From an uncultured Candidatus Poseidoniales archaeon (GTDB lineage Archaea; Thermoplasmatota; Poseidoniia; Poseidoniales; Poseidoniaceae), in the NCBI GenBank assembly GCA_902625885.1, contig CACODE010000001.1, forward strand, positions 26,004-90,003: a DNA stretch of 64,000 nucleotides, given 5' to 3'. The notes under the pieces were generated by a model, which ran no database searches, was not told where the DNA came from, and saw only the letters and a list, made by a program, of their open reading frames with translations. Of this stretch, positions 1 through 64,000 are shown in pieces. The position numbers and the translations under genes are program-made. How positions within the stretch are numbered: the stretch's first letter is position 1; each line of letters begins with the position of its first letter.

Positions 1-1
1 A

Positions 2-2503
2 CCGTTTGACAACGCTAACCACACCGAGACATTGCGACAGCCCATTCTCGTTGAGGAAGACTCATCCCGCAACGGCCTCAGTCTCACCACAGAAGTGAGC
101 GTTGAAGTCACCATGCAACTGATGGAAGCGGTGACCGATGCAGCGCTCAGCGACATGACGGTTACGGCTGTGAGCCACGACGGTTTCGGCAACATCACCT
201 TTGACCGGACGGACGCAGACGGCAACTCAACAGAACTGATCATGCCCGGAAACTGGAGTTTCTACTTCAACCGTACCATCGGGACGAAGTCGTGGTTCAT
301 GGACACCAGCGAATCACCGTTTACCACCGATGATGCGGACGAAAACAACGTGCTCGTTCTTGATCCCGTTTACGCCGCTTTGGAGGTCGAAATCGGCGGT
401 AAGGTCTACTGGGACCTGGACAACAACAGCGTTCCGGGTCTGGGCGAGGGTCTCCCCGAAATGAACATCACCATTATTGGCAGCAACAACACCGAGGTCA
501 ACACGACCGTGGTCACCGATGAAGACGGTGTCTGGCGGCTCTTTGTGCCCATCCGCGATGTCTACAACGTCACCGTTGAGAAAGAAGGATTTGAGACGGT
601 TTACTACGCCACTGAAAATCAATCAGGCTACACCGTACGGGACAGCCCCGATTCAACCGACATTGAAGTCACCGCAGGCTTCGTTGAGGTTTCTGGAACC
701 GTCACCGACCAACTTGATGCCGCACGTCTCGTTGATGCGCACATCATGCTCTACCCAATCGCTGGCGTGGAAAGGGATGCCGTACAGGTCTCGGGAACCA
801 TGAACGGTTCCACCCTCGAGTGGACCTCCAGCATACAACCCGGTGACTGGGTGGTCGTTGTCACACAGAACAACCCCGGTCCAAACGGAGGTGGTGTGGC
901 CATCGGTATGCTTGATGCTACCGTTGCCAACGGCGGCAACATCACCCAAGTGATGTCGCTTGGCGGCTACGTTGATCTGTCCACAGCATGGACCGATATC
1001 GGGCAGGAGGACCACCACGCTGGTTCAGATGCTGCCGGTGCGTCCATGGTTCAGGAACCGGTTGAGTTGGAAGTCACCTTCGACGGCATGTCGTGGATGA
1101 TGGCCGTGCCTGCTTCTGGCGAACTTCGTGAGCTCTTCCCTGAAGGCAGCGTGTCCTTCGATGCTGAGTTCATGACCGTTCAGCACGCTAACGAACTTGA
1201 GATGGAGTATTACGGCGGTCAGACCACGACGGTCAACGCCGATTCAACCATCGCCGCCACGTTACAGTTCAACCGAAGGGTGAATTCAGCGCTTGACATA
1301 TCGTTCGCTTCGGCGACCAACTCAACGACTGAAAACGCAGCCGATGAAATATCGGCCATCGTTTCCACGGTCAACGAGTCTGCGTACCAGACGATTGACG
1401 CCACCTTTGAGGTCAACTACAACGGCACGGAAATCATGGACGTGTTCAGCGTTGCAGGCGAGATGGGTCTCGCTCAGGATTCCGACCTTTGGGATGTGTC
1501 CTTCTGGGATGAGGAGTCTGGTGAGTACCAGAGCACGATTAACGTCAGCCTTGGCATTGGCGACGACGATGTCGAAGCAAAGCTGGCAACAAACGTCACT
1601 GTCCGCATACAACTCCCCGATGTGGCAGAAGCTTGGTCCCTTGAGAACGGTCACCGCATGACCATGCGTTTAACGACCGATCTTGGCGAATCTTCTCAGG
1701 CATCGGTGAAGGTCTTCGTGCCGCAAACGTACGGGTTCTCCATCTCTTCGGCCACCGAAGAACTGGGTATGGCTGCCAACGTTGAGCGAACGTTCTCGTT
1801 TGATATCACCAACGACGGCAACGGTCAGGACACGTTCACCATCAAGATGCTCGAAAGCGGTGTGCCAGCCGATTGGTCGGTCACACCGATGACGTCCACG
1901 CTAACGCTGAGCAAGGGTGAAACCAGAACCCAACAGTTCACCGTGTTTGCACCGGCCACCTACGACGACAACGATGAGGAATTTGAGTTGACGATTTACG
2001 TCAACAGCGAAGATGAAACATTGGAGCAAGAAGAAGTCGAGGTAAGCATCCAGAAAGCCACCGTGAAACTGAAACTTAACCAAGCCGACATTGCCACGGC
2101 ATCCGACCTCATTGCGCAAAAGGCAGGGGCTGTTCGCATACCCATTGAGAACACGGGTTTGCTCGATGCGCCGTCCGTCATCGTGCACCTCACTCCGCCC
2201 AACGGTGAGGAGCGCTCGCAAACGATCAGCGTACCAGCCGGCGAAACCCGCATGGCTGTCTTTGAGAACCTGACCTTCCCACAAGGGCCTCAGCGGTTTG
2301 ACTACCGTATCGAAGTGGCTGGAGCAGAAGGCGAGAGCGTCGAGTCGATTCCCGATCCGGACGACTTCAGTTTGGAGTACAACGTTGAATCAACCGCCGA
2401 TGGGGAATCGCCGTGGATGAACCTCCTGATTGCGGTCATCGCCATCATGGTTGTCTACGGTGGCGTTCGTACCAGCCGTAGCCGCTCGAGCAACAAGTTC
2501 TGA
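2..2503 (+). CDS. Large secreted surface protein, 5'-truncated by window edge; carboxypeptidase-regulatory/Ig-like beta repeats; C-terminal TM helix plus basic tail
   Basis: Frame open from nt 2 with no start context (PFDNANHTETL...), so the gene continues upstream. Repeated beta-sandwich-like segments (e.g. NITIIGSNNTEVNTTVVTDEDGVWRLFVPIRDVYNVTVEKEGFETVYY). C-terminus SPWMNLLIAVIAIMVVYGGVRTSRSRSSNKF is a hydrophobic helix followed by an R/S-rich basic tail. Confidence 0.6.
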   Translation, partial: PFDNANHTETLRQPILVEEDSSRNGLSLTTEVSVEVTMQLMEAVTDAALSDMTVTAVSHDGFGNITFDRTDADGNSTELIMPGNWSFYFNRTIGTKSWFMDTSESPFTTDDADENNVLVLDPVYAALEVEIGGKVYWDLDNNSVPGLGEGLPEMNITIIGSNNTEVNTTVVTDEDGVWRLFVPIRDVYNVTVEKEGFETVYYATENQSGYTVRDSPDSTDIEVTAGFVEVSGTVTDQLDAARLVDAHIMLYPIAGVERDAVQVSGTMNGSTLEWTSSIQPGDWVVVVTQNNPGPNGGGVAIGMLDATVANGGNITQVMSLGGYVDLSTAWTDIGQEDHHAGSDAAGASMVQEPVELEVTFDGMSWMMAVPASGELRELFPEGSVSFDAEFMTVQHANELEMEYYGGQTTTVNADSTIAATLQFNRRVNSALDISFASATNSTTENAADEISAIVSTVNESAYQTIDATFEVNYNGTEIMDVFSVAGEMGLAQDSDLWDVSFWDEESGEYQSTINVSLGIGDDDVEAKLATNVTVRIQLPDVAEAWSLENGHRMTMRLTTDLGESSQASVKVFVPQTYGFSISSATEELGMAANVERTFSFDITNDGNGQDTFTIKMLESGVPADWSVTPMTSTLTLSKGETRTQQFTVFAPATYDDNDEEFELTIYVNSEDETLEQEEVEVSIQKATVKLKLNQADIATASDLIAQKAGAVRIPIENTGLLDAPSVIVHLTPPNGEERSQTISVPAGETRMAVFENLTFPQGPQRFDYRIEVAGAEGESVESIPDPDDFSLEYNVESTADGESPWMNLLIAVIAIMVVYGGVRTSRSRSSNKF

Positions 2504-2567
2504 TGTTCAGTTTTGGCTGAATTTTCAAACAAGGGTTCATGAGGGCTTTCCCCGGATAGCGCAAGCC

Positions 2568-3776
2568 ATGGAGGGGTTAAGGGGCGTTGAGTACCTGCCA
2601 GAACCTTCCGACCGAAGGATTGTTTCGGCTGTCGACCCAACCGTGGTTGGTCACGAAAACGATTGGCGGTCGGAAACCATGGGCTGGGCACCGCTCTCGG
2701 TGGAACCCGTCCACCACTACAAACCTCAGCGATGGTCCATATCTGGCGTAGTGGCCTTTGCGTTACTCGTATCCTTGAGTTTGCTCATGTGGCAAAACCA
2801 GTGGCTTGTGGTTGAATTACCTGCGCCCAAATCCGAATGGGCCTTTGATGCATCGGGCATCAGGGACGTGCAGGAATCCGGGCTGAGCGGAGAAGGCGTG
2901 CGCGTCTGCATGGTTGACACAGGCGTTGACGGTTCTCACGAGGCGTTTGAGGGCGTGGAGATCGTCTTCAAAGATTTGATCGGGGCATCGCAAGAACCCG
3001 TTGACTACGGTTCGGTGGCTCATGGCACGCTGATGGCCGGTTTGCTCCTGTCCCAAGACACCGACCAAAGGGGGTCGGCACCCGATGTGTCGTTTGCCAT
3101 GGTCGCAGCCCTCCAAGACAACGGCGATGGGGAAAACGAGGGCAAGGACACCGACGTCGCTGATGCCATTCGTTGGTGCCAGTTTGATTTCCAAGCCGAC
3201 ATCATCTCGTTGTCCTTGGGTGGAAGCCAAGACACCAACGGGACGGAAGGCGACTCGTCATCAGCCACAAGACAGGCCACGGACGCAGGCATCTACGTCG
3301 TTGCGGCGGCCGGTAACGACGGTCTGGATGATGACGGCGATGTCGCATCGCCAGGCAGCGTTGATCTCGCCATATCCGTCGGGGCCACAACCCAGGGCGG
3401 CTCGGTTTGGCAAAACTCCTCGGTAGGGGCATCTTACGACAGGGAGGGGTTTCCTCGACAACATCCCAACATGAAACCCGAGGTTGTGGCTCCTGGTGAA
3501 CGCATCATCAGCACGGGTCAGGACAATCTGTGGTACTCGAGCAGCGGGACGTCCGATGCTACGGTGTTTGTGACCGGCGCTCTTGCGTTGATTCTCCAGG
3601 AAAACCCTCGGTTGAAAGCGCAGGCAAACGACGATTCTGCCTGCCTCGTAAAAGTGAAGCAAGCCCTCGTGAATTCAATGGCGGAAACGGCCGAAGGACA
3701 CGACACTCGTACGGGATACGGTCAGCTCGATGCAGCCGCATGGCTCAACGAAAGCCAGCAGATTGGCTCCTGTTAG
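2568..3776 (+). CDS. Subtilisin-like serine protease (peptidase S8), N-terminal signal-anchor
   Basis: Catalytic triad motifs in order: CMVDTGVDGSHEAF (Asp), HGTLMAG (His), GTSDATVFVTGALALI (Ser). Hydrophobic segment ISGVVAFALLVSLSLLM near N-terminus. ATG at 2568 chosen because the track start at 2430 overlaps the upstream gene; ATG 2679 is an alternative. Confidence 0.85.
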   Translation: MEGLRGVEYLPEPSDRRIVSAVDPTVVGHENDWRSETMGWAPLSVEPVHHYKPQRWSISGVVAFALLVSLSLLMWQNQWLVVELPAPKSEWAFDASGIRDVQESGLSGEGVRVCMVDTGVDGSHEAFEGVEIVFKDLIGASQEPVDYGSVAHGTLMAGLLLSQDTDQRGSAPDVSFAMVAALQDNGDGENEGKDTDVADAIRWCQFDFQADIISLSLGGSQDTNGTEGDSSSATRQATDAGIYVVAAAGNDGLDDDGDVASPGSVDLAISVGATTQGGSVWQNSSVGASYDREGFPRQHPNMKPEVVAPGERIISTGQDNLWYSSSGTSDATVFVTGALALILQENPRLKAQANDDSACLVKVKQALVNSMAETAEGHDTRTGYGQLDAAAWLNESQQIGSC

Positions 3777-3869
3777 AGACGTTTTTGTGAAATTTTCGTG
3801 AGCATTTAGCCGTTCATTGGCGAATTCTTTCACCTTTCTTGCAGTTTTTCAGAATTTTGGGGCCTGAAT

Positions 3870-3915
3870 TCGGCAAATATATTGATATTTTCGTCCTGTT
3901 TTGATATTCTTATGG
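3870..3915 (+). promoter_or_regulatory. AT-rich promoter region of the giant beta-helix gene with TATA-like elements and a TTGATATT direct repeat
   Basis: caaatatattgatattttcgtcctgttttgatattcttatgg. TTGATATT at 3882–3889 and 3901–3908. ttcttatgg resembles the ttcttatatgg element upstream of the 23S gene. Confidence 0.3.
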
Positions 3916-3975
3916 CGGCAGATGAGGCGCAGTATTATATTCGTGGGGTTCATGGACATAACAGGTGAATCTTTG

Positions 3976-6900
3976 ATGGAACGAAAGAATCAAGCAAAAT
4001 CGGTATCGCTGGTGCTGCTCTACATGCTGTCGCTTAGTTTGGCGATGGTGAGCGTGCCCTCTGCAATGGCCGTCAACGAGACAACTCAAGGCACGGTCAG
4101 CGGTACAGAGACGTGGTCTGGAACTATGAATCTGCAAGGGGACGTCACGGTCGCTGAGGGTGCCAAACTCATTGTTAATGCGGGCACGACCGTCAACATA
4201 CCGTTTGGAAAATTCATTGACGTCCGTGGCGCCATCTGCATCGGCGATACCGCATGCGGTGCAAGCGCAGGTTCTGCTTCTTCCCAGGCCAGATTCATCT
4301 GGTCGCTTCCTACCGACTACACCAAGGAAGGGCGCTGTGCCGCCGCCTTTGCGGACACCAATCTGGCGGTGAGTTCGGACGCAGCTTGCGGTTCAGGAAT
4401 GGTGATTCGCTCAACGATTGATCAAGCCATCACGTCGATCAATTACGCCCACTTTGAGAACGCCTACGGCTACCCGATTTACGTGGCGTCTCAGCAAAAC
4501 CTGCAGTACGGTGCGTTGATCTTTGACGGGTCAACGACAACCGCCACAGGGCTGACCTTCACCGACATCAACACCTCAAACGTTTTGGCCATTGATTTGG
4601 CTGCGCCGTTGCTTACGGATTCCACGTTTGAGCTTGGCGTGGACGGCCGGGGCTACAACGCAGCCGCCATTCGGGCTTACGATGCAGGTGCAGGTATCCT
4701 CTCCACCCTGCGAATCAGGAATTCTGAATTCACCGGAAACGATGCCGATTGCGGGCAACAGGGGGGTGGCCTTGGGGTTATTTCCATTGACAACTCCTAC
4801 GTGGACATGGACAACATCGACATCAGGGACAACAGCTACGGGATGTTTTTGAAATCCAGTTCTGGCAGTTTGACGAACTCCGAAATCAACGTGAAGTGTA
4901 ACGCCGTTGATACAAACTCTCTGAAAAAGACCGGCGATTTCGAGCACACCCTTGAGGTGAACAACAACATCATCACCACCTCAGAAGGCACTGGACTGAC
5001 AGCCTACGACGGTGCGAAAGTCTACGCTGAAAGAAACACCATATCCGGTGGTTCGGAAGGCGGCGGTGGTTCGGGTGTCGGTATCCGAAGTTCGGTTGTG
5101 GAACTCCACGAGAACACCATCGGACCTATAGGCGTGTGGAACGGCTTGTGGATTTACGGCACCTCCGATGTCATCGCTGAAAACAACACGATTCAGGACA
5201 CGGGCAAAGAACCCGTTCTCGTCGGTGAGTACCACTACCAAGACCAAGGCTGGCAAGTTCCTGCTCCAACGGCCGCCCGCATTTACCTGGCCAACAACGT
5301 CATCTCCAACGTGTCGGGCACCTGCAACTCTCAGATGTACGGCGGCGATTTCCAGTGCCCAGCCATCCACATCTTCCGATCGTCAGCGACCGTCGTTGAC
5401 AACGTCATTTCCGGCAACACGGGCGACATCATCCGCGCCAAAGGTTCGCTTGTGAACGTGCAGAGAAACGTCGGCGACTCGCAAGGCGGCTTTGCAGGAA
5501 ACGTCAGTGTTCACGACGACAATTACGGCAACAAATACGGCTCCATCGCCTACTTCTCAGGCAACACTTGGAGCAACGTCTCTCAAGTCTACAACGTGAC
5601 CGAATCAAGGGTGACCGTGCAATCCGAGCAAATCCCATCGCCGGGCTACGGTGAACTCTACCCGGTGAACATTGCATGGCTGGGCGCCGAATGTCCCTTT
5701 GTTCAGGACGAGTGTCTGCAACTGCCGGGGACCACCGTGCTCCCACCAAGAGACATGCCCCTCGCTTTGGAACTGGTCGAAAACGCCACCGTGTTTTCCT
5801 ATGCGGACCTGCAAAATTTCGACTCCTCGATGATTCACGTGCAGAATCAGAACACAGCGTGGGGTTCTCAGGTTCGAGAGGGTGAACTGGTCCGCTATCA
5901 GGTGAAAGCCAAGAATTCCAATGTTGAAGGCGCCACGGTCATCATCAAAGATTCCACTGGCTTGCCTCTCTACGAACTCCAGACGGATGCTTTCGGCTTC
6001 ACACCTCAAGTCTCGCTGCCTTCCGATTTCTTGCTTGACCGAAACTGGAACCACATTGTTGGTGACAAAAATGCAGCCATACCAGGCACCAACGACGGTA
6101 CTGGACAACCCATCACCGTCGATGAGGACTCGTGCGCTGACGGTATCGACAACGACGGGGACACGTACGTGGACGACGACGACGCGGACTGCACCAACGG
6201 CAGAGAGCGCCCGTTCTATTCTGTTGAGGCTTTCAAATTCGGAAGCGGTCGCGATGAACTTTCCTATGTCCTCACCGGGGCCGTTGACGATGTTATCAAC
6301 CTGGAGAACCTACGACCGAGCGTCTCTGTTAACGAGCCCGATGGCTACTCGTATGCGAGAACGGTTCGCATCACCGGTCAGGCTTGGGACGGAGCAAAAT
6401 GGCCGTACGCCAACGACAACACCGCTCAGCAAGCCCAGTTCGGACTTGTCAAGCGTGTAGAAATCCAACCACCCGGTTCAACCGACTGGTTCTACGCATC
6501 CGATGTTTCGGGAGCGAACGGAGCCATCACCATGCAGACCCATCCGTTCAAGGATTGGGTGTACGAGTGGGACGGTTCCGCGCACCCCGAGGGTGAAGGC
6601 GACATCACGTTCAGAATTCGCTCCTTTGACGGTTTGGATTATTCGCCCATAGAGGTGCGACAATACAAACTGAACCTGGTCGCACCAACATTGCTCGTGG
6701 ATGTCCCGACCGAAGGAAGCGTTCACACGACCGGTCGCGTGCTTTTCCAAGGAACGGCTTCGGACCCGTATCAGGGCACCTACGGCAGTGACGTGAAGCA
6801 GATCTGGTTCAATATTCAGGGACCTGGAACGACCCAGCAATTCTTCCAACAAGGCTCAACCAGCTGGTCCTACGAGTGGCTCGTTTCTGAATTGCCAACC

Positions 6901-8349
6901 GGAGACTACACCATCAAGGTCTGGGCCGCTGACAGTGACTTTTGCATCGAAGAACCGGTTGTCGAGGACGGCTGTGTGGTCGAGACGCGTACCATCACCA
7001 TCAACAACGACAACATTCCGCCAAACTTGCAACTTTCGTGGATAGGAGCTGAGGATCAATCCACCGGTGGCATCGATGGTGATACCATCAGGGCATCAAA
7101 GGAGACGAAAATCTTCGGCGTCGCCCGAGACATCGGTGGGTTTGTAACCCGGGTTGAGATTGAGATTACCGATTTGGCGAACGGTCTGGTGTTAAACGAT
7201 GGTCCGCTCCCGGTCACGAACCTTGCTCAAGATGGCTCATGGGTGGCCAACTGGGACACTTCAAAATTGATTCATGACAGCGTTTACTCCGTCGCCGTAC
7301 GAGCGTATGACGGTGATGACTATTCCGACACCATCACGTGGAGAATGACCATCAACAACCCACTCGATGCGGACAACATTGACCCCGTGTTTAACGAAAC
7401 GGGTTGGGTCGGCACGTGGACCATCTTCTGTGATGAACAATCGACCAACTTCGACCGCTGTGGCGGTGGTGTTTCGTTTGACCTAGCGGAATTCTTTGAA
7501 GACCCGGACGGCACGGGCGTTCCAGGAAACGACTTGGAATTCTATGTCTACGACGACGAGGCCACCATTGAAGACGACTTCTACGGGGACTTCATCACCA
7601 TCACGCCGCTTGGCGTCCTTACCTACGACCCAATGACGTACATGGCCCAAACAACCAGCAGCATTCCTGACTGGTCGCTCAACGGCGTCGTGCTCTATGC
7701 CCAAGACGATCAAGAATCCAAGGCGTACTCATTGAAGGTCAACTTCCTCGTTAGGGCGGTCTCCTTCTCCGTGGAGCGAGCCGATTCAGGTCCTATCACG
7801 GCCGACGACCCAGCGGAATTCCAAGGCGAAGGTCTACCTGGAAGCTTGGTCATCGCTCGATACGCAGACGGCAACGCCAAACTCAACTCCACGCGAGTTC
7901 TCGCCGACGGCTCATGGAGCATGCAGATCACCGCCAATCAGATGGTGGGTTCCGATGGCTCGAAGGACGTCATCTTCGAGATGGACGGGCAAGTGTATTC
8001 CTTTGCAGGAGAGACCGGGGACGCCACATTCTCATTGTCGGTCTCGAGCGGTGATGAAGGCGGTTTCAACATGGTGATTGTTCTCATTGTTCTTGGCGTC
8101 ATTGCCTTGCTGGCAGCAGGAGCGTTCTTCTTCATTGAATTCGAAGAGGTTCCGGACGAAGACGAGTTGACCAGCGACGATACCGAGCCTGAGGAAGACC
8201 CTTACGCTTGGGCGAAGGCTCGAGAAGCCGCCGCTGCACCTGAACCAACACCCGCCCCAGCCGCTTCTCAGCATCCGGGATGGTTGTGGGACCAGGCCAG
8301 CAACCAATGGGTTCCTGATCCGGATTACCAGCAACCACCGCAGCAGTGA
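3976..8349 (+). CDS. Giant (1458 aa) secreted right-handed beta-helix (pectin-lyase-fold-like) surface protein with Asp-rich Ca-binding-like insert, C-terminal TM anchor and acidic/Pro-rich cytoplasmic tail ending in a GW..QW motif
   Basis: ATG 3976 preceded by aggtga. Sec signal peptide MERKNQAKSVSLVLLYMLSLSLAMVSVPSAMA|VNE. Many NxxIxxN-type beta-helix rungs (NNTIQDTGKEPVL, NNVISNVSG, DNVISGNTGDIIRAKGS). CADGIDNDGDTYVDDDDADC cluster. C-terminal TM MVIVLIVLGVIALLAAGAFFFI, then EFEEVPDEDELTSDDTEPEED...APEPTPAPAASQHPGWLWDQASNQWVPDPDY. Confidence 0.8.
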   Translation: MERKNQAKSVSLVLLYMLSLSLAMVSVPSAMAVNETTQGTVSGTETWSGTMNLQGDVTVAEGAKLIVNAGTTVNIPFGKFIDVRGAICIGDTACGASAGSASSQARFIWSLPTDYTKEGRCAAAFADTNLAVSSDAACGSGMVIRSTIDQAITSINYAHFENAYGYPIYVASQQNLQYGALIFDGSTTTATGLTFTDINTSNVLAIDLAAPLLTDSTFELGVDGRGYNAAAIRAYDAGAGILSTLRIRNSEFTGNDADCGQQGGGLGVISIDNSYVDMDNIDIRDNSYGMFLKSSSGSLTNSEINVKCNAVDTNSLKKTGDFEHTLEVNNNIITTSEGTGLTAYDGAKVYAERNTISGGSEGGGGSGVGIRSSVVELHENTIGPIGVWNGLWIYGTSDVIAENNTIQDTGKEPVLVGEYHYQDQGWQVPAPTAARIYLANNVISNVSGTCNSQMYGGDFQCPAIHIFRSSATVVDNVISGNTGDIIRAKGSLVNVQRNVGDSQGGFAGNVSVHDDNYGNKYGSIAYFSGNTWSNVSQVYNVTESRVTVQSEQIPSPGYGELYPVNIAWLGAECPFVQDECLQLPGTTVLPPRDMPLALELVENATVFSYADLQNFDSSMIHVQNQNTAWGSQVREGELVRYQVKAKNSNVEGATVIIKDSTGLPLYELQTDAFGFTPQVSLPSDFLLDRNWNHIVGDKNAAIPGTNDGTGQPITVDEDSCADGIDNDGDTYVDDDDADCTNGRERPFYSVEAFKFGSGRDELSYVLTGAVDDVINLENLRPSVSVNEPDGYSYARTVRITGQAWDGAKWPYANDNTAQQAQFGLVKRVEIQPPGSTDWFYASDVSGANGAITMQTHPFKDWVYEWDGSAHPEGEGDITFRIRSFDGLDYSPIEVRQYKLNLVAPTLLVDVPTEGSVHTTGRVLFQGTASDPYQGTYGSDVKQIWFNIQGPGTTQQFFQQGSTSWSYEWLVSELPTGDYTIKVWAADSDFCIEEPVVEDGCVVETRTITINNDNIPPNLQLSWIGAEDQSTGGIDGDTIRASKETKIFGVARDIGGFVTRVEIEITDLANGLVLNDGPLPVTNLAQDGSWVANWDTSKLIHDSVYSVAVRAYDGDDYSDTITWRMTINNPLDADNIDPVFNETGWVGTWTIFCDEQSTNFDRCGGGVSFDLAEFFEDPDGTGVPGNDLEFYVYDDEATIEDDFYGDFITITPLGVLTYDPMTYMAQTTSSIPDWSLNGVVLYAQDDQESKAYSLKVNFLVRAVSFSVERADSGPITADDPAEFQGEGLPGSLVIARYADGNAKLNSTRVLADGSWSMQITANQMVGSDGSKDVIFEMDGQVYSFAGETGDATFSLSVSSGDEGGFNMVIVLIVLGVIALLAAGAFFFIEFEEVPDEDELTSDDTEPEEDPYAWAKAREAAAAPEPTPAPAASQHPGWLWDQASNQWVPDPDYQQPPQQ

Positions 8350-10892
8350 TGTTGGGAGGCATTGACATGGCCGCGCAGGCAAAACCGGGCGTTCAAGAGC
8401 GAATATTGCTCCATTTGTTGGATTATTCCGATTTTAAGGACAGCATAGAAGTCCCGTTTGCTTTGTCGCAAATGGGCATTGCAAACGCCGTCGCCATTGC
8501 GAGGTCAAACGTGCCCCGGGCCATTGCGGGCCTCAAGGAGCAAGGCATTCTTGTGGAAAGGCAAGCGCATGTCAAAGGGGTTTCACGCAAAAGAAAAGCC
8601 TACTTTCTCACCGACAGCGGCGTGTTGCTGGCAAGCGAGACTTGGGAACGGCTCTCTGAGTTCCCGGTCACGTGCGTCCTCGATGAGCAACCTGCCGTCT
8701 CAACCACGCTGGGAAGTGCGAAATCGGTGTTGCCGTTTGAGATGCGGCCGGTTGACATCATTCGGTACATCGATGAACACAACCGTCTGGACGTTCGCAA
8801 TTTATCGGCCGATCTGGTGGAGCGGGACCTGTCCAAACACGTTGAGAAACAACTCGTGACATCGCTTGCGGACCTGCCCCGTCTCCGGCATTTCTACGGC
8901 CGGGCTACGGAGCTGGACAACATGGTTAATTTGCTAGAGGCGAGAGCCACCACCTTGCTGGTTCCCGGCATTGCGGGTATCGGCAAAACGACCGTCGCTT
9001 CCAAGTTGATTGAGCGATTCATGCACCGGCGGAACCTGTTGTACCATCGATGTCAAGATTGGGAGGGCTCCCGTTCATTCTTCGAATCGGTTGCGGACTG
9101 GTTGGCGAGCATGGGCAATGCTGAGTTTTCTACCTACCTTGCAGCGACGCCTGTACCACAGCCCGCTGACGCAGCCCGGCTCTTGGTCGAAGCGCTTGAG
9201 GGCACTCCCTCGTTGTTGGTCATCGATGATTTTCACAAAGTGTCGGACACGGTGCTGCACCAGACGTTCCAAGCCATGTCGCTTGCGCTCCTTGGCAGCG
9301 AGGAGAAGATCGGTTTGGTCATTTTTTCACGTTCTTTCAAGCCGGTCGTGCCAACCAAGGACGCCGAGGGCAGAATTGCGAGTTTGGTCCTCCCGCTCGA
9401 TGGACTTGACCCAGAATCTGGAAGGAAATTGCTCACGAGTTTCGATTCCTTGGAAGACGAACAGTGGCTCCACATTCACGGGTTGTCAAGGGGCCACCCG
9501 CTGGTGCTTGAACTCATCAACCGTGGTGCGTCCGCAGGGGCTTTCCACGAGACGCTTGAGAACTACGTGACGGTCGAGATTTTCTCAAAATTGAGTGCGG
9601 AGCAGAAGCGGGTGTTGTCGGCACTCTCCGTGTTCAGGGAACCCGTTGAGCTCGAGGCGCTTGCCATGCAAAAATTGGACACCGATGAGCTTGACAGCTT
9701 GGTTGAGTCCGGCCTTGCTCGGCAAGCCGACTCTGAAACCTACGATGTCCACGATCTAATTCGCGAATTCTTGCTACGCAGCCTTTCGGTTGCGCTCAGG
9801 GAGGAGTTCCATGGAAAATGTGTTGAATGGTACAAAAAACAGTCCCAATCTCAAGACATCCTCATCGAGCTCGTCTACCACACCATCAAGTCCGGTCAGT
9901 TTGACGAAGCTTCAGCCCTCGTCGTCAAAGAAGGCAGGCAATTGGTTTCTCAGGGTCACATGGAACTGCTTGGTTTGATTGAGCAGATTGAAACGATGGA
10001 TTTGGAAGCCGATGTTGTCGTCGGCATGGCCCAATTGCAAGGCGATATTCTTGCGCTCCTTGGGCGCCTCCCAGAAGCCGAGGAAGTGCTTGGCAACACC
10101 CTTGACCTGGCAAAAAAGGCAACCAACGAACAGGTACAGGCGGAAATACTCTCCTCGCTTGCAGACGTCAGCCGAAAACAAGGCGACAGCGACCTCTCGC
10201 TCAGCCGCCACAAAATGGCATTGAAACTCTACATCTCGCTCGGTCAAGCAAGGTGGGCGGCACGCACCTACAACAACATCGGATACCTTCTGCGGAGAAA
10301 AAACGAGAAATCCAAGGCTCTCGAAGCCTATGCTGAAGTTGAATCAATTTTGCAAGATTCTGACGACGAGGACCTAATACAGAGCCAAATCACGTTGGCG
10401 CGATCGCTGATTGAGCTCGGTGAAGTGGACCGTGCGCGTGAGCACGCCATGGCCTCTCACGAGCGAACCTCAGAAATGGGCGATGCCGTCATGCACGCAA
10501 GGGCTCAAGCCGTTCTGGGCAGGTATTACTCGAAAGTAGAGCAGTCAGAGTTGGCCCTTTTCCATTACACCGAGGCTCTTGAGGCCATGAACGAGGCCGG
10601 CGACGTGCAGTCGTTGGTGGAGATCACCATGCTCCTTGGCGAGGTGTTGCACGATGCAGGTCGCGTTGACGAGGCTGTCGAACATTACGGACAGGCTTTG
10701 GTCCTGGCCGAAGCGAACGACTTGCGGATGCAGATAGGTGAACTGCTCACCCGACTTGGTGGGGTAGCCCCGGACCGTCAGGGCAGGATGGAATACTTGC
10801 AAAGGGCGTTAACCGTGTTCAGGGAACTCGGTGCGAAAACCAAGATGCGAGAGGTCCAAGCCATGGTTCACAGAGCGGTCATGAGTCGATGA
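8346..10892 (+). CDS. STAND-class signal-transduction ATPase: N-terminal winged-helix DNA-binding domain, NB-ARC/AP-ATPase P-loop NTPase, C-terminal TPR array (AfsR/MalT-like transcriptional regulator architecture)
   Basis: wHTH: ERILLHLLDYSD...ALSQMGIANAVAIARSNVPRAIAGLKEQGILVERQAHVKGVSRKRKAYFLTDSGV. Walker A LLVPGIAGIGKTTVASKL; Walker B LLVIDDFHKV; sensor-like GLVIFSRS; NB-ARC hallmark GxP motif HGLSRGHPLVLELI. Multiple C-terminal TPR-like helical repeats (ARTYNNIGYLLRRKNEKSKALEAYAEV, ALFHYTEALEAMNEAGD, AVEHYGQALVLAEAND). The GTG start at 8346 overlaps the upstream stop (GTGA); ATG 8349 and 8367 are alternatives. Confidence 0.8.
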   Translation: MMLGGIDMAAQAKPGVQERILLHLLDYSDFKDSIEVPFALSQMGIANAVAIARSNVPRAIAGLKEQGILVERQAHVKGVSRKRKAYFLTDSGVLLASETWERLSEFPVTCVLDEQPAVSTTLGSAKSVLPFEMRPVDIIRYIDEHNRLDVRNLSADLVERDLSKHVEKQLVTSLADLPRLRHFYGRATELDNMVNLLEARATTLLVPGIAGIGKTTVASKLIERFMHRRNLLYHRCQDWEGSRSFFESVADWLASMGNAEFSTYLAATPVPQPADAARLLVEALEGTPSLLVIDDFHKVSDTVLHQTFQAMSLALLGSEEKIGLVIFSRSFKPVVPTKDAEGRIASLVLPLDGLDPESGRKLLTSFDSLEDEQWLHIHGLSRGHPLVLELINRGASAGAFHETLENYVTVEIFSKLSAEQKRVLSALSVFREPVELEALAMQKLDTDELDSLVESGLARQADSETYDVHDLIREFLLRSLSVALREEFHGKCVEWYKKQSQSQDILIELVYHTIKSGQFDEASALVVKEGRQLVSQGHMELLGLIEQIETMDLEADVVVGMAQLQGDILALLGRLPEAEEVLGNTLDLAKKATNEQVQAEILSSLADVSRKQGDSDLSLSRHKMALKLYISLGQARWAARTYNNIGYLLRRKNEKSKALEAYAEVESILQDSDDEDLIQSQITLARSLIELGEVDRAREHAMASHERTSEMGDAVMHARAQAVLGRYYSKVEQSELALFHYTEALEAMNEAGDVQSLVEITMLLGEVLHDAGRVDEAVEHYGQALVLAEANDLRMQIGELLTRLGGVAPDRQGRMEYLQRALTVFRELGAKTKMREVQAMVHRAVMSR

Positions 10893-10893
10893 A

Positions 10894-11373
10894 TCATTGA
10901 ACAGCCTGCGGTCTGTCAAGCGACAAAAACGTGACGCCATCTTCATGCACCACCCAAAGACGCTCAACGCCGGCGAGTGGCACCCGCCCTTCGTGAGTGC
11001 CGGCACCCGTTCCTGAAAGGGAGACTTCCATGTCAAGCGGCCCTCCTTCATCAACCAGTTTCAGCGTGGTTTCGTGCAGTTCAACCCAAAACAGCGATTC
11101 ATCGGCTTCCGTGGGCCGCCAGGCGATCTCTTCGGCATAGGACACGTTGCCGCCCAGGCGACTCGCCTCGTCCGCTCGCTCTACAGCGGCTGCGATGTCG
11201 TCCATGTTGGCGCGAACGGCTTCTTCGTTCCATCGCAGTCGGGTGTTCGTTTCGATGTCCCACGCCCATACACTGAACATGCTCATCAGCAACACGCCAA
11301 GCAGGAACGTGAAGATGTAACCAAGTTCCGTCGCCGCAGCACGGGTGTCCCTTGCGAGCGAATGTTGCCTCAA
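10894..11373 (-). CDS. Small pilin-like protein (class-III / type-IV-pilin-like N-terminus), minor-pilin candidate
   Basis: N-terminus MRQHSLARDTRAAATELGYIFTFLLGVLLMSMFSVWAW has a basic segment, small residues, a Glu near +4/+5 of the putative cleavage site and a ~20-residue hydrophobic helix. 4-nt overlap with upstream gene. Stop codon abuts the stop of the convergent STAND gene (TGAaTCA). Confidence 0.5.
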   Translation of the reverse strand: MRQHSLARDTRAAATELGYIFTFLLGVLLMSMFSVWAWDIETNTRLRWNEEAVRANMDDIAAAVERADEASRLGGNVSYAEEIAWRPTEADESLFWVELHETTLKLVDEGGPLDMEVSLSGTGAGTHEGRVPLAGVERLWVVHEDGVTFLSLDRPQAVQ

Positions 11374-13052
11374 ACCAACACCTCCCGGGTCGTCACATCA
11401 AGCGATGCCATCTGAAGCGTGAATTCAACCACTTCTCCGTTGGTATGCCATACCGCTTCTGAGGTTCCATAACTTGGGTCGGGAACCCAGCCAACATAGT
11501 CGGTGAGCAGATCAAGCCTGCCCGGGTACACCGTCCAGTCTTCACTTGCTTCCAAGCCAACACCGGCATCATCGGCAATGGCCGCACCGTAGGGCTCGCT
11601 CCAGCCTCGGCGAACTTCGTAAGCCGGTGTCGAGGCCAGTGATGTTCGGTGCACCATTTCGATGTCAAGTTCCAGTTCACCTGCACCCGTTTCGCTACCT
11701 GCGGTAGGGTGAAGCGCCGGAATGGTGGCAGCAAATCGAGGGCCTGGGCCGCCCCTATCGGAAGGCGGTACGACAACATAGGCGTTGAATTCGGGGTGGT
11801 TGGTGACCACGGCCCCTCCGCTGAAGGCCACTTCCATGCCGTCAACCGATGACGAAAATTGGTAGGACAACCTAGACAGGTGGAACGCCCACACGGTCCC
11901 TATGGAGCTGTGCGTTGAGATACCGTCGCTGCCGAGCACGTCGATGCTCATGCTCGCTGGGTGCCGTCCATCTCTCCACGCTTGGTTCGTGTCGATTTCG
12001 CCTCGGCCACCCATTCGCTCCCATGGAAGGTCGGTCATGATCCATCCACTGGCCTGCGTTCCAACGCTTGTGCATCGCTCGGCGCCATCGTGGGAGAGGT
12101 GGAGCAGACCATTGTTCCCTCCATGCCTTACAGCGCGCAGCGGATGTCCATCTTCAACGCGTAGGGTGGTGTTGCCCTCTGGCAGGGTGATGACGCGGTG
12201 ATTGATAGCGTCAAGAAACACGCCAGACGCCTCGACAGCGCCCGAGAGGTTCCATGTTGAGGTGTAGCCTGCGAGCCGATACAGGAGCGTCTCGGTGGAT
12301 GAATTGTCGCGATTGTCGTAGGTGAACAGCCCGCCGGATAGCGAACCCGTGTCGTCAGCGGGCAGGAACATGCTGCCGTCGACCGCATCCGTGGTTGAGG
12401 CGCTGTTGTCGGCGGCCCAAGTGACCATGACGTCTCCGTCGGCGTCGATGGTCAATGCTTCACCGTCCGTTGTTGGAGGCCAATTGATTTGTTCAACGGC
12501 CCCGCTCGCCACGGAAATACCGCCACCGCGCCACGTCAGGGTGACAACGTCATCTCCCGGGTTGGTGAACCGCAGCATGCCGTTCATTGTCGGCGGCAAG
12601 AAGGCATGCCCGAGGTAGGCACCGGTCATCGAGGGCCAAGCGGTCATCCCTGCCTCGCTGGTCGTGTTGAGTTTCAACATCAATCGTGCTGGCGTGCTCG
12701 TGGTGATGTGGGCGACCGTTGGTTCCGTGAGGTTGATGTCATGACTGAAACTCACGCCGGTCCTTGCCAGACCGCTTGGTGTGGCGTAATGTATGGACGT
12801 CGCCTCGTTCACAGTGAGGTGAATTTGGTTTGAGCGATCGCTGAGCAATTCAAACGCGTGGGTCCCCGCAGGCAGCGGTATTGACCAGTCATGGCCACGT
12901 TTGTCGACAGGCTCTGGCGAGTTTGGCAACACGTAGCTGGCACCGCCATCGCCCACGTGTCCAAACACGGTCAGCGCATGGCTTGAGGTCAACGTGGCCG
13001 CACCGTAAGCCGACACGTCAACAACACCCATGTCGTCAATTCTCAGCGACAA
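11370..13052 (-). CDS. 560-aa beta-rich protein of the pilin-like cassette, no recognisable signal peptide (tip-adhesin / PilY1-like role is speculative)
   Basis: TTG start overlapping upstream gene by 17 nt; overlaps downstream gene by 4 nt. S/T/G-rich composition typical of extracellular beta proteins. No TM or signal peptide at the annotated N-terminus. Confidence 0.5.
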   Translation of the reverse strand: MSLRIDDMGVVDVSAYGAATLTSSHALTVFGHVGDGGASYVLPNSPEPVDKRGHDWSIPLPAGTHAFELLSDRSNQIHLTVNEATSIHYATPSGLARTGVSFSHDINLTEPTVAHITTSTPARLMLKLNTTSEAGMTAWPSMTGAYLGHAFLPPTMNGMLRFTNPGDDVVTLTWRGGGISVASGAVEQINWPPTTDGEALTIDADGDVMVTWAADNSASTTDAVDGSMFLPADDTGSLSGGLFTYDNRDNSSTETLLYRLAGYTSTWNLSGAVEASGVFLDAINHRVITLPEGNTTLRVEDGHPLRAVRHGGNNGLLHLSHDGAERCTSVGTQASGWIMTDLPWERMGGRGEIDTNQAWRDGRHPASMSIDVLGSDGISTHSSIGTVWAFHLSRLSYQFSSSVDGMEVAFSGGAVVTNHPEFNAYVVVPPSDRGGPGPRFAATIPALHPTAGSETGAGELELDIEMVHRTSLASTPAYEVRRGWSEPYGAAIADDAGVGLEASEDWTVYPGRLDLLTDYVGWVPDPSYGTSEAVWHTNGEVVEFTLQMASLDVTTREVLV

Positions 13053-13605
13053 CGAGAGTACCTCTTCTCCCCCCCTCCACCAGCATCACGTCAATCGGTC
13101 CTAGGGGCATTGCTAGGCCGGGGGTGACGGTGAAACGCACACGGTCCAGAACAGCGTCGATGGTGTAGTGATAGGGGCGGTCTGGCCCCAAGCGAAGGTC
13201 GGTAATGCAAACGGCCTCAACGAAACTTTCCGGGTGACGAATTTCGAGTTGGTCGTCAAAGTCAAGCGCCCCGCGCGCCCTCAAACTCATGTCCTCGACC
13301 CATGTTGCAGAATACCACATACCGCCTCGCAAGCTGTCCCAAACAAGCTCTCCGTCCACGGGGATGAGTGTGCTATGCGCTGAATCTCCTGGCATACCTC
13401 GCTCGCTTAGGGCGGACGTTTCATGAGCGAGCAGCGCCATTTGGGCTGACATATCGTGGCGTTCGACGGAGCCTTCCAATTCTTCGATGACGGGCATCAT
13501 GGAGATCATCATCAAACCGATGATGGACAGCACGCCGCCGAACAAGAGCACGGTGGCAACGGCCGCCGATACCCCCTCTTCATCTCGGCGCAGGGTTCCG
13601 TTCAC
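13036..13605 (-). CDS. Pilin-like protein with archaeal type-IV pilin (DUF1628-like) N-terminal domain
   Basis: MNGTLRRDEEG|VSAAVATVLLFGGVLSIIGLMMISMM follows the charged – G/A – VS – hydrophobic-helix pattern of haloarchaeal PilA-type class III signal peptides (compare ..DRAVSPVIGVILMVAITV..). 4-nt overlap with upstream gene. Confidence 0.55.
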   Translation of the reverse strand: MNGTLRRDEEGVSAAVATVLLFGGVLSIIGLMMISMMPVIEELEGSVERHDMSAQMALLAHETSALSERGMPGDSAHSTLIPVDGELVWDSLRGGMWYSATWVEDMSLRARGALDFDDQLEIRHPESFVEAVCITDLRLGPDRPYHYTIDAVLDRVRFTVTPGLAMPLGPIDVMLVEGGRRGTLVVAEN

Positions 13606-14687
13606 GAACTCACCTCCACCCGTTGAACGTCCACCTCAAAGTAAAGTGGAAACGCCTGTGAGGACACGCTGAATCCGTCGGCTCCGCTGGCTCTTTCGTA
13701 CGGTGAAAAACCGATGAAGGTGTCCAACGTTCCCGCTGACCTCTCAATGGTGTAGTCAGCCAGCCAGTTGTTGTGGTACTGGGGCGATATCACGTCGTGG
13801 AGGGCGTTGTGCACGTTGAAGTTCACGTTGTAGGCTCGTCCACTGAACAAGGTGAGCGGGCCCTGCGACACAAACTGCATACCGACGTTGGAGCCGGAAC
13901 CAATGCTGCCGTTGGCGATGATGTCCGTGAGCAGGATGGAAAGACGTAACTCATCGTTTGCCATGCGGTCAAACTCCACCAGTGGCATGGCGCTCACCTC
14001 CCACGCCTCGTTGGGAAACCGTTCGGCTCGGGCGTTGTTCATGAGGACGATTTGGTGTTCACCTTGCCCAAGAGACGTGGTGATTTGGAGCCCTGAGACG
14101 GTCCAGGACACATGCCGATGCAGCGGTTCGTTATCGGCACCGTAGACGGTGACGGATATCCAGTGAGAGGCGCTTGCGTTGTGGGTTACAAACACCTCGA
14201 GGTGGCTTACCGGAAGTTGCTGTTCGTAGACCACACCGGGGGACTCCACACGAATGCTGCGGGCGGTTTCGTTCGCGGTCAGAACACCGAAGGTGGTGTC
14301 GTTGACCTGGCGTATGGCGATCCGTTCACCGTCCGTCAAATCCGCCGCAATGGTCCAGTGCTCGATGTTCTGTACCGAGCGAATTGCTGTGGATTGAATG
14401 GCCAGCGTGTTCCTGAAACCTGTGCCTTCAGGAGCGTTGCCCGCCACCTCGAGCCGGTCCTCAATTCGCTCAGCGAGGCCGGTGGCAGAATTCCAGTTGG
14501 TGTTGTCCTCAAAATCCGAGAGGTACGGGTTGAGAAAAATCCAGACTCCGCCCATGATGGTGATGACCATGGCCAGCAACATCACCACGCCCAAAACCTC
14601 GCTTACAGCACGCTCATCTCCCACGCGGCGGTGAGACGCAAACTGCACGCTCGCTCGGTTCACAAGGTTGACACAACCCCGTATCAT
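13602..14687 (-). CDS. Larger pilin-like protein (class III signal peptide, DUF1628-like H-domain) with ~300-aa C-terminal beta domain
   Basis: N-terminus ..HRRVGDERAVSEVLGVVMLLAMVITIMGGVWIF closely resembles the (D/E)RAVSPVIGV.. pilin motif. An in-frame GTG giving MGDERAVSEV.. would produce a canonical short class III leader. The track start MIRGCVNL.. may be too far upstream. Confidence 0.55.
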   Translation of the reverse strand: MIRGCVNLVNRASVQFASHRRVGDERAVSEVLGVVMLLAMVITIMGGVWIFLNPYLSDFEDNTNWNSATGLAERIEDRLEVAGNAPEGTGFRNTLAIQSTAIRSVQNIEHWTIAADLTDGERIAIRQVNDTTFGVLTANETARSIRVESPGVVYEQQLPVSHLEVFVTHNASASHWISVTVYGADNEPLHRHVSWTVSGLQITTSLGQGEHQIVLMNNARAERFPNEAWEVSAMPLVEFDRMANDELRLSILLTDIIANGSIGSGSNVGMQFVSQGPLTLFSGRAYNVNFNVHNALHDVISPQYHNNWLADYTIERSAGTLDTFIGFSPYERASGADGFSVSSQAFPLYFEVDVQRVEVSS

Positions 14688-14719
14688 TTAGCCATTGACC
14701 TCAAAGTAGGGTGTGTCGG

Positions 14720-15532
14720 TCATTTGGCGACCTTTTCGTTCGGCTTGACGACGGTCGATTCTTGGCCGATGTAGTGGGAAAAGTCAGGGCCGTTTTGGCC
14801 GGAAATTCGCAAGTCACCGCTGAACACTTCATCGATGAAGTAGAGCACGGTGGATTCTGCGAGGTGTGGAAGGTTGTTTTTCTCGCTGAGGTGCATCAGG
14901 GTGATGCTTCGCGTGGCCTCCGTGCAAACTTCCGCCAGAAACCGCCCGGTCTGCTCGTTCGACAGGTGCCCTCCTCGACCTGAAATGCGGTCTTTTAGGG
15001 AGTAAGGATAGGGCCCGTGCATCAGCCGATTGTGGTCGTAATTGGCTTCCACCGAGATGTGCTCGCATCCACGCACGTGCGTGACCAGTTCTTCAGTCCA
15101 GGAGCCCAAATCCGTGATGATCGCCGCTCGCTCACCGCCGTAACTGGCCACGAACCCCACGTTGTCCGAACCTGCATGAGGTACGGGAACGGGCAGAACG
15201 GCTAAATCCGAACCAACTTTAACGAGGTCGAGGGCTTCAAAGAACGTCGTCATTTCCGGCACAAGGTCCAATTCAAGGGCGGTTCGCTCGTTGGCCAACA
15301 CGGGTATGTTCCATTTTGTTTGAAGCATTTTGGCCCCTCCACCGTGGTCGCCGTGGTGGTGGGAAAGAAAGACGCAATCAATGTCATCTGGTGTGAGTTG
15401 CAGACGGGCCAGCCGCTTCACCAACTGGGCGCCGCTGAAACCCTGGTCGATGAGCACTTTCGCACGGGGCGTTTCCAGCAGCGTTGAGTTGCCTCGGCTG
15501 CCTGAACCAAGATGCGTGATGGTCATCGTCAT
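14720..15532 (-). CDS. MBL-fold metallo-hydrolase, YycJ/WalJ-like family
   Basis: MTMTITHLGSGSRGNS, VLIDQGFSG, HHHGDHGGG (HxHxDH), HLSNEQ, LMHLSEKNN all align with YycJ-type beta-lactamase-fold hydrolases. Start moved to ATG 15532; the first ~216 codons of the 486-aa track ORF are non-protein-like and overlap the divergent promoter region. Confidence 0.8.
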   Translation of the reverse strand: MTMTITHLGSGSRGNSTLLETPRAKVLIDQGFSGAQLVKRLARLQLTPDDIDCVFLSHHHGDHGGGAKMLQTKWNIPVLANERTALELDLVPEMTTFFEALDLVKVGSDLAVLPVPVPHAGSDNVGFVASYGGERAAIITDLGSWTEELVTHVRGCEHISVEANYDHNRLMHGPYPYSLKDRISGRGGHLSNEQTGRFLAEVCTEATRSITLMHLSEKNNLPHLAESTVLYFIDEVFSGDLRISGQNGPDFSHYIGQESTVVKPNEKVAK

Positions 15533-15718
15533 GCGAACACAAAGCGAGCATCGCGGAAGGAACTTGAATACACCGCTTCTTGAGGAAAAGAGCGGCTGTT
15601 TTTCAGCCAAGAACTGCGTCATCAGTCGCATTTTGTATGAACAATGTTCCATCAACATCATAAGCAATTTGAACAGAGAAAATACAAGCGAGGCTGCGCC
15701 TTCGCAGACGGTGTCTTG

Positions 15719-18700
15719 ATGCGACGAAGCCAAACAGCCATTTTGACGACGCTTGCAGTGGTTGCAAGCCTGTTGTTCATGTCGCAGTTCCCGGCCATCT
15801 CCAACGTGGCCAACGTTCACCCAGAAGACGCCACTTCCGGTGGTCCCCAAAAGACGGACACGGACGGTGACTCCATTCCGGATGTTCACGAAAATCTGTT
15901 TGAAGAGTGGATGAACTGGACCGCCGTGGACGGCCGGGACGTTTCCATTCCCGGACTTGACAAGGACACGGCGGACAACGATTTGGACAACGACATCGAC
16001 GGTCTCAACGCCACCGAGGAGTATTGCTGGCCCTATCCAGCGAATTGCACCGCTCCTGGCTTCCCACGAGGCTTGACCGGAGAACTTGATGAGAACAACA
16101 ATCGCATGTACCTTGACCCTCGCATTTCCGATACGGATGGCGACGGCATGCCTGACGGGTACGAAGTCTACATGTGCCATCGTTTGGGCGGTTTCGACCC
16201 TGTTGACCTGCGGTACTCATGCCCTTCCTTTGACCCGCTCAACGGAAGCGATGTCACGTTGGACAGCGATAACGACGGTTTTGACGTGAATCGCGATGGC
16301 ATACTGAGCGATTCCGAGCGGTACACGGCCCCGGAGGAGTATGCCTACGGTATGCCATCCAATTTTACGGCAGAACTTGATGGGCTTTGGTGCTACGCCA
16401 CCGAGCCTGAGGGTTCGGTTCTCAAGAACTGGCCATACCTGCCATCAGGCAACAACGCCACGTTCCACAACCTTCTGGCGGCGTGCACAAAAACTGCGGC
16501 CAATCCGGTTGGAGAAGACTTGTGGTTGGGCACCGACCCGTTGATGGACGATTCTGACCGATACCTATGGGACGGTTTTTCCATCAGGCCGCTGTATCCT
16601 TCCTTCGGAGACGGCATACCGGATGGATGGGAGGTCCACTTCGGGCTCAATCCACTCAACCGCTCCAACGCCTTGGACGATCCTGACAACGATGGGTGGG
16701 ACGCCAACCGTGACGGTGGCCTTTCTGACGACGTTTCTCGGACCGAAACAGCGCTGAAGTTGGGCGAAGCCCTGTCCACTTTGGAAGAATACCTGGTTCA
16801 CTATGACGACGGAAACACGGTTTATCCTGGACTAAAATCGACGTATGTAGGGGACGAAATTGATTTCACGACGATGCCACTCGTTTACGATGCGCCTGCG
16901 GACACTTTGGCCGTGATGCATCATGACATTCGCTCGTTGGACGAAAACGGTGGCAAAATTTACGCCATGACAAAATACGGTGTGAGCGTTCTTGATAGCG
17001 AACAGAACGCCCAATCCCATCACTGGTTACCCGAGGGCATTGTCCTCAATGATGGTTTCTTGGCTCGCTCAAACGGCCTTCCCTACGCAGCGGTTCTTGG
17101 AACAACAGCGGGTTTCGCTGTGGCGCCGCTACTAGCGGATGGAGCCCTTGGTTCGATGCCCACATGGTCCTGGAGCTTCGCTGAGAAAGTGAACGCTGTG
17201 GCGCCGTTGGCCGGCGAAGACACGAACCTCCACGTCATAGGACTCGGCGACGGAGGTGAAGGCCTCGTCATTGAAATCGACGGCAACGCCAACATCATCA
17301 CCACGTCCGAAATTGGGGCGGGTCTGAAAGCCGGGCTCGGTGAGGCCAACGCCTCGGTCTCCGCGATTCAGCACGGCCTTGTCGGTGGCTCGACGTTCCA
17401 TCTTTTCGTTGGTACCGATCGCGGTTTGTTGGTTGTAGACACACCAACAGCCAGGGATGAAGCGACCGGTGAGTGGCGGTTTTTCTTCACCCGAGAGACC
17501 AATCCTATACCGACGAACGTTGACGAATTGCGGAGTTTACCGCTCGGTGTCAACGACAACCCGGCCGATGTTCGCACCTTGGTCTTGGACGGCCCGTCGG
17601 CAAACAACGCTCAGGCCTTGTGGTTTGGTACGCCCTCAGGCGTTCACAAATTGGACCTTATCGAAGACATGATCGAGCACAGCGGGCTTTACGTCCACCC
17701 TGGTGTCGATGGCAAACTCTCCCAAGACACCAACAACATCTACGCCATTCATCCGACCGGTGATGAAATCCTTATTGGTTCAGCCTGGGGCCTTTGGGCC
17801 ATCGCAGGCGATCACGACGCTGTTTACGGTCTTCAAGACCAGACTCGGCTCCCCGGTCAAATCGTCGCCATCACCACCTCTGTGGAAGAGGGCAACGTCA
17901 CGGTGTATGGTTCGGCCACACCCGGTCAGTTTGCCAACCTTCAACTGATGGACCCGGGGGCCAACGACTCCGATGCCGACGGCATGCCGGACGGTTGGGA
18001 AGTCGTTCACGGCCTCGACCCCACAGACCCATGGGACGCTTTGTACGACCCGGATGCAGACGGCATCAACCTCGACCAGTCGGCCGATATGAGTCTCGAC
18101 CGATTGTGGACCAACCTCGACGAGTTCCGCTACACAAAAACCACGCCAGAGGGGTACAATTCAACCGACCCCAGAATTGGCGACACCGACGGGGACGGAC
18201 TTGGGGATGGTGCTGAACATTACGGCTTCTTCTACGAACAATCCAACCTCTGGTGCTACTACACGGTGCAAATGGAATACCTCTGCGATGAAAGCAAGGG
18301 TCAGGCTGCCAACGCTACTTACCTCGCCATCGCTAACGTAGACACGGCTACGGACCCCACGAACCACGACTCTGATGGCGACGGCATGCCTGACGGGTGG
18401 GAGATTCAACACCGCCGATGGATCGGCGATTCGTTTACCGGTGGGAACAATTGGAGTCTCGACCCGCTGAGGCCTGAGGACGCCAACTGGGATGCGGACG
18501 GTGACGGTTTACCCAACCTTTGCGAGTACCAGTGGTCCATCGTCCGCCTCATGGGCATTGATGGCGACCTGCTTGAGGACTACGGCGAATCCCCAGAGGC
18601 CGCCGAATCGTGGGCGGTTGCCGACCCAAACCTCGTTGACTCCGATGGCGACACCCTTCCCGACGGCTGGGAATCCAAAGGGCTCTGTTCGTGGGACCCA

Positions 18701-21466
18701 TCCCGACGTGGTGTTAACCCGCTCAACGGCTCCGACGCTTTTGAAAACCCAGACGGCGATGGGTACGACGTGAATCGGGACGGGGAGATTTCCTTGGATG
18801 AAGCCTTTGTGAACTACCTCGAATACCACATTCGCTCCGACCTTTTCAACGGCAACTTAACGCTGGATGGGGAAGCCGTTCCAGGAAACTTTACCACGAA
18901 GTTGTTTGACAACATCGCCGATTTGGGTGCACCAGAAGACACGTTTGCTGACAGAGCGTCGGGTTCGGTAACGGCCGGTTTATCCGAATACAGCATCGGT
19001 GCAGCAGACCCGTTGGACGCCGACACCGATGCTGACGGCATGCCGGACGGCTGGGAGATATGGTTTGCGAGATGGAACCTTCTCGACGACGCTTGGACGC
19101 TCAATCCCCTCGACTCAACCGACCGGTGGCAAGACGCTGACGACGACGGCATGACCAACTGGGAAGAGTACAACGTCATTTCACCGATGCTCTCTGAAAC
19201 CGATGTGAACCGCTCATCGCCACAGTGGTTCGTCACCACCATCGGTCTATCCTTCGCCCTGCAACAGTGGCCGGGGATACCGACCACCGCTTCGTTCGGC
19301 GATTTCTTGACGGAAAATCAGACCAACCTGACGGGTTTGACGGCCGACCCGAACAATGTGGATACGGACGGCGACGGTATGCTTGATGGGGTGGAGCTGT
19401 TGTTCACCACGTGGAACGTCTCAGCCGGGGTCTGGACGCTCAACCCCCTCGTGGCCGGTGATGGCGATTTTGACGGGGACGAGGACGGACTCAACGATCG
19501 CCAAGAATTTGCCCTGGCGACCCAGCAACCCGACAATGGTGTTGACCACCCGAGCGATGCGCCGCTTCTGCACATCGACGGTGATTTCCAACAACCCACC
19601 GAGAAAGCCCAGCGCGTGTTTAACATTCTCATTTCAAAGGAAACGCGCGGAAAACGGCTCCTCAACGACTTCAACGCTTGGCAACAAGGTGAACCACCCA
19701 ACGCCTTCATCGAGGTGGTTTTGGGCATGACCGATCCGACCATTGCCGATACGGATGGCGACGGCATGTACGACGGCTTCGAATACTGGTTCACCTCATG
19801 GGACTTGGACCAAAACCGGTGGTCGATCAACCCGCTTATTGACGGGGATGTGAACTTGGATTCGGATCAAGACAGTTTCGACTGCAACGGCGATGGAAGC
19901 ATCGACGTCAACGAAACCTTCAGCAATCTGCGTGAATGGGAATCCAGAACCTGGGGTAAATTCCTGACCCGAAACACCGTTCCTGCAAATCTCGGCATCA
20001 TTGATTTCGGTGAGGATGCCATGGCGGCTTATCAAGAGGAACTCGGGTTTTCACCTCTTCAAGCACAACAAGCGTTGTACCAAGACTTCATCAAAAAAGG
20101 ACAGGAATCCCTTGAGCGTATGGAGAAAATCAACTCATTGGACAATGAAAATTTCAATCGAAGTTTGCGTGGCGTCGCCGACCCAACACATCCTGATTCC
20201 GACAGCGACGGTATCCCCGATGGATGGGAGTATTGCTATGCAATCTACGGAATGGACGACATCACGACCGAGAATCACTGGGCGGCCAACCCGTTGAATC
20301 CGTGGGACGTGGATTACGACGGGGACCACGACGGATGGTACGACCGGACCAGCTTCGACATCCCAGCCGAACAAGGTTCGTGGGAAAACAGGGTGTTCAC
20401 GCCGTCTGGCATTACCGTTCAAAACGGGGTGGGCGATTTGCCGTTCACGAACTTCATGGAGTACGACAACCAAACCCGACCGGATTTGAACGACAGCGAT
20501 GCAGACAGCCGTACGTTCATCACCACGGTGGAGAACGGCGCTGTCGTTTCTCATGTGAGGGATTACAACTATTCTGATGGCCGAGAGGTGTTCAAGTACG
20601 GCTCAAACCCAAGCGACAACGATACTGACGGTGACATGCTTCCCGACTGGTACGAGTACAAGATGGCATGGAACGAGAGCAACGACAATTTCAGTTCGTT
20701 CCTCAACATTCGTGTCGTTTGGATAGATGTGGCGACGGGTGGTGCCTGCAACACCGACACAACCTCCTGCCTGCCATTGTCTCAAGACGGCTCAGGAGGA
20801 ACGCTGGGGAGGCCCGATACCGAATTCACATGGTTCACGTTGGACCCTGCCAATCCAAACGACGCCAACGAAGATCCTGACCAAGACGGCAATTGGGATT
20901 GTTCTGGGGCAGGATGCAGTTACGAATCTTACACGAATTTCCAGGAATTCTACGCCATTACCACGAGCGATTACGCTTCGCCGAATGCGGTCAGGCTCAG
21001 CGGTTTGACCCACGAAGGCATGCCCGTCACCGAAGGATGGCAGTTCAGAGCGGCCATTTTGGGCCTCGGGCAATCCAACGAATTGACGTTGAATTATTTG
21101 AAACTCGATAAGTACGGAGGACCGGACAATCAGTACGGCTACATCGTTGACGACCGCGACACAAACTACCTCATCGTTGACCCGTCAGACGACATCGTCC
21201 TGATGGCAGGGAACCGCACCGATGCCTGGGACATTTACTACGCCGGTTCCCCGAACACGCCACCGGTGCGAAACGTTGGCGAACACGAATACGGCTGGTA
21301 TTTGCTCGACTTCGATGACGATCACCTCGCCGAGGGCAGCAGCCCCAAAAATTGGGATACGGATGGCGACTGGATGAACGATTGGTTCGAAGTAAGGGAT
21401 GACGAAGAGGACGGCGTTCGTGGCGATTCTTCGCCAATTCGCTACGATTCTCGTCAGACCAATTGA
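15719..21466 (+). CDS. Giant (1916 aa) secreted protein built from ≥20 thrombospondin-type-3-like Asp-rich calcium-binding repeats; no C-terminal TM
   Basis: Signal peptide MRRSQTAILTTLAVVASLLFMSQFPAISNVANV. Recurrent modules DTDGDGMPDGYEVY, DSDADGMPDGWEVVHGLDPTDPWD, DSDGDGMPDGWEIQHRRW, DADTDADGMPDGWEIWFARWNLLDDAWTLNPLD, DTDGDGMLDGVELLFTTWNV, DSDSDGIPDGWEYCY, DTDGDMLPDWYEYKMAWN and others. Confidence 0.85.
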   Translation: MRRSQTAILTTLAVVASLLFMSQFPAISNVANVHPEDATSGGPQKTDTDGDSIPDVHENLFEEWMNWTAVDGRDVSIPGLDKDTADNDLDNDIDGLNATEEYCWPYPANCTAPGFPRGLTGELDENNNRMYLDPRISDTDGDGMPDGYEVYMCHRLGGFDPVDLRYSCPSFDPLNGSDVTLDSDNDGFDVNRDGILSDSERYTAPEEYAYGMPSNFTAELDGLWCYATEPEGSVLKNWPYLPSGNNATFHNLLAACTKTAANPVGEDLWLGTDPLMDDSDRYLWDGFSIRPLYPSFGDGIPDGWEVHFGLNPLNRSNALDDPDNDGWDANRDGGLSDDVSRTETALKLGEALSTLEEYLVHYDDGNTVYPGLKSTYVGDEIDFTTMPLVYDAPADTLAVMHHDIRSLDENGGKIYAMTKYGVSVLDSEQNAQSHHWLPEGIVLNDGFLARSNGLPYAAVLGTTAGFAVAPLLADGALGSMPTWSWSFAEKVNAVAPLAGEDTNLHVIGLGDGGEGLVIEIDGNANIITTSEIGAGLKAGLGEANASVSAIQHGLVGGSTFHLFVGTDRGLLVVDTPTARDEATGEWRFFFTRETNPIPTNVDELRSLPLGVNDNPADVRTLVLDGPSANNAQALWFGTPSGVHKLDLIEDMIEHSGLYVHPGVDGKLSQDTNNIYAIHPTGDEILIGSAWGLWAIAGDHDAVYGLQDQTRLPGQIVAITTSVEEGNVTVYGSATPGQFANLQLMDPGANDSDADGMPDGWEVVHGLDPTDPWDALYDPDADGINLDQSADMSLDRLWTNLDEFRYTKTTPEGYNSTDPRIGDTDGDGLGDGAEHYGFFYEQSNLWCYYTVQMEYLCDESKGQAANATYLAIANVDTATDPTNHDSDGDGMPDGWEIQHRRWIGDSFTGGNNWSLDPLRPEDANWDADGDGLPNLCEYQWSIVRLMGIDGDLLEDYGESPEAAESWAVADPNLVDSDGDTLPDGWESKGLCSWDPSRRGVNPLNGSDAFENPDGDGYDVNRDGEISLDEAFVNYLEYHIRSDLFNGNLTLDGEAVPGNFTTKLFDNIADLGAPEDTFADRASGSVTAGLSEYSIGAADPLDADTDADGMPDGWEIWFARWNLLDDAWTLNPLDSTDRWQDADDDGMTNWEEYNVISPMLSETDVNRSSPQWFVTTIGLSFALQQWPGIPTTASFGDFLTENQTNLTGLTADPNNVDTDGDGMLDGVELLFTTWNVSAGVWTLNPLVAGDGDFDGDEDGLNDRQEFALATQQPDNGVDHPSDAPLLHIDGDFQQPTEKAQRVFNILISKETRGKRLLNDFNAWQQGEPPNAFIEVVLGMTDPTIADTDGDGMYDGFEYWFTSWDLDQNRWSINPLIDGDVNLDSDQDSFDCNGDGSIDVNETFSNLREWESRTWGKFLTRNTVPANLGIIDFGEDAMAAYQEELGFSPLQAQQALYQDFIKKGQESLERMEKINSLDNENFNRSLRGVADPTHPDSDSDGIPDGWEYCYAIYGMDDITTENHWAANPLNPWDVDYDGDHDGWYDRTSFDIPAEQGSWENRVFTPSGITVQNGVGDLPFTNFMEYDNQTRPDLNDSDADSRTFITTVENGAVVSHVRDYNYSDGREVFKYGSNPSDNDTDGDMLPDWYEYKMAWNESNDNFSSFLNIRVVWIDVATGGACNTDTTSCLPLSQDGSGGTLGRPDTEFTWFTLDPANPNDANEDPDQDGNWDCSGAGCSYESYTNFQEFYAITTSDYASPNAVRLSGLTHEGMPVTEGWQFRAAILGLGQSNELTLNYLKLDKYGGPDNQYGYIVDDRDTNYLIVDPSDDIVLMAGNRTDAWDIYYAGSPNTPPVRNVGEHEYGWYLLDFDDDHLAEGSSPKNWDTDGDWMNDWFEVRDDEEDGVRGDSSPIRYDSRQTN

Positions 21467-21519
21467 CGACGTCGTTGTGTTGCCCCCAAACCGCATCATT
21501 CAAATGGTAACTGGAGCGT

Positions 21520-24500
21520 GTGGGAAACATGCACGGTGGCGGCAAGCAACGGTTCCATACCCGAGCCGTGTTTTTCCTTCTCGTCTCCATGATGGTTTTC
21601 ACCCCGCTCGGTCCACTAGCAGAGGTGATGATATCGGAGGCTGAGGCTGCGTCAGGAACCAGGCACGTCTACGAGTTCAGCGACGGTTCAGTAGAACACA
21701 TCGCCCTGTATCAAGGAGCAAATCCAGACATGGGAGCCGCTGTTTCCCTACCCAGAGGGGCCCTCGTAACAGACGTGAGCATGACCCTATCGGGGGCATC
21801 AGCAACCGGCTGGTCACAAATCGTCACAGACGACAGGGATCATTGGATTCGGGGTACAGAGGCTGATATTGACGACCGGTCGGGCGACTTAACCCTCGCC
21901 ATGAGCAACGTGAGTCGAAACTTCTTGCCTCATGCAGGGGATGCTTATGTTGACCCCAATTCAGACGCCTGGCTCGACAACGGCTCTTACGCCCTGCGAC
22001 AGCCGCACACCTCAAACGCTACCGAAGCGTTGTATTCCCAACAATTGACCAAAACTTCGTCAAGTTTCATGGCGCAAAGCCAAGGAGCCATCCTGAAACA
22101 TCACGACTGGCTGTTCTTGTCAACATGGTCTTCGTCTACCTTCAGCAACATTGTTGAACGGTTGTACCCCAACAACGCTTCTCGTGAATCGGTCATCACC
22201 TTGGACAAAGCAGCGTGCACCCTCCCGCAGAAACACTCCTCCTCTTACTACGGCTACTACGGTTTCCGAGACTGGACGATCACCGACGATGAACGCCTTT
22301 TCGGCATCCTTTCAGGCTACAGGTACACCTACGGTTCCACCGCTCCGGTGAATTACCATCGCGTCATGGAGATGGACATCTCGAGAGACGATACCTGGAC
22401 ATGCATTGATTCCTACGATATCTCGCCATCCGTCGGTGAGTACACCGGCATCGCTTACGACCGTCAGACGGGCAAAGTTTGGGTGGCCCACAACGCCATG
22501 AATCGACTCTATGCTTACGAATTTGAGAGCGACGGGACGTCAACGTACACGCGCAGTTCGGACTTTTACAGCTACACCTCGGCCAGTGGCTCGAGCTGGG
22601 AATGCGGAGGCACATACGGGAGCAGTTCCAAACAAATGCTGCGAGGCCTAGAAGTAAACGGTTCAACATTTTACATGCGTTGTCAAGAAGACTCCCCCTA
22701 CAACGACCGGGATCAACTAGAAGCTTGGTCGGTATCGGGGAGTTCTTCGGCGCTGATTCCTGAGTCCACGACAAAACAAATTTCTCGCTTGGGCTACGGT
22801 TTGCAGTTCGACGGTGAACGCTTCGTGACCGTTGACTGTGGCTACTCAACATGGTCGGGCGCCACCCTCTACTACCGTGAATTTGGAACGGGGTGGATGT
22901 ACGAAACCACACCCGCTCCCGGGACCACGACGTGGTACGGCGAAGTCGTTCACTCCGGCGACGAGGTTCTCTCCGCAAACGTGGAAACGTATTGGTCAGC
23001 AGCGTCCATTGGCGACCGCGTGGACTACTGGATTTCAGCAGACAACGGGACCCATTGGGAGGAGGTCGAATCCGAATCCACCATACACTTTGACCATCCC
23101 GGTAAGGAACTGATTTGGAAAGCGCAACTCATCGGCTCCACGGCCGTATCGTGGTGGGTTGACGTTGAATATTCCACCGCTTACGAAACCAGCGGGAATT
23201 GGTTGTCACCGTCGTTCAACACGGGAACAAAAGTCGGGAAAGTCCGACCCCAATGGATTGCTGACGCACCGTCCCAGACCTCCATTGAGGTCAAGGTCTC
23301 CAACGACAACGGCACCACGTGGCTTGACGCTTCAAACAATCAGGAAAGGAGTTTCTCCACCCAAGCGGCTGGCAACACCCTTCGTTACGCCGTGTTTTAC
23401 GAAACAACGGACGCCAGTGTTTCTCCGTCGATTGACGAGTTTGTTCTGGAGTATGAGGAAGGCTACCCAGACCGCCCGATGCTCGATGTTGGGGCCGACG
23501 GCACGTACGACTGGGAGGCGGATATTTTCCTCAACGAATCTTCCGTCGTCGCTTCCGACGACTCCCCGGTTGGTGCTATCGTCAAGAAAGCCCCCACGTT
23601 GGTGGCCGCCTTCAACGACCACGTTCCCGAAAACGGCGACGGTTTCGTCGACATCCCTATCGCTGTGAAAGCTGCGAGTTCCGGACGGGTCAAAATTTCA
23701 AACATCGACATCACGTACGCCATGCAAACAAGAGCCGTAGGGGCTTCGTTTGAGGGTGGTCTTGCAGCTCCGGATGGCTTGTACCGCAACTTCATCACCC
23801 GAATCGCTCCGGGGGACGAGGTTGACCACGTGACGAAGGCCGTGATCGCCATCGAACACGCTCATGGCGACAACCCGAACTTCACATGGCAACGAGGTGA
23901 CAGTTGCACCGTGAATTCCGATGCCGGTGGCATCGTTGTCTTTGACGCTGCCAACTGCACTTCTGTGGAGGATGCAGATGGCGTGGTTTCTGTCTGGATG
24001 CCAACCAAAGTCAACTGGTCGTGGGATGACGAGCGCAGCACGGAAGCCATTGTTTCCGTCGAGGACGACCTAGGCATTGCCGTGGACCAGTGGACCACTC
24101 CCGACATGGACCTCGTCGTTGAAAACGACATTCAACTGGACGGTTTGAGGGTCTGGGAAGAAACGGGGCGGCAGTTGTTCCCGATGGATTGGGTCCGAGG
24201 GGGCTTTAACATCAGTTTCAGCGGCTCCATTCATTTCCAAGATTCACAATTGATGCCGCCTGCAGGCAGTTTTTCCCTGCGCGTGCTTGGCCAAAACGTA
24301 ACCTACGACGGCGATCCAATGGGGGAACCTGTCGTCCTTTACGAAGAGGCCAACCCTGCATTCGGTGCTTACAACATGACGTTTGTCTCCCCTGTTGAAT
24401 CAGAGCCCGGTGGCATGATTTTCTACGTGCAGGCGGTCGATCTCGAAAACGGCTCAACTTATACAAACCCGAACTACAACACCATCCGACTCATCTTGGA

Positions 24501-26937
24501 TGGCAATTCACCCCTTGTCCTCAGTGCAACACCGATGGACAACGAGGAACGACATGCAGGGGCACCAGGGGTTGGTCAATCGGTTTCGATCGTTGTTCAG
24601 GATTCGGTGGACCCGCCCCGTCAATTGAACCTGCATTACTGGGTTGGTTGCAAAGCGAGCGACGCCATTGGCTGCACCGACTACAACTTCGATGGTTTGC
24701 CAAACGAGGACGAATACGAGGTGAAAACCCTCTCCTCGCCGGAAACCAGAGCGGGTGGACTGAACATCTTCGAAGGCCTCATTGATGATTCAATGCTGCT
24801 TCACAAACAACGCGTCTCGTTCTACATCACCGGCCAAGACGAACAACAAAACGAAATCGCGATGGGCAAGGGGCCTGTTTGCCCGGCATCTACTGTGACT
24901 TGCGGGTTCCGTCCTGGCGAGGTGATGCCGGACTGGGACGCCGATCTCTCGACGTACTTTATCCGTCAAGAATTCGAACCCGAGGTTGACTTGGGTAACT
25001 CATCCATCCTTGGCCACGATGATTACGAGCCACTGCATCCGGGTGTGCCTTACACGGCACAGATAAAGCTCAGCGACATCAACGGCTGGCAAGATATTCA
25101 ATACGTTCAGGTCGCCCTTGCTGGTGACTTTGACGATGAGGAATCGTCGATGTTCATCACGCTCGACGAGGGAGCTGATGGTCACCCTGTCGCCGTTATG
25201 ACCTCAGGTTCCGATAACATCGCCGTATCGAATCTTTATTCCTCCGTGAATTTGGAGGAAAATAACGACTCCGTCGTCGTTATTCAAGCAAAGTTCCAAC
25301 TCACATGGCTGTTCCCTGAATCCTACGACACGGACGGAGAATCTCACTTCCTGCCGAAAATACGTGTCACCGACCAACCGTGCAACGATAACGAGATCAC
25401 GCCTTGTTTCGAGGTTGAAGAAGGCCTAGGCGATGACTGGTGGAGTCTTGACAACGACTTCCGGTTTGACACGCAGTCGGGGAAAATTCGAGCCATCGAA
25501 CTGCGAAACAGCGAGAACCACTACAACGAGGAGAATTTTGAAACCATCATCGGTGCAGGTCAAGCCCTTCGTGTCTCTGGGCGCGTGTTGTTTTCGGAGG
25601 ACGAAACCCCTGCACCTGCCGGTGCCTTCGATGTCGTCTTTGGTGATTATGAGAACAACTGGCGGACCTCTACAAGGGATGATGGCGAGTTCAGCCTGGA
25701 CCTTCTTGTTCCCGCAGTGCGGTCAGGGCGACTGGACCTGCGCCTCAGCATGGACGACCTACCTGGCCTCGCCCTTGACGAGACGGCGTTTTCACCCCGT
25801 GTGCGTCTCGCCGTTGACAGCGCGAGACCGACGATTGACGACATCACGTTGAACGACGTGACGAGTGGGTCCCCTCTCTCTATTGGTGAGGCAGACAACC
25901 TCAATGTCGTCCTTATCACAAACGACGAAAATGGATTCGAATTTGGAGAAGCCGCCGTTCTTCACTACAGGGTGAAGGCGGGCGAGGCGGAAATTTCCCG
26001 TGGAAGCGTTTTGCTACCGGACATCACGCCGTTTGGGCAACAATACTTCTGGAGTGGTGTGCTTGATTTGACCGATTCGGGTGCAACAACACTCCTTCCG
26101 TCCTACACCGTTGATGTTTGGGTCTCAGGTTCCGATGAGGCTGGAAACCCGTTTGATACGGTCTCAAACTCAATGAATGACCCGGTAGCGACTTGGCCAC
26201 TGGCCATTCTCGGACCGCAAATCAACCTGCAAGACGTCGCTTCATCGCTCAGTTGGGACGTGCCCAGCCCCTACGAAGGCGAGCGGGCCAACATGATGGT
26301 TGACGCCACCAACAACGGTGGGAACGGCAAGGTCGTGTTTGCTCTGCAGCAACTAGTCGACGGTGGGTTCTGGTCCACGGTCTCGGAAGTTGAGGTGGAG
26401 ACGACGGCTGGGGACGCCCTCTCGGTATCGTTGCCGGTGGATGCGGACGGCCCTGCAGGGTCAAGCATTGACTACCGCGTGCTTGTACTGGTTGATGGTG
26501 TCGAGATGGATCGATACACCGTGGATTCCTTGCTTATCAAACAAGAGACCGTTCGGGACGGTGAAGCCCTCTCCCAGCAGGTAAGCACGGATATTTTCAG
26601 CGTCGCCTTGTTTGTCATAGCCCTCGGCTCTGTATCCTTTGCCCTCTACGCCATGGTGCTGCGACGTCGCATGCTGGCGCCTGAAACCGAAGAGGAGCAA
26701 GCTGACCAAACCGAGGTTGTTGCCGAGGAGATGAGATCGTCAAAAGACCTGCCAGAGCTGGCGCCAGTCGCTCCTGTGGCCGCCGTGAGTACCCCGCCTC
26801 CTCCACCTCAAATGCGACCCGGGCCCGACCGCAGCAAACCTGCCCCACTCCCGCCGACAGGGCTTCCTGACGGGTGGACACAAGACCAATGGAATTCGTA
26901 CGGTTGGCAATACATCGACGCACTCGCCAAGAAGTGA
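21520..26937 (+). CDS. Giant (1805 aa) secreted surface protein, C-terminal TM anchor with acidic/poly-Pro tail ending in a GW..QW..YG motif
   Basis: GGAG 12 nt upstream; GTG 21520 or ATG 21529. Signal peptide ..RAVFFLLVSMMVFTPLGPLAEVMISEAEA. C-terminus FSVALFVIALGSVSFALYAMVLRRRM, then acidic segment, STPPPPPQMRPGPDRSKPAPLPPTGLPDGWTQDQWNSYGWQYIDALAKK. Confidence 0.75.
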   Translation: MGNMHGGGKQRFHTRAVFFLLVSMMVFTPLGPLAEVMISEAEAASGTRHVYEFSDGSVEHIALYQGANPDMGAAVSLPRGALVTDVSMTLSGASATGWSQIVTDDRDHWIRGTEADIDDRSGDLTLAMSNVSRNFLPHAGDAYVDPNSDAWLDNGSYALRQPHTSNATEALYSQQLTKTSSSFMAQSQGAILKHHDWLFLSTWSSSTFSNIVERLYPNNASRESVITLDKAACTLPQKHSSSYYGYYGFRDWTITDDERLFGILSGYRYTYGSTAPVNYHRVMEMDISRDDTWTCIDSYDISPSVGEYTGIAYDRQTGKVWVAHNAMNRLYAYEFESDGTSTYTRSSDFYSYTSASGSSWECGGTYGSSSKQMLRGLEVNGSTFYMRCQEDSPYNDRDQLEAWSVSGSSSALIPESTTKQISRLGYGLQFDGERFVTVDCGYSTWSGATLYYREFGTGWMYETTPAPGTTTWYGEVVHSGDEVLSANVETYWSAASIGDRVDYWISADNGTHWEEVESESTIHFDHPGKELIWKAQLIGSTAVSWWVDVEYSTAYETSGNWLSPSFNTGTKVGKVRPQWIADAPSQTSIEVKVSNDNGTTWLDASNNQERSFSTQAAGNTLRYAVFYETTDASVSPSIDEFVLEYEEGYPDRPMLDVGADGTYDWEADIFLNESSVVASDDSPVGAIVKKAPTLVAAFNDHVPENGDGFVDIPIAVKAASSGRVKISNIDITYAMQTRAVGASFEGGLAAPDGLYRNFITRIAPGDEVDHVTKAVIAIEHAHGDNPNFTWQRGDSCTVNSDAGGIVVFDAANCTSVEDADGVVSVWMPTKVNWSWDDERSTEAIVSVEDDLGIAVDQWTTPDMDLVVENDIQLDGLRVWEETGRQLFPMDWVRGGFNISFSGSIHFQDSQLMPPAGSFSLRVLGQNVTYDGDPMGEPVVLYEEANPAFGAYNMTFVSPVESEPGGMIFYVQAVDLENGSTYTNPNYNTIRLILDGNSPLVLSATPMDNEERHAGAPGVGQSVSIVVQDSVDPPRQLNLHYWVGCKASDAIGCTDYNFDGLPNEDEYEVKTLSSPETRAGGLNIFEGLIDDSMLLHKQRVSFYITGQDEQQNEIAMGKGPVCPASTVTCGFRPGEVMPDWDADLSTYFIRQEFEPEVDLGNSSILGHDDYEPLHPGVPYTAQIKLSDINGWQDIQYVQVALAGDFDDEESSMFITLDEGADGHPVAVMTSGSDNIAVSNLYSSVNLEENNDSVVVIQAKFQLTWLFPESYDTDGESHFLPKIRVTDQPCNDNEITPCFEVEEGLGDDWWSLDNDFRFDTQSGKIRAIELRNSENHYNEENFETIIGAGQALRVSGRVLFSEDETPAPAGAFDVVFGDYENNWRTSTRDDGEFSLDLLVPAVRSGRLDLRLSMDDLPGLALDETAFSPRVRLAVDSARPTIDDITLNDVTSGSPLSIGEADNLNVVLITNDENGFEFGEAAVLHYRVKAGEAEISRGSVLLPDITPFGQQYFWSGVLDLTDSGATTLLPSYTVDVWVSGSDEAGNPFDTVSNSMNDPVATWPLAILGPQINLQDVASSLSWDVPSPYEGERANMMVDATNNGGNGKVVFALQQLVDGGFWSTVSEVEVETTAGDALSVSLPVDADGPAGSSIDYRVLVLVDGVEMDRYTVDSLLIKQETVRDGEALSQQVSTDIFSVALFVIALGSVSFALYAMVLRRRMLAPETEEEQADQTEVVAEEMRSSKDLPELAPVAPVAAVSTPPPPPQMRPGPDRSKPAPLPPTGLPDGWTQDQWNSYGWQYIDALAKK

Positions 26938-26947
26938 GGGAACCACG

Positions 26948-27388
26948 GTGTCTGATGAAACGGTTGAGGGGCTTGTAACGCTTACCGAGCGCACCGTCAA
27001 CCTCGTCAACCAACTCAGCATGCCGCTGGTTGAGGTTTCGCTCGTTATCCAGAAACACGTGAACCAACTCATGACCACCCTTACCGACCATCTTGAAGCC
27101 ACAGGACAAACCGTTGGAGAGCGGGTCCACAGCCCTTGGCCGGTCGACGATCAACAGGGGCCGCAGGACTCGACGTTTGCGCTGGAAAAGGTCATGGAAA
27201 TCGTGGACCATCAACGAATGGACATTCTTGACACGCTGATACGGGTAACGCTGATTGAAATCAACGCCAGCGTCATCGACGCCCTGTTGGCTCTGCGCCA
27301 GTGGGAACATCTTGCTCGAACACAACTCGCCTCGGCAAAAGGTCCCGGTCAACTGTTTTCTCCCCTGAACATTCCGGACGATTGGTAA
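26948..27388 (+). CDS. Hypothetical small acidic helical protein (146 aa)
   Basis: GTG start 10 nt after the giant gene stop. GC3-rich codon usage like neighbouring genes. Protein-like acidic composition. The competing minus-strand 273-aa ORF is Arg/Cys-rich and looks antisense. Confidence 0.4.
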   Translation: MSDETVEGLVTLTERTVNLVNQLSMPLVEVSLVIQKHVNQLMTTLTDHLEATGQTVGERVHSPWPVDDQQGPQDSTFALEKVMEIVDHQRMDILDTLIRVTLIEINASVIDALLALRQWEHLARTQLASAKGPGQLFSPLNIPDDW

Positions 27389-27425
27389 GCAGGCATTCAA
27401 AAGCAACGCAAACGAGGGAGCATCA

Positions 27426-28211
27426 ATGAAGAGCAATCAAATCGTGGTTTTGCTGGTTGCTGCGTTCTTTTGCAGCGGACTCTCGGGGTGCATCGGCAGC
27501 GATTCCTTCGATATTCTCCCTGAGAAGAAAGGCGTACCAGGTGGTCTCACGCTCGCTTGCTTGCGCAGCAGCATGTACACCTCGATGGTGATTGAAATCG
27601 ATCATGAACCCGGGTACAGACCCTTCTCCAGCAGTGCCGACATGCTCGTGGAACGGTTGAACAGCGTTTGCGACAAGCCATCTGGCATTTCTGTAGAGTA
27701 CAACGAGGTTGATTTCCAACACGAAGGTGCTTGGACTGCGCAAGACGTGCGGGACAAAGGTTGGGAGCAAAAAGACACCTCGCCGCGCGACGGCACCACA
27801 CTCTACTGGCAGGTCCTGTTCCCGGCGGGCACCTACGAAACAGATTCTGTGCTCGGCGTAGCCGTCGATGCCTCCACGGTCGCTCTGTTCGGAGATTCCA
27901 TTGATGAGGCGGACGGTCCTTTTGGTCGACCCTCTGTGGAAGACGTGGAAAACAGCGTCCTTGTTCATGAAGTCGGCCACCTGCTCGGTCTGGTGAACCT
28001 GGTCTACCAGTCGCCCGTGGACCACGAAGATGACGAACATCCCGGCCATTCCAACAACGAGGATTCCGTGATGTACTGGGCGGTCGAGTCGGCTGATGTC
28101 TCAAATTTCATTTTCGGTACACTGCCCAACGATTTTGACAACGACGACCGAAACGACCTTGCGGGTCTCGCAGATGGCTCAATCGAAATACGCGATCAAC
28201 TCTGGCCTTGA
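27426..28211 (+). CDS. Secreted lipoprotein zinc metalloprotease (HEXXH, metzincin-like)
   Basis: Lipobox-like signal MKSNQIVVLLVAAFFCSGLSGC. Zinc motif VLVHEVGHLLGLVN. Downstream DHEDDEH and a SVMYW Met-turn-like segment. Confidence 0.65.
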   Translation: MKSNQIVVLLVAAFFCSGLSGCIGSDSFDILPEKKGVPGGLTLACLRSSMYTSMVIEIDHEPGYRPFSSSADMLVERLNSVCDKPSGISVEYNEVDFQHEGAWTAQDVRDKGWEQKDTSPRDGTTLYWQVLFPAGTYETDSVLGVAVDASTVALFGDSIDEADGPFGRPSVEDVENSVLVHEVGHLLGLVNLVYQSPVDHEDDEHPGHSNNEDSVMYWAVESADVSNFIFGTLPNDFDNDDRNDLAGLADGSIEIRDQLWP

Positions 28212-28537
28212 GACTGGCCCATGAGGCCTACGGCGTCTCGCCAAGCGTCAAAGATTGACCACACGTAAAGCCCTATCCAGAGCACCAGCGTGAGGGCCAG
28301 AGGTATCTGCAGAAAAGCCCATTCAACGCCCCTTCGGTGTTCTCTGTTGAAGTGCTGACCGAGGAACAAGAACGGAACGGTTGCAAGAACAGCCGCCACC
28401 AACGGACGAACAGCGCCCCAAGTCCCAACACCGAAGGTGATTTCTCTCCAGATTTCTTTGACGATTCGGACCGGGAAGATACCGGTTTTTTCGGTCGAGG
28501 ATTCAGGGGTGAGTTGTACCACCAACTCCTCTTCCAT
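28196..28537 (-). CDS. Hypothetical small membrane protein (about 113 aa, 2 predicted TM)
   Basis: Internal ATG (MEEELVVQL..) followed by hydrophobic helices PLVAAVLATVPFLFLG and AFLQIPLALTLVLWIGLYVW. The upstream part of the 194-aa track ORF is not protein-like. Confidence 0.35.
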   Translation of the reverse strand: MEEELVVQLTPESSTEKTGIFPVRIVKEIWREITFGVGTWGAVRPLVAAVLATVPFLFLGQHFNREHRRGVEWAFLQIPLALTLVLWIGLYVWSIFDAWRDAVGLMGQSQGQS

Positions 28538-28622
28538 ACCCCTCGGTGTTGTTTCTTCTTTGTCAAGATGACGCCGGCTACAAAGGATATGAATCAAAAA
28601 CTGACCTTTCTGTGGGAACGAC

Positions 28623-29654
28623 GTGGCGTCCGAAATCAGCGTGTTGGTGACGGGGTTTGAGCCGTTTGGCGACCACCGCGAGAACATCAGTGAAAAAGTC
28701 GCTGAGATGGTGAACGGACAACGCAAGATTTCATGCCCTTGGACCGGTGAGGAGATCGATGTTAACGTGGAAACGACCAAACTGACCGTGGATGCGCAAG
28801 GGGCTCAACACACGGCACAACGGGTACGACAAGGGGCGAGATGGGACGCTATCCTTCACGTTGGTCTGTGCGAGCGTTGTGAAACGCCTCGAGTTGAACA
28901 ATTGGCTCGCGACCGGTTGGACATGCGCATTCCTGACAACGCTGGTCGGCAAATTAACGCAACACCGTTAGACGGCTATGGCCACAGGGGTTGCTGGATC
29001 GACGTTTCAATATGGGATGAGGCTCATTTTCCGACGCCTTACAGCCTCTCGCTTGATGCCGGTGGTTACCTCTGCAACGAAACGTACCACGCCACGATGA
29101 AAGCGTTGATGGAGGCGACGACGTCCCGACCAATTCCACCGCCGGTTCTCTTTTTGCACTTGCCTGACGAAGGCGTGGTATCCCTGCAAGAGGCTGTTGA
29201 GTTTGTTGAAGCCTGCCTCGGCTACATGTTGCGGCCGTACCCCAGAGAACCCACGCATGTTGTCGCTGGTTGCTTGCAAAACGCAGAAAGTCAAGTGCTC
29301 GTGGCCCAGAGAAGACGGGGGCACAATGATGCCGACTTGTGGGAGTTCCCCGGTGGAAAATGCGAGGTTCTTGAAAGCACAAACGAGGCCATAGAGCGGG
29401 AGTTGAGGGAAGAATTGGCTATTGTCCATGTTCCGACTCATGTCCTTGGTACATGGTACAGAGAAACCGTTGATGCCGCCTATGCAGTCCACCTCATCGG
29501 TGCCCAACCTATGGAAGCCGTGGGAGAAATGCGACTGGTCGATCATCAAGCCGTACGTTGGTTGACCCTCAAGACCAACCCTTCGCTGAACTGGGCAGGA
29601 AGAGATGGTGAGATGTTTTCTTTCTTGGGCGAGGTTCTCAAACCCAAGTCGTAG
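28623..29654 (+). CDS. Fusion protein: pyroglutamyl-peptidase I (peptidase C15, Pcp) N-terminal domain + Nudix hydrolase C-terminal domain
   Basis: Pcp motifs VLVTGFEPFGDHRENISE, AGGYLCNETYHA (Cys nucleophile context), FLHLP (His). Nudix box GGKCEVLESTNEAIERELREELAI (GX5EX7REUXEEXGU). Confidence 0.8.
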   Translation: MASEISVLVTGFEPFGDHRENISEKVAEMVNGQRKISCPWTGEEIDVNVETTKLTVDAQGAQHTAQRVRQGARWDAILHVGLCERCETPRVEQLARDRLDMRIPDNAGRQINATPLDGYGHRGCWIDVSIWDEAHFPTPYSLSLDAGGYLCNETYHATMKALMEATTSRPIPPPVLFLHLPDEGVVSLQEAVEFVEACLGYMLRPYPREPTHVVAGCLQNAESQVLVAQRRRGHNDADLWEFPGGKCEVLESTNEAIERELREELAIVHVPTHVLGTWYRETVDAAYAVHLIGAQPMEAVGEMRLVDHQAVRWLTLKTNPSLNWAGRDGEMFSFLGEVLKPKS

Positions 29655-30150
29655 ATTCTCCATCCTCGTCCATGCCGTGCTCGTCGTTAATGTGCCTCGG
29701 AATTTGGCTTCTGCCGGCGTGCCACGTCGCGGCTTGCAGCCAGTCGTCCAATCCATCCCCGGATATGGAGACCTGAACGACACCTCCAAGCGGCTCGTCC
29801 CCCGGTATGGGAAACGCAATTTTCCCTGCGAGGGCTGCAAGTCTGGAAAGGTGAAAGGTGGTTGATTTGCCGTTCAGCGACATCGACATTGCGTCGAGCG
29901 CCGTGTCCAAAATGCGCTGTTCGTGAAGCTGCTGGAGAAAAGGTCCCAGTGAAATGTCTTCAAAGGTCCACGTCAACGAAGTGGGCTTTCCAAAACAGGG
30001 TTCTTCCTCCGGTTCATGCTCAATGTCTGGGAACAACGATTGCACCGCTTCAAGCACCCGGCGTGGCGAGTCGGCGCCAGAAAGTGTTGTCCTGATTTGG
30101 GTGCTGAACCCCTCACCGATACCCGTTAATCGCAATCGGGGTCCATCCAT
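29638..30150 (-). CDS. Hypothetical acidic protein (170 aa)
   Basis: Protein-like composition. Convergent 17-nt 3' overlap with the Pcp–Nudix gene. Alternative frames are junk-like. No family recognised (one HxS/T-like FHLSRL only). Confidence 0.4.
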   Translation of the reverse strand: MDGPRLRLTGIGEGFSTQIRTTLSGADSPRRVLEAVQSLFPDIEHEPEEEPCFGKPTSLTWTFEDISLGPFLQQLHEQRILDTALDAMSMSLNGKSTTFHLSRLAALAGKIAFPIPGDEPLGGVVQVSISGDGLDDWLQAATWHAGRSQIPRHINDEHGMDEDGESTTWV

Positions 30151-30239
30151 GCGCCTCCGAGTCGGTGGTTGTCAAAGAACATACTGCACGAGAGGCAGAT
30201 GAGGGAAGAGGTGAAAACCGTTGGTGAGAACAGAAGACC

Positions 30240-31277
30240 ATGGGTGAGGTCGCCAAATTGAGGTTGGCGACGGTCATCCCCGTTTTGAACGAGGTTGACT
30301 ACATCGAGGCCTGCCTAGATGGATTGTTGCATCAAACCATCGATCCAGCCTCGCACATGGTCCTCGTGCTCGATGGAGGCTCAATTGACGGCACACCCGC
30401 TTTGGTGGAACGCCTCATCGCCGAACATACTGGGCCTCAATGGCCGCAAGTCGTGCTCGTTGACAACCCAAACAAAACCGTGGCTCATGCACGCAATCTG
30501 GCCATGGAAATCCTGCCCGAAAGCGTGGAATACATGGTGGAAATGATTGGCCACGCGCAGGTTGACAGAAACCATCTGCAACAGCGTCTCGATGCTTGGG
30601 AGGCTTGCGAAAGCACTGCAGGAGAACGTCTGGCGGGTGTCGGTGTCCGCGTTGTCGGTGTGGAACAAACGACGTCTCAGGTCGCCGCTTGGGTTGACGG
30701 TGCGTTGGCGTCACCGCTGGGACGTAGCGGCGGGCAATTCAGCCAATTCACCTCCATCTCTGAAACATCAACGCCGGCTTTCGTGATGCACCGCCGGGCC
30801 TCGGTGGTTGCGGTGAACGGATGGGACGAAGATTTCCTGACCAGCCAAGACAGCGAACTGTCCATGCGCCTGATCAAAGCCGGTTTTGTGCTGCGCCGTC
30901 ATCCGCTTCCGGAGGTGATGATGCACAAAAGACGGCACCTCGGCAACTGGTGGAAAATGGGCCACAGGTACGGTTTCTGGCGGACGAAAGTGTTGCTAAA
31001 ACATCCCAAAAGAGCCAAGTGGCAGGAGTTCCTTCCTTTGTTGGGATTGCTACTTACGGGAAGCATGTTTCTTGTTGGTTCGCCGTTGTATTGGTTGCTA
31101 CCGGCATGCTACGGTCTGGCTTTGCTGCTGGCCGGTGTTCACCAAGCCGTCGTCCAGCCAAGGTTCTCAACACTTCTGGGGGTGCCCCTGTGCCTGTTGA
31201 TGCTTCATACCAGTTTCAGCCTCGGTTTGGTTGACGGGCTTGTGAGAAAGGGGCGACCATCATCTGACCGTGGATAA
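30240..31277 (+). CDS. Family-2 glycosyltransferase with C-terminal TM helices (dolichyl-phosphate sugar transferase-like)
   Basis: ATVIPVLNEVDYIEACLDGLLHQT, VLDGGSIDGT (DxD-type), LAGVGVRVVGVEQ. Two or three C-terminal hydrophobic helices (LLGLLLTGSMFLVGSPLYWLLPACYGLALLLAGV). Confidence 0.8.
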   Translation: MGEVAKLRLATVIPVLNEVDYIEACLDGLLHQTIDPASHMVLVLDGGSIDGTPALVERLIAEHTGPQWPQVVLVDNPNKTVAHARNLAMEILPESVEYMVEMIGHAQVDRNHLQQRLDAWEACESTAGERLAGVGVRVVGVEQTTSQVAAWVDGALASPLGRSGGQFSQFTSISETSTPAFVMHRRASVVAVNGWDEDFLTSQDSELSMRLIKAGFVLRRHPLPEVMMHKRRHLGNWWKMGHRYGFWRTKVLLKHPKRAKWQEFLPLLGLLLTGSMFLVGSPLYWLLPACYGLALLLAGVHQAVVQPRFSTLLGVPLCLLMLHTSFSLGLVDGLVRKGRPSSDRG

Positions 31278-31332
31278 ACACAAGAACTCAAGAGGCAAAT
31301 GCGTCATTAACAAAGAAAGAGGTTTGAGCGAT

Positions 31333-32268
31333 ATGAAGAAAAACAGCACCCTGACAAAGAGGAGTCTCAGCGCTTTGCCGCTTCTTCTCATGGGTGCCAC
31401 TCACTTTTCGCTCCCTCCTTTGAAGCGCATCTTTGACCTCGAGCCTCGTTTGCTGTACGTCTGGTACCTGATTGCTTTGGCGCTGAGCGTTGTTGTCTAC
31501 CGACGCACCGCTGTTGTGAAGGATTTTGAGTACAACCGAGCCAAAGCGATGCGGAAAATAAAGCATGTTTACGAGGCAGAAGAACGGGGCGTGTGGTCAA
31601 CCGATGTCCATCTTGACGCCACCATGGACAAAACAACACAGTTGGGTCTTTCTCAACCCATCTCGGCTATTTCAGGTGAAGCTCCAGAAATGGAACTGGG
31701 GGAAGACAACAAGGTGGAAGTTCGGATGCTGAACGAAGCCGACCACATCGTGCGGGCCAACGCTCGGGTTTCAGGAAGCGCGAATTTTGAGGAAGAGCGC
31801 ATCACCGGCACCATTGGTGCTCAACGTCGGGTTGGCCCCATGGATCGCTTCCTGGATGGTGTTCTGGGTCTGTTCGGCATTGACAGCCGTGCCGACCGTG
31901 AAGCCCAACGTCAAGAGAGGCTTCGCCGAGCAGCCACCGCTACCCCCGTTACGGCCCAACGACCTGTCGCACCGATTCGACTGAACAAGGAACGGGATGA
32001 AGGCGAGGTGAACATGACTTCAATGAGCGATTCCGGCGGTGTTGAAACGGTGATGAGCACGTCAGGGCGGGTGGTTGACAGCACGACCACGGTTTCCAAC
32101 GAAGCACAGCAACCCACACCCGTGGAGTCACTTGAAAGCATGGCCATGATGGGCATGAAACCTTCTTCTGTCCCCGGCTTGACGACCACAGGCCCTGTCT
32201 GCAGGGGGTGCGAGGCTCCAGTTGCTCCAAATTTGCGTTTCTGCCCGCATTGCGGGCTTGACCTTTGA
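31333..32268 (+). CDS. Hypothetical single-pass membrane protein with C-terminal CxxC..CxxC zinc ribbon
   Basis: ATG 31333 with agaggt SD-like spacer. TM LYVWYLIALALSVVVY. C-terminal CRGCEAPVAPNLRFCPHCG. Confidence 0.55.
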   Translation: MKKNSTLTKRSLSALPLLLMGATHFSLPPLKRIFDLEPRLLYVWYLIALALSVVVYRRTAVVKDFEYNRAKAMRKIKHVYEAEERGVWSTDVHLDATMDKTTQLGLSQPISAISGEAPEMELGEDNKVEVRMLNEADHIVRANARVSGSANFEEERITGTIGAQRRVGPMDRFLDGVLGLFGIDSRADREAQRQERLRRAATATPVTAQRPVAPIRLNKERDEGEVNMTSMSDSGGVETVMSTSGRVVDSTTTVSNEAQQPTPVESLESMAMMGMKPSSVPGLTTTGPVCRGCEAPVAPNLRFCPHCGLDL

Positions 32269-32324
32269 ATCGGAGGCGAGAGGTTCAAAACAGGTTTCAT
32301 ATCGTGCAAAGCGAGGACGGCAAG

Positions 32325-33449
32325 ATGAGCGACAAACGAGACTACTACGAGGTCTTGGGCGTTGAGAAATCTGCAAGCTCGGGCGACCTGAAGAACGCCT
32401 TTCGACGGTTGGCTCGTAAGTACCATCCAGACCGCAGCACAGAACAGGATGCTGAGGAGAAATTCAAAGAAATTCAGGAGGCGTATGCCGTTTTGTCCGA
32501 TGAGCAGAAGCGGACTCAGTACGACAGGTTTGGTCATAACGGCCCTCAAGGCTCTCCGTTTGGGGGTTTTGGTGGCGGTGGCTTCAACATCAACTTGGAA
32601 GACATCCTGGGTGGTGATTTTTTCTCCTCCTTTTTTGGTGGTGGCGGCCGAAGAAGGCGAACCAGCCGTGGTTCAGACATCCTCCTTCGGCATTCCATCG
32701 ACATGAGAGACGTCTACCTTGGCACTGAGCAAGAAGTGATTGTCGACCTTCCTGAGCCTTGCGATACGTGCCAGGGGACGGGCGCAAAAGATGGGAAATT
32801 GAAGACCTGTGCTACGTGCTCCGGTCAAGGTCAAGTGCGCGTTCGCCAGCAGGTTGGCCCCTTCATACAGGAAGCGGTTCAACCCTGTCGAGATTGCGGC
32901 GGTAAAGGAAAAACTGCGGACCAACCCTGCGCAGATTGCGACGGTATCGGTCGGCAGATGAAATCAAGCACGCTCAGGTTCAACGTCCCCGAGGGAGCGG
33001 AAAACGGCACAAGAATGCGTATGCGTGGAAAAGGGGAGCCTGCTCCGCAGGGGAACGGCGAGCCCGGAGACTTGTTCATCGAATTGGAGATCGAGCAGCA
33101 CGAATGGTTTGAACGGTCGGGTTCAGACCTCATCATGTCGTTGCCGCTTGGATACGCAGACCTTGTTCTGGGCACGACGGTCGAACTTGAGCACCTTGAT
33201 GGCAAAGCCCTCAGTATCAAAGTCCCACCTTATTCCAATTCCGGCGAGACCATCGAGATTCGTAAACGCGGCCTTCCCCGTCAACGTGGCGGAGGTCGGG
33301 GCGATGTGGTGGTCCTCCTGAAACTCCACATGCCGAAAAAAGTGGCAAAATCCGTACGAAAATCGCTTGACGATGTTCGCTCGGAGTTGGCACCGGGCGA
33401 CACGCTGACCAGCATTCGTGATGATGCGGAGGAACGCCGACGCTCATGA
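32325..33449 (+). CDS. dnaJ: Chaperone DnaJ (type I, with Cys-rich zinc-finger domain)
   Basis: J-domain DYYEVLGVEKSASSGDLKNAFRRLARKYHPDR. G/F region. Four CxxCxGxG repeats (CDTCQGTG, CATCSGQG, CRDCGGKG, CADCDGIG). C-terminal substrate-binding domains. Confidence 0.9.
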   Translation: MSDKRDYYEVLGVEKSASSGDLKNAFRRLARKYHPDRSTEQDAEEKFKEIQEAYAVLSDEQKRTQYDRFGHNGPQGSPFGGFGGGGFNINLEDILGGDFFSSFFGGGGRRRRTSRGSDILLRHSIDMRDVYLGTEQEVIVDLPEPCDTCQGTGAKDGKLKTCATCSGQGQVRVRQQVGPFIQEAVQPCRDCGGKGKTADQPCADCDGIGRQMKSSTLRFNVPEGAENGTRMRMRGKGEPAPQGNGEPGDLFIELEIEQHEWFERSGSDLIMSLPLGYADLVLGTTVELEHLDGKALSIKVPPYSNSGETIEIRKRGLPRQRGGGRGDVVVLLKLHMPKKVAKSVRKSLDDVRSELAPGDTLTSIRDDAEERRRS

Positions 33450-35663
33450 ATCGGTGCTAAGCGTTTCAGGAATTCTTGCGGCGAACGGCTGTCCGTCCAT
33501 TCTTCCGTTGAACTCAATGTCCACTTTCGGTGCGGAACCCATCAAATCCACCAAGAGGTAGGTGTTTTGTCCCGGTCCCATGGTGTCCAGGAAAATCTCC
33601 TCTCCTTGGAACAAGAAACGTGGCTCGACATGAACCACTTCAAACGGTTCACCCTCAGGGGCGTCAAATCGGAGAGCGGCCAGGTCCCATTCGCCGTTGA
33701 GCACTTGTACGCCAACCACCACCGGCCAAGCACCCTCGTTCTTTGCGAGCCGTTTGTCCACGCTCCAAACCGCCAGAGCGAGGTCCTCCGTCCGATGCTC
33801 AATGCGTTTTGGACCCCATGCCTCAAGGCCGTCTTGCCAAGCCAGTTGCGAAACAGCATGGAGCGCTCTCGCGATGTCAACACGGGCTTCCTTGGCGCTG
33901 CTTTTTCCGCTGTTGAGCCTCTCGATGTACCAGGCCAGGCGGGCTTTTTTTGCAGCAACACCTTCAGCGAACGCTTTGGAACGCAGAATGTGCACGCCCA
34001 AGTAAACAACAGGCGCCAAAAACATCAATCCCATGAACCACCGGGCAACGTTGCCCCAATAAACCGCGTCTTCGCTGGGAGGGAACCACGGCTCATCGCC
34101 TTCGTCCATCAACGTGTAACCCGGTTGAACGACATAACGCCGCTCATCCACGTCTTCACCCCACAGATGTTGGGTCACCTGCGTGGCGTTTTGGTAGCGA
34201 ATTTGCAGGTAATGCGTCCCTCGACCGATCTGCAAGCCAATTCTCAGCTCATCACCGATCGGGCGGGTGATGTCAGTCGCTAGGACTTCGCCACTGTTTT
34301 GGTCAATGTCCCACATTTGCGCTTCCAGTCCGGTGATTTCTCCATCGATGGTAAACTGAACAAAGTGGATCGATTCGGACCATCCATCAACAACGATGCG
34401 ATAGGTATCCACCGTGTCGTGCACGGCAAGCGTAAATTCACCAGACATGGGGGCTGTAAGGTTGATTTCAGGCCAAGAGCTGTTGTCAACCTCGAGTTCC
34501 TTTGGCCAATATGAAGGCGCCTCGAGACCTGACAAATCAGAGAAATCATTTGTTGCGACCTCAACGGAAAAGACCGGTGTGTCTTGAACGCTGATACGAC
34601 CGGCAACAACATCAGGATAAGGGTAAATCACCGCTTCTTCACCCTCCGAGAGGTTCATCGGTGTGCCAGCCACCCATGCACCGTTGAGAAGTTGGTCAAC
34701 CGCAAAGTGAACGTCAGCGAGCGGTGAGTGCAGGGTCAATTGCTCGGTTTCGGACCAGTCAAAAGGGGCCGTTACGCTGTTGTGGCCGAGGATTTCGGCA
34801 CCTTCAGTCAGGTTAAGGCCAACGAGGGAATGAACCGTTGACTTTGGGTGCTGTATGATGTTTGCAGCCCAGACGGACCGGGCGGCCTCGGTCGAGGTCA
34901 CCGCCACAAACCGACCGTTTTCCGGAGCGGTCCAATAGTGCGCTTGGGCGTCGCTCGAGTTGAGAACAGCGTGCCTTTCAGCAGAGGAATGCACGCCACT
35001 GAGCACCAGTTCATCCGTCTCGTTTTGGAAGTAGAATTGCACATGCGTGGTGCGGGACGATGCGAGCCATTGCCACTCCAAGGTGTCGCCTTCCGAGACG
35101 TCCATGGTCAGGTGGTGGTCGGACGTTGAAGTGGACACGCCGGTGTGAAGAAAGGCGGTTTGGTTTGTCGCTGGTGGTTGCGTGGAGAGTGTTCCGCTTT
35201 CAGCAAGCACGCAGGCACTCATCGTGTCGCAGGTGTTGACGAGGGTGGTTGAGACGACGCTACCGGGTGCGGGCCGGTTTGGCTGTTGTTCGGTGTTGAT
35301 GCCTTTTACCGTCATCAATGCCATGGTTTGATCAAAGGTCGATGAGATGTTCAGAATGGCTTGTCCGCCCGTGGAGGATTCAATCTCAACCATTGTTGGG
35401 CCGTGTGAGATGACGGACAATTCATTGGAACCCTCGTCAACTTGCAGCGTGCATTGGTTGCATTCCCACGCCAGTAATGTTGGCGATTCGGCGATTAAAG
35501 GCGTTGTGTAAACTTTCGTCTGGTTGGCCTCCAGGTGGAGGCTATGCACGACATCTCCAGCAGGAAGCGCTTCACTTTGCGCGACGGCATGAACCGGAAA
35601 AAGAACGAGCAGCAGCAGCAGGGCCAGACCCGAGGCCCGTCGCTGCCCTGCTGACCAACCCAT
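33444..35663 (-). CDS. Secreted 739-aa protein with large beta-rich ectodomain, one TM helix and ~175-aa cytoplasmic C-terminal domain
   Basis: Signal peptide MGWSAGQRRASGLALLLLLVLFPVHAVAQSE. TM WFMGLMFLAPVVYLGVHIL followed by RSKAFAEGVAAKKARLAW.. soluble domain. 6-nt convergent overlap with dnaJ. Confidence 0.7.
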   Translation of the reverse strand: MGWSAGQRRASGLALLLLLVLFPVHAVAQSEALPAGDVVHSLHLEANQTKVYTTPLIAESPTLLAWECNQCTLQVDEGSNELSVISHGPTMVEIESSTGGQAILNISSTFDQTMALMTVKGINTEQQPNRPAPGSVVSTTLVNTCDTMSACVLAESGTLSTQPPATNQTAFLHTGVSTSTSDHHLTMDVSEGDTLEWQWLASSRTTHVQFYFQNETDELVLSGVHSSAERHAVLNSSDAQAHYWTAPENGRFVAVTSTEAARSVWAANIIQHPKSTVHSLVGLNLTEGAEILGHNSVTAPFDWSETEQLTLHSPLADVHFAVDQLLNGAWVAGTPMNLSEGEEAVIYPYPDVVAGRISVQDTPVFSVEVATNDFSDLSGLEAPSYWPKELEVDNSSWPEINLTAPMSGEFTLAVHDTVDTYRIVVDGWSESIHFVQFTIDGEITGLEAQMWDIDQNSGEVLATDITRPIGDELRIGLQIGRGTHYLQIRYQNATQVTQHLWGEDVDERRYVVQPGYTLMDEGDEPWFPPSEDAVYWGNVARWFMGLMFLAPVVYLGVHILRSKAFAEGVAAKKARLAWYIERLNSGKSSAKEARVDIARALHAVSQLAWQDGLEAWGPKRIEHRTEDLALAVWSVDKRLAKNEGAWPVVVGVQVLNGEWDLAALRFDAPEGEPFEVVHVEPRFLFQGEEIFLDTMGPGQNTYLLVDLMGSAPKVDIEFNGRMDGQPFAARIPETLSTDS

Positions 35664-35746
35664 GACCCTGCGTGCCGGCGGACGCTTTCAAATCCACCCT
35701 TTCTTTGGTTCAAACTCTTCAAGAAGCCACGCCTACACGAGGGTTC

Positions 35747-37525
35747 ATGGCCGGTGCATTGGGGCGTACAGTCTTGCATCGTGAGCGCTACGCTCGTATT
35801 TGGGGGTTGGGCGACAGGAAATCGCCGTCTTCAATTACGCCCGCTCTCATGCTTATGGAAGAGGACCCCGCTCTGGAGGTGGCACATGCTCCGTTTTCGT
35901 TTTCCACCACCGCATCCTTGCCTTCCACGCTGTCCGTCGCTTCCCGGGGTTGTTTTGTGCCGCCGTCCTTTGAAACGGTAGGGCCAGAATACGAGGTAAA
36001 CCTGGGTCATGTGCTTCCGCCATCGTTGGAGGATGCGAACGCAGGTGAAGTGCAGGGCACCTCGCCCCTGCTACCTGTCTCATGGCAACGAATGAACCAT
36101 GATGATGGACTGACAGACCCTTCATTGTTGCCTGAAATCGTCGTGATCACGGACGCCTTGCAACTGGCCAGCCAACCGGGTAAACTGCCGAAGGCTGTGC
36201 TCACGCTCAAGCACCGTTTCCCCGGCGCCCTGCTTTGGGCTCCCGGTTTGTCTGGACCTGACAACGTCGCCGTTCTTGCCTCAATGGGTATCGACTTGTT
36301 TGATCTGACGCGCTGTCGCGAGGCAGCTGCCAACGATGTGTTGTTGACGGCCTGGGGTCCAAGATTGGCACACCCCCACGAGGACACGACGCTGGCGTCT
36401 CAAGTAAGGCACATGATTCAGTCCATCGAAGAAGTGCGGGCAGCGATACAAAGCGGACAGTTGAGAACGCTCGCTACCCGTCAGAGTCAGTCAAGCCCGA
36501 GGCTCGTGGAACATTTGCGCAGGCATCATGAGTTGATGCATCAGCACGACGGCAATTTGGCCTCGCATCGGCCTGCATCTACTGAATTCCCGTGCTACGC
36601 CCCACAAGCCCTGACGGATCCGCTCGTGGTTGATTGGGAATCGTTCATGGTTGAGCGGTACGAAACGCCGAGCCCCGTCCGAGAGGTGATGGTGCTGCTT
36701 CCGTGCTCGGCCAGAAAGCCATACAGGCTCTCAAAGTCCCACACCCAATTCCTTCGGGCCATGGCTTCTACCGGCTGTCATGAGGTGATGATGACGTCAC
36801 CTCTCGGCCTGGTACCTCGCGACTTGGAAGACGTTTGGCCCGCTGCCAACTACGACGTTCCAGTGACGGGCGATTGGTCGGAGGATGAATTGGCTCGAGT
36901 TCGTCGCATGCTTCATGCGCTCGTCCAACGAACCGGTTATCGCCGCATCATCAATCACACAGAATTGAATCTTGACTTTCTCGAGACCGATGTGGTCAAC
37001 ACGAGGCAGGGGGACGGTGCCACCAGTCACGAGGCCCTCAATCGTCTGTCGCAGGCCGTTAAGGAGGCCAAAGCCGTGTTTTCCCTGCGCAATCAGAAGA
37101 ACAATTTACGGTTGAAAGAACACTTCAAAAGCATTGCAAGAAAGACCACCCTAACGGATGCTTGGTGCGAAGATTTGGTTGTACGTGGCAAACTGCCAAG
37201 GTGGCGGTTGGAACTCAACGGTGTTCAAATCGCCGTTTGGTCGATCGATAGGAACGGGTTCTCGTTCTCAAAAAGTGCCATCGACCATCTTCACCAACAC
37301 GCTGCCTTGCGAGCGGTGCACCTGAAGGACGATGCCGCTTGGAAAGGCGACGTCTTTGCTTCGCTGGTGAAAGTGGCCGATGCAGGCATTCGAACAGGGG
37401 ACGATTTGCGGGTGCTTCAAAACGGCGAGTGCATCGGGCTTGCCAGAGCCGTTGCTTCGGGTTGGGAGTGGAAAGGTACGCCCGGCACCCTTGCAAAATC
37501 GCATCAGCGAAAGAAAAAATCCTGA
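35747..37525 (+). CDS. arcS: Archaeosine synthase-like protein (ArcS family): TGT-like N-domain, DUF5591 (PCxxxKPY) and C-terminal PUA domain
   Basis: TGT-like GIDLFDLTRCREAA. DUF5591-type VLLPCSARKPYRLSKSHTQF. PUA-like C-terminus AVHLKDDAAWKGDVFASLVKVADAGIRTGDDLRVLQNGECIGLARAV. Start uncertain (35672, 35747 or 35849); 35747 chosen to leave a divergent promoter gap. Confidence 0.6.
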   Translation: MAGALGRTVLHRERYARIWGLGDRKSPSSITPALMLMEEDPALEVAHAPFSFSTTASLPSTLSVASRGCFVPPSFETVGPEYEVNLGHVLPPSLEDANAGEVQGTSPLLPVSWQRMNHDDGLTDPSLLPEIVVITDALQLASQPGKLPKAVLTLKHRFPGALLWAPGLSGPDNVAVLASMGIDLFDLTRCREAAANDVLLTAWGPRLAHPHEDTTLASQVRHMIQSIEEVRAAIQSGQLRTLATRQSQSSPRLVEHLRRHHELMHQHDGNLASHRPASTEFPCYAPQALTDPLVVDWESFMVERYETPSPVREVMVLLPCSARKPYRLSKSHTQFLRAMASTGCHEVMMTSPLGLVPRDLEDVWPAANYDVPVTGDWSEDELARVRRMLHALVQRTGYRRIINHTELNLDFLETDVVNTRQGDGATSHEALNRLSQAVKEAKAVFSLRNQKNNLRLKEHFKSIARKTTLTDAWCEDLVVRGKLPRWRLELNGVQIAVWSIDRNGFSFSKSAIDHLHQHAALRAVHLKDDAAWKGDVFASLVKVADAGIRTGDDLRVLQNGECIGLARAVASGWEWKGTPGTLAKSHQRKKKS

Positions 37526-37597
37526 CCTTTCCGTACCTCTCTCTGGCGGAGTGGTTAAGAAGGGGAGATAAGTCGCAAAGTCGCTTGGTGAAGTGAA

Positions 37598-38056
37598 ATG
37601 GCACGCATGTACAAGTCAAGGAAAGGCCAGAGTGGCTCAACACGACCGCACGTGACGGAGGCTCCTGAATGGTCCAACACCGACAAAGAAGCCGTTGAGG
37701 CCCTCGTTCTTGATCTCGCAAAATCCGGACTGTCCACCGCACAAATTGGAACGATTCTCCGAGACGAACACGCTGTCCCAAACGCACGCCTTGTGCTCGG
37801 AAAGCGAATTGGCCAGTACTTGGCTGAGCAAGACATGCTGGGTACCTACCCAGAGGACATGATGAACCTCATGCGCCAAGCCGTGGCCATCATCAACCAC
37901 CTCGGTTCCGGTAACCACAAAGACATTCACAACAAGCGCGCTTTGGAAATCACCGAAGCGAAAATTCGTCGTCTCGCCTCCTACTACATCGGCGAGAAGC
38001 GATTGCCGAGCGACTGGCGCTACAAGCGAGACGAGTTGCGCCTCATGGTCGAGTGA
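37598..38056 (+). CDS. rps15: 30S ribosomal protein uS15 (S15P/S13e)
   Basis: MARMYKSRKGQSGSTRP..SGLSTAQIGTILRDEHAVPNARLV..RRLASYYI is the characteristic archaeal S15 family sequence. Confidence 0.9.
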   Translation: MARMYKSRKGQSGSTRPHVTEAPEWSNTDKEAVEALVLDLAKSGLSTAQIGTILRDEHAVPNARLVLGKRIGQYLAEQDMLGTYPEDMMNLMRQAVAIINHLGSGNHKDIHNKRALEITEAKIRRLASYYIGEKRLPSDWRYKRDELRLMVE

Positions 38057-38115
38057 TTCAACTGTTGGAACGAACACCTTCTTGAGGCGGGTGTTCCTGC
38101 TAAGCATGAACCAAC

Positions 38116-39039
38116 ATGCGAGATGTGCTTGCAACACCGGTCTTTGAATCGGTTGCCAATTTGCTTACCCAGTACGGTCCGAGATTGGTAGAAGCAGAGA
38201 TGGTGCACATCACCGGTCCGGCCACGCTTGAGGGTGTTCTCGCCATCGGCCAGCTTGAAGCTGCCTGCCTTGATGTTGGCGTGAAATACAGGCGTCGTTT
38301 CTTCACACCACGTCACCATCTGCCGCGCGATGCAGACGTGGCTTGGGAAGTCAGCAGCAGCGGCTTGACGGTCGTGTTGGATGCTGAAGCGTCGACGTGG
38401 GAGGTTGGCGACTTGCAAGAACATGCCCACGTCCATGTGGTTCCTCTTGCGACAACGGTTGAACTCGGTTCGGCGCAACGTCGCCTCGGCGGTGCGGTAG
38501 ATGCCGTCGCGCAGGCTGCCTCTATCGCAGCGTCGCTGGCACCCAACGGCCGTCGCGTCCGGAAACTTCGGCCGTTCATCTCTCTCGGTTTGTGGTTGCG
38601 AGCGGGTCTCGACACGAACATGGACCCGATTCACACGCTGCTGGTCAATCATCTCAGAGACGAGGGGACGCTTCGTGTTGTTCCTCTTCCGGAGGTTTCG
38701 AACCCCTCTGTTGAGATGATGCCGGGGTTGTCTCAGCGGCAATTGAATCGCCTGCGACGGGCATGGCCAACGATGGACGTGGAGCAGCGAAGCATGGCCC
38801 TGAGTGAACTCATCCTGCCGTGCCTCACCGAACCCGAACTTTCCACCCCTCGACTTGAGGCTCTGGCTTGGCATCGCATGGTCGTTGGTGATGGCGAAAA
38901 GGATCTGGTCAGTCAGCTTCACGAAGTGAAAAAGGCTTGGCCCTCGGACGCCGACGCAGGTCGCGTGTTCGGTTCGACGCTGCTGGACACCTGGCTCCAG
39001 ACCGGAGAATTATCGGTACCTGCTCAAGCGACGGATTGA
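38116..39039 (+). CDS. Hypothetical protein, possibly a degenerate RecJ/DHH-fold (GAN/Cdc45-like) protein lacking the DHH catalytic motif
   Basis: Position immediately downstream of rps15 matches the conserved archaeal rps15–RecJ-like synteny. HITGPATLEGVLAIGQLEAACLDVGVKYRRRF resembles the start of DHH domains (HHDADGLxSAAIL..) but the DHH residues are replaced. The opposite-strand 300-aa ORF is Arg-rich antisense junk. Confidence 0.4.
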   Translation: MRDVLATPVFESVANLLTQYGPRLVEAEMVHITGPATLEGVLAIGQLEAACLDVGVKYRRRFFTPRHHLPRDADVAWEVSSSGLTVVLDAEASTWEVGDLQEHAHVHVVPLATTVELGSAQRRLGGAVDAVAQAASIAASLAPNGRRVRKLRPFISLGLWLRAGLDTNMDPIHTLLVNHLRDEGTLRVVPLPEVSNPSVEMMPGLSQRQLNRLRRAWPTMDVEQRSMALSELILPCLTEPELSTPRLEALAWHRMVVGDGEKDLVSQLHEVKKAWPSDADAGRVFGSTLLDTWLQTGELSVPAQATD

Positions 39040-39049
39040 AACCATAGAA

Positions 39050-39415
39050 GTGCGTCGACGCATCATGGCGATTGAGCGCTTGTTGACCGGCAGCATCCAG
39101 AACCAAATACAGGAATTGATGTCCACGGAAGATTTGGTCATCGAGGCTTTTCGAGATCTCGTGAAGGATGAACTCAAGAGTCACATAAGGGCCAAGGTCG
39201 ACGAGGACCCAGAGCTCAAAGCCGAAATAAAGGAAGCCGTGGCCTACTATTTCCACTCAAAAGCTCGAAGCATTTACGCCGAACTCAAGGCTACGAGAGC
39301 GGCAACGAGGCTTGGGCTTCGTCTTCTCCCTGATGAACTTCAGGGCGAGGTTGGTGAAGCCTTGGTGACCTTGTTCGAAAAGGAGCTCGGGGCACTTCTT
39401 GAGAAGGCACTTTGA
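39050..39415 (+). CDS. Hypothetical small all-helical acidic protein (121 aa)
   Basis: Protein-like, Lys/Glu-rich coiled-coil-like composition. Co-oriented 10 nt after the upstream gene. Confidence 0.4.
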   Translation: MRRRIMAIERLLTGSIQNQIQELMSTEDLVIEAFRDLVKDELKSHIRAKVDEDPELKAEIKEAVAYYFHSKARSIYAELKATRAATRLGLRLLPDELQGEVGEALVTLFEKELGALLEKAL

Positions 39416-39471
39416 CCGGCAACCGCTCACGGCCATGAGTTCAAGTTATGAGCCGTTATGGTCTCGGATAG

Positions 39472-41502
39472 ATGAGCACAATGCGCCGAACCCTTCTCCT
39501 ATGTGCGGTTCTCATGGCAACCGTGCTCTCCCCGCTGATGGTTCCAGCGCAAGCGGCCTCAACGAACGATACCTTGGTCTGTTGCGAAGCCACGCCGGTT
39601 GAACTCTACCTCGTCGGCAGCGATAGCAACAAACGACTGACGCCCTCCACCTCCGACCTCGGCGAGGAACCGCAAAGTTTCGCTGTTGAAACATCCATCT
39701 CCTCACAAGAAAGCATAGGTCGTTGGCTTTTACCGGACACATGGGCGGGAGACGTCCCGTCGTCCACCTGGACCTTTGCCATTGATTACGAAGTATCCAA
39801 CGCTGCGGGCGCTCGGGTTGACGCAACAGCGACGGTAAGCGTAGGATCGAAGAGTTTTACCAAAGAGACAGAAAACACGTCCTCATTCTTGGCGCAAGGG
39901 GTGGGCACACTGACGTTTGATATCGATGTTGAAGCCTTCACAACCGGAGGCTCATCCAACATAGAGGTCGAGTTGGCGGTGCAGACCGTTCTGTTTAGCG
40001 TGCCCGGTGCGGACGCAAAACTCGAGTTTTTCTGGGGCGGAGAGGATAACCCTTCTTCGCTGGAAGCGACCATCCCCTTGATGGACATCTTCATGGTTGA
40101 GCCTGAGGTTGAAGGCTCTGATGTCTATCTAGCGGTTCGCTTGGATTCCCCATGGGGTCTTTCCACCCTTGCCATCGCCGAATCAATCGTGCTCAAGGTC
40201 AACGGTATCCCTGTTTCAGGCGATCCGATAGAAACGGCTGTTGGCGAGACCGTCCGCGTCACGTGGACGTGGACCGACGCAGCGGGAGGGCAGGAAACCA
40301 TCGGGGTTGAGGTTGAACTTCAATTCCAAACAGGGCAACCATCCTTGCGAGGGTCGAGCAATTACGACATTGAAACCTTTGACACCGGTGGCGGCACCGG
40401 GACCTACTACCCACCCGACGAACCCCTGCGCACCGACGGTGGCGGGAGCAAAATGGTGCTTGATATCGCCATGAACCTCAAGCGTCAAGACGGCGGTTTG
40501 GTGTTGGAGCGGGTGACGACCATCACCGTGGATGATGAATTAGCGTTTTGGATGCGGTGGGGCCTTGACCACATCGGCGATAACAACCCGTCCTTGTCAG
40601 CACCTCTACAGGCGTTTGATGCCGGTGCTGTCTCGGATGAGGACCGAGTTAGCAGGTTTGTTGAAGAGGTGGAGCAGGCTGAATTTGAGCGGCAAATGGT
40701 TCGACTTGGTCCCGTGTACATGAACACCGGTTTGGGATTGGATACGGATGAATTGCTCGGCGATTTCCGTGCTTTCAATGAAATAAAAGTTGAACTTGAT
40801 CTCAACGGGCAAAGTGCGGTCATCAATCACCCCGTGACGCTACGATTTTCCACAACAGAACTTGTCGAGGATGGCAGCCGTCTGGATTTGCTGAGAAATT
40901 TCATTGTCGTCCAACCGTCGCCGTTGTGGAGCGAATATTCCCTCACGTTGGACGCCCGCTCGTCTTCACTGACGGCGCTCAGCAGCAGCATTGTTCGTGA
41001 ATCTACGGCGTTTGATTTCTCTGTCTCGCGGATGCCATGGGGCGACCGAATCCAGATGTCAGGTGAAAACATTGACCAGAACGAGCAATTTTCACTTTCC
41101 ACGTTGCCGACCGCCTCGATTGCTTACGCTCCGTTAACGCTGACGCTTCTCACCGTTGTGGGGTTGCTTGGAGCGTTCATGCTTAGCCTGCGCTTTACCA
41201 GGTCAAGAAGGCGGACCTACCTGTACGTTGAGTTGGTGCTTGCACCGATTGTTCTGCTCGTCTCCGTCTTTGGGTATCCAATAGCCTTCATTGGGATCGC
41301 GCTGGGGGCGGTAGCCGTCATCTGGGTGGTCACCGCCATTGCAAGCCCGCGTCTTGTCGGCGCCCCGCGTCGAACGTCGACGCCGACCTATCCCCAAATC
41401 GCATGCCCAGCTTGCCAGACGATGGTGGACGTCACCACAGATGCACGTCCGCACCGGTTCAATTGCGCCGGTTGCGGTAGGGTCATCAAACTCGTTGCGT
41501 GA
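39472..41502 (+). CDS. Secreted 676-aa protein with beta-rich ectodomain, three C-terminal TM helices and a terminal zinc ribbon
   Basis: Signal peptide MSTMRRTLLLCAVLMATVLSPLMVPAQAAS. TM LTLTLLTVVGLLGAFMLSL, then RFTRSRRR, then two further helices. C-terminal CPACQ...CAGCGRVIKL. Confidence 0.7.
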   Translation: MSTMRRTLLLCAVLMATVLSPLMVPAQAASTNDTLVCCEATPVELYLVGSDSNKRLTPSTSDLGEEPQSFAVETSISSQESIGRWLLPDTWAGDVPSSTWTFAIDYEVSNAAGARVDATATVSVGSKSFTKETENTSSFLAQGVGTLTFDIDVEAFTTGGSSNIEVELAVQTVLFSVPGADAKLEFFWGGEDNPSSLEATIPLMDIFMVEPEVEGSDVYLAVRLDSPWGLSTLAIAESIVLKVNGIPVSGDPIETAVGETVRVTWTWTDAAGGQETIGVEVELQFQTGQPSLRGSSNYDIETFDTGGGTGTYYPPDEPLRTDGGGSKMVLDIAMNLKRQDGGLVLERVTTITVDDELAFWMRWGLDHIGDNNPSLSAPLQAFDAGAVSDEDRVSRFVEEVEQAEFERQMVRLGPVYMNTGLGLDTDELLGDFRAFNEIKVELDLNGQSAVINHPVTLRFSTTELVEDGSRLDLLRNFIVVQPSPLWSEYSLTLDARSSSLTALSSSIVRESTAFDFSVSRMPWGDRIQMSGENIDQNEQFSLSTLPTASIAYAPLTLTLLTVVGLLGAFMLSLRFTRSRRRTYLYVELVLAPIVLLVSVFGYPIAFIGIALGAVAVIWVVTAIASPRLVGAPRRTSTPTYPQIACPACQTMVDVTTDARPHRFNCAGCGRVIKLVA

Positions 41503-41913
41503 TCAAAGGTTTAGGTTCTTGAGGTTGTCAACGAGCTGCACAGCCTCTTGGTAATCGCTCGGTGAAAAATACCCGATGAATTCCTCATCTTCGCTGACCG
41601 CAACAACGGCTTGGGGACTTCGCTCCTGCACCATAGCGAGCACTTCTTTCAGATTGTCATCCATACCAACCTGCATGAAATCCATTTCCATGTGTTGGTG
41701 GCATGGGGCCACGCTAGCATCAACACCGTCTCCAAGGGCCTTGATCAGTTGCCTTTGCCCCAAGACACCTTTGACTTTGGCATCGTCGTCAAGGACCACA
41801 ACAATGCCGCCTGAGATGGTCAACAGGCGCTTTGCTGCCTCTTGGAGCGTGTCGTCCACGCCGACGGTCATGTGTTCATCATCAAGCGTTAGGTCCGACA
41901 CCTTCTTGCCCAT
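41503..41913 (-). CDS. CBS-domain pair protein
   Basis: Two CBS-like units (VGVDDTLQEAAKRLLTISGGIVVVLDDDAKVKGVL and MQVGMDDNLKEVLAMVQERSPQAVVAVSEDEEFIGYFS). ATG 41913. Stop abuts the stop of the convergent plus-strand gene. Confidence 0.75.
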   Translation of the reverse strand: MGKKVSDLTLDDEHMTVGVDDTLQEAAKRLLTISGGIVVVLDDDAKVKGVLGQRQLIKALGDGVDASVAPCHQHMEMDFMQVGMDDNLKEVLAMVQERSPQAVVAVSEDEEFIGYFSPSDYQEAVQLVDNLKNLNL

Positions 41914-41951
41914 GGTGTTGGCAGTAGGCTTGCAGGTTTTGGTTCTTGCTT

Positions 41952-43715
41952 TCACAAATCGTCGGTCAAATCTTCATGGCAAAGCGTCAACGTCGATTCG
42001 TCGATCACCACGGCGTATCCAACACGCTCGAGTTGGACGATCGTGCCGACCTTGTGTTTGTGCCGCTCAAGCCGCCCTTCAATGTGGAAAATCGTGTTGT
42101 CCCTCGTGCCTGTGATGATGGCTTCCTTGCTGTTGTTCGTGGGTAACCAGTGCACGATGGGGCGTTTGTCGTTGCGCTCCATGCTCTCCACACGGGCTTC
42201 CCGGTCGTGGAGGGCAATGTTGGCAAACTCCTTCAATCGCAGGTCCATTTTATCCAGGTCCTCGCTTTCGAGCCATATTTCGCCGTTCGTTAGGGTCCAG
42301 CGACGTTGACCCATGGTTGCATCGTTTGGGTGCAGCGGTAGAGCCAATTCTTTGGGGTAATCACCAACGAGTTGGAAGGCTGCAGGGTGACGGACGAACG
42401 CCAATCGTGGAGCAGTCTTGTCAATGACACTGACGTTGTGCGAGTACAAGGTGGCGAGCGGTACTGAAATGTCCTTCTGCGTGATGCCGAGTTCCAACCA
42501 AAATTGCCGCAGTGCCATGGCTTGTATGCCTCGCTTTCTCAACCCTGCCAAGGTGGGAAGTCGCGGGTCGTCCCAACCGTTGTATTGACCGGCTTCAATG
42601 TCCGCCCGCATCTGCGAAGTTGAGAAACCACCCCATTCGTGAACTTTCACACGACCCCAGTACATGGTTTCGGGGTATGTCCATCCAAAGTGCTCGTACA
42701 GGAGGGTCTGTTTCCTCGTTGAATCCATTAAGTCCTTTCCTCGAATGATGTGCGTTACACCTTGCAGATGGTCCTCGACGGCGCTTTGAAAATCAAGCAA
42801 GGGCCAAACCATGTAGCGAGAACCGATTTCCGGCCGTGGATGCGGATGCTTCGCCGTGTCCTGCAAACGAAGTGCAGGCCAATCCCTCAGAGCGGGGTTC
42901 TTGAGCGTCATGTCGGTTTTAACGCGAACGACGGCCTCACCGGGTTTGAATTTTCCATCCAACATACGCTTCCAGAGGATTTGGTTGTCCTGAGGTGATT
43001 GGGTCCGGCAAGGGCAACTTGATTTTGAGATTCGGTATTCTTTGAATTCGTCCGCCGTGCACCGACAGACATAACCGAAATTTTCCTCCAACATTCGCGT
43101 GGCGTGTTCGTAATAGATGTCGATTCGATCCGAAGCGTAGACAACCCGGTCCGGTTGGCGTCCGGTCAACCAAGCGGTTTCTTCTTGGATGGTTTCGTAG
43201 GCTTCCAGCATCGGCGGTTTTACTTTCGTATCCGTGTCGTCAAACCTCAGAATAAACTCGCCGTCGTACATGTCCCTGTAAGCGGCGTTGATGATGAGGC
43301 CTCTTGAGTGTCCAAAGGACAGAGGGCCGTTCGGGTTGGGTGCGAATCGGAGAACAACCTTCCCTTTCGTTGCGTTTTTCAATTCGGGCAGCCCTTCTCT
43401 GCGTGCCTTTGTTTCCCTCTTTTCCAAGAGGTGGGGTGCTTCCCTCGCAAGTGTTTCCCGCAAAGCCTCCATACCTTCGCTCGCCGCTGTGGCGTTGGCG
43501 CTGGCAACGTGGGTCGCCACGAGGGCAGTGACCGCTTTTCCGTGTTGCCTGAGGTCACCTCGCATGGCCATGATTCGGCCAATCACCGAGCCGACGGCTG
43601 CCTGGCCTTCGTATTCCAACGCGTTTTGGAGAGCGACATGGCGTATGAGGTCCTGGGTCGCTTCGTCAGGCTCCCAACTCATGTCGCTCACGCCGTGGTG
43701 GTGATGCCCCTTCAA
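41952..43715 (-). CDS. gltX: Glutamyl-tRNA synthetase, archaeal/eukaryal class-I type
   Basis: RFAPNPNGPLSFGHSRGL (HIGH-type region). Size and overall conservation of archaeal GluRS. A KMSKS-like loop is present. Alternative ATG start at 43682. Confidence 0.85.
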   Translation of the reverse strand: MKGHHHHGVSDMSWEPDEATQDLIRHVALQNALEYEGQAAVGSVIGRIMAMRGDLRQHGKAVTALVATHVASANATAASEGMEALRETLAREAPHLLEKRETKARREGLPELKNATKGKVVLRFAPNPNGPLSFGHSRGLIINAAYRDMYDGEFILRFDDTDTKVKPPMLEAYETIQEETAWLTGRQPDRVVYASDRIDIYYEHATRMLEENFGYVCRCTADEFKEYRISKSSCPCRTQSPQDNQILWKRMLDGKFKPGEAVVRVKTDMTLKNPALRDWPALRLQDTAKHPHPRPEIGSRYMVWPLLDFQSAVEDHLQGVTHIIRGKDLMDSTRKQTLLYEHFGWTYPETMYWGRVKVHEWGGFSTSQMRADIEAGQYNGWDDPRLPTLAGLRKRGIQAMALRQFWLELGITQKDISVPLATLYSHNVSVIDKTAPRLAFVRHPAAFQLVGDYPKELALPLHPNDATMGQRRWTLTNGEIWLESEDLDKMDLRLKEFANIALHDREARVESMERNDKRPIVHWLPTNNSKEAIITGTRDNTIFHIEGRLERHKHKVGTIVQLERVGYAVVIDESTLTLCHEDLTDDL

Positions 43716-44455
43716 GAAATGCGTGACTCATCTTCATGAAACAATCGCTGTTGCACCGATGATTTTCGCCCTCGAACCGGCACATCGCCCCGCCGGTTTT
43801 GTTTCCAGAACCGTTTCGTGGTCGCCCATTCCCAACGAACTTGCTCGTCAATCCCGTTCTGGAGAACAAGCCTGTGAAGTGCAGCCTTGGTTGTCGGGTC
43901 GCTTGGGTATCCCGATCCCACATTGAAACCGTGCGATTCGCTCATCTGAACCATGGCACGGTCTCGCTCTTCCTTCGCCAGAATACTTGCCATGGCCACC
44001 ACCGGGTAGATTTCGTCAGCTTTGTGTTCAGAGACCAGGGTTGAGTTGTGCCATGGCCAGTCGCTTAATCCAGTCGCAATGCGTTGTGTGAACCGGTTGG
44101 CATCAACATCGCATGCGTCGGTTATGATTTCCGCACTTTCTGTTTTGGGCAGGTTTCCAATGGCCGTTTGAAAGGCCTCAACTTCCAGCCAATTCAGACC
44201 GCGGCCTTGCAGAGCTTCATCGATGCACTCAGGCGTAATAACAACCGTCGCGCCGTACCACCCAGCGCTGGTTGCATGGTTCCAGAACCACCGTTCGATT
44301 TCTGCTCTTTTTTTTGATGAGAGATCCTTCGAATCCCTTACACCCTGTTCGACCAGCAAACCAACATCGTCCGTTGGTATGGCACAAATCCCTACCACAA
44401 GAGGCCCCAACACTGGACCTCGCCCCGCCTCGTCCACACCCACCATCGTGTTCAT
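43712..44455 (-). CDS. rnhB: Ribonuclease HII
   Basis: MVGVDEAGRGPVLGPLVVGICAIP and downstream DSK..S motifs. 4-nt overlap with gltX start. Start placed just after the upstream gene stop (44460). Confidence 0.85.
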   Translation of the reverse strand: MNTMVGVDEAGRGPVLGPLVVGICAIPTDDVGLLVEQGVRDSKDLSSKKRAEIERWFWNHATSAGWYGATVVITPECIDEALQGRGLNWLEVEAFQTAIGNLPKTESAEIITDACDVDANRFTQRIATGLSDWPWHNSTLVSEHKADEIYPVVAMASILAKEERDRAMVQMSESHGFNVGSGYPSDPTTKAALHRLVLQNGIDEQVRWEWATTKRFWKQNRRGDVPVRGRKSSVQQRLFHEDESRIS

Positions 44456-44459
44456 GTTA

Positions 44460-46790
44460 TCAAAACTCCAAGTCGTCGTCAGGGTAGTGTTTTGGAAGGT
44501 TTTCATCTTCGGTCATGTTGATTATTCCAACCTTCGGTGAATCATTTGCATGAAGCAGGGCGTTGGCTTTGTCGATCGCCACACTGTTTGCTACGGCCTG
44601 TGGTGGTGAGTGGAATTCACGTTGCTGATTTACCTGGTACCCATGCATCTGTTTTGGAACGGCTGCTGCCATGTTGGTGGGTTGTTCGGGCTCCGTGTCT
44701 GTTTTCTTGAAACGTTCCATCCAGTCCTCAGATGTTTCTGACGATTCCTGGTAAGGCATGATGGCGCTGTTCGCCGCTCGCCTTTGCCGTGCTTTGATGG
44801 CTTGGAAAATGACGATTGAGGCAAACGCTACACTTGCGATCACACTCCACCAGGCTTTTGCCAAAAGAACCGCCGTCGATCCAAGTTCAGAAAGCACCGT
44901 TCCCCCATCTTCAGCCGAAGGTGCCGACCGGGATGCCCCGGTGTAATCAGCCGTTGTCGTGTGAACGAAGGCGGTCTCAGGTGCAAGTTGCGATGTCACC
45001 GTCGTGTTGATGTACACCGTTCCGTCCATCTGCTGGTCTTGTGGGAGTTGGACCCATGCCTCGATGGTGAAGTTTGAACCGAGCGGTATGCCACTCACGT
45101 CAAACGATCGAGGGTGTTTTACACCCGCTTCATAATTGGCCGACAAAGGAGGTACAAGGCCCATGTCAACGGCATGACTGGACCGAAGGTGTACCGTCAA
45201 GCCGTCCGCTACATTCCCGTTGTTGTGGGCCAGCATCGACAGCGACAGCCTCCCGTTTTCGTCAATGTTTTCTGAGATGCTCTGGAACGTCCAATTTATT
45301 TTTGCAGCAACAACAAGAACGACGACCGTATGATCGACAACGTTTCCAGTATCGTCCAAGAGCTCTATTGTCAGATTGTCTTGTGTGTAAGCGAGAGCAC
45401 TTTCCGCAGCGAAGATGTTTGATGCAGTGAACGTTTTTGTCTCTCCGGGTTGCAAGAGGAGGGTCGCCTCGGTCAGTTCCAATTCAAATGCCTCAGCCGT
45501 CAGTTGCCCGTTCAGCCTGAAGGTGTTGTACGAATTGCCCGTGTTGGTAGCGGTTAGCTCAACAGCGCAAGATTTACTTGGAGAGATTGATTGACATCCC
45601 TGTTGGCTGTGTTCGAGGAGTCCGGACGAAACTCGATCGATTCTTGCAACTGTTCTCGCCGTTTTCAGGCTGCTTTGTGCCCCACTTGCGAAGACCTGCA
45701 ATTCCACGTGCATCTCTCCATCAAAGGTGTTGGGTGCTTGAAATCCTATTTCGATCAGCCTCGTTTCATTGGGTTCCAGAACAATGTCTTCCAACCCGCC
45801 AAACAACGCCACAACCCAGCCGTTGCTGTTGAATCGGTCTGAAGGTTCAGTGTCGGCCTGCGGTGTGCCATCGGAAGCGATTGGTTGCAGCGTTATGTTC
45901 AGGGTGTTGGGGGTGTTGCCAACGTTTCTGACCAGGGCGCTGACCCTACCATCGCTGTTTGGTGCGACCGAAAGTGCGGCCTCAATATCATCGATGCTTG
46001 CATTCTTCTTTTCGTTCATTTGAAGGTCGAAACTCCATGTTGAGACCGCTTTGTCAAGACTCGACACAGCATCGAGTTGGAACCGTGGTCCGGTGTTGGC
46101 GAGCGGTGCGCCGTCAAGGACTGCAGGGACGTCGATCCAGATGGAAACAATGGCGAGTGCGTCGGGCTCCATGCTGATGTAAGCCTCGTTTCCGCTGATG
46201 TTTGGCATGTTCCAACCCCAACCCCAGCCTGAGTTGGTGTGCAGCGAGAACACCACGTTGTCAACATAGGAGGCGTTGTTTGTGATGTTGACGGCAACGG
46301 ACGTGCGCACCATTTCGTCCACGGTGAATGCAGAAACGCCCTCGACTCCAAAATTCAGATTTGAGTAGGGGACGATGTGTATTTCCATGGCTACGGTTTC
46401 GTTGAGGCCAGCATCCGTGTCGCTTAGGATGCTGAACGTGGTGCTGAGGTTTTGGAAAGCAGCGTTGGCGGGTGCTTTTATCTCGATGCGGAACTGATGA
46501 AGCTGGTTTGGTTCGAGCGAGGCACTTTGGGGCAGACCGACCACCAGCAACGGTTCGGGTACCTCGAGTGAATCTACCGTCAGTGTCTGTTCTGCACTCG
46601 CTGTGTTTTGCACGGTGATGAAGGTGATTTTTGTCTCGTTCTGGTGCACGTACACTTTGTCGGGCGAAGCGGTGCTGATGCCGGTATCGGAGGTATGAAC
46701 TCCATCGCCCATCCCAAACCCAACGGGTGCAAGGAGAGGCAAAAGGAAGATGGTAAGAACCAACAACCATCGCATGGCTTTGTGCAGCAC
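44460..46790 (-). CDS. Secreted 776-aa surface protein with repeated Ig/CARDB-like beta domains, C-terminal TM helix and ~110-aa acidic cytoplasmic tail
   Basis: Signal peptide MRWLLVLTIFLLPLLAPVGFG. Repeated N-x-[ST]-rich beta segments. TM WWSVIASVAFASIVIFQAI then KARQRR.. and acidic tail ending DDDLEF. Confidence 0.75.
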   Translation of the reverse strand: MLHKAMRWLLVLTIFLLPLLAPVGFGMGDGVHTSDTGISTASPDKVYVHQNETKITFITVQNTASAEQTLTVDSLEVPEPLLVVGLPQSASLEPNQLHQFRIEIKAPANAAFQNLSTTFSILSDTDAGLNETVAMEIHIVPYSNLNFGVEGVSAFTVDEMVRTSVAVNITNNASYVDNVVFSLHTNSGWGWGWNMPNISGNEAYISMEPDALAIVSIWIDVPAVLDGAPLANTGPRFQLDAVSSLDKAVSTWSFDLQMNEKKNASIDDIEAALSVAPNSDGRVSALVRNVGNTPNTLNITLQPIASDGTPQADTEPSDRFNSNGWVVALFGGLEDIVLEPNETRLIEIGFQAPNTFDGEMHVELQVFASGAQSSLKTARTVARIDRVSSGLLEHSQQGCQSISPSKSCAVELTATNTGNSYNTFRLNGQLTAEAFELELTEATLLLQPGETKTFTASNIFAAESALAYTQDNLTIELLDDTGNVVDHTVVVLVVAAKINWTFQSISENIDENGRLSLSMLAHNNGNVADGLTVHLRSSHAVDMGLVPPLSANYEAGVKHPRSFDVSGIPLGSNFTIEAWVQLPQDQQMDGTVYINTTVTSQLAPETAFVHTTTADYTGASRSAPSAEDGGTVLSELGSTAVLLAKAWWSVIASVAFASIVIFQAIKARQRRAANSAIMPYQESSETSEDWMERFKKTDTEPEQPTNMAAAVPKQMHGYQVNQQREFHSPPQAVANSVAIDKANALLHANDSPKVGIINMTEDENLPKHYPDDDLEF

Positions 46791-46867
46791 TTACCCCCTA
46801 TCAAGGCCTCCCTTGGTTGAACAAAAGAGGTCGTAGCATTCTTGAGTTCCACCTGAGTGGTCAAGAC

Positions 46868-47287
46868 ATGCCGCCGTTCTGGCCGTTCAAAAAGAAAGAG
46901 ATCGTGCCTCAGGTGAGGGAGGAACCGCCAGCTCCGGTGGTGTACCGGCGGGGCGAGGATCCGTACGCTCGTGCCTCGGTCGAAGCCGATCAAGCGGCCT
47001 ACAAGGACGCCTTGGCCCTGTTCGGAGGCGGTTCCCAAGAGGTAGCGGCCTCAACCGACCTATCCGCCGACTACGATGGTGTCGTCGATGCCTCAACACC
47101 GTCCGCCATGCCGGAGAAAAAGAGCGACGGTGCAACCTCGGAGGCCTCGCCAGGATCCAACGCCGATGATGAATTCACGTGGGTGCACCACAGCGACGGC
47201 TACCATTACAAACGTCTTGCCAGCGGGGCTTTTGAGCCAACACCGCACACAAAAAGCGGTGATGGAACCTATACGCCGTATTCGTGA
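46868..47287 (+). CDS. Hypothetical low-complexity (disordered) protein
   Basis: Protein-like but low complexity (MPPFWPFKKKEIVPQVREEPPAP..). The opposite-strand ORF is junk-like. Weak. Confidence 0.3.
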   Translation: MPPFWPFKKKEIVPQVREEPPAPVVYRRGEDPYARASVEADQAAYKDALALFGGGSQEVAASTDLSADYDGVVDASTPSAMPEKKSDGATSEASPGSNADDEFTWVHHSDGYHYKRLASGAFEPTPHTKSGDGTYTPYS

Positions 47288-47955
47288 TCAAACAGTCGGG
47301 GAATCGGCTGAACCAGGCCGGGATGGTTCTCGCGAACGTTGTTCACGGCCCTGCTTACCGGATACCGAACAACAACTCCGGCAGCGGGGGGGGCGGGCAG
47401 GACGCCTTTGGACAACCACGCTGAGACACCTTCACTGGTGAGCAAAACCGGCATCCTGTCATGGACTTCGCGACAGTCTAGGTTTGCTTCTTGCGTCAGC
47501 AGAACACAGGATTCGAGGTGGTCACCGTTCTTTGACCAGCCCTCCCACAAGGCAGCCATGAAAAGTGGCGACTCGGTTTCGGATTTGTGAAACCAAGGCG
47601 TTTTTCCTTGCGGTGTTGTCATCCATTCATACCATCCATTCGCAGGGACAACACCTCGGCGTTGTTCTGCTGCACGGCGGAACATGGGTTTGTCATGAAC
47701 CGTTTCCCTTCTCGCATTGATCGGCTCTCTGTTTGAGGGTTTGGCCCACGAAGGGCGAAACCCCCATTGCATCAATCGGAAATGACGTTGAACGTTCTGT
47801 TCCCCATCGACCCCAACTTCAGTGGCAACCGGCACGTGCTGTTGCGGGCAAACGTTCCAAGATGGCGCGAAAGGGGTCAATTCAGACAGCGGCTCGGCTG
47901 CGGCAACGGCCGCCAATTCCTTCATCGGTGTAAAGAGGGCGAAACGACCGCACAT
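47269..47955 (-). CDS. SOS-response-associated peptidase (SRAP/YedK/HMCES family, abasic-site DNA–protein crosslink enzyme)
   Basis: N-terminal MCGRFALF with the catalytic Cys2 after Met. Conserved SRAP core (..WGFRPSWAK.., ..PANGWYEW..). Confidence 0.8.
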   Translation of the reverse strand: MCGRFALFTPMKELAAVAAAEPLSELTPFAPSWNVCPQQHVPVATEVGVDGEQNVQRHFRLMQWGFRPSWAKPSNREPINARRETVHDKPMFRRAAEQRRGVVPANGWYEWMTTPQGKTPWFHKSETESPLFMAALWEGWSKNGDHLESCVLLTQEANLDCREVHDRMPVLLTSEGVSAWLSKGVLPAPPAAGVVVRYPVSRAVNNVRENHPGLVQPIPRLFDHEYGV

Positions 47956-47964
47956 AGCCATGCC

Positions 47965-49728
47965 TCAAACAGGGTCTTGTGCCACCGTCATGAGTTTCTC
48001 AAGGTCAAATTCAGCACCGTTGAGCGGAACCCGGAGTTCGTATATTGATGTGACCGCAGGGTCCAATTCACCGAAGCACCCAACCCACGTGCCGTTGATA
48101 ACCACCTTCGCGGCGCGTCCGGCTAGCCACGGTCCATCGCCCGGTTCCAGCGCTTCTGCGGACCAGTCGGCAACACCCAAGTCGTTGCATAGTGCCTGAA
48201 TGCGACCACGTACAGCAGCAAAGCCTCCGCTTTTTTCAGCCGTCAGAAACGCCAGCCGATCCGCGTTCTTGTGGTTTCGAACAACGCTGCCGAGTTCGTA
48301 CACCGATTGCGGAAGGTCGTGATGGCGGTTGGTGGCAAGCAATTTCAACAGCCCGGGGAGGAGATGGTGGCGCAGAACGGTGTGTTCGACCGTGATGGGG
48401 TTGGTGATGGACGTGATTTCATGCTGGGGCTCCCAGCGCATGTTGGTGAACTGGTCACTTTCGTTGGAGAGCGTGAGCGATTGAATCTGTACCATGCCCA
48501 AACCCTGCATGGACTCACGCAACCGCCGGCGAAGGTGGTGGTCAGGTCTCGGCAACCCCGTCAGTGTTGCTTTTGGAACATCGGTACCGAGGTCCTCATA
48601 GCCATGGCCTATCGCCACCTCCTCCACCAGGTCGACTGGGTGAAGCAGGTCAAACCTCCATCGCGGGAGGGTGAGCACCAATTCCGATGTGCCGGCACTT
48701 GCTGTTGCCATGCGATTTGAATCGCCGGGCGCTCCTTCTGGTGCGGGTTGGCGCCCCTCAAAGCGACCTCCCATACGTTGGATTGCCTGTTGGATTTCAT
48801 CGTCGGTCAGGGTGATGCCCAACAGGTTTGAAAGCAATTCTTCCGGGACGATGTGTTGCTTGCCCTCACCGACAGGCAGGACTGCGATTTCACCATCGCA
48901 TCCGGTCACCTCAACCGATTCAACCGTGCCGCCTCGCTGAGAAAGTTGCAGGCAAATGAGCATCAGGGCAGCCTCGCACGCACGACGGTCCCAACCCGTG
49001 ACATCGATGAAGAAATCCTTCGTCGCATGGGTTACGGCGGTCTGCTCCCCGTTGATGATGGGGGGGAAGGAGAGGACCTTGTTGTCGCTGTCGTAGATGA
49101 GTGGATAGCGTTCCATACCGTCAAGCAAGTGGGCGTAATCAACGCCTTTGGGATGGGCGTTGAGAATCTCTGTCAAGGTCATCGATTTCTCGCTGGCAAG
49201 GGGTGTGAACGACGCTTCTTTTTTCACGGCTTTGACATGAAAGGGAGGGGAGATGGTGGCCAAGTCGTGAACACCGATGGACGCTCGTTTGCGGCCCCTA
49301 CCAAGGGCGAAGTGCAACTTTTCCTGATGGTCCATGAGCGCTTTGACAAACGCCTCAGCTTCTGGTTCAGGAACGGCGACGTTGCGCACCACGGCTCCAT
49401 AAACGATCGGTCGTACATTGGTCAAAGCGGCGTCGACGGTCATTTTTATCCCACTTGGCTTGACATTCATGTCCGGATTTGCGGGCATGCCGTGAAGGAA
49501 ATTTAGCATCGCGTAAGCCAACGTCTCACCGCTGAGCAAATCCGGCCTGTCTGGAAAAATTTCAATGTCAAGCACCTCGTCGTCGCAGGCATCAATGTCC
49601 GTTCCAAGCAACGGCAACTCTTCGTTGACCTTGCCGATGTCGTGCTTGTACCCGTGCTGTTCAATGAGTTGCCTCAACAACGACTGTGGTACGGAGATTG
49701 TTGGCACTTGCATCACCTGGCGAACCAA
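47965..49728 (-). CDS. pheT: Phenylalanyl-tRNA synthetase beta subunit, archaeal type
   Basis: ..MQVPTISVPQSLLRQLIEQHGYKHDIGKVNEELPLLGTDIDACDDEVLDIEIFPDRPDLLSGETLAYAM.. matches the archaeal PheT N-terminus; B3/4 and B5 regions follow. The ATG at 49713 (MQVPTISV) is possibly the true start. Confidence 0.85.
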   Translation of the reverse strand: MVRQVMQVPTISVPQSLLRQLIEQHGYKHDIGKVNEELPLLGTDIDACDDEVLDIEIFPDRPDLLSGETLAYAMLNFLHGMPANPDMNVKPSGIKMTVDAALTNVRPIVYGAVVRNVAVPEPEAEAFVKALMDHQEKLHFALGRGRKRASIGVHDLATISPPFHVKAVKKEASFTPLASEKSMTLTEILNAHPKGVDYAHLLDGMERYPLIYDSDNKVLSFPPIINGEQTAVTHATKDFFIDVTGWDRRACEAALMLICLQLSQRGGTVESVEVTGCDGEIAVLPVGEGKQHIVPEELLSNLLGITLTDDEIQQAIQRMGGRFEGRQPAPEGAPGDSNRMATASAGTSELVLTLPRWRFDLLHPVDLVEEVAIGHGYEDLGTDVPKATLTGLPRPDHHLRRRLRESMQGLGMVQIQSLTLSNESDQFTNMRWEPQHEITSITNPITVEHTVLRHHLLPGLLKLLATNRHHDLPQSVYELGSVVRNHKNADRLAFLTAEKSGGFAAVRGRIQALCNDLGVADWSAEALEPGDGPWLAGRAAKVVINGTWVGCFGELDPAVTSIYELRVPLNGAEFDLEKLMTVAQDPV

Positions 49729-51287
49729 TGCGGCAACGACCGCTCATAACCCGCAAGCCTCAATCCACTCACGGCTGCGGTTTCATGATTGAGCGCTCTG
49801 AGGTGCTTTCGCTCCAACATGTCAATGCTGTTGATGCCGATGCGGCGGAGCTCGTTGGCCAAATCGTCTTGAGTGCCTTGGAGCCAATAGGCGATGTCTT
49901 CCGCATCGGCCATCGGCGCTGCGCAACTAACGATGTCCACTCCCGAGGCCACGAGAACGGCGAGGTCGTGACCGCTAGCGGCAAACCCGAGAAGGAACCC
50001 GGTCTGAATGGTGTCGGTGGTGATGTGTTCTTTTTTTGAGCGAGCGGTCATCGGCAAAGCCGCAGCTTCCGAGATGCCCGAGCCGTCTTCAATTCGGGCC
50101 ATCGCAACCTCGGCGTTGTGGTGCACGGCGCGTGCATGCAGCGACTGCACGCGACTGATTGAATCCATGAGAACAGCAGGCGCGTTTTCTACGGCCATCG
50201 AACGGAGGGCGACGAGCAATCCGTCCAGATGTTCGGCGTTCATTGGCGGCAGTTGGGCAAGGTCAATGGCAAACCCACCAGCAGAACCCAATTCATCGCC
50301 TGTTGAGAGAATGTTGTCTCTGCTAACCACCAAAATATCAACCGCTCTGGGTTCCATCGAAACCATGGCTGGATGACGTTCGAGGATGCTCGTCAACGCA
50401 TCATCGGCAGACTTCGCTGGGGTCATGGTGGCGCCAGAATCAACGGCCGGGAGCAGCGGCAATGGAAGGGCGAGGGATTGCACGTGGTCGGCGAGACCAA
50501 CCAACGCCACCGTGTCAACCGTTTCGTAGGGGCGGAGTTGTTGCTCGTCACTGGTCAAACCCACACCCGACAGGTCGTCGGTGGAGACTGCATAACCGGA
50601 CCGCTCCATGCTCAACCCTTCAGCGGGAACCAAACACACAGCATCCGAGGGGACGTGCATGGTTTCGTCTTCCAAGAGTTTGTTGATTTCGTTGAGTTCT
50701 TTTTTTGCCAGAGGTCGCAAGACGACGCCGGGTGGAGGCGTCGGGCATCGTCCGTTGATGACAATTCTTCCTCCTGTCATGCCAGCGCCGGGATCGGCGG
50801 CAACATCGCCGTGAACAACCAAAAGACCGTCAGACATGCCACCGCCAACTCGGGCGCCAGTGGTTCCCCTGACAAGCAGACAGCCACCGCTCATCTCGGC
50901 GCCAGCATCATGGCCGCAACCCTCCAAAACAGTGAGGCTACCTCCTGCCATTCGATAACCTGCAAAATCCCCCGCCATCCCTTCACAGGTGATGTTGGTC
51001 CCTTGATTGGCTGCGCCCAAGAACCCCTGTGCATCGCCTTGCAAGGTGAACGAGCCCCCCTTGCCGAAAGCGGCGACCCACGATCCCAAGGCACCCAACG
51101 CTCTCAATCGAGCGCCTTCAGGGAGCGCAGGGCAGAGCCCAAGTTCACCGTTTTTTGGCACCGGGTCGCCTGCGTTTGTCCAGCCGATTCGCAGTATAGC
51201 GTTCTGCTCAGCCGCAGCAAGAAGCCTCGGTCCGAGTTTTTGGTTGATGTTCATCGACCGCTGCACGACCTCGGAAACATCCGCCAT
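49713..51287 (-). CDS. GXGXG-motif protein (glutamate synthase large-subunit C-terminal-domain-like / FwdC-like beta-helix)
   Basis: GAANQGTNITCEGMAGDFAGYRMAGGSLTVLEGCGHDAGAEMSGGCLLVRGTTGARVGGGMSDGLLVVHGDVAADPGAGMTGGRIVINGRC is the repetitive GXGXG beta-helix. Start moved to ATG 51287 (MADVSE..) so as not to overlap the divergent gap gene. Confidence 0.75.
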   Translation of the reverse strand: MADVSEVVQRSMNINQKLGPRLLAAAEQNAILRIGWTNAGDPVPKNGELGLCPALPEGARLRALGALGSWVAAFGKGGSFTLQGDAQGFLGAANQGTNITCEGMAGDFAGYRMAGGSLTVLEGCGHDAGAEMSGGCLLVRGTTGARVGGGMSDGLLVVHGDVAADPGAGMTGGRIVINGRCPTPPPGVVLRPLAKKELNEINKLLEDETMHVPSDAVCLVPAEGLSMERSGYAVSTDDLSGVGLTSDEQQLRPYETVDTVALVGLADHVQSLALPLPLLPAVDSGATMTPAKSADDALTSILERHPAMVSMEPRAVDILVVSRDNILSTGDELGSAGGFAIDLAQLPPMNAEHLDGLLVALRSMAVENAPAVLMDSISRVQSLHARAVHHNAEVAMARIEDGSGISEAAALPMTARSKKEHITTDTIQTGFLLGFAASGHDLAVLVASGVDIVSCAAPMADAEDIAYWLQGTQDDLANELRRIGINSIDMLERKHLRALNHETAAVSGLRLAGYERSLPHWFAR

Positions 51288-51423
51288 GATGCAGGGTCGT
51301 GCCACCACCACAAATAGCCTGCTGTTCGCACGCCACGCAGGCGGGGAATTGCTGTGCTTTCGTGTCAGCGGGTCTGAAGAAGTCTTTATTGACGGCCTTG
51401 GTGAGCAGGGATTAGGGAAGGTT

Positions 51424-52461
51424 ATGGTCATCAAAGTGGCAATCAACGGCTATGGAACAATCGGCAAGCGCGTCGCGGACGCCGTTGATGCACAGGACGA
51501 CATGGAAATCGTTGGCGTGACCAAAACCCGCCCTTCGTTTGGTTGCGATTTGGCCGTTCGAAAAGGCTACCCTCTTTACTGCACGTTCGACGAGAAAGAG
51601 AAAATTGCAGCGTTTGCAAAGGCTGGATACACCTGCCATGGTGGCTTGACCGATTTGTTGGACGTTGCCGACGTTGTGGTCGACTGTTCTCCGGGAAAAG
51701 TCGGTGCAGCGAACAAATCAGCGTACGTTGATGCGGGTGTCAAATTTATTTTCCAAGGCGGTGAAAAGCACGATATGGTTGGCATGTCCTACACGTCATC
51801 CGCCAATCATGAGGCCAACCTCAACGCCGCAGGAACCCGGGTTGTTTCGTGCAACACCACCGGTCTCTCGCGTACCCTCGTGCCGCTTTACGAGCATTGT
51901 GGGTCGCTCAAAGTTGAGTGCACGATGATTCGACGAGCTGCCGATCCTGGCGATTCGAAAAAGGGCCCCATTAACGCCATCAAACCCGTTCTCAAGGTGC
52001 CCTCTCACCACGGCCCTGACGTGATGACCGTCAAGCCCGAAATCGATATCAATTCCATGGCTGTAGCGGTCCCAACCACCCTGATGCATTGCCACTCCAT
52101 CGTCGCCTTCCTCCCCGAAGGCCACGGCTTAACCACGGCATCCGTGTTGAAGTTGTGGGCCGAGCATCCTCGCATCATCATCATGAACGGTGGAGAAACC
52201 AACATCACAACGACCGCCGAAGTGATGGAATACGCCAGGGACATTGGAAGAAAATGGGGCGATTTGCACGAGATTTTCGTTTGGGAAGACGGCGTGAAAC
52301 TGGACGGGAACACCCTGTATTATTTTCAGGCCATCCATCAGGAATCCGATGTTATTCCAGAAAACATTGACGCCATTCGTGCGCTGATGGGAACGGAATC
52401 CGATTGGCGTGTCTCGGTTGCCAAGACCGATAAAGCCATTTTTGCCTACAACGGTTTGTGA
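51424..52461 (+). CDS. gap: Glyceraldehyde-3-phosphate dehydrogenase, archaeal type II
   Basis: MVIKVAINGYGTIGKRVADAV (NAD-binding GxGxxG). Conserved archaeal GAPDH blocks (SCNTTGL, catalytic Cys region). The track ORF from 51007 is 5'-over-extended. Confidence 0.9.
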   Translation: MVIKVAINGYGTIGKRVADAVDAQDDMEIVGVTKTRPSFGCDLAVRKGYPLYCTFDEKEKIAAFAKAGYTCHGGLTDLLDVADVVVDCSPGKVGAANKSAYVDAGVKFIFQGGEKHDMVGMSYTSSANHEANLNAAGTRVVSCNTTGLSRTLVPLYEHCGSLKVECTMIRRAADPGDSKKGPINAIKPVLKVPSHHGPDVMTVKPEIDINSMAVAVPTTLMHCHSIVAFLPEGHGLTTASVLKLWAEHPRIIIMNGGETNITTTAEVMEYARDIGRKWGDLHEIFVWEDGVKLDGNTLYYFQAIHQESDVIPENIDAIRALMGTESDWRVSVAKTDKAIFAYNGL

Positions 52462-52489
52462 ATATCAAGGCTCTTCCACGAGCGCAGGT

Positions 52490-55400
52490 ATGAGGTTGAT
52501 TCAAAAGGCCTGCATGTTTCCCAACACCATGCCTTCGCGAGCCTGGCTCATGCTCGTGGTGTTCCTTTTCGTATCAGCGCCCTTGACAACGGTTGCGAAG
52601 ACTTCAGACGAATTGCCTGCTGAACAGGAAGGCGATATCGCTTCCGTCATCGGTGAGGAGGAGCGTCTGGAACTCGCATCCGCCCATTGGCACATGATGC
52701 CAACAGGCACCATGGAACCTGCCTCTCTGACCGCCGCCACCGGCCTTTTGCATCTGGCCAGCGGTTCCTTTGACCCCACGCTATCAAACGGCCCCGACCT
52801 CCCGGAAGGCTTTGTACGAACGGACGATGAGAAATATACAGGTATTGTTCTGATTCAACTTCATGCACCAGACGGTGTGCTCCTTGCCGATCTTGTTGAT
52901 CGGTACGAGTTGACGGTGCTCGACAACCTGCCCGATGAAGCATGGGTCGTTCGTCTACCTGAGAACGGTCATGATGTGCTTGGACTTCTTAGAGCAGAAG
53001 ACAGCGTTCGCTGGCTCGGCGCCGTCCAGCCAGGCTGGAGGGTGTCCCCTATCCTGCTTGACCATGCCACATCTGTGGAAGCCATCGCTATCGTTCCAAC
53101 ACCGGACTTGGGTACAGGCGGTTATGGCATGCTCGCCTCGGACATCGTAGGCTACGGGGCTAAACAAGCGTCTTGCGATGCGTGGATGTGTTACGCTTCG
53201 CTTGAACCAAATTCAGCCATGTCTCTGATTTTGCATCTCGCTCACGACGGGCGCGTCCTTTGGACAGAACCCACGGCATCGATGCGGGTCCACAACGCCG
53301 CTGCTCTTTCCATCACCGGGGTTCAGGCCGTTCAAAACAGCGCATCGTTCACGCTTGACGGTTCCGGGGAAATGTTTGCCATCGCTGACACTGGCCTCGA
53401 CCAAAACCATCCAGACATCGACGGACGGGTTCTTGGTCCGTTCACTCAATTTGGTTTGGACCCCTCGCCAGCCGACACGAACTCCGGGCACGGGACTCAC
53501 ATCGCCGTATCCGTTCTCGGCAACGGCAGCGGAGACGCAGCGGCCACAGGTGTCGCTCCCGAGGCCAACCTCGTCATGTACGCACTTGAACACGACCCCA
53601 CAGGCACCTTCGGTCGCATCGGTTCCATCTACGATATGCTTCGGGATGCAGAACAGATGACCGCCCGTATTTCCGTAAACGCTTGGGGGTTAAACGGGAA
53701 CTACGGCCAATACACGGCTGACGCACGGTCGGTTGACACGTTTGTGCACGACAAAAAAGACCTCACACCGGTCTTCTCGGTGGGAGACAGGGGTTCGTTT
53801 GGGGCTTCACAGGTATCGTCTCCAGCAACCGGCAAGAACGTCATTGCTGTGGGGGCCTCAACGACGGGAGTACCGGGCACGCCACCTGCCGGAGCGGTCG
53901 TGAATTTCTCCTCGCTTGGCCCGAGTTTGGACGGTCGAATCAAACCCGACGTTGTCGCTCCAGGCGTCGGCTTGTGTTCAGGTCTTGCAGAAGAAGCGCA
54001 ATCCCCTGCCGGGGCGTCCTGCTTGACCGGTAATCACGCGGGTGGGAACGCGTACTACATGACGCTGAGTGGCACTTCCCAAGCGACGGCCATCGCCTCT
54101 GGTGTGGCTGGATTAACACGCGAGTTCATCCGGGAACAGGTCGGTATAGCCGCGCCCTCGAGTGCACTGGTTAAAGCCGCCATGATCAACGGTGCGAGGG
54201 ACCTTGGTGCCGCCGACATACCAAACGCAGCCGAGGGTTGGGGCGAAGTCGACCTCGAACGGACGGTTCTACCCATGGACGGCACCACCGTTCTGGACAC
54301 GTTTGTTGACGATAAAAAATCGCTGTCGCCGGGTTTCGGCCTCTTGTATTCGTTTTCCATCGATGCTTCTCACGGTCTTGACATGACCCTTGCTTGGACC
54401 GATGAGGCAGGAAGCGCCATCGCTTCGCAAACCGAATCGAGGCTTGTCAACGACTTGGACCTCGTGCTCATTGGGCCCGATGGAACAGAATGGATTGGCA
54501 ACGATTTTTCTCAGGGGTATTCGACCACCGGCGGTACGGCGGACGACCTTAACAACGTAGAGAGAATTCGTGTCGCACCGGGTGTCTTGCCTGCAGGAAC
54601 TGACAACTACATCGTCAAGGTCATGCATCGGGGCGGCACAGCTCAGGATTTCGCTCTGGTGTTGAGCGCGGTCGCTACGGCAACCCCGCAACCCGACCTT
54701 GCTGTGTTTGACGGGAGCATCTTGCTCTCTTCTGAAAACCCTCTCAAGGACGATCTGATTTCTATCCGTCTCGCATGGGTCAATCAAGGCACGACGGCAG
54801 CAGCGCCGTTTGACATCATTCTGGAAGACGTTACCACCCAAACCGTTCTTGCCACGGCAACACGACCTACGCTCGCACCGGGCGTTATTGACTCCTACAC
54901 GATCTTCCACCAGTTCGCCACCACCGGCATGCACACGCTTCGAGTGTCTGTTGACACTGGAGGCAGCGTTGACGAAATTAACGACGGCTCAAACGGCGTG
55001 AACAACAACGTTTGGACCCAAGATGTGGAAGTGATGGCCCTCGGTGTCAGGGTGGTGGTTGAAAACGAAGACGGTACCGTCCCCACCACCTCCGAAGAAA
55101 GGGCAGCGAACGCTCTTTTGACCCTTGATGTCCGAAACGATTCAGGGATCGATGTTCCGTTGTCAATTCTCCATGAGGGCACAGGCAATCAATCGGTTGT
55201 GTTGTCGGCAACGATGGTGCAGGTTCCGGTACCGGGTCGGGATAATTTCTTCCTGCCGAGTCCTGACATGTGGACACGCACCTTCAACGAAACCACCGCG
55301 TTTTTGCTCTCGCCGCAAGGTGAAGCGGGAGCCAACAAATCCGTCAACTTGCGTCTGGAAGATATTGACGCCGACTTGACTTCCGACCCCAACAACCCCC

Positions 55401-57496
55401 GATACGTACGTGCGGGGACCTACGTCGTTGAAATAACGGCTCGCTACGAATACCAGCCCACCGTTGCTCACACCCAACGCCTCACGATCGAGGTGGAACA
55501 ACTCGATCAGGTCCAGGTCGTTGCCGCCGGCACGTCAGGTCTCGAGGCGGTTCCGGGCGAATCGGCCGTCTTCTCGATATCTGTGCGAAACACGGGCAAT
55601 GCACCGGCGCAATACAGCATCGATTGCGACTCGGAACAACGCTGGCAGGTCATGTTGGGTTCGTCGAATTCATCGCAACTTGACTTTGAACCCCTGAACA
55701 TTCTCGAATACCTGCCAATGTCCGTGCGCGTTTACGTCCCCCTCGTTGCCGCGGGTGCTCCGGCGGCTGGTGACACCGATACCGTGACATGCTACGTCAC
55801 ATCGCTGACCGACCCAACCATGAATTTCACAGAAACGGTAACGGTGGCGGTGCTAGCACAAGAATCGTTTGAGGTCCATCTCAGCGATGACGACGGTCCG
55901 TTGGGGCCGACCTATCTTGCGGACGACGTCGCAGTTGACAGCGGGCAAGAAGTTCACATGAACATGACCGTGGTCAACACGGGCAACATCGAGATTGGAC
56001 TTGACGTCTCTGTTCTTCCCGATAACCCGCAATGGGCGATTCAGATCTCGCATGAAAACGAGCAAGATTCCCGTCGCATCTCGTTGACGCTTGGTGCCGG
56101 TCAAACCACCAACGTGCGGTTTATTTTTGCTGTTCCCCTTGCCGCCGAGGAAGGCGACAGCAACGGCTTTACCATTCGGACCGAGCGGAGCCTGTCCAAT
56201 TTCAGACAGAACATCACCACGTTGGTGGTCAAAGAAGAACTTGGCGTATTGCTGACGCCACCAGTGGGCAGCACGGTCGAAGTCAGCATTGCTGATACTT
56301 TCACCTACTGCGAATTCACCGTGAGGAACACCGGGAACACCAACCTCGTCCTCAACTGGTCCCACGGCCTTGCTCCCGATGGCTGGATGGTTGGTTTTGC
56401 TAAACCGACGGTCTACTTGGAACCGAGGGAGGAGAAAGTGGTGCGGTTTGGCTTGGTCGCCCCAGCCCAAACTCCAGCAGGGGTCGACACGTTTGACCTG
56501 CTCATCAATGTGAACGCTTCAAACGGTGGTCGGTACGTAGAAGCATCGCAAATGTTGAGCGTTGATGTGGCGACCTCTATCTACGGCAACCTTACGGCTG
56601 CAGACTCCCGAGATGGTATCTTTGAAGGTGTGCCAAGAGACGCTGGCCGTGTCGAAACATTCCTTGTCAGAAACGACGGCAACGTGCCGCTGAGCGGTGA
56701 ATTGCTCGGCACAGTGGTGGACAAAAATGGTGTTGCTAGCACTGGATGGGAAGTCAGTTTATCGCCGTCCTCCGTCACCGACCTCGCTGTCGGTGAGAGC
56801 GTTGAGGTCCTTGTCACCTTGACGCCCGGAGACGATGTTGAGCGAGGTAGCTCAACTTTTTACCTCAATCTGACGACCGAATCGGTTCCTATTTCGTCCA
56901 TTCAGCGCACCGCAAGTGTTGAGATTTCCACAGGCTCGACGGGTCTTTTCAACGTCTTGCCGCCCGCAGTGAGTGTGTCGTTGGTGTCGGTCTTGCTCGT
57001 GCTGGGCGTTGTCCTCGCCAGGCGCATGAAGCGGTCGGGGGAACTCGACAATGACGACTCCGGCCTTGTTGCCCCCAACGCCCACGAGCGACCGGATACC
57101 GATGGCGAGCGTCGCGAAAAGGCCCTCGATCTGGGGACGTCCATTGACGACTTGACGAGCGGTGAAGTCAGCGACAAGGAAATCGCAGAGGCCATCATGC
57201 AATCGATGGATTTGCCCACAATGCCAGCGGCGGTTCCGCAAGGATTGCCACCTACTGGAATGCCGCCCAAAGCGAGCGTTCCCAAGGGTTTGCCACCGCT
57301 TGGCATGCCGCCGCAACCGGTGGTCCCGGCCGCTCCTGCACCGCTGCCAACACCCGTTCCTGCACCGCTGCCAACGCCCGTTCCTGCACCTGCTGTCCAA
57401 CAAGGACCGCCGCTACCTCCAAGCGGTTTACCAGCAGGGTGGACCATGGAGCAGTGGCGGCATTACGGCCATGAGTGGCTCAGACGGCAAGGCTGA
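52490..57496 (+). CDS. Giant (1669 aa) membrane-anchored subtilisin-like serine protease (S8) with multiple beta-sandwich domains, C-terminal TM anchor, acidic + PA/poly-Pro cytoplasmic tail ending in a GW..QW..YG motif
   Basis: Signal peptide MRLIQKACMFPNTMPSRAWLMLVVFLFVSAPLTTVAKT. S8 triad AIADTGLDQNHPDIDGRV (Asp), SGHGTHIAVSVLG (His), LSGTSQATAIASGVAGL (Ser). C-terminus VSLVSVLLVLGVVLARRMKR, ..PAPLPTPVPAPLPTPVPAP.., PPLPPSGLPAGWTMEQWRHYGHEWLRRQG. Confidence 0.85.
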   Translation: MRLIQKACMFPNTMPSRAWLMLVVFLFVSAPLTTVAKTSDELPAEQEGDIASVIGEEERLELASAHWHMMPTGTMEPASLTAATGLLHLASGSFDPTLSNGPDLPEGFVRTDDEKYTGIVLIQLHAPDGVLLADLVDRYELTVLDNLPDEAWVVRLPENGHDVLGLLRAEDSVRWLGAVQPGWRVSPILLDHATSVEAIAIVPTPDLGTGGYGMLASDIVGYGAKQASCDAWMCYASLEPNSAMSLILHLAHDGRVLWTEPTASMRVHNAAALSITGVQAVQNSASFTLDGSGEMFAIADTGLDQNHPDIDGRVLGPFTQFGLDPSPADTNSGHGTHIAVSVLGNGSGDAAATGVAPEANLVMYALEHDPTGTFGRIGSIYDMLRDAEQMTARISVNAWGLNGNYGQYTADARSVDTFVHDKKDLTPVFSVGDRGSFGASQVSSPATGKNVIAVGASTTGVPGTPPAGAVVNFSSLGPSLDGRIKPDVVAPGVGLCSGLAEEAQSPAGASCLTGNHAGGNAYYMTLSGTSQATAIASGVAGLTREFIREQVGIAAPSSALVKAAMINGARDLGAADIPNAAEGWGEVDLERTVLPMDGTTVLDTFVDDKKSLSPGFGLLYSFSIDASHGLDMTLAWTDEAGSAIASQTESRLVNDLDLVLIGPDGTEWIGNDFSQGYSTTGGTADDLNNVERIRVAPGVLPAGTDNYIVKVMHRGGTAQDFALVLSAVATATPQPDLAVFDGSILLSSENPLKDDLISIRLAWVNQGTTAAAPFDIILEDVTTQTVLATATRPTLAPGVIDSYTIFHQFATTGMHTLRVSVDTGGSVDEINDGSNGVNNNVWTQDVEVMALGVRVVVENEDGTVPTTSEERAANALLTLDVRNDSGIDVPLSILHEGTGNQSVVLSATMVQVPVPGRDNFFLPSPDMWTRTFNETTAFLLSPQGEAGANKSVNLRLEDIDADLTSDPNNPRYVRAGTYVVEITARYEYQPTVAHTQRLTIEVEQLDQVQVVAAGTSGLEAVPGESAVFSISVRNTGNAPAQYSIDCDSEQRWQVMLGSSNSSQLDFEPLNILEYLPMSVRVYVPLVAAGAPAAGDTDTVTCYVTSLTDPTMNFTETVTVAVLAQESFEVHLSDDDGPLGPTYLADDVAVDSGQEVHMNMTVVNTGNIEIGLDVSVLPDNPQWAIQISHENEQDSRRISLTLGAGQTTNVRFIFAVPLAAEEGDSNGFTIRTERSLSNFRQNITTLVVKEELGVLLTPPVGSTVEVSIADTFTYCEFTVRNTGNTNLVLNWSHGLAPDGWMVGFAKPTVYLEPREEKVVRFGLVAPAQTPAGVDTFDLLINVNASNGGRYVEASQMLSVDVATSIYGNLTAADSRDGIFEGVPRDAGRVETFLVRNDGNVPLSGELLGTVVDKNGVASTGWEVSLSPSSVTDLAVGESVEVLVTLTPGDDVERGSSTFYLNLTTESVPISSIQRTASVEISTGSTGLFNVLPPAVSVSLVSVLLVLGVVLARRMKRSGELDNDDSGLVAPNAHERPDTDGERREKALDLGTSIDDLTSGEVSDKEIAEAIMQSMDLPTMPAAVPQGLPPTGMPPKASVPKGLPPLGMPPQPVVPAAPAPLPTPVPAPLPTPVPAPAVQQGPPLPPSGLPAGWTMEQWRHYGHEWLRRQG
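57337..57399 (+). repeat. Tandem 24-nt duplication inside the subtilase tail coding region (encodes PAPLPTPV x2)
   Basis: cctgcaccgctgccaacacccgtt / cctgcaccgctgccaacgcccgtt are adjacent, with 1 mismatch. Confidence 0.6.
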
Positions 57497-57523
57497 GTCA
57501 TCAAGGTTGAAAGGGAGAACGCC

Positions 57524-58162
57524 TTGGAGGCCTTCATGGGCAGCATCGTTTTGTTTGGTCCTCCTGGTGCCGGCAAAGGTACACAGGCGCAACGCATCAT
57601 GGAACACACCGGTTTGCCTCAAATATCGACGGGCGATATGCTGCGGGCTGCCGTGAAAGCCTCAACCCCTGTCGGTATCGAGGCGAAGGGCTACATGGAC
57701 AGGGGCGAACTTGTTCCGGACGACATCATATTGGCGCTGATAGAGGAGCGCATCAAAGAACCTGATGCAGCCAACGGCGTTATGTTCGACGGGTTTCCGC
57801 GCACCGTGCCGCAGGCAGTGGCGCTGAGCGAGATGACCTCCATATCCCACGTTCTCGCAATTGAGGTGCCGGACGAGCGCATCGTTGAGCGCATCTGCGG
57901 GCGGACAACATGCGGCCGTTGCGGCATCGTTTTTCACGACACGTTCAATCCTGTCCCATCCAGCGGCTGTCCGTGCGGGTCTTACGAGGAGAAACGTCGA
58001 GCAGACGATAACGAAGACACCGTTCTCAACAGGTTGCATGCCTATCATCTGCAAACATCACCCCTTGCCGAATGGTACGAGGAGAAAGGCTTGTTTCACA
58101 GGGTGAACGGCGACCGCGCCATCAATGAAATCACGGCTGACTTGCTATCGCTGCTGGAATGA
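57524..58162 (+). CDS. adk: Adenylate kinase (long form with zinc LID)
   Basis: P-loop VLFGPPGAGKGTQA. ISTGDMLR. LID with CGRCG...CPCG. Confidence 0.9.
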   Translation: MEAFMGSIVLFGPPGAGKGTQAQRIMEHTGLPQISTGDMLRAAVKASTPVGIEAKGYMDRGELVPDDIILALIEERIKEPDAANGVMFDGFPRTVPQAVALSEMTSISHVLAIEVPDERIVERICGRTTCGRCGIVFHDTFNPVPSSGCPCGSYEEKRRADDNEDTVLNRLHAYHLQTSPLAEWYEEKGLFHRVNGDRAINEITADLLSLLE

Positions 58163-58171
58163 GGTGCTCGT

Positions 58172-58522
58172 TTGGGTCGAAAGCGGAAGGGACGTGCCTC
58201 AAAGAAAGCGCAGCGTCGGGCAGCGGCTCTTGGTGCACAAGACCACCTCGCAAACATTCTTGTTGAACCTCGCAAGCATCCAAGAATCGTTGTCGATGCG
58301 GCAGCCGTTCACCTCATCAAAACTTCACAGCGCCATCGGCTTCCGCTGCCTGTCCGTGCCAAGGACAGGGTTTGTCGGAAATGTTGGGCGCCTCTAACCT
58401 CATCCAGTTCGTTTCGTGTGCGAATCAAACACGGCCAACGCATCAAAACCTGTCTAAAATGCGGCAGTTTACGTCGGTTTGGAGGTGGCCCAAAACACCA
58501 CCGACGGCAACAGGAGGGGTGA
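58172..58522 (+). CDS. rnp4: RNase P protein component Rpp21 (Rpr2 family)
   Basis: Basic N-terminus and zinc ribbon: DRVCRKCWAPLTSSSSFRVRIKHGQRIKTCLKCGSLRRF parallels archaeal Rpp21 (..YCKKCHAFLVPGINARVRLR..VKCLECG..). Confidence 0.75.
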   Translation: MGRKRKGRASKKAQRRAAALGAQDHLANILVEPRKHPRIVVDAAAVHLIKTSQRHRLPLPVRAKDRVCRKCWAPLTSSSSFRVRIKHGQRIKTCLKCGSLRRFGGGPKHHRRQQEG

Positions 58523-58523
58523 G

Positions 58524-58790
58524 ATGTCGTCCGTTCCCAACCACATCTTGCGTCAGGCCAAATCCCGTGATTTCAGAGCCAGCGTGCGCATAGGAAAATC
58601 CGGTCTTAGCGAGACGGTTCTTGAGGAAATAAGGCAGCAACTCAACTCTCGGGACCTCGTTAAAATCAAGGTCAACAAAGGATTGTTTGGACGTGAACAG
58701 CGGCAAGAAGTGTGGGCGTTTCTTTCAGAAAACACGGGTTCAGAACTGGTCCTGCAGCGAGGGAACATCGGTGTTTTGTGGCGCAGGTAA
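58524..58790 (+). CDS. YhbY/CRM-domain RNA-binding protein
   Basis: ATG 1 nt after rpp21 stop, with ggagggg upstream. SVRIGKSGLSETVLEEIRQQLNSRDLVKIKV is the conserved CRM/YhbY core (GKxGlt, ELvKvk). Confidence 0.7.
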   Translation: MSSVPNHILRQAKSRDFRASVRIGKSGLSETVLEEIRQQLNSRDLVKIKVNKGLFGREQRQEVWAFLSENTGSELVLQRGNIGVLWRR

Positions 58791-58852
58791 GGAAACCTGA
58801 AGCAAAGGGTCAAAGGGTGAATTCAACCACAGCAGAATGCTGAGGCATTGCC

Positions 58853-60580
58853 ATGAACGGACATCTCTTCACCAACCGAAGCCGCCAAGTCGCCTTTGGG
58901 CTCCTCCTCTTTGTCGGCGCCATGATGGTGGCCAATCCTTCTCAGGCAGGTGGCGGGGGCGGTATAAGCCTCGATGTTAACATCAAGGAAGGCCTTGAAA
59001 ATCAGGCCGTTTACGTAGGCCTTGGTATCTTGCTGGCCGTGTATGTCCTCATCATTTTCGAAACCGTTCATCGGACGTTGGCTGCAGCCGTTGGCGGCAT
59101 CGTGGCCATGCTCGCCCTCAATTACTACGACACGGGGGACACGTTCACGCTCGCCGAAATAACCACGATGATCGATTGGGAAACCATCGGGCTTTTGTTG
59201 GGTATGATGGTGATGGTGGGTATCTTATCCAACACGGGGGTTTTCGAGTATTTCGCCGTCCTTTCCTACAAGAAGAGCGGCGGCTCCATCTGGACCCTTG
59301 TGGTCATACTGTGTTCGGTGACGGCTGTTTTGTCGGCGTTCCTGGACAACGTCACGACCATGCTCTTGCTCACCCCGGTCACCATTCAACTGGCGAAAGT
59401 GCTTGACATCAAACCCATTCCACTGTTGATTTCTGAGGTGCTGTTTTCGAACATTGGTGGTGCAGCCACGATGATTGGCGACCCACCAAACATCATGATC
59501 GGTTCGGGTCTTTCTCCCGACAAAATTGCCAAGGCCGAGGGCGGTCTTTACGCCGACATGGCTCATTACGGCGTGACGTTCAACGATTTCATTATCGAGA
59601 TGGGTCCGGGGATTTTGATGTGCGTGGTTCCCAGCTTCATGTTCCTCAAGTGGTTCTATGCCGACGAATTCTCAGGCACACGCATCCGTGATGTTGCTGA
59701 ACTTGAATCCAAGTACGGCATCAAGGACCAAGCCATGCTGAACGTTGCAGGCATCATTCTTTTCCTTGTTATCCTGAATTTCTTCCTCCACCCCATCACC
59801 CACATCGCCGTCTCGTGGATTGCGCTTGTCGGAGCGGTTGTCATGTTGTTGGCCACCGACCGTCATGAACTCGAGGAACCGCTTCACCACGTGGAGTGGA
59901 CAACGTTGCTGTTCTTTGCAGGATTGTTCGTTCTCGTGCACTCGCTCCAATACATGGGCGTGATCAGTTTCATCGGTGAGTACGTGGAGCGAGCCATCGC
60001 CTTCTTCGGCAGCGATACCGGCGACGGGCAAACCGTGCGATTGGCTGCAGCCATACTGATCGTGCTTTGGGTTTCAGCCATCGCCTCTGCCTTCATCGAC
60101 AACATTCCCTACACGGCCACAATGATTCCCATCGTCCTCCAAATCGCTCACAACCTTGGCGATTACCTCCTAGGGCCGCTTATCTGGGCCCTCGCCTTTG
60201 GTGCATGCCTCGGTGGCAATGGAACGCTCATTGGTGCCTCAGCTAACGTCGTGACGGCGGGCATGTCCGAAGAGGCAGGCTACCCCATATCGTTCAATGA
60301 ATTCTTCAAGGCTGGCTTCCCCATCATGATTCTGACGACGTTCATCGTATCGCTTTACATGTTGCTCGTGTTTATTGTTGGTGGAGAGGACAACGCTACC
60401 TACGTGAAAATCATCCTCGTCGGCGTCACCACGCTGAGCATCATCGGGCAACTTGCACGTGGCCGTAGCAAAGGCAAGACGTTTGCAGAGGCGCTCGTGG
60501 ATGACGAAATGGAAGGCATCCAAGAAGTGGTTATTGAAGTCGGCAACGTGTTGCGTGGCGGTCAACAAGAAGAAGAGTGA
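58853..60580 (+). CDS. ArsB/NhaD-superfamily ion permease (Na+/H+ antiporter- or anion-transporter-like), ≥12 TM
   Basis: Polytopic membrane protein. Segments typical of the ArsB/NhaD/CitMHS fold (LDNVTTMLLLTPVTIQLAKVL, FSNIGGAATMIGDPPNIMIG, IDNIPYTATMIPIVLQIA). Confidence 0.8.
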   Translation: MNGHLFTNRSRQVAFGLLLFVGAMMVANPSQAGGGGGISLDVNIKEGLENQAVYVGLGILLAVYVLIIFETVHRTLAAAVGGIVAMLALNYYDTGDTFTLAEITTMIDWETIGLLLGMMVMVGILSNTGVFEYFAVLSYKKSGGSIWTLVVILCSVTAVLSAFLDNVTTMLLLTPVTIQLAKVLDIKPIPLLISEVLFSNIGGAATMIGDPPNIMIGSGLSPDKIAKAEGGLYADMAHYGVTFNDFIIEMGPGILMCVVPSFMFLKWFYADEFSGTRIRDVAELESKYGIKDQAMLNVAGIILFLVILNFFLHPITHIAVSWIALVGAVVMLLATDRHELEEPLHHVEWTTLLFFAGLFVLVHSLQYMGVISFIGEYVERAIAFFGSDTGDGQTVRLAAAILIVLWVSAIASAFIDNIPYTATMIPIVLQIAHNLGDYLLGPLIWALAFGACLGGNGTLIGASANVVTAGMSEEAGYPISFNEFFKAGFPIMILTTFIVSLYMLLVFIVGGEDNATYVKIILVGVTTLSIIGQLARGRSKGKTFAEALVDDEMEGIQEVVIEVGNVLRGGQQEEE

Positions 60581-60642
60581 AACCTCCCAACCCGGCGTTG
60601 ATTTCAAGTCCTGCCGATGCGAGGCACCTGTGGGGCAGGGCC

Positions 60643-62067
60643 ATGTTCGAGTGCCAAGTGTGCGGATTGTTATCGCTTGGCGGCACATCGTGCCCGGCCT
60701 GCGGCAGTCAGTTGCGCAAAGATCTCTCGATTGAACAAAGCGGCGATGAGGTGTTGCCAACCGAGGTCCCGGGTCTTGATGAGGCGGCCGAAGCTTGGTA
60801 CGAACTTGAAGGTCTTGAACCGCCATTGGTCGACGACGAGCCGACCGTACAACCTGCGAGGTCATCACCCAGCACGTTGCCGTTCGGCTACCAAGGCTCT
60901 TCAAACGTCTACACGCCAAACCTTCCGTTCGGCATCGGTAGTTTTGCGGACGGTATCCCGTTTGATGCTGCAAACCGAAGTCAAGCGTTCGCACTTGAGC
61001 CAACCGCTACAGAAGCCGTGTTCGATGCTGTGGAACACACCGCTCCGGAGACGGTAGCGGAGACGACGCCCGTGTCGTCAGAGGCAACCCCGAGGGTTGA
61101 CACCGTTTTGGAGGACGTTTCCCCACCAATGGACGATGCGGACCTTGAATTGCCACCCGTGCCTGAACTGCCAGAGGTGATGATTTCCGACCTTTCGGCG
61201 GAAATCACCGATGTCTTCGAGGTTCAACCTGCGCCCCCCTCTCCCGGCGAATTGATTGATGAACCCGTCAGGTTGTCATCCGCTCGTTTGGTTTCCTCTG
61301 CACCCGTACAGGAAGAACCTCCCGTCCCGGACTATTGGAAAATCGATGCCCCGATTCCTGATTACGAAGAGATTTACGGCCAAGAGGCCGCTGTCGTGGA
61401 GGTTGAGTACGCCTCTCTCGAGGAGGACGTCGTCATCTACGACCACACCACGGATTCTCCAGCGGCTGTTTTTCATTCACCTTTGGAAGCCTCACCGAAT
61501 TCAACGGCTTCCAAATCGGTCAAACTTCAGCTGCACCCTGCCCAGGCGTTGAGTGTTGACACAGGTGGCGATCAAGCCATGGCAGAACCGCTCGCAGCAG
61601 GGTTCAGGGCGCTCCAGCAGGCCGATTGGTCAGCCGCCGCTCGTTCGTTCCAACGCATGGCTGCAGGGATGCCGAACAACCCAGAAGTGTTCAACAACTA
61701 CGGCATTTCGTTGCTGCAGCGGGCCACCGCCATGCGTACCAGCAACGACGGTCAAGAACAGGCTGTCTCAGAAACGCAGTTCGAGTCTTCAATTCTCGCT
61801 CTTCGGGAGGCGGCGAAGAACGCCCCGACGAATGGCGATGTTCTGGTCAACCTCGCCATAGCGCTCATTGAGAGCGGGCGTTCAGAAAAGGCCCTCGGCA
61901 TCATGAACGTCCACAACGCTCGTACGCCAAACTCCGCCAAAGGCCTGAACACGGCAGCCGTGGCGATGTTTAATTTGGGCCAACTTTCTCAGGCCGTTGA
62001 AACGCTTGGCAAGGTTGGGAACGACGAGATTGCCCGTCGAAACCTTGCGAAAATTGCGCCAAATTGA
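60643..62067 (+). CDS. Hypothetical protein: N-terminal zinc ribbon, long acidic low-complexity linker, C-terminal TPR repeats
   Basis: MFECQVCGLLSLGGTSCPACG. TPR-like helices (WSAAARSFQRMAAGMPNNPEVFNNYGISLLQ, GDVLVNLAIALIESGRSEKALGIM, AAVAMFNLGQLSQAVETLGKV). Start could instead be GTG 60577 overlapping the permease stop. Confidence 0.6.
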   Translation: MFECQVCGLLSLGGTSCPACGSQLRKDLSIEQSGDEVLPTEVPGLDEAAEAWYELEGLEPPLVDDEPTVQPARSSPSTLPFGYQGSSNVYTPNLPFGIGSFADGIPFDAANRSQAFALEPTATEAVFDAVEHTAPETVAETTPVSSEATPRVDTVLEDVSPPMDDADLELPPVPELPEVMISDLSAEITDVFEVQPAPPSPGELIDEPVRLSSARLVSSAPVQEEPPVPDYWKIDAPIPDYEEIYGQEAAVVEVEYASLEEDVVIYDHTTDSPAAVFHSPLEASPNSTASKSVKLQLHPAQALSVDTGGDQAMAEPLAAGFRALQQADWSAAARSFQRMAAGMPNNPEVFNNYGISLLQRATAMRTSNDGQEQAVSETQFESSILALREAAKNAPTNGDVLVNLAIALIESGRSEKALGIMNVHNARTPNSAKGLNTAAVAMFNLGQLSQAVETLGKVGNDEIARRNLAKIAPN

Positions 62068-62140
62068 AGGCATTCGGTCAACCCTTTGAAATTTGGGAAA
62101 AAAGAGGGACTGTCCCCCTTTCCATTGTCCGGTTTAGACC

Positions 62141-62160
62141 GATTTCTTCTTATATGGGTG
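62141..62160 (+). promoter_or_regulatory. Candidate archaeal TATA-box promoter for the 23S rRNA transcript
   Basis: gatttcttcttatatgggtg lies ~150 nt upstream of the mature 23S 5' end, after the end of the upstream CDS. Downstream leader can form a processing stem. No 16S gene between. Confidence 0.4.
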
Positions 62161-62309
62161 GAAGGTCGCATGGATGCTTAGCACCCTGTCATGCCTGTCA
62201 TGATGGGGGAAGGGCTGAGGAGAATCACCCTCGAGGAGGTGGTTTTCTGTTGAAGCCGAATTGGCATGACTAGATACCGAAGGGTTACTCATATGGTGTG
62301 GAAACATAC

Positions 62310-64000
62310 ACATGTGATGCTACAACCCAACTGGGGGATCGCTCGGCTCGAGTGCCGATGAAGGTCGTGACAAGCTGCGATAAGCTGCGGGTAGGCGCAT
62401 GTATGCCTAAGATCCGCAGATGGCTGAATAGGACTTCCTGTTTCTTCGGAAACGGTCGCGTTAGCGATAGGGAACCCACCGAATTGAAGCATCTTAGTAG
62501 GTGGAGGAAATGAAATCAATTGAGATTCCGTTAGTAGTGGCGAATGAACACGGATCAGGACAAGCCGAATCCCAAATCGAAAGAGAGGGAGATGTGGTTG
62601 GCAGTCTTTTGTCTAAGTCATGGAAGGAGAACTCGCCTGGAACGGCGGATCCATAGAGGGTGAAAGTCCCGTATCCGTACATGATATGACCACGTGACTG
62701 TCAAAGAGTAGCATGCGTTGGAAATCGCGTGTGAATATGGGAGGCAGATACTTCCAATCCTAAATACAACTCGAGACCGATAGTTTACAAGTAACGTGAG
62801 TGAAAGCTGAAAAGTATCCTTAGCGGGATGTGAAAAGAACGTGAAACCAGTTGGGTACAGGCTGATTGGGCGTGAAAGCGAAGATATGAGCAGCGTCCAG
62901 TCGTGCGTTTAGAAAAATGCCCCAGGGAGTCTTGATCATTGGCGAGGTTAAGTGGTTGATCCACGTAGCCGAAGGGAAACCGACATGTCCGCAGCAGTTT
63001 ACTGTGAGGGACGAAGTGTGCTCGCTTGGAGTCAATGGTGGAGGACCTGAAGCCCGACGATCTATGCCTGGCCAGATTGAAGCCCGTTGAAAGATGGGTG
63101 GAGGATCGCACCGTTGCTGATCTGCAAATCGCTCGGACGAGCTGGGTATAGGGGTGAAAGTCCAATCGAGTTGGGCAATAGCAGGTTCCGCGTGAAACTA
63201 CTCGTAGGTAGACGTTCGTGGAGATAGATTACGCTGTAGAGCACTGATTGTGCGTTTAGGGGGAGCGATCCCTCGGCGTGCTGCCAAACTCCGAAGGTGT
63301 AATCGTTGAAGAAACGAGCAGTGAGTGATGGTGGGTAAGCTACCATTACGCAAGGTGAACAAACCAGCCTGAAGTTAAGGTCCCTAAATATCAGTTAAGT
63401 GTCACAGACAAACCGTGTCCGTGGTCGAAAACAACCAGAAGGTGGGCTTAGAAGCAGCCATCCTTGAAAGAGTTCGTAACAGATCACTGGTCTAGCTTGC
63501 GGGCCGGGAAAAGGGACGGGGCTCAAACTGATTACCGATACTTCAGACCATCGAAAGATGATGTGGTAACGCGGCGTCGTGCATGGGCGGAAGGTAGGCT
63601 TTGAGGTCTACTGGACCGTGTACGAATGAGAGTCTTGGGAAGAGTAGCAGCACAGTGTGGTGAGAATCCGCACCGCCTTATAAACCAGGGTTCCTCGGCA
63701 CTGTTTATCAGCCGAGGGTTAGCCGGTCCTAAGGTCATTCTTAACCGAAATGATCGAAAGGGAATGGCGTTAATATTCGTCAGCCCCCTACACCACGTAT
63801 GGTGACGGCTTGGGCAAAGTCATTGGATCATATGCCAGGTCCACTGATAACCAATTTCTGGAGAACTGTCATAGTGAGAAGGAAAGAAAGTCCCAGGTCC
63901 CATGAAAAGCCGTGTAGGGTGACCGTACCGAGAACTGAAACAGGTGTTTTTGGGTGAGTAGCCTAAGGCGTATCGGATACAAATATCGCGAGGGAACTCG
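62310..64000 (+). rRNA. rrl: 23S ribosomal RNA, 5' portion (3' end beyond window)
   Basis: ccaactgggggatcgctcggctcgagtgccgatgaaggtcgtgacaagctgcgataagctgcggg aligns base-for-base with the archaeal 23S 5' region (..CCAGCUGGUGGAUUGCUCGGCUCAGGCGCUGAUGAAGGACGUGCCAAGCUGCGAUAAGCC..). Downstream universal 23S helices are recognisable, no ORFs. The 5' boundary is approximate (±20 nt). Confidence 0.9.

Follow-up and report, generated by a model that had tools for sequence, protein, structure and literature searches.

STAND regulators of the PH0952 type have a solved structure, and we know of no inducer, target or biological role for them. The structure is that of PH0952 of Pyrococcus horikoshii (PDB 6MFV; Lisa et al. 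2019, PMC6468293). Members of this family have been described as putative transcription factors; the targets, inducer and genomic partners of PH0952 are not known, and the paper on its structure reports no link to a surface protein and shows neither sequence-specific DNA binding nor inducer-dependent oligomerisation (PMC6468293). MalT offers a functional analogy for a regulator informed about the condition of an envelope component. Its DNA targets are asymmetric boxes arrayed upstream of promoters, and proteins such as MalK, a transporter ATPase, and MalY keep it inactive. The E. coli protein is an activator that depends on ATP, is gated by an inducer, oligomerises and has a TPR-like sensor (PMC6468293, PMC10427625). 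Two further non-immune STAND transcription regulators are GutR of Bacillus subtilis and AfsR of Streptomyces (PMC13581612, PMC10936776). Like the protein studied here, they carry an N-terminal DNA-binding domain followed by an NB-ARC-type nucleotide-binding oligomerisation domain (NOD) and TPRs. AfsR binds direct repeats. These bacterial regulators differ from our protein in using other types of DNA-binding domain (SARP/OmpR-like in AfsR), in responding to small molecules or phosphorylation, and in having no membrane-protein partner encoded upstream.

At the present locus, a giant membrane protein is encoded upstream. The uncultured Poseidoniales (Marine Group II) rank among the most numerous archaea in surface seawater, and their surface proteins are thought to serve particle attachment and polymer use. 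In a 64-kb stretch of DNA from a member of this order, a Poseidonia (the window; all coordinates are window positions, on the plus strand unless noted), two adjacent co-directional ORFs (3901/3976-8349 and 8346-10892) lie where the original prediction had placed a giant beta-helix surface protein and a STAND regulator. Both genes are real, and the earlier domain calls are essentially right.

Architecture of the two proteins

The putative STAND transcription-factor gene (8367-10892) encodes 841 aa from a conserved ATG; the 848 aa given earlier had been counted from GTG 8346, where the longest ORF begins. Its N-terminal winged helix-turn-helix (wHTH; residues ~9-96, 8391-8654) has the topology H-H-H-strand-strand-H in an AlphaFold2 model (pLDDT ~90; 82.5 for the model), and its top Foldseek matches are the MarR/PadR regulators ZitR, MepR and AdcR (probability 1.0), while Pfam matches, including HTH_Crp_2, are sub-threshold. 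With 47 of 95 columns invariant across the order, it is the most conserved domain of the protein. The NOD (NBD-HD-WHD; residues ~170-470, 8874-9776) was identified by phmmer against PDB 6MFV, by motif alignment and by a Pfam AAA_16 match. Residues 170-512 align to residues 9-330 of 6MFV (E=8.7e-30) continuously through NBD, HD and WHD. Both nucleotide-binding motifs of STAND NTPases are present, namely a Walker A motif (GxxxxGK[ST]; GIAGIGKT, residues 201-208, 8967-8990) and a Walker B motif (hhhhDD; LLVIDD, residues 283-288), as are the GxP motif (GHPL, residues 376-379) and the conserved WHD histidine (VHD, residues 461-463). Residues G201, G204, G206, K207, D287, D288, G376, P378 and H462 are invariant in the family alignment. 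The arm/HD2 region (residues ~471-560, 9777-10046), placed by alignment to PH0952 and by the published domain map (PMC6468293), is the least conserved part (conservation 0.51). It leads into a TPR sensor domain (residues ~561-841, 10047-10889), which Pfam TPR_12 matches in four stretches (E=2e-22) and TPR_MalT matches weakly; its C-terminal repeats are the best conserved, and a second, weak PH0952 alignment segment falls within it. Hydropathy reveals no hydrophobic segment, which indicates that the protein is not membrane-bound.

Together, the model, Foldseek, phmmer and Pfam give the wHTH-STAND-TPR architecture that had been proposed. The phmmer match across the NOD and its conserved motifs assign the protein to the PH0952 family of STAND ATPases; PH0952, also an archaeal predicted transcription factor, has the same domain order of ArsR/MarR-like wHTH, NBD-HD-WHD, arm and TPR. 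The two are only ~30% identical, and in the AlphaFold2 model of the Poseidoniales protein a small additional alpha/beta module, absent from PH0952, separates wHTH and NOD. We file the protein as PH0952-like, and not under the Pfam NB-ARC model of the original prediction: PF00931 does not match the window's protein at E<=0.01, AAA_16 matching instead, and it does match family members at ~30% identity. Membership of the MalT/LuxR family was set aside, since the DNA-binding domain of MalT is a C-terminal LuxR-type HTH whereas here a wHTH is N-terminal, and since the NCBIfam MalT model reaches 46.5 bits against a cut-off of 537 bits, over the TPR part only. A match to the AfsR model also covers only the TPRs. 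By analogy with these systems, the protein is predicted to be an ATP-driven, ligand-gated transcription factor that would bind DNA through its wHTH.

The gene directly upstream (3976-8349) encodes a protein of 1457 aa counted from ATG 3976, one residue fewer than the 1458 aa first reported; its orthologues, of 1410-1530 aa, are present at all Poseidoniales loci. Hydrophobic 19-residue windows occur at two places only, a signal peptide (residues 1-32, 3976-4071; MERKNQAKS, a hydrophobic core and AMA) and a single C-terminal transmembrane helix (residues ~1364-1387, 8065-8136), in line with the claim that the giant is secreted and membrane-anchored. The protein is a candidate type-I membrane-anchored surface glycoprotein, and this topology would place its last 70 residues, an acidic Pro/Ala-rich tail (residues 1388-1457, 8137-8346), in the cytoplasm. 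The beta-helix call was also confirmed: the N-terminal ~510 residues (residues ~33-542, 4072-5601) are modelled by AlphaFold2 as a right-handed parallel beta-helix (pLDDT 83, pTM 0.80), and Foldseek returned right-handed parallel beta-helix proteins only, among them AlgE4, tailspikes and PL6 lyases. PF13229 is found in orthologues and stays below Pfam significance in the window's giant itself. The fold is that of beta-helix surface proteins such as the adhesins PfbA and Ag43, polysaccharide lyases and epimerases, and phage tailspikes; these matches are weak (best E ~1e-4, TM 0.3-0.47, ~10% identity), and no catalytic family can be assigned. Unlike the known beta-helix proteins, the giant continues with Ig-like domains, of which a Big_7 domain (residues 904-982, 6685-6921) was matched in a sub-sequence search (E=4.7e-6, 27.6 bits against a Pfam cut-off of 24.1 bits), and with its membrane anchor and conserved tail.

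Near its end, the tail carries the motif HPGWLWDQASNQWVPDPDY (8272-8328; consensus [HY]PGW-x-WD-x5-W[VI]P), which is near-invariant across giant orthologues. We scanned six-frame translations of ~1.7 Mb of loci with the regular expression GW.W[DN].{3,7}W. All 79 matches lie at the C-terminus of a giant orthologue directly 5' of a STAND gene, and the motif occurs once in the window; no other protein carrying it was found in either the window or the ~1.7 Mb. The motif does not figure in the original prediction. A different tail motif is common to two other giants.

An order-wide gene pair and its junction

The original prediction had singled out, as the point on which it could fail, whether a giant is always encoded upstream of the STAND gene. 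For orthologues the answer is yes. In all 71 Poseidoniales species-representative loci with a usable upstream flank, which cover both families, a giant orthologue lies directly upstream of the STAND gene on the same strand, within a block ordered AglB-fused giant, subtilase S8, giant and STAND. In the window, the first two of these are an AglB/STT3-fused protein, of which the C-terminal end is present (32-2503; full size ~3,200 aa), and a subtilase S8 (~2568-3776), both identified by Pfam, gene calls in relatives and synteny. The STAND gene is single-copy and fixed in position at 46-93% identity across the order, and identity within the conserved pair falls to 46% for STAND and 33% for the giant. 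Judging from this gene order, the adjacency is not due to chance, and the pairing suggests a link between regulator and cell envelope. We read the locus as an order-wide conserved giant-STAND pair within an envelope cluster, with STAND as a putative local regulator, a reading to which we give a probability of about one half; an envelope-linked regulatory module of this kind is plausible on sequence grounds. The locus pairs a PH0952-type regulator with a specific conserved surface protein throughout an order, and, if the regulatory link is true, it would show how the Poseidoniales regulate their envelope. Literature searches covering STAND regulators as well as the envelope clusters and promoters of Poseidoniales gave nothing specific to the pair.

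The strongest rival of the local-regulator reading, possible though on balance rather doubtful, is inherited synteny with no functional link, whereby STAND would control unrelated or global targets and simply sit beside a conserved envelope gene; the locus would then be a routine case of annotating a protein family already known. Conserved gene order within a single order may indeed partly reflect inheritance, and remote family members (25-34% identity) occur in other contexts, next to a DUF835 membrane protein and PAN, a ribulose-phosphate epimerase, and others, so that a surface-protein partner is not supported for the family at large. Among distant Thermoplasmatota, two loci encode a single-TM DUF835 protein upstream of the STAND homologue; other distant homologues have none, too thin a basis for making an upstream membrane protein a rule for PH0952-like STAND genes. 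Against inheritance alone, adjacency, strand and order have been kept in 71 of 71 species from two families despite insertions and deletions in the flanks, where genes such as those for the pilin cassette and MBL have been gained and lost.

The junction between the two genes bears on both readings. The first reading of this DNA had the giant's stop codon overlap the STAND start as GTGA and the two genes translationally coupled. The letters are there (GTG at 8346, TGA at 8347-8349), and the GTG is not a conserved start: the STAND homologues are ~841 aa in 120 of 120 listed database entries, which corresponds to a start at ATG 8367, and in one locus at 90% identity (L007) the GTG is out of the STAND frame and is followed by a stop. 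In ~75 orthologous loci the genes, always on the same strand, do not overlap and are separated by a stop-to-ATG spacer of 9-105 nt (~13 nt from the coordinates of L025). The overlap is, on this comparison, mere ORF geometry, the genes do not form an overlapping stop/start pair, and coupling by GTGA was rejected. The window's spacer measures 17 nt (8350-8366) and contains GGGAGG (8354-8359), 7 nt before ATG 8367; relatives have Shine-Dalgarno-like GAGG/GGTG motifs 5-12 nt before the STAND ATG.

Neither a T-run nor an AT-rich box occurs in the window's spacer, and an intrinsic-terminator scan found no T-rich hairpin at the junction; this bacterial-type scan, which also covered sigma-70 promoters, is otherwise uninformative for an archaeon. 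Genera with spacers of 40-105 nt share a conserved TTGAR element ~23-25 nt before the STAND start codon, suggesting that STAND there has its own promoter and a leaderless mRNA. This element favours inherited synteny. Because of it, the co-transcription put forward earlier is not supported as a conserved requirement across the order. Spacers are nevertheless very short, and that of the window's genus has no room for a promoter of the TTGAR type, both of which argue for a functional link. Since the spacer in this genus is only 17 nt long and holds a Shine-Dalgarno-like motif, the STAND gene is there most likely read from the giant's transcript.

A repeat array at the giant's probable promoter

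The region upstream of the giant gene contains TTGATATT twice in direct orientation, at 3882-3889 and 3901-3908 (19 nt apart); the pair is unique within the window, where none is expected. Orthologous loci have 2-5 copies of the corresponding TTGATAY motif at constant distances from the ATG (-136/-117/-94/-75; spacing 19/23/19), and its density is 14.5 per kb in the giant's intergenic region versus 0.64 per kb in the remainder of the loci, a ~22-fold enrichment. Apart from the giant's promoter, no such array, as the sign of a regulon, was found in the window or the loci. The repeats, which the original prediction did not mention, form a candidate activator-binding array. They lie 5' of a block, GAGGCGCAGTATTATATTCG (3925-3943), that includes a TATA-like TATTATAT, hardly varies among 17 aligned MGIIa intergenic regions, and is probably the core promoter of the giant gene. 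A Shine-Dalgarno-like GGTGA (3964-3968), kept as GGTG/GAGG in relatives, precedes ATG 3976 by 7 nt.

Many MGIIb genera have no TTGATAY array 5' of the giant and carry the palindrome GAGCCTACGGCTC there instead. Since the wHTH is near-invariant across the order, the array may belong to another factor. The invariant wHTH thus does not co-vary with presence or absence of the array, a point in favour of inherited synteny; for the recognition helix, which hardly varies, this comparison gives no signal either way.

Possible workings of the pair

How might STAND act as a local regulator? If it works like MalT, GutR and AfsR and as the PH0952 structure suggests, it would rest as a closed ADP-bound monomer, shut by arm/TPR contacts. 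An inducer on the TPR/arm would open it and allow oligomerisation through the ATP/ADP-switching NOD, and the oligomer could then bind DNA with several wHTH domains at once and control transcription. Its likeliest target would be the giant's own promoter, with its 2-5 TTGATAY direct repeats 5' of the TATA-like box. Autoregulation would follow if STAND acts on this promoter and shares the giant's transcript, as is most likely in the window's genus. As input, the best candidate is the invariant tail that the giant would extend into the cytoplasm, or whatever is assembled there, by analogy with the action of MalK and MalY on MalT. The near-invariant motif of this tail lends indirect support to the earlier idea that the regulator would sense a ligand connected to the surface protein. 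Tail and repeats are thus candidates for a peptide ligand and an operator, and these hypotheses can be tested in vitro without cultivation.

A more specific proposal, which we consider unlikely, is that the pair forms a one-step transmembrane signalling module in which the Trp-rich tail (PGWxWD-x5-WVP) serves as ligand, or as sequestering anti-activator, of the TPR/arm. The state of the giant, whether it has bound a ligand, been cut by the neighbouring subtilase, been glycosylated or been mis-assembled, would pass directly to an oligomeric, ATP-driven activator that acts at the TTGATAY array. If this is true, the PH0952 family would gain its first physiological input and target, and control of the MalK/MalT type would have an archaeal counterpart, found in the planktonic archaea that are most abundant in the surface ocean.

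The same tail motif could be read otherwise. An invariant motif in the cytoplasm implies that it has a partner there, C-terminal peptides are common ligands of TPR domains, and AglB and a subtilase are encoded in the cluster, all of which would suit a STAND protein that docks on the Trp-rich tail as a cytoplasmic assembly or quality-control scaffold for the giant and its cluster, in secretion, glycosylation or anchoring, and is not primarily a transcription factor. This is improbable, as the most conserved domain of the protein is its N-terminal wHTH, which matches DNA-binding MarR/PadR folds, and the family has been described as putative transcription factors (PMC6468293). Least probable by far is an antiviral, Avs-like immune sensor with TPRs recognising a viral protein, which we rejected because the STAND-plus-TPR architecture and weak PADLOC matches (a generic TPR model and PDC-S73) are set against the absence of any Avs model match in PADLOC, an effector that is a wHTH and neither nuclease nor protease, and a single-copy gene fixed in core-genome synteny at 46-93% identity, unlike variable defence islands.

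Downstream of the STAND gene lies a convergent pilin-like cassette (10894-14687, minus strand; ORFs of 159, 560+189 and 361 aa) with class-III-signal-like N-termini and a weak Pfam match to DUF7289. In the synteny survey it falls outside the conserved core and is missing in most MGIIb loci, and no linkage to an archaellum operon was found in the remainder of the window. As had been noted from the ORFs, the STAND gene runs stop-to-stop into this cassette, its stop codon (10890-10892) being separated by 1 nt from the minus-strand ORF at 10894-11373.

A giant surface protein followed by a STAND ATPase

Close homologues of the proteins in the window are labelled Candidatus Poseidonia (Marine Group IIa, order Poseidoniales), its G+C content is even at ~55%, and an archaeal 23S rRNA gene lies at its end. 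Two co-directional open reading frames (ORFs), 3901-8349 and 8346-10892, overlap. The first contains the gene of a giant protein (3976-8349, + strand) of 1457 aa when counted from ATG 3976 (GGTGA lies just 5' of it), and not of 1458 aa as originally predicted. By hydropathy, the only hydrophobic stretches are the signal peptide at the N terminus and a single helix (residues ~1364-1387), followed by an acidic, Pro/Ala-rich tail of 70 residues, which implies a predicted type-I topology with a cytoplasmic C terminus. While Pfam detects only Ig-like domains in this protein, PF13229 is present in its orthologues, and residues 33-620 gave a confident AlphaFold2 model (pLDDT 83, pTM 0.80) with ~510 residues in short stacked strands. 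Foldseek matched this model to right-handed beta-helix proteins only (AlgE4 epimerase, tailspikes, PL6 lyases, and PfbA), the matches being weak (E ~1e-4) and informative at the fold level only. Together with hydropathy, these findings confirm that the giant is a secreted, TM-anchored beta-helix protein.

The second protein has the predicted order of winged helix (wHTH), STAND, and TPR modules. Its Pfam matches are AAA_16 and TPR_12 (E = 2e-22), with no match to NB-ARC in the window protein, so that the original label of NB-ARC holds in a loose sense only. Residues 170-512 match PDB 6MFV (E = 8.7e-30), the "tetratricopeptide repeat sensor PH0952" of Pyrococcus horikoshii, which has been described as a putative transcription factor (PMC6468293). 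The two proteins align at each of the motifs Walker A (GIAGIGKT), Walker B (LLVIDD), GHPL, and VHD, which are invariant across the family alignment. The model of residues 1-175 (pLDDT 82.5) shows a helix-helix-helix-strand-strand-helix winged helix and then a small alpha/beta module, its top structural matches being MarR/PadR regulators, many of them solved with DNA. The STAND protein is therefore a further member of the structurally known PH0952 family.

GTG 8346 does overlap the giant's TGA (8347-8349), but we rejected it as the STAND start, and with it the predicted length of 848 aa. All 120 listed homologues are ~841 aa long, which fits a start at the conserved ATG 8367, located 7 nt after GGGAGG (8354-8359). 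In a relative with 90% identity, the equivalent GTG is not in the STAND frame and runs into a stop, many orthologous loci have no in-frame start 5' of the conserved ATG, and the spacer is 9-105 nt over ~75 orthologous loci, with overlap in none. The STAND gene thus spans 8367-10892 (+ strand).

Conservation of the pair

We scanned one genome for each GTDB species and obtained 73 Poseidoniales loci, in which STAND identity is 46-93%, and 7 remote Thermoplasmatota loci. Mapping by tblastn gave the order AglB/STT3-fused giant, S8 subtilase, giant, and STAND in 71/71 Poseidoniales loci having upstream sequence (two with a flank <50 nt were left out), and metagenomic contigs agree. This order spans Poseidoniaceae and Thalassarchaeaceae, with giant identity falling to 33%. 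Since the convergent pilin-like cassette and the downstream metallo-beta-lactamase-fold (MBL) gene are missing from most Thalassarchaeaceae, where the next giant lies ~1 kb past the STAND gene, the neighbourhood is not frozen, yet the pair is kept. Two loci with full Poseidoniales synteny (L012 and L045) come from MAGs labelled Verrucomicrobiales and Salinimicrobium and are probably mis-binned contigs.

An exhaustive profile-free search retrieved 2,439 cluster representatives of the STAND family (461 at E ≤ 1e-30), most of them full-length at ~30% identity, wHTH included. In the inspectable contexts among these, two remote homologues lie between a single-TM DUF835 gene and a convergent PAN gene, a third has the convergent PAN gene and an uncharacterised upstream ORF of 228 aa, another adjoins ribulose-phosphate epimerase, and yet another is divergent from PKD/FG-GAP giants. 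Because the remote relatives inspected sit elsewhere, the pairing is confined to the Poseidoniales orthologue group; a giant secreted protein is always upstream in that group but not across the family. The DUF835 loci (L082, 9198-12550; L086, 9302-12565) represent a second, different arrangement of membrane protein then STAND in other Thermoplasmatota (2/3 inspected loci), where the homologue (25-31% identity) directly follows a small protein that has one TM segment and a cytoplasmic DUF835 domain, with spacings of 26 and 0 nt. A convergent proteasome-activating nucleotidase gene comes after the homologue in 3/3 inspected loci (L082, L086, and L088).

The giant's tail, otherwise low-complexity and variable, carries a practically invariant C-terminal motif, [HY]PGW-x-WD-x5-W[VI]P(D/E). 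A regular expression for its core gave 79 matches in six-frame translations of all loci, and 79/79 are at the C terminus of a giant orthologue adjoining STAND. The window has a single occurrence. Kept across the order in a predicted cytoplasmic tail, this linear motif implies a putative cytoplasmic partner. The C termini of two further giant membrane proteins (21520-26937 and 52409-57496, + strand) share a cytoplasmic motif unlike this one, LPxGWTxxQWxxYGxxW (26872-26937 and 57437-57496), and conserved Trp-rich C-terminal tails may be general among the giant surface proteins of this organism.

Transcription and a candidate operator

The 17-nt spacer in the window has a Shine-Dalgarno-like motif and neither a T-run nor an AT-rich box, and the simplest reading is that STAND would be co-transcribed with the giant. 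Where spacers are at least 40 nt long, 36/40 distinct loci have a TTGAR element, which in 29 of these 36 is 20-28 nt before an in-frame start codon (peak 23-25 nt), the geometry expected of a putative archaeal TATA-like element driving a leaderless mRNA. Given this promoter-like geometry in longer-spacer genera, the genes stay adjacent across the order without being obligately coupled. A related sequence, CTTCTTGAR, is present at four sites in the window against 1.05 expected (15576-15584, +; 35718-35726, -; 38078-38086, +; 39395-39403, +), each time in an ORF 5' flank in sense orientation, and in other genera a related AACATT(A/C)TTGAR precedes the STAND start at a constant distance. Such elements may be Poseidoniales promoter elements.

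Oligomerising activators (MalT and AfsR) use direct-repeat arrays 5' of the core promoter. The S8-giant intergenic region has a conserved TATA-like block (3925-3943) and, 5' of it, TTGATAY direct repeats (3882-3889 and 3901-3908), a pair unique in the 64-kb window (0 expected). In relatives, the copies number 2-5 and keep fixed distances to the giant ATG (spacing 19/23/19 nt), and TTGATAY is ~22-fold denser in this region than in the rest of the loci. The array, laid out like those described upstream of the core promoter for activators such as MalT or AfsR (PMC10936776), is a candidate STAND operator. We offer this assignment as a hypothesis only, because several MGIIb genera lack the array, having instead a palindrome GAGCCTACGGCTC or reversed boxes, while the wHTH of STAND hardly varies within the order. 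In several MGIIb genera (loci L056, L057, L067, L068, L071, and L081), the array is replaced, ~60 nt 5' of the giant ATG, by a conserved perfect palindrome, CGAGCCTACGGCTCG, directly 5' of a TATA-like box, CCCTATGATTAAATC, which suggests that those lineages use another regulator or an additional one.

Beyond architectures and synteny, everything we propose is what we infer. The most likely reading, with a probability of about one half, is that STAND is a transcription factor of the PH0952 type, dependent on ATP and gated by an inducer, that serves this envelope locus specifically. It would probably act on the giant's promoter and, in Poseidonia, would probably be autoregulated via co-transcription with the giant. 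The most interesting extension, which has a low probability, is that the TPR/arm reads the giant's tail directly, as MalK and MalY act on MalT. In the literature searched, we found no report of the candidate operator or of such a regulator being paired throughout an order with a giant membrane protein that has an invariant cytoplasmic motif. Conserved adjacency could also reflect synteny only, without a functional giant-STAND link, which is possible, if on the unlikely side. That STAND is a non-transcriptional TPR scaffold for giant biogenesis appears improbable. An Avs-like antiviral sensor is contradicted both by PADLOC and by STAND's core-genome behaviour and is very improbable.

Other genes near the block

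Directly 5' of the subtilase-giant-STAND block throughout Poseidoniales is a ~3,200-aa protein, whose C-terminal end is in the window (32-2503, + strand, running off the left edge). In relatives, it joins an STT3/AglB oligosaccharyltransferase domain to CarboxypepD_reg-type repeats and has a TM anchor at its C terminus. On the other side, STAND runs stop-to-stop into the pilin-like cassette as predicted, its stop (10890-10892, +) being 1 nt from that of a convergent 159-aa pilin-like ORF (10894-10896, -); at a relative's locus (L001), these genes share 4 nt. With convergent stops nearly abutting, each transcript must end within the opposite gene, leaving scope for transcriptional interference. 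Two overlapping ORFs of this cassette in different frames (11370-13052, 560 aa, and 13036-13605, 189 aa; - strand) are matched in relatives by one gene of 736-744 aa, which implies a frameshift near 13036-13052, by pseudogenisation or assembly error. The adjoining MBL gene (14720-~15600, - strand) has orthologues with a Pfam Anti-Pycsar Apyc1-type match. Its longest ORF, of 486 aa, runs into the beginning of the following giant gene, so the actual gene probably encodes only ~270-330 aa, like those of relatives.

Follow-up and report, generated by a model that had tools for sequence, protein, structure and literature searches.

Archaeal pilin-like proteins with class III signal peptides consist of a charged leader, an [A/G] junction, a helix of about 20 hydrophobic residues and an all-beta head, and the predicted minor pilins of arCOG02911 measure 250–550 aa (Makarova et al, 2016). 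The occurrence of archaeal pilin genes outside T4P operons is usual (PMC4858521; preprint 10.64898/2026.04.22.720090). Stand-alone genes typically occur singly or as tandem paralogues of a major pilin. Here, we show that a 64-kb window, the whole analysed stretch of DNA from Poseidoniales, archaea that are abundant in the ocean, encodes on its minus strand a cassette of three pilin-like proteins of 361, 744 and 159 aa that appear to follow the same plan. Their sizes (150–750 aa) overlap with those of arCOG02911, and like other archaeal type IV pilin genes they lie away from ATPase/TadC genes, which is common according to Makarova et al (2016). In contrast to stand-alone archaeal pilin genes, however, the cassette consists of three different genes, proposed to be translationally coupled, that sit in a cluster of giant-protein genes throughout the order, and the head domains of their products have no relatives outside Poseidoniales detectable by sequence and profile searches.

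Three other systems invite comparison. The bacterial T2SS pseudopilus tip GspI–GspJ–GspK and T4P minor-pilin priming complexes offer a possible analogy in that three pilin-like subunits of graded size are encoded together, but a sequence or fold relationship to the cassette was not found, and the cassette has no linked major pseudopilin, ATPase or platform gene. An acidic residue near the predicted mature N-terminus is present in the two proteins starting with VSE and A(A)TE and absent from the 744-aa protein (VSAAV), which may be likened to GspK, a protein that lacks Glu5; to our knowledge, Glu5 is not a general requirement of archaeal pilins. Bacterial minor-pilin/PilY1 operons likewise place pilin-like genes next to a large beta-rich polypeptide, but in the cassette this polypeptide is the body of a pilin-like protein itself. 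With the Sulfolobus bindosome and SP-III substrate-binding proteins, finally, the cassette shares class III signal peptides outside classical filament subunits.

As read, the cassette contains four minus-strand ORFs at 10894–11373 (159 aa), 11370–13052 (560 aa), 13036–13605 (189 aa) and 13602–14687 (361 aa), which overlap by 4, 17 and 4 nt. Together, the 189-aa and the 560-aa ORF make up a single 744-aa gene (11370..13605), and the cassette thus has three genes, not four. All full-length homologues of this family are uninterrupted and 715–775 aa long, and removal of one G from a G7 run (13069..13075, minus strand; C7 on the plus strand) yields an intact 744-aa ORF matching database protein P0001 at 742 of 744 positions. 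This run was not found at the same position in the 20 relatives inspected, where the stretch is variable; the extra base that splits the gene represents an assembly error or a strain mutation rather than a conserved recoding site. The initial annotation described five tightly overlapping genes, including a separate 560-aa beta protein beside three pilin-type ones. The overlaps are present and the three pilin-like proteins stand, but the 17-nt overlap exists only because of the frameshift, the fifth gene is separated by 32 nt, and the 560-aa protein has to be rejected as a separate entity. The 4-nt overlaps are also kept in relatives.

Pilin-like protein 1 (361 aa; 13602..14687, minus strand) has a leader of approximately residues 1–27 (14607–14687, minus strand), a predicted cut after A27 and a predicted mature N-terminus VSEVLGVVMLLAMVITIMGGVW (14532–14606, minus strand), and V28–W49 is invariant in the family alignment. 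Its Pfam matches to DUF7289 (2.4e-5) and Pilin_N (4.7e-3) are under the gathering score. Across the family these matches are weak but consistent, with 25 of 26 members matching DUF7289 and 22 of 26 matching Pilin_N. The AF2 model predicts helices at residues 25–60 and 64–83, followed by the strands of beta-sandwich domains. Protein 3 (159 aa; 10894..11373, minus strand), defined from its ORF, orthologue alignment and hhalign, has a leader of about 12 residues (11338–11373, minus strand) and an invariant AATELGYIFTFLLGVLL helix (11260–11337, minus strand), followed by a further helical segment and a small beta domain; the motif [A/G]AATELGY after the variable leader is common to 91 orthologues. 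Its Pfam match to DUF7266 is weak (0.033).

Protein 2, the reconstructed 744-aa protein, starts with a leader of residues 1–11 (13573–13605, minus strand) and a predicted mature N-terminus VSAAVATVLLFGGVLSIIGLMM (13495–13572, minus strand), continues with a beta-rich, variable middle (residues ~110–525) and ends with a strongly conserved C-terminal domain (~505–744) of no recognisable fold. It has no sequence match in Pfam, NCBIfam or PDB. AF2 predicts tandem jelly-roll/beta-sandwich domains (pLDDT 80–93 for residues 140–520, <50 for the C-terminal domain), and a Foldseek search of the model against PDB returned only jelly-roll, cupin, C1q and CBM-type matches with TM-scores <0.2. PilY1 and propellers are absent among the top PDB matches, and neither a vWA nor a beta-propeller domain is predicted; the suggestions that the 560-aa part might be a propeller or PilY1-like, and the operon reminiscent of minor-pilin/PilY1 operons, are therefore not borne out. 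The family is so far undescribed and is restricted to Poseidoniales: it gives only 133 matches among 1.84 billion representatives (~13 full-length clusters at 50% identity), and no fewer than 334 GTDB species genomes carry it. The 80 best loci are labelled Poseidoniales or carry broader archaeal names, with the exception of one contig labelled Verrucomicrobiales, which holds the full locus and looks mis-binned.

What unites the three proteins is the N-terminus. In each, a variable and basic leader precedes an invariant junction, [A/G]-VS or [A/G]-AAT, and there is exactly one hydrophobic segment, the N-terminal helix, which in the AF2 models is ~60 residues long and is followed by beta-sandwich domains. 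The sequences directly after A/G (VSEVLGV, VSAAVATVLLFGGV and AATELGYIFTFLLG, respectively) are invariant in MGIIa and MGIIb. By hhalign, the three families align mutually only over leader and helix, in the same register (RDExA|VS..). In all three proteins, conservation is highest in the helix (0.89–0.93, compared with 0.62–0.71 for the whole proteins and 0.37–0.54 for the leaders); values for leader, helix and remainder are 0.37, 0.93 and 0.65 in protein 1 and 0.41, 0.91 and 0.70 in protein 3. HMM matches of the window proteins, including those to Pilin_N/DUF1628 and DUF7289, are all below curated cut-offs and cover only the N-terminal 30–60 residues; among them, TIGR02537 (arch_flag_Nterm, NCBIfam) scores 15.1 bits. 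A weak profile match to the Natrinema pilin PilA2 covers the N-terminus. JGI names on homologues include "flagellin-like protein". Taken from sequence, the evidence supports N-termini of the archaeal class-III-signal-peptide/pilin type in all three proteins, as first noted for the three quoted N-termini, all of which occur in the sequence.

The cassette is embedded in a supercluster of ~27–35 kb. Its outer edge (32..3776) comprises the C-terminal end of a ~3150–3200-aa protein with an STT3/AglB domain in relatives (from 32, plus strand) and an S8 subtilase (2430–3776, plus strand). These are followed by a secreted beta-helix/Big_7 protein (1482 aa; 3901..8349, plus strand) that has a Sec signal, a TM anchor at the C-terminus and a tail rich in Pro and Trp, and is S-layer-like or adhesin-like, and by an 848-aa wHTH-STAND(AAA_16)-TPR regulator (8346..10892, plus strand; Pfam AAA_16, TPR_12, HTH_Crp_2, nSTAND6). 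The STAND gene runs towards the cassette, with a single base between its end and the stop of the 159-aa gene at 10894, confirming the stop-to-stop arrangement; it is a conserved neighbour in 90 of 93 loci, with 52–56% identity to MGIIb. On the other side lies a 270-aa MBL-fold metallo-hydrolase (14720..15532, minus strand, likely start 15532; Lactamase_B_2 2.1e-17, Lactamase_B 1.3e-15), 32 nt upstream of the cassette (about 30–165 nt in called relatives). Divergent from it are two giant secreted proteins of 1940 and 1805 aa (15644..26937, plus strand), the former with TSP3-type Ca-binding repeats and the latter with a C-terminal TM segment.

This ten-gene order (STT3-giant, S8 protease, beta-helix protein, STAND; 159-aa, 744-aa, 361-aa, MBL; two giants) is held in all 93 loci examined, in MGIIa and MGIIb. 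The three cassette genes, their order and their N-terminal motifs occur in 90–93 of these loci, the few absences all being at contig ends; the synteny comparison proposed initially places the cassette at the same site in every relative examined. Its recurrence exceeds chance; the invariant synteny may in part reflect inheritance rather than function.

How could such a cassette be serviced? T2SSE, T2SSF and peptidase-A24 were not found in the scanned ORFs of the window, and in the 93 relatives the ±10 kb around the cassette are likewise free of genes for a pilus ATPase, platform or peptidase, in agreement with its initial description as an orphan. MGIIa MAGs are reported to encode two FlaI, two FlaJ and one FlaK elsewhere (PMC6864105 Table S4), a point in favour of machinery acting in trans in this organism. 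The cassette is, however, also kept in MGIIb (Thalassarchaeaceae), where flaK occurs in only 16% of genomes and FlaI/J/K are missing from 3/4 MAG clusters (published tables), and this keeps a non-pilus use of pilin-like anchors alive. Both are possible.

The reading we favour, to which we would give an even chance, is a putative heteromeric minor-pilin-like surface complex of the three Poseidoniales-specific proteins. Each would be made with a class III (prepilin-type) signal peptide, and the short basic leader would be removed at the [A/G] junction by the prepilin/preflagellin peptidase of the cell. The conserved N-terminal helices would then stay in the membrane and pack together into a small heteromeric pilin-like assembly, which might be a complex of the minor-pilin or tip type or else a short pseudopilus, and which would display the 744-aa subunit with its jelly-roll-type middle and conserved C-terminal domain at the cell surface. 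In this MGIIa organism, extraction and assembly could occur in trans by one of the two FlaI/FlaJ pairs reported for MGIIa genomes.

A tentative alternative, for which we know of no precedent, is a motor-free pilin-derived envelope complex, inserted by Sec/YidC, its helices remaining in the membrane cut or uncut without ATPase or platform, as a fixed heteromeric stalk by which the supercluster's giant surface proteins would be organised or anchored. The invariance of the cassette across an order that includes MGIIb is consistent with this, as are the S-layer-like or adhesin-like giants and the STT3 fusion beside it in every locus. Moreover, a ~35-kb cluster is kept in streamlined ~1.4-Mb genomes (PMC6864105), which suggests a core rather than an accessory role. 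However, MAGs do not cover complete genomes, and KEGG-based calls can overlook divergent peptidases or ATPases. MGIIb, moreover, shows the same conserved pattern of a leader followed by [A/G], which argues for cleavage still occurring there.

It is unlikely that the cassette is a bindosome-like capture module. In such a module, binding proteins, above all the 744-aa protein with its many jelly rolls, would be tethered through the pilin-type signal and would capture high-molecular-weight substrates (proteins, glycans) at the surface, to be processed by the adjacent S8 protease and by other exoenzymes. Class III signal peptides reportedly occur widely on archaeal binding proteins (preprint 10.64898/2026.04.22.720090), MGII archaea are regarded as protein and lipid degraders (PMC6461757), the subtilase and the beta-helix protein share the cluster, and the Foldseek matches include lectin-type jelly rolls besides those of CBM, C1q and cupin type. 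With their low TM-scores these matches are only generic, however, conservation in the 744-aa protein peaks in the C-terminal domain and not in the jelly rolls, and the locus holds no substrate-binding-protein fold, ABC transporter or BasEF-type ATPase/platform pair.

Quite improbable, too, is that these are ordinary type II signal-anchor membrane proteins with a coincidental pilin likeness, as the sub-threshold family matches limited to the hydrophobic N-terminus and the lack of nearby assembly machinery might suggest. At this locus, the beta-helix protein provides simple anchors for comparison: conservation of its Sec signal (0.49) and of its C-terminal anchor (0.51) falls below the average of that protein (0.65), in contrast to the pilin-like helices. 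Furthermore, three families with unrelated ectodomains show conservation from precisely the [A/G] junction onwards, and 22–25 of 26 members of the 361-aa family match Pilin_N or DUF7289.

The MBL gene is the best-conserved of the neighbourhood (56–60% identity to MGIIb) and, in each of the 87 loci that cover its position, directly precedes the cassette on the same strand. NCBIfam, PDB and Pfam give only generic MBL matches and no YycJ-specific signal, and its initial YycJ-like label lacks specific support. The MBL domain of ComEC, in bacterial competence, is the comparison for a pilin-coupled hydrolase, but that the MBL protein is a working part of the cassette, for instance a nuclease or phosphodiesterase on a pilin-like uptake device, is very unlikely, given that from its sequence the protein is cytoplasmic (no signal peptide, TM or hydrophobic segment is predicted), that a gap separates the non-overlapping genes, that its matches are generic, and that a channel or DNA-binding component is absent.

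In conclusion, the putative minor-pilin-like complex would probably work with the proteins of the supercluster in adhesion or envelope organisation. If the lack of FlaI, FlaJ and FlaK in MGIIb holds genome by genome, cleavage and assembly would there be independent of the known machinery.

On the minus strand, the window encodes four overlapping ORFs, of 159 (10894-11373), 560 (11370-13052), 189 (13036-13605) and 361 (13602-14687) amino acids, whose overlaps of 4, 17 and 4 nt are the same in our ORF listing as in the initial annotation. That annotation counted the upstream MBL-fold hydrolase gene (14720-15532, minus strand; a long ORF whose MBL-fold part starts from the ATG at 15532) as the fifth member of the tightly overlapping run, but this gene lies 32 nt apart from the cassette. 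The convergent STAND regulator gene (8346-10892, plus strand; wHTH-AAA_16-TPR by ORF listing and Pfam) does abut the cassette stop-to-stop, ending one base from the stop of the 159-aa gene. The 560-aa ORF, previously taken for a separate beta-rich protein, proves to be part of a larger pilin-like one. It matches about 400 proteins, nearly all full-length members of which are 732-746 aa long, and its best match (P0001, 744 aa, 99% identical) has the 189-aa ORF as its N-terminal part and runs on from there into the sequence of the 560-aa ORF. The junction in the window reads GTGGA-GGGGGGG-AGAAGAGG, and with one G less in the G7 run (13069-13075) a 744-aa ORF results that is identical to P0001 at 742 of 744 positions. 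Because the 189- and 560-aa ORFs form the 5' and 3' parts of one 744-aa gene, the cassette comprises three genes rather than four, encoding proteins of 361, 744 and 159 aa, which corrects an annotation problem caused by the frameshifted middle gene.

In 20 relatives the homopolymer is absent from the equivalent stretch, which is variable in sequence, and the G7 indel is thus specific to this lineage, either as an assembly error or as a strain mutation. We rejected programmed frameshifting, phase variation and recoding at this site as conserved features, since the run occurs in this lineage alone and its surroundings vary in sequence. Genes of the 744-aa type are also broken, at other places, in two long-read assemblies (for instance the 742-aa gene in locus L005). 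In two pilon-polished long-read assemblies (loci L004 and L005), the genes for the STAND regulator, the beta-helix protein and a giant secreted protein are broken at differing places, which shows that assembly commonly introduces artefactual frameshifts into this cluster. Database entries of the 361-aa family raise a further annotation problem: many start at an internal Met (MLLAMV..; 326 aa; for instance P0139, P0141, P0187 and P0198, and loci L002, L006 and L090), and the loss of the signal peptide together with part of the helix obscures their pilin-like nature.

The class III signal peptides initially noticed on the cassette proteins hold up across 86-91 orthologues for each family, with a variable leader followed by an invariant [A/G] junction and helix. 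Each of the three proteins has a short positively charged leader, G or A at position -1 and then a hydrophobic stretch of about 20 residues, which is its single hydrophobic segment. After the leader, which varies in both length and sequence, the families read ..DER[A/G]-VSEVLGV[V/I]M[L/M]LAMV.. (361 aa), ..[D/E][E/D][A/G]-VSAAVATVLLFGGVLSII.. (744 aa) and ..[A/G]AATELGYIFTFLLGVLL.. (159 aa), in Poseidoniaceae as well as in divergent Thalassarchaeaceae-type loci. In hhalign comparisons the three families align with each other only over leader and helix, in the same register. Measured as identity to the window residue across 86-89 orthologues, conservation peaks in the helix of the 361-, 744- and 159-aa proteins (0.93, 0.89 and 0.91, respectively), compared with 0.65, 0.62 and 0.71 for the whole proteins and 0.37, 0.54 and 0.41 for the leaders. 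As a control, the neighbouring 1482-aa protein scores 0.49 in its Sec signal peptide and 0.51 in its C-terminal membrane anchor, with a protein average of 0.65. The pattern in the cassette is not that of a simple anchor, and is as would be expected if the leader were discarded and the helix retained, as in pilins, so that helices can pack specifically against one another.

Family profiles point weakly in the same direction, at scores below their cut-offs. The 361-aa protein matches DUF7289 (PF23960; E-value 2.4e-5, 24.5 bits against a cut-off of 27) and Pilin_N (PF07790; 4.7e-3, 18.2 bits against 25.2), TIGR02537 gives 15.1 bits against 20, and DUF7289 on the N-terminal part of the 744-aa protein (4.9e-3) and DUF7266 on the 159-aa protein (0.033) also remain below cut-off. 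When members of the 361-aa family were scanned singly at E<=0.01, 25 of 26 matched DUF7289 and 22 of 26 Pilin_N; PF23960 is precomputed for many homologues, and some sources name them 'flagellin-like protein'. A PDB profile search with this family returned a marginal N-terminal match to Natrinema PilA2 alone. AF2 models of the 361-aa protein (H25-83, then strands; mean pLDDT 70.8) and the 744-aa protein (H9-68, then strands) place a long N-terminal helix before a beta-rich domain, the helices of about 60 residues having low pLDDT and the beta-sandwich domains behind them being confident. Our literature search found no papers on DUF7289 or DUF7266, a tblastn search of annotated plasmids with the 361-aa protein, seeking haloarchaeal DUF7289 contexts, gave no match, and no further paralogues of the three families were found within the window.

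What does the largest subunit look like behind its helix? In its variable middle (0.49 identity), tandem beta-sandwich/jelly-roll domains are predicted, with pLDDT values of 80-93 across approximately residues 140-520. Foldseek against the PDB gives generic matches only, with TM-scores below 0.2, to the C1q head, cupins/vicilins, PHM, CBM-containing glycosidases and viral double jelly rolls. The C-terminal 240 residues are strongly conserved (0.75), with numerous invariant motifs that include TNHPEF, SDRGGPGPRFAAT, EVRRGW..PYG and DYVGWVPDPS, and are left unfolded by AF2; no relatives of this part were found in Pfam, NCBIfam or the PDB, and a PDB search with the profile of the whole family gave nothing. 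The only two cysteines, C133 and C511, are both invariant. A comparison with PilY1, and with it a beta-propeller, had been proposed for the 560-aa ORF. Bacterial minor-pilin/PilY1 operons feature a separate non-pilin protein with a C-terminal beta-propeller, whereas here the ORF belongs to a pilin-like protein and neither a propeller nor PilY1 occurs among the Foldseek matches, and we therefore rejected the comparison.

The cassette family is undescribed, restricted to one order and located inside a strikingly invariant cluster, while its kind, archaeal class-III-signal-peptide proteins encoded away from machinery, is already known. Searched exhaustively by HMM with the 744-aa family profile, 1.84 billion cluster representatives yielded 133 proteins, about 13 of them full-length clusters (715-768 aa) and the remainder fragments. 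Relatives turned up in at least 334 genomes when one genome per GTDB species was scanned. The best 80 of these loci, which include the original MG-II assembly CM001443.1, carry Poseidoniales or broader archaeal labels, with the exception of one contig described below, and are all MGIIa-like, the branch to which the Poseidoniaceae source of the window belongs. Divergent members are 30-40% identical, one being NCBI-named Candidatus Thalassarchaeaceae (the second branch, MGIIb), and the 744-aa family comprises at least 10 lineages below 45% identity. By tblastn with ten window proteins, all 93 related loci show the same order and orientation (STT3-containing giant, S8 subtilase, ~1450-aa beta-helix protein and STAND gene, facing the 159-, 744- and 361-aa and MBL genes, then giants of ~1900 and ~1800 aa), and genes are absent at contig ends only. 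One contig labelled 'Verrucomicrobiales bacterium isolate ARS100' (NZEQ01000036.1) carries a complete Poseidoniales locus with 75-88% protein identity to the window and is most likely mis-binned. Databases name the cassette products hypothetical, and the published Poseidoniales genome analyses consulted, which discuss only the archaellum operon, thrombospondin-like proteins and flotillin, do not mention the cassette.

The window is also rich in giant surface proteases and adhesins. Its first ORF (32-2503, plus strand) is the C-terminal end of a ~3150-3200-aa protein that in relatives combines an STT3/AglB oligosaccharyltransferase domain with CarboxypepD_reg repeats and a terminal TM segment (L001 21134-22211, L090 21329-22328 and others), an unusual giant fusion kept at the cluster edge. 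The 1482-aa beta-helix protein (3901-8349, plus strand) and a 1805-aa protein (21520-26937, plus strand) both end in a TM helix and a Pro-rich cytoplasmic tail with similar Trp-rich motifs (GWLWDQASNQWVPDPDY and DGWTQDQWNSYGWQY, respectively), which may be a common cytoplasmic docking signal. About 37 kb from the cassette, a 1695-aa secreted protein (52409-57496, plus strand) carries S8 subtilase, CARDB and NPCBM-associated domains. No Pfam family matches three ORFs of 676-776 aa (33444-35663, minus; 39472-41502, plus; 44460-46790, minus) at E<=0.001. Over the final 2 kb (62310-64000, plus strand) GC falls to 0.50 with a strong GC skew, because an archaeal 23S rRNA gene, of which the 5' 1813 positions are present, runs off the window end.

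The description of the cassette as an orphan stands. Pfam scans of all ORFs of at least 150 aa outside the cassette region revealed housekeeping genes and further surface proteins, and no T2SSE, T2SSF or peptidase A24 domain in the 64-kb window. Genes for an ATPase (PilB/FlaI), a platform (PilC/FlaJ/TadC) or a peptidase were likewise not found within 10 kb on either side of the cassette in the 93 loci, and neither these nor the window hold a complete type IV filament system with linked ATPase and platform. Service in trans is plausible and unremarkable in the MGIIa organism of the window, as the archaellum operon occurs in all MGIIa genera and half of MGIIb genera (Rinke et al., PMC6461757), each of four MGIIa MAG clusters has two FlaI, two FlaJ and one FlaK (Orellana et al. 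Table S4, PMC6864105), and pilin genes lie outside T4P operons in most archaea (Makarova et al., PMC4858521), a 2026 preprint agreeing on stand-alone pilins (10.64898/2026.04.22.720090). The one feature that does not easily fit is that the cassette is kept in MGIIb, where, by published clade-level tables, three of four MAG clusters have no FlaI, FlaJ or FlaK (Orellana et al. Table S4, PMC6864105) and flaK occurs in 0.16 of genomes, versus 0.90 in MGIIa (Tully supplementary table, PMC6336850).

How might the three proteins work together? Our preferred explanation, in which our confidence is evenly balanced, is a translationally coupled pilin-like trio. A prepilin peptidase is predicted to remove the three leaders, upon which the conserved helices would come together in a small pilin-like heteromer, comparable to a minor-pilin complex, a tip or a pseudopilus; this would expose the 744-aa subunit on the outside of the cell and work within the conserved surface-protein cluster, and in MGIIa one of the FlaI/FlaJ pairs encoded elsewhere could drive its assembly. 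In bacterial type II secretion, the GspI-J-K tip has subunits of graded sizes, the largest of which lacks an acidic residue near the mature N-terminus. The cassette trio is likewise graded in size, and the 744-aa protein alone lacks such a residue, which we take as no more than an analogy.

An envelope stalk that works independently of a motor seems rather unlikely to us. Its fuller form we consider unlikely: the trio would be pilin-derived and act outside any pilus, as an ATPase-independent, membrane-embedded heteromeric stalk at the core of the Poseidoniales envelope that anchors or organizes the surrounding giant glycoproteins and is kept in MGIIb without FlaI, FlaJ and FlaK. That the cassette makes a bindosome-like capture module is improbable, and that the three helices are coincidental signal anchors is a little more so, as their conservation is far above that of the Sec signal and anchor of the neighbouring 1482-aa protein.

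In the 93-locus tblastn the MBL gene, an invariable neighbour of the cassette, is conserved better than any other gene nearby. Its product, with an SHHHGDH motif of the HxHxDH kind, no hydrophobic segment, and Lactamase_B_2 (63.8 bits, cut-off 27) and Lactamase_B (58.3 bits, cut-off 22.7) matches above gathering score, is a cytoplasmic MBL-fold hydrolase. Its proposed likeness to YycJ was not borne out, all matches being generic (these two families, NCBIfam, and PDB metallo-beta-lactamases at E of 1e-5 or weaker), and no two-component system of the walRK-type context of YycJ/WalJ was found near the gene. For the MBL and STAND genes as a defence system, PADLOC gave marginal partial matches only, and we rejected this candidate. 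Nothing found ties the MBL chemistry to the cassette, and a device coupled to the hydrolase is hardly credible.

Poseidoniales (Marine Group II) are uncultured and among the most abundant planktonic archaea, and to our knowledge their cell envelope and mode of particle attachment are not known. The order-wide invariant ten-gene surface cluster makes a well-defined object for metaproteomics, cryo-ET and heterologous expression, and setting MGIIa against MGIIb provides a natural experiment on whether a pilus motor is dispensable for pilin-like proteins. The cassette would gain in significance if the motor-independent reading were confirmed: a stalk of this kind would put the type IV pilin scaffold to a new use and give a first point of access to the envelope of the most abundant archaea of the surface ocean.

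What the first reader, a model, noticed from the sequence alone, without database searches (positions are those of the whole stretch)
26590..26937. Shared C-terminal 'TM – acidic – Pro-rich – PxGWxx[DE]QWxxYG' tail on three unrelated giant surface proteins
Three giant proteins with different ectodomains all end the same way. They are the beta-helix protein (tail at 8100–8349), the 1805-aa protein (tail at 26590–26937) and the 1669-aa subtilase (tail at 56950–57496). Each has a single TM helix, then a stretch of D/E, then a Pro/Ala-rich linker, then a terminal motif: LPDGWTQDQWNSYGWQYI, LPAGWTMEQWRHYGHEWL and HPGWLWDQASNQWVPDPDY. Conservation of a short terminal peptide on otherwise unrelated cargo is the hallmark of a sorting, anchoring or recognition signal. 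None of the described archaeal ones (PGF-CTERM, PEF-CTERM) matches it. The PDGW[ET]....W core also recurs in the extracellular TSP3-like modules of the 1916-aa protein (..GMPDGWEIWFARW..). TPR domains commonly bind C-terminal peptides, and the co-encoded STAND regulator has a TPR array. A tail–TPR interaction is a testable hypothesis.
Basis: seen in the sequence. Interest (0 to 1): 0.7.

Follow-up and report, generated by a model that had tools for sequence, protein, structure and literature searches.

The report
Shared cytoplasmic tail of Poseidoniales surface proteins
Many unrelated cell-surface proteins of the abundant marine Group II archaea (Poseidoniales) end in the same ~30-residue tryptophan- and proline-rich piece on the inner side of the membrane; no family library or paper searched describes it, and it most likely serves as a common internal docking handle.

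Summary
The 1805-aa protein and the S8 subtilase have unrelated ectodomains. Both end in PP[LIV]PxxGLPxGWTx[ED]QWxx[YF]Gxx[YW]L, 19-21 codons before the stop.

The third protein (beta-helix) has the same tail layout but a different terminal motif, SQHPGWLWDxxxNQWVPDP[ND]Y. That motif scores -1.5 bits against the tail profile and is predicted to be a beta-hairpin rather than a helix.

The main motif is widespread in Poseidoniales:
- 644 cluster representatives among 1.84 billion proteins.
- Ectodomains that fall into 9 BLAST clusters.
- A position after a signal peptide, one TM helix, a basic stop-transfer, and an acidic then Pro-rich linker of 31-136 aa.

AlphaFold2 predicts a confident mini-domain (pLDDT 92.7): a non-helical Pro-rich stretch followed by a helix. 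Pfam, NCBIfam, the PDB and the paper library hold no match.

It is not a PGF-CTERM-type cleaved signal, because the motif lies after the TM helix, on the cytoplasmic side. Nothing supports the proposed TPR partner. The extreme C-terminus is variable, and the motif tolerates a 30-aa extension or an N-terminal position.

Best reading: a lineage-specific cytoplasmic docking handle whose partner is unknown.

The parts
21520..26937 (+). 1805-aa type I surface protein (p2). It has no Pfam domain, an N-terminal signal-like segment and one C-terminal TM helix.
   Evidence: orthologues in L074, L047, L101, L015, L114
26593..26670 (+). p2 TM helix (IFSVALFVIALGSVSFALYAMVL) plus the RRR stop-transfer
   Evidence: positive-inside statistics
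26671..26844 (+). p2 cytoplasmic linker: an acidic part (APETEEEQADQTEVVAEEM...), then a Pro-rich part (...STPPPPPQMRPGPDRSKPA)
   Evidence: linker composition over 113 instances
26845..26934 (+). p2 terminal mini-domain PLPPTGLPDGWTQDQWNSYGWQYIDALAKK (stop codon at 26935-26937)
   Evidence: 63.1 bits
52409..57496 (+). S8 subtilase with CARDB/Ig-like domains (p3). The ORF is 1695 aa, or 1669 aa from the internal Met. It is a type I membrane protein.
   Evidence: family members L056, L064, L103 and others
56945..57034 (+). p3 TM helix (LFNVLPPAVSVSLVSVLLVLGVVLA) plus the RRMKR stop-transfer
57035..57409 (+). p3 cytoplasmic linker: acidic (SGELDNDDSG...EVSDKEIAEAIMQSMDLP), then long and Pro-rich
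57410..57493 (+). p3 terminal mini-domain PLPPSGLPAGWTMEQWRHYGHEWLRRQG (stop codon at 57494-57496)
   Evidence: 66.6 bits
8065..8349 (+). Tail of the beta-helix protein p1 (3901-8349). It consists of a TM helix, an acidic stretch, EEDPYAWAKA(R/K), an Ala/Pro linker and SQHPGWLWDQASNQWVPDPDY (8266-8328). The layout is the same as in p2 and p3, but the motif is different and specific to this family. It is not part of the shared module.

Best explanation
The finding is a conserved cytoplasmic mini-domain of about 30 residues that appears restricted to Poseidoniales. Its consensus is PP[LIV]PxxGLPxGWTx[ED]QWxx[YF]Gxx[YW]L followed by 3-8 variable residues.

Shown here:
- The mini-domain sits at the end of many unrelated Sec-exported, single-pass (type I) surface proteins.
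- The order of elements is signal peptide, ectodomain, TM helix, basic stop-transfer, acidic segment, Pro-rich spacer, mini-domain.

Predicted: it folds on its own as a non-helical Pro-rich stretch followed by an amphipathic Trp/Tyr helix. Packing of the two parts against each other is inferred, not verified.

Inferred:
- It is not cleaved off like a sortase-type signal. It stays in the cytoplasm.
- It acts as a common docking handle through which one conserved, still unidentified intracellular or membrane-associated partner recognises the whole set of surface proteases and adhesins.
- The purpose would be anchoring, organising, sorting or turning over the surface coat.

My confidence that it is a real, selected, cytoplasmic module is about 0.95. 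The confidence below refers to the docking-handle mechanism.
For: Real and selected:
- Only 2 matches in the window, both at the ends of giant ORFs, with 0 expected by chance.
- An exhaustive profile search of 1.84 billion representatives gives 644 hits at E<=1e-3 and 240 at E<=1e-10. Of the 138 newly returned proteins among the top 150, 137 carry the strict motif, mostly 20-24 residues before the end.
- Positions outside the DNA search pattern are conserved as well: P-8 0.89, P-7 0.92, L/I/V-6 0.97, P-5 0.98, G-2 0.98, L-1 0.94, Y/W+15 0.96.
- All synonymous codons are used. The two window copies are 48% identical in DNA over 30 codons, and 10 of their 14 identical residues use different codons. 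This indicates purifying selection on the protein rather than gene conversion.

Unrelated cargo:
- The ectodomains form 9 BLAST clusters. Those annotated here include an S8 subtilase, CARDB/Ig-like proteins, beta-propeller proteins and families with no Pfam match.
- p2 and p3 share nothing but the tail.

Cytoplasmic location:
- 56 of 57 full-length ORFs have an N-terminal hydrophobic segment.
- K+R in the 15 residues flanking the TM helix average 0.49 on the N-side and 3.03 on the C-side (n=111).
- In L049 the motif lies between an N-terminal SAP domain and a TM helix.

Folded unit: AlphaFold2 with a 63-sequence alignment gives pLDDT 92.7, with residues 1-14 non-helical and a helix at 15-31.

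Protein partner rather than lipid: the mini-domain has a mean net charge of -2.2, its helix averages 0.44 K+R against 2.3 D+E, and the preceding 52 residues average -6.
Against: - No partner has been identified, and no conserved neighbouring gene accompanies the motif across families.
- Most invariant residues (P, G, L, W, Y) may simply form the core of the fold. The conservation alone therefore does not prove a binding surface.
- The structure is a prediction for a 32-residue peptide. Its coordinates could not be inspected, and Foldseek found no analogue.
- All sequences come from uncultured organisms, and no expression or proteomic evidence was examined.
Confidence: 0.5

Rival explanations
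1. Self-association or membrane-interface element. The Trp/Tyr-rich helix dimerises or oligomerises, as small Pro-helix hairpin peptides can, or lies in the membrane interface. It would cluster or stabilise the surface proteins without a dedicated partner.
For: The helix is aromatic-rich and amphipathic (mean hydrophobic moment 0.33). The predicted mini-fold is compact. No partner gene is conserved nearby.
Against: The mini-domain and its linker are net acidic and have almost no K/R, which is unfavourable on an anionic membrane. The domain is held 31-136 residues from the TM helix by a disordered-looking linker, an odd design for an interface anchor. Self-association was not testable here.
Confidence: 0.2
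2. The tail is a C-terminal peptide ligand for a co-encoded TPR protein, either the STAND regulator at 8346-10892 or the Zn-ribbon/TPR protein at 60577-62067.
For: - A Zn-ribbon/TPR gene lies about 3 kb downstream of the subtilase (two to three ORFs away). It is syntenic with subtilase-family members in L019, L020, L048, L107 and L088.
- The STAND gene overlaps the stop codon of p1, and that adjacency is conserved.
Against: - The STAND gene adjoins the protein that has the different tail. It carries an HTH and looks like a transcription regulator.
- The extreme C-terminus after the motif is variable. The motif also tolerates a 30-aa C-terminal extension and an N-terminal position.
- The motif is predicted to be folded, not extended.
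- Most motif-bearing families have no TPR neighbour.
- Synteny within one orthologous family is not evidence of interaction.
Confidence: 0.1
3. Turnover or quality-control tag. The mini-domain is recognised by a cytoplasmic or membrane-bound protease or unfoldase, for example membrane-anchored LonB, to control the abundance of surface proteins.
For: The tail is exposed and tethered at the end of a flexible linker. A LonB-like protease is the most frequent neighbour, in 22 loci.
Against: The LonB neighbour cluster (22 loci) is matched in size by the largest ectodomain cluster (22 members). I read the adjacency as synteny within one orthologous family, but family membership of those loci was not checked. 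Degrons are usually short and unstructured, whereas this is a strongly conserved, confidently folded unit. There is no direct evidence.
Confidence: 0.08
4. Cleaved C-terminal sorting signal of the PGF-CTERM/archaeosortase, PEP-CTERM/exosortase or LPXTG/sortase kind.
For: It is a short conserved C-terminal module shared by many surface proteins of one lineage, which is the hallmark of such signals.
Against: In those systems the signature motif precedes the TM helix and only a short basic cluster follows it. Here the motif follows the TM helix by 31-136 residues on the cytoplasmic side. No NCBIfam sorting-signal model matches.
Confidence: 0.04
5. Chance similarity of low-complexity tails, or recent copying of a tail between paralogues.
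For: The linkers are low-complexity (Pro/Ala/acidic).
Against: No matches are expected by chance. The motif scores 63-67 bits against a 6-bit background. There are 644 hits in 1.84 billion proteins. The motif is conserved across both Poseidoniales families with free synonymous variation.
Confidence: 0.01

Closest known systems
Prokaryotic C-terminal sorting signals (PGF-CTERM/archaeosortase A, PEF-CTERM, PEP-CTERM/exosortase, LPXTG/sortase, GlyGly-CTERM/rhombosortase)
   Same: A short, lineage-specific module at the C-terminus of many otherwise unrelated secreted or surface proteins, combined with a TM helix.
   Different: In those signals the order is motif, TM helix, short basic tail. The motif faces the outside or the membrane and is cleaved. 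Here the order is TM helix, basic stop-transfer, long acidic/Pro-rich linker, motif. The motif is cytoplasmic and is predicted to fold. No NCBIfam model matches.
Cytoplasmic tails of eukaryotic type I adhesins (apicomplexan TRAP/MIC2 tails with an acidic stretch and a sub-terminal Trp; integrin beta NPxY tails). This comparison comes from my own knowledge.
   Same: A type I surface adhesin or protease with a short acidic cytoplasmic tail that ends in a conserved aromatic motif. The motif is shared among different ectodomains and acts as an adaptor-binding handle.
   Different: There is no sequence relationship, the organisms are archaea, the partner is unknown, and the motif here is a ~30-residue predicted mini-fold rather than a linear motif of a few residues. 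This is an analogy of logic only.
WW domain (PF00397) and other Pro/Trp mini-proteins (pancreatic-polypeptide fold, Trp-cage)
   Same: It starts with GLPxGW as WW domains do. The best, though non-significant, PDB profile hits are the WW domains of Salvador, Itch and YAP (E 0.13-0.6). It is about 30 residues long and rich in Pro and Trp. The predicted Pro-rich stretch followed by a helix resembles the pancreatic-polypeptide fold.
   Different: There is no Pfam hit at E<=1. The two Trp are 5 residues apart rather than 20-22, and there is no terminal WxxP. The prediction is helical, not a three-stranded sheet. Foldseek finds no analogue.
Bacterial TSP3 repeat (PF18884), DxDxDG[LMI]PDGWE
   Same: It shares the four residues PDGW. 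It occurs in the neighbouring 1940-aa protein.
   Different: It is an extracellular calcium-binding repeat with a DxDxDG loop, and the Trp is followed by Glu. It gives only 9.2 bits of local overlap with the tail profile. It is unrelated.
ZipA / FtsN / RodZ-type architecture (TM helix, charged region, Pro/Gln-rich spacer, small terminal binding domain). This comparison comes from my own knowledge.
   Same: A membrane anchor, then a flexible charged and Pro-rich spacer, then a small terminal domain that docks onto a cytoplasmic partner. One p1 tail fragment was even auto-named 'RodZ' by a source.
   Different: Those are dedicated division or shape proteins whose cytoplasmic part is the functional end. 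Here the same tail is appended to large extracellular enzymes and adhesins.

Membership tests
PGF-CTERM / PEF-CTERM (archaeosortase-type sorting signals) | The signature motif lies immediately N-terminal to the C-terminal TM helix | tested here: not met
   The motif lies 31-136 residues (median 71) after the TM helix
PGF-CTERM / PEF-CTERM (archaeosortase-type sorting signals) | The protein ends with a short basic cluster right after the TM helix | tested here: not met
   A basic stop-transfer is present, but about 60-190 more residues follow it
PGF-CTERM / PEF-CTERM (archaeosortase-type sorting signals) | Match to the curated NCBIfam/TIGRFAM sorting-signal models | tested here: not met
   No such hit at E<=1 for the tails or the whole proteins
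PGF-CTERM / PEF-CTERM (archaeosortase-type sorting signals) | Co-occurrence with an archaeosortase gene in the genome | not tested
WW domain (PF00397) | Profile match to the family | tested here: not met
   No Pfam hit at E<=1. The best PDB profile hits are WW domains at E 0.13-0.6, which is not significant
WW domain (PF00397) | Two signature Trp about 20-22 residues apart, the second followed by xxP, in a three-stranded beta-sheet | tested here: not met
   The Trp are 5 residues apart and there is no WxxP. AlphaFold2 predicts a helix at residues 15-31
Bacterial TSP3 repeat (PF18884) | A DxDxDG calcium-binding loop directly before [LMI]PDGWE, in an extracellular position | tested here: not met
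   The tails have no DxDxDG and are cytoplasmic. The repeat is present only in the 1940-aa neighbour
Pancreatic-polypeptide-like fold (polyproline stretch packed on a helix) | An N-terminal polyproline-II stretch packed against a C-terminal amphipathic helix, about 30-36 residues in all | tested here: inconclusive
   AlphaFold2 gives non-helical residues 1-14 with pLDDT about 91-96, then a helix at 15-31. The coordinates could not be inspected, so the packing is unverified, and Foldseek is uninformative. There is no sequence membership
Proposed new family: Poseidoniales cytoplasmic 'GWT-EQW' tail domain | Consensus PP[LIV]PxxGLPxGWTx[ED]QWxx[YF]Gxx[YW]L | tested here: met
   p2 scores 63.1 bits and p3 66.6 bits. 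p1 scores -1.5 bits and is therefore not a member
Proposed new family: Poseidoniales cytoplasmic 'GWT-EQW' tail domain | Located on the cytoplasmic side of a single TM helix in a signal-peptide-bearing protein, usually 18-25 residues before the stop | tested here: met
   Exceptions are about 10% of instances with a ~30-aa extension ending in LDDLDL/F, and one N-terminal instance in L049
Proposed new family: Poseidoniales cytoplasmic 'GWT-EQW' tail domain | Restricted to Poseidoniales (MGIIa and MGIIb) | tested here: inconclusive
   All 119 loci are Poseidoniales or marine euryarchaeal MAGs, apart from 3 contigs in MAGs labelled bacterial. Those 3 carry typical Poseidoniales-type motif proteins and I take them to be mis-binned.

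The most novel reading that the evidence does not exclude
The mini-domain is the universal intracellular adaptor handle of the Poseidoniales cell surface. Through it, one cytoplasmic scaffold holds, positions or moves the whole coat of giant proteases and adhesins. The scaffold could be cytoskeletal, flotillin-like or something unknown. This would be an archaeal counterpart of the coupling between eukaryotic adhesin tails and the cytoskeleton, in the most abundant planktonic archaea of the surface ocean. A second, independent tail motif (the HPGWLWD...NQWVPDP type of the beta-helix protein) and a third class of acidic tips (LDDLDL/F) would then point to a small 'tail code' that sorts surface proteins to different intracellular partners.
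Probability: 0.15. Interest if true: 0.85.

Novelty: new variant of a known kind. Interest (0 to 1): 0.62.

Why it matters
Poseidoniales (Marine Group II) are the most abundant archaea of the surface ocean. They are uncultured and are thought to live by degrading proteins and polymers with surface enzymes and adhesins (PMC6461757).

A single tail domain that can be recognised from sequence and marks a large part of their membrane-anchored surface proteome has three uses:
- It is a practical tag for cataloguing that surface proteome in metagenomes.
- It is a defined 30-residue bait for fishing out the unknown intracellular partner, by co-folding screens or peptide pull-downs.
- It is a case of a shared C-terminal module in a prokaryote that works on the cytoplasmic side of the membrane rather than as a cleaved sorting signal.

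It also fills a gap in the domain libraries, since Pfam and NCBIfam have no model for it.

Tried and rejected
- Pfam and NCBIfam scans of the tails and whole proteins gave no family for the tails.
- The word-indexed protein search returned only short fragments under 200 aa. Inspection showed these are contig-end or frameshift pieces of large genes, not stand-alone small proteins.
- Foldseek of the 32-residue model against the PDB was uninformative.
- The PDB profile search gave only non-significant WW-domain hits.
- The scan of viral contigs found no match, so there is no sign of viral mimicry.
- The neighbour analysis of 119 loci, done to find a co-encoded partner, recovered only family-specific synteny with housekeeping genes: LonB, ParA-like, adenylate kinase, thermosome, MoxR and transporters.
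- I considered and rejected homology between the p1 tail and the main motif.
- I considered and rejected gene conversion between p2 and p3.
- I considered an in-plane membrane helix and judged it unlikely because of the acidic charge.
- P0191, an apparent ferredoxin carrying the p1-type tail, lies at a contig end directly upstream of the STAND gene. I treat it as a probable assembly chimera, not as evidence that the p1 motif is portable.
- Four literature searches found no description of the motif.
- A co-folding test of the tail with the TPR proteins could not be run.


Full report
**What is in the window**

The window is archaeal. It ends in an archaeal 23S rRNA gene (62310-64000) and carries archaeal-type housekeeping genes. 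The close relatives of its proteins that carry a source name come from Candidatus Poseidonia, Poseidoniaceae, Poseidoniales or Thermoplasmatota MAGs. It is therefore a Marine Group II (MGIIa-like) genome fragment.

They are:
- p1, 3901-8349. The Pfam scan here gave only sub-threshold Ig-like hits. Its orthologue in L121 carries a Beta_helix hit.
- p2, 21520-26937, 1805 aa, with no Pfam domain.
- p3, 52409-57496, an S8 subtilase with CARDB.

p2 ends ...LPPTGLPDGWTQDQWNSYGWQYIDALAKK. p3 ends ...LPPSGLPAGWTMEQWRHYGHEWLRRQG. p1 ends ...SQHPGWLWDQASNQWVPDPDYQQPPQQ.

**Is it more than chance?**

Yes for p2 and p3:
- GW..[DE]QW occurs twice in the six-frame translation of the window, 21 and 19 codons before the stops of these two ORFs.
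- A degenerate DNA pattern for P-x-G-W-T-x-[DE]-Q-W-x-x-[YF]-G matches only there, with none in 100 shuffles.
- A profile of the motif scores 63.1 and 66.6 bits on the two tails. In a six-frame scan, the next best ORF in the window scores 6 bits.
- The ectodomains are unrelated, and the best BLASTP alignment between the two proteins is the tail itself.
- Over the 30 aligned tail codons the DNA is only 48% identical, and 10 of the 14 identical residues use different codons. The similarity is therefore held by selection on the protein, not by recent copying.

p1 is different:
- Its tail scores -1.5 bits against the motif profile. The p1 profile scores -2.6 and -3.0 on p3 and p2.
- The p1 orthologues found keep their own signature: FFFIEFEE, an acidic stretch, EEDPYAWAKAK, a linker, then SQHPGW[LI]WDxxxNQWVPDP[ND]Y.
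- AlphaFold2 predicts a beta-hairpin for it (strands 17-20 and 25-28, pLDDT 75.5). For the main motif it predicts a helix.

The 'three proteins end the same way' claim therefore holds for the architecture but not for the motif.

The 'PDGWE' of the 1940-aa neighbour (15644-21466) is the ordinary extracellular DxDxDG[LMI]PDGWE TSP3 repeat. The overlap with the tail motif is four residues.

**How widespread is it?**

- A profile search of the indexed protein database returned 119 proteins. Nearly all end in the motif, and those that carry a name are Poseidonia, Poseidoniales, Poseidoniaceae, Thermoplasmatota or Euryarchaeota.
- Those hits are all shorter than 90 aa. Inspection of loci showed that such short calls are contig-end or frameshift fragments of large genes.
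- All of those are Poseidoniales or marine euryarchaeal MAGs from both families (Poseidoniaceae and Thalassarchaeaceae). The only exceptions are three contigs in MAGs labelled bacterial. They carry typical Poseidoniales-type motif proteins, and I take them to be mis-binned.
- An exhaustive HMMER search of 1.84 billion cluster representatives found 644 proteins at E<=1e-3 and 240 at E<=1e-10.
- Of the 138 newly returned proteins among the top 150, 137 carry the strict motif. In 108 of those the motif starts 20-24 residues before the end.
- The one exception is a eukaryote-like protein with repeated MBD-like GLPDGWT segments, a false positive.
- There were no matches in viral contigs.

**Anatomy**

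Across 120 pattern matches the motif starts 18-25 residues before the stop in most cases. A TM helix lies 31-136 residues upstream, with a median of 71. The first half of the linker is acidic (19% D/E) and the second half is Pro-rich (25% P).

Topology:
- 56 of 57 ORFs bounded by an upstream stop have an N-terminal hydrophobic segment.
- The 15 residues on the N-side of the TM helix hold 0.49 K+R on average, against 3.03 on the C-side (n=111).
- These are therefore type I membrane proteins with the tail in the cytoplasm.

Conservation:
- Positions that the DNA pattern did not constrain are conserved as well: P-8, P-7, L/I/V-6, P-5, G-2, L-1, Y/W+15 and L+16.
- All synonymous codons are used.
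- The consensus is PP[LIV]PxxGLPxGWTx[ED]QWxx[YF]Gxx[YW]L.

Cargo:
- The ectodomains fall into 9 BLAST clusters.
- Those identified are S8 subtilases, the p2 family, CARDB/Ig-like proteins of about 1190 aa, and beta-propeller proteins with DxDGDGYGD-type repeats.
- There is also a family of about 1180 aa with no Pfam match, a family of about 1250 aa with an acidic C-terminal tip, small proteins of about 360 aa with a CxxCH site, and a 1537-aa repeat protein.

Two kinds of exception are informative:
- About 10% of instances carry roughly 30 further residues ending in ...LLDDLDL/F.
- In L049 the motif lies near the N-terminus, between a SAP domain and a TM helix.

What is conserved is therefore the module on the cytoplasmic side of a TM helix, not a free C-terminal peptide.

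**Structure**

With a 63-sequence alignment, AlphaFold2 gives a confident model of the 32-residue unit (mean pLDDT 92.7). Residues 1-14 (PAPLPPTGLPDGWT) are non-helical and have pLDDT above 90. Residues 15-31 form a helix.

The T-x-E-Q start fits a helix N-cap. W, Y, G, [YW] and L then fall on one face of the helix. I infer that the Pro-rich stretch packs on that face, as in the pancreatic-polypeptide fold. This is an inference, because the coordinates could not be inspected and Foldseek is uninformative at this size.

The unit is acidic, with a mean net charge of -2.2. Its helix averages 0.44 K+R against 2.3 D+E, and the preceding 52 residues average -6. That argues against an in-plane membrane anchor and for a protein partner.

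**What it is not**

- It is not a PGF-CTERM, PEF-CTERM or other sortase-type signal. Those place the motif before the TM helix and end in a short basic cluster, and no curated model matches.
- It is not a WW domain. There is no Pfam hit, the best PDB profile matches are non-significant (E 0.13), the Trp spacing is wrong and the predicted fold is wrong.
- It is not a TSP3 repeat.

**The TPR hypothesis**

Nothing found here supports it:
- The HTH-AAA_16-TPR STAND gene overlaps the stop codon of p1, the protein with the other tail. That cluster is syntenic in other contigs in the order CARDB protein, S8 peptidase, beta-helix protein, STAND. This fits an operon with its regulator as well as it fits an interaction.
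- The Zn-ribbon/TPR gene at 60577-62067 is syntenic with subtilase-family members only.
- Across all loci the recurrent neighbours are housekeeping genes tied to single orthologous families.

Together with the variable extreme C-terminus and the predicted fold, I put a TPR partner at about 0.1. It could not be tested directly.

**Most likely mechanism**

Shown:
- A conserved cytoplasmic module that appears restricted to Poseidoniales.
- It sits on many unrelated Sec-type, single-pass surface proteins.

Predicted:
- It is an autonomously folding mini-domain held on a flexible acidic and Pro-rich tether.

Inferred, at about 0.5:
- It is a docking handle for one conserved intracellular or membrane-associated partner that anchors, organises, sorts or turns over the surface coat.
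- The logic resembles the cytoplasmic tails of eukaryotic adhesins (TRAP/MIC2 and integrins; my own knowledge) and the ZipA-like 'anchor, spacer, small binding domain' design.

The rivals are self-association or interface binding (0.2), a TPR ligand (0.1), a turnover tag (0.08), a cleaved signal (0.04) and chance (0.01).

**Novelty**

No Pfam or NCBIfam model and no solved structure matches the module. Four full-text searches found no description of it. The main comparative paper on Poseidoniales discusses adhesion, thrombospondin and flotillin genes. It never uses the terms transmembrane, C-terminal, S-layer or archaeosortase.

I rate it a new variant of a known kind. It is a shared terminal module on surface proteins, but one that lies after the TM helix, in the cytoplasm, and is predicted to fold.

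The limits are these. All data are from uncultured organisms. No partner has been identified.

Noticed in passing
window 8065-8349 (p1 tail) and 8346-10892 (STAND gene): The beta-helix protein has its own conserved tail: FFFIEFEE, an acidic stretch, EEDPYAWAKAK, then SQHPGWLWDxxxNQWVPDP[ND]Y, predicted to be a beta-hairpin. Its stop codon overlaps the start of an HTH-AAA_16-TPR STAND gene. The order CARDB protein, S8 peptidase, beta-helix protein, STAND is conserved in L121-L123, and the tail-to-STAND junction also in L120. A tail-to-regulator link is possible here but untested.
   Followed up: partly
L032, L051, L065, L069, L075, L087, L092, L113; P0215, P0218, P0240 and others; window 44460-46790 (-): About 10% of motif-bearing proteins continue for roughly 30 residues and end in an acidic-hydrophobic tip (...LLDDLDL/F, ...DDLDLDF). 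The window's 776-aa single-TM protein lacks the main motif but ends in a similar tip, ...HYPDDDLEF. This may be a second class of cytoplasmic C-terminal signal.
   Followed up: no
window 26948-27388 (+); L073 1840-2259: A small ORF with no Pfam match (146 aa) starts 11 nt after the stop of p2. An orthologous ORF follows the p2-family gene in L073. It ends ...FSPLNIPDDW in the window and ...FSPTEIPDDF in L073. A neighbour cluster found in 8 loci (example L101 5258-5773) may be the same ORF, but this was not checked. Its function is unknown, and it is a candidate to include in a partner screen.
   Followed up: no
L049 (contig DAVY01000020.1), ORF containing position 1504: This is the only instance where the motif is near the N-terminus. 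A SAP domain (PF02037, E 5e-9) comes first, then the motif, then a TM helix, then a domain of about 600 aa with no Pfam match, presumably extracellular. It supports a cytoplasmic role that does not depend on a free C-terminus.
   Followed up: partly
L120 39-443 (P0191); P0194: A 134-aa ferredoxin-like protein (Fer4_13) carries the exact p1-type tail and sits at a contig end directly upstream of the STAND gene. It is probably an assembly chimera, but its cluster has 6 member sequences. P0194 has the same peptide near its N-terminus. If these are real, the p1-type motif would also be portable.
   Followed up: partly
L040 (Flammeovirgaceae MAG), L043 (Verrucomicrobiales MAG), L055 (Yoonia MAG): Three contigs in MAGs labelled bacterial carry typical Poseidoniales-type motif proteins. 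They are most likely mis-binned archaeal contigs.
   Followed up: no
Linkers of motif proteins, e.g. window 26680-26760; P0036, P0037, P0051, P0057, P0060, P0113: The linkers contain family-specific short conserved stretches. Examples are ADQTEVVAEEM..K.(L/V)PE(L/I) in p2 and related fragments, SMYGGAAP(I/L)FQQQ in the ~1180-aa family, and SLYGDEDS(L/I)ESIAG in the beta-propeller family. These may be additional linear motifs.
   Followed up: no
window 15644-21466 (+): A 1940-aa protein with many DxDxDG[LMI]PDGWE TSP3-type repeats and an N-terminal hydrophobic segment, but no C-terminal TM helix or tail. It lies directly upstream of p2, and L074 has the same gene pair.
   Followed up: partly
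window 62310-64000 (+): The 5' 1.8 kb of an archaeal 23S rRNA gene runs off the end of the window. No tRNA genes and no other Rfam family, so no 16S rRNA gene, were detected anywhere in the 64-kb window.
   Followed up: partly
window 46817-47287 (+): A 156-aa ORF with an acidic middle part and a WW-like stretch near the end (DDEFTWVHHSDGYHYKRLASGAFEPTPH). It has no Pfam hit and was not examined further.
   Followed up: no
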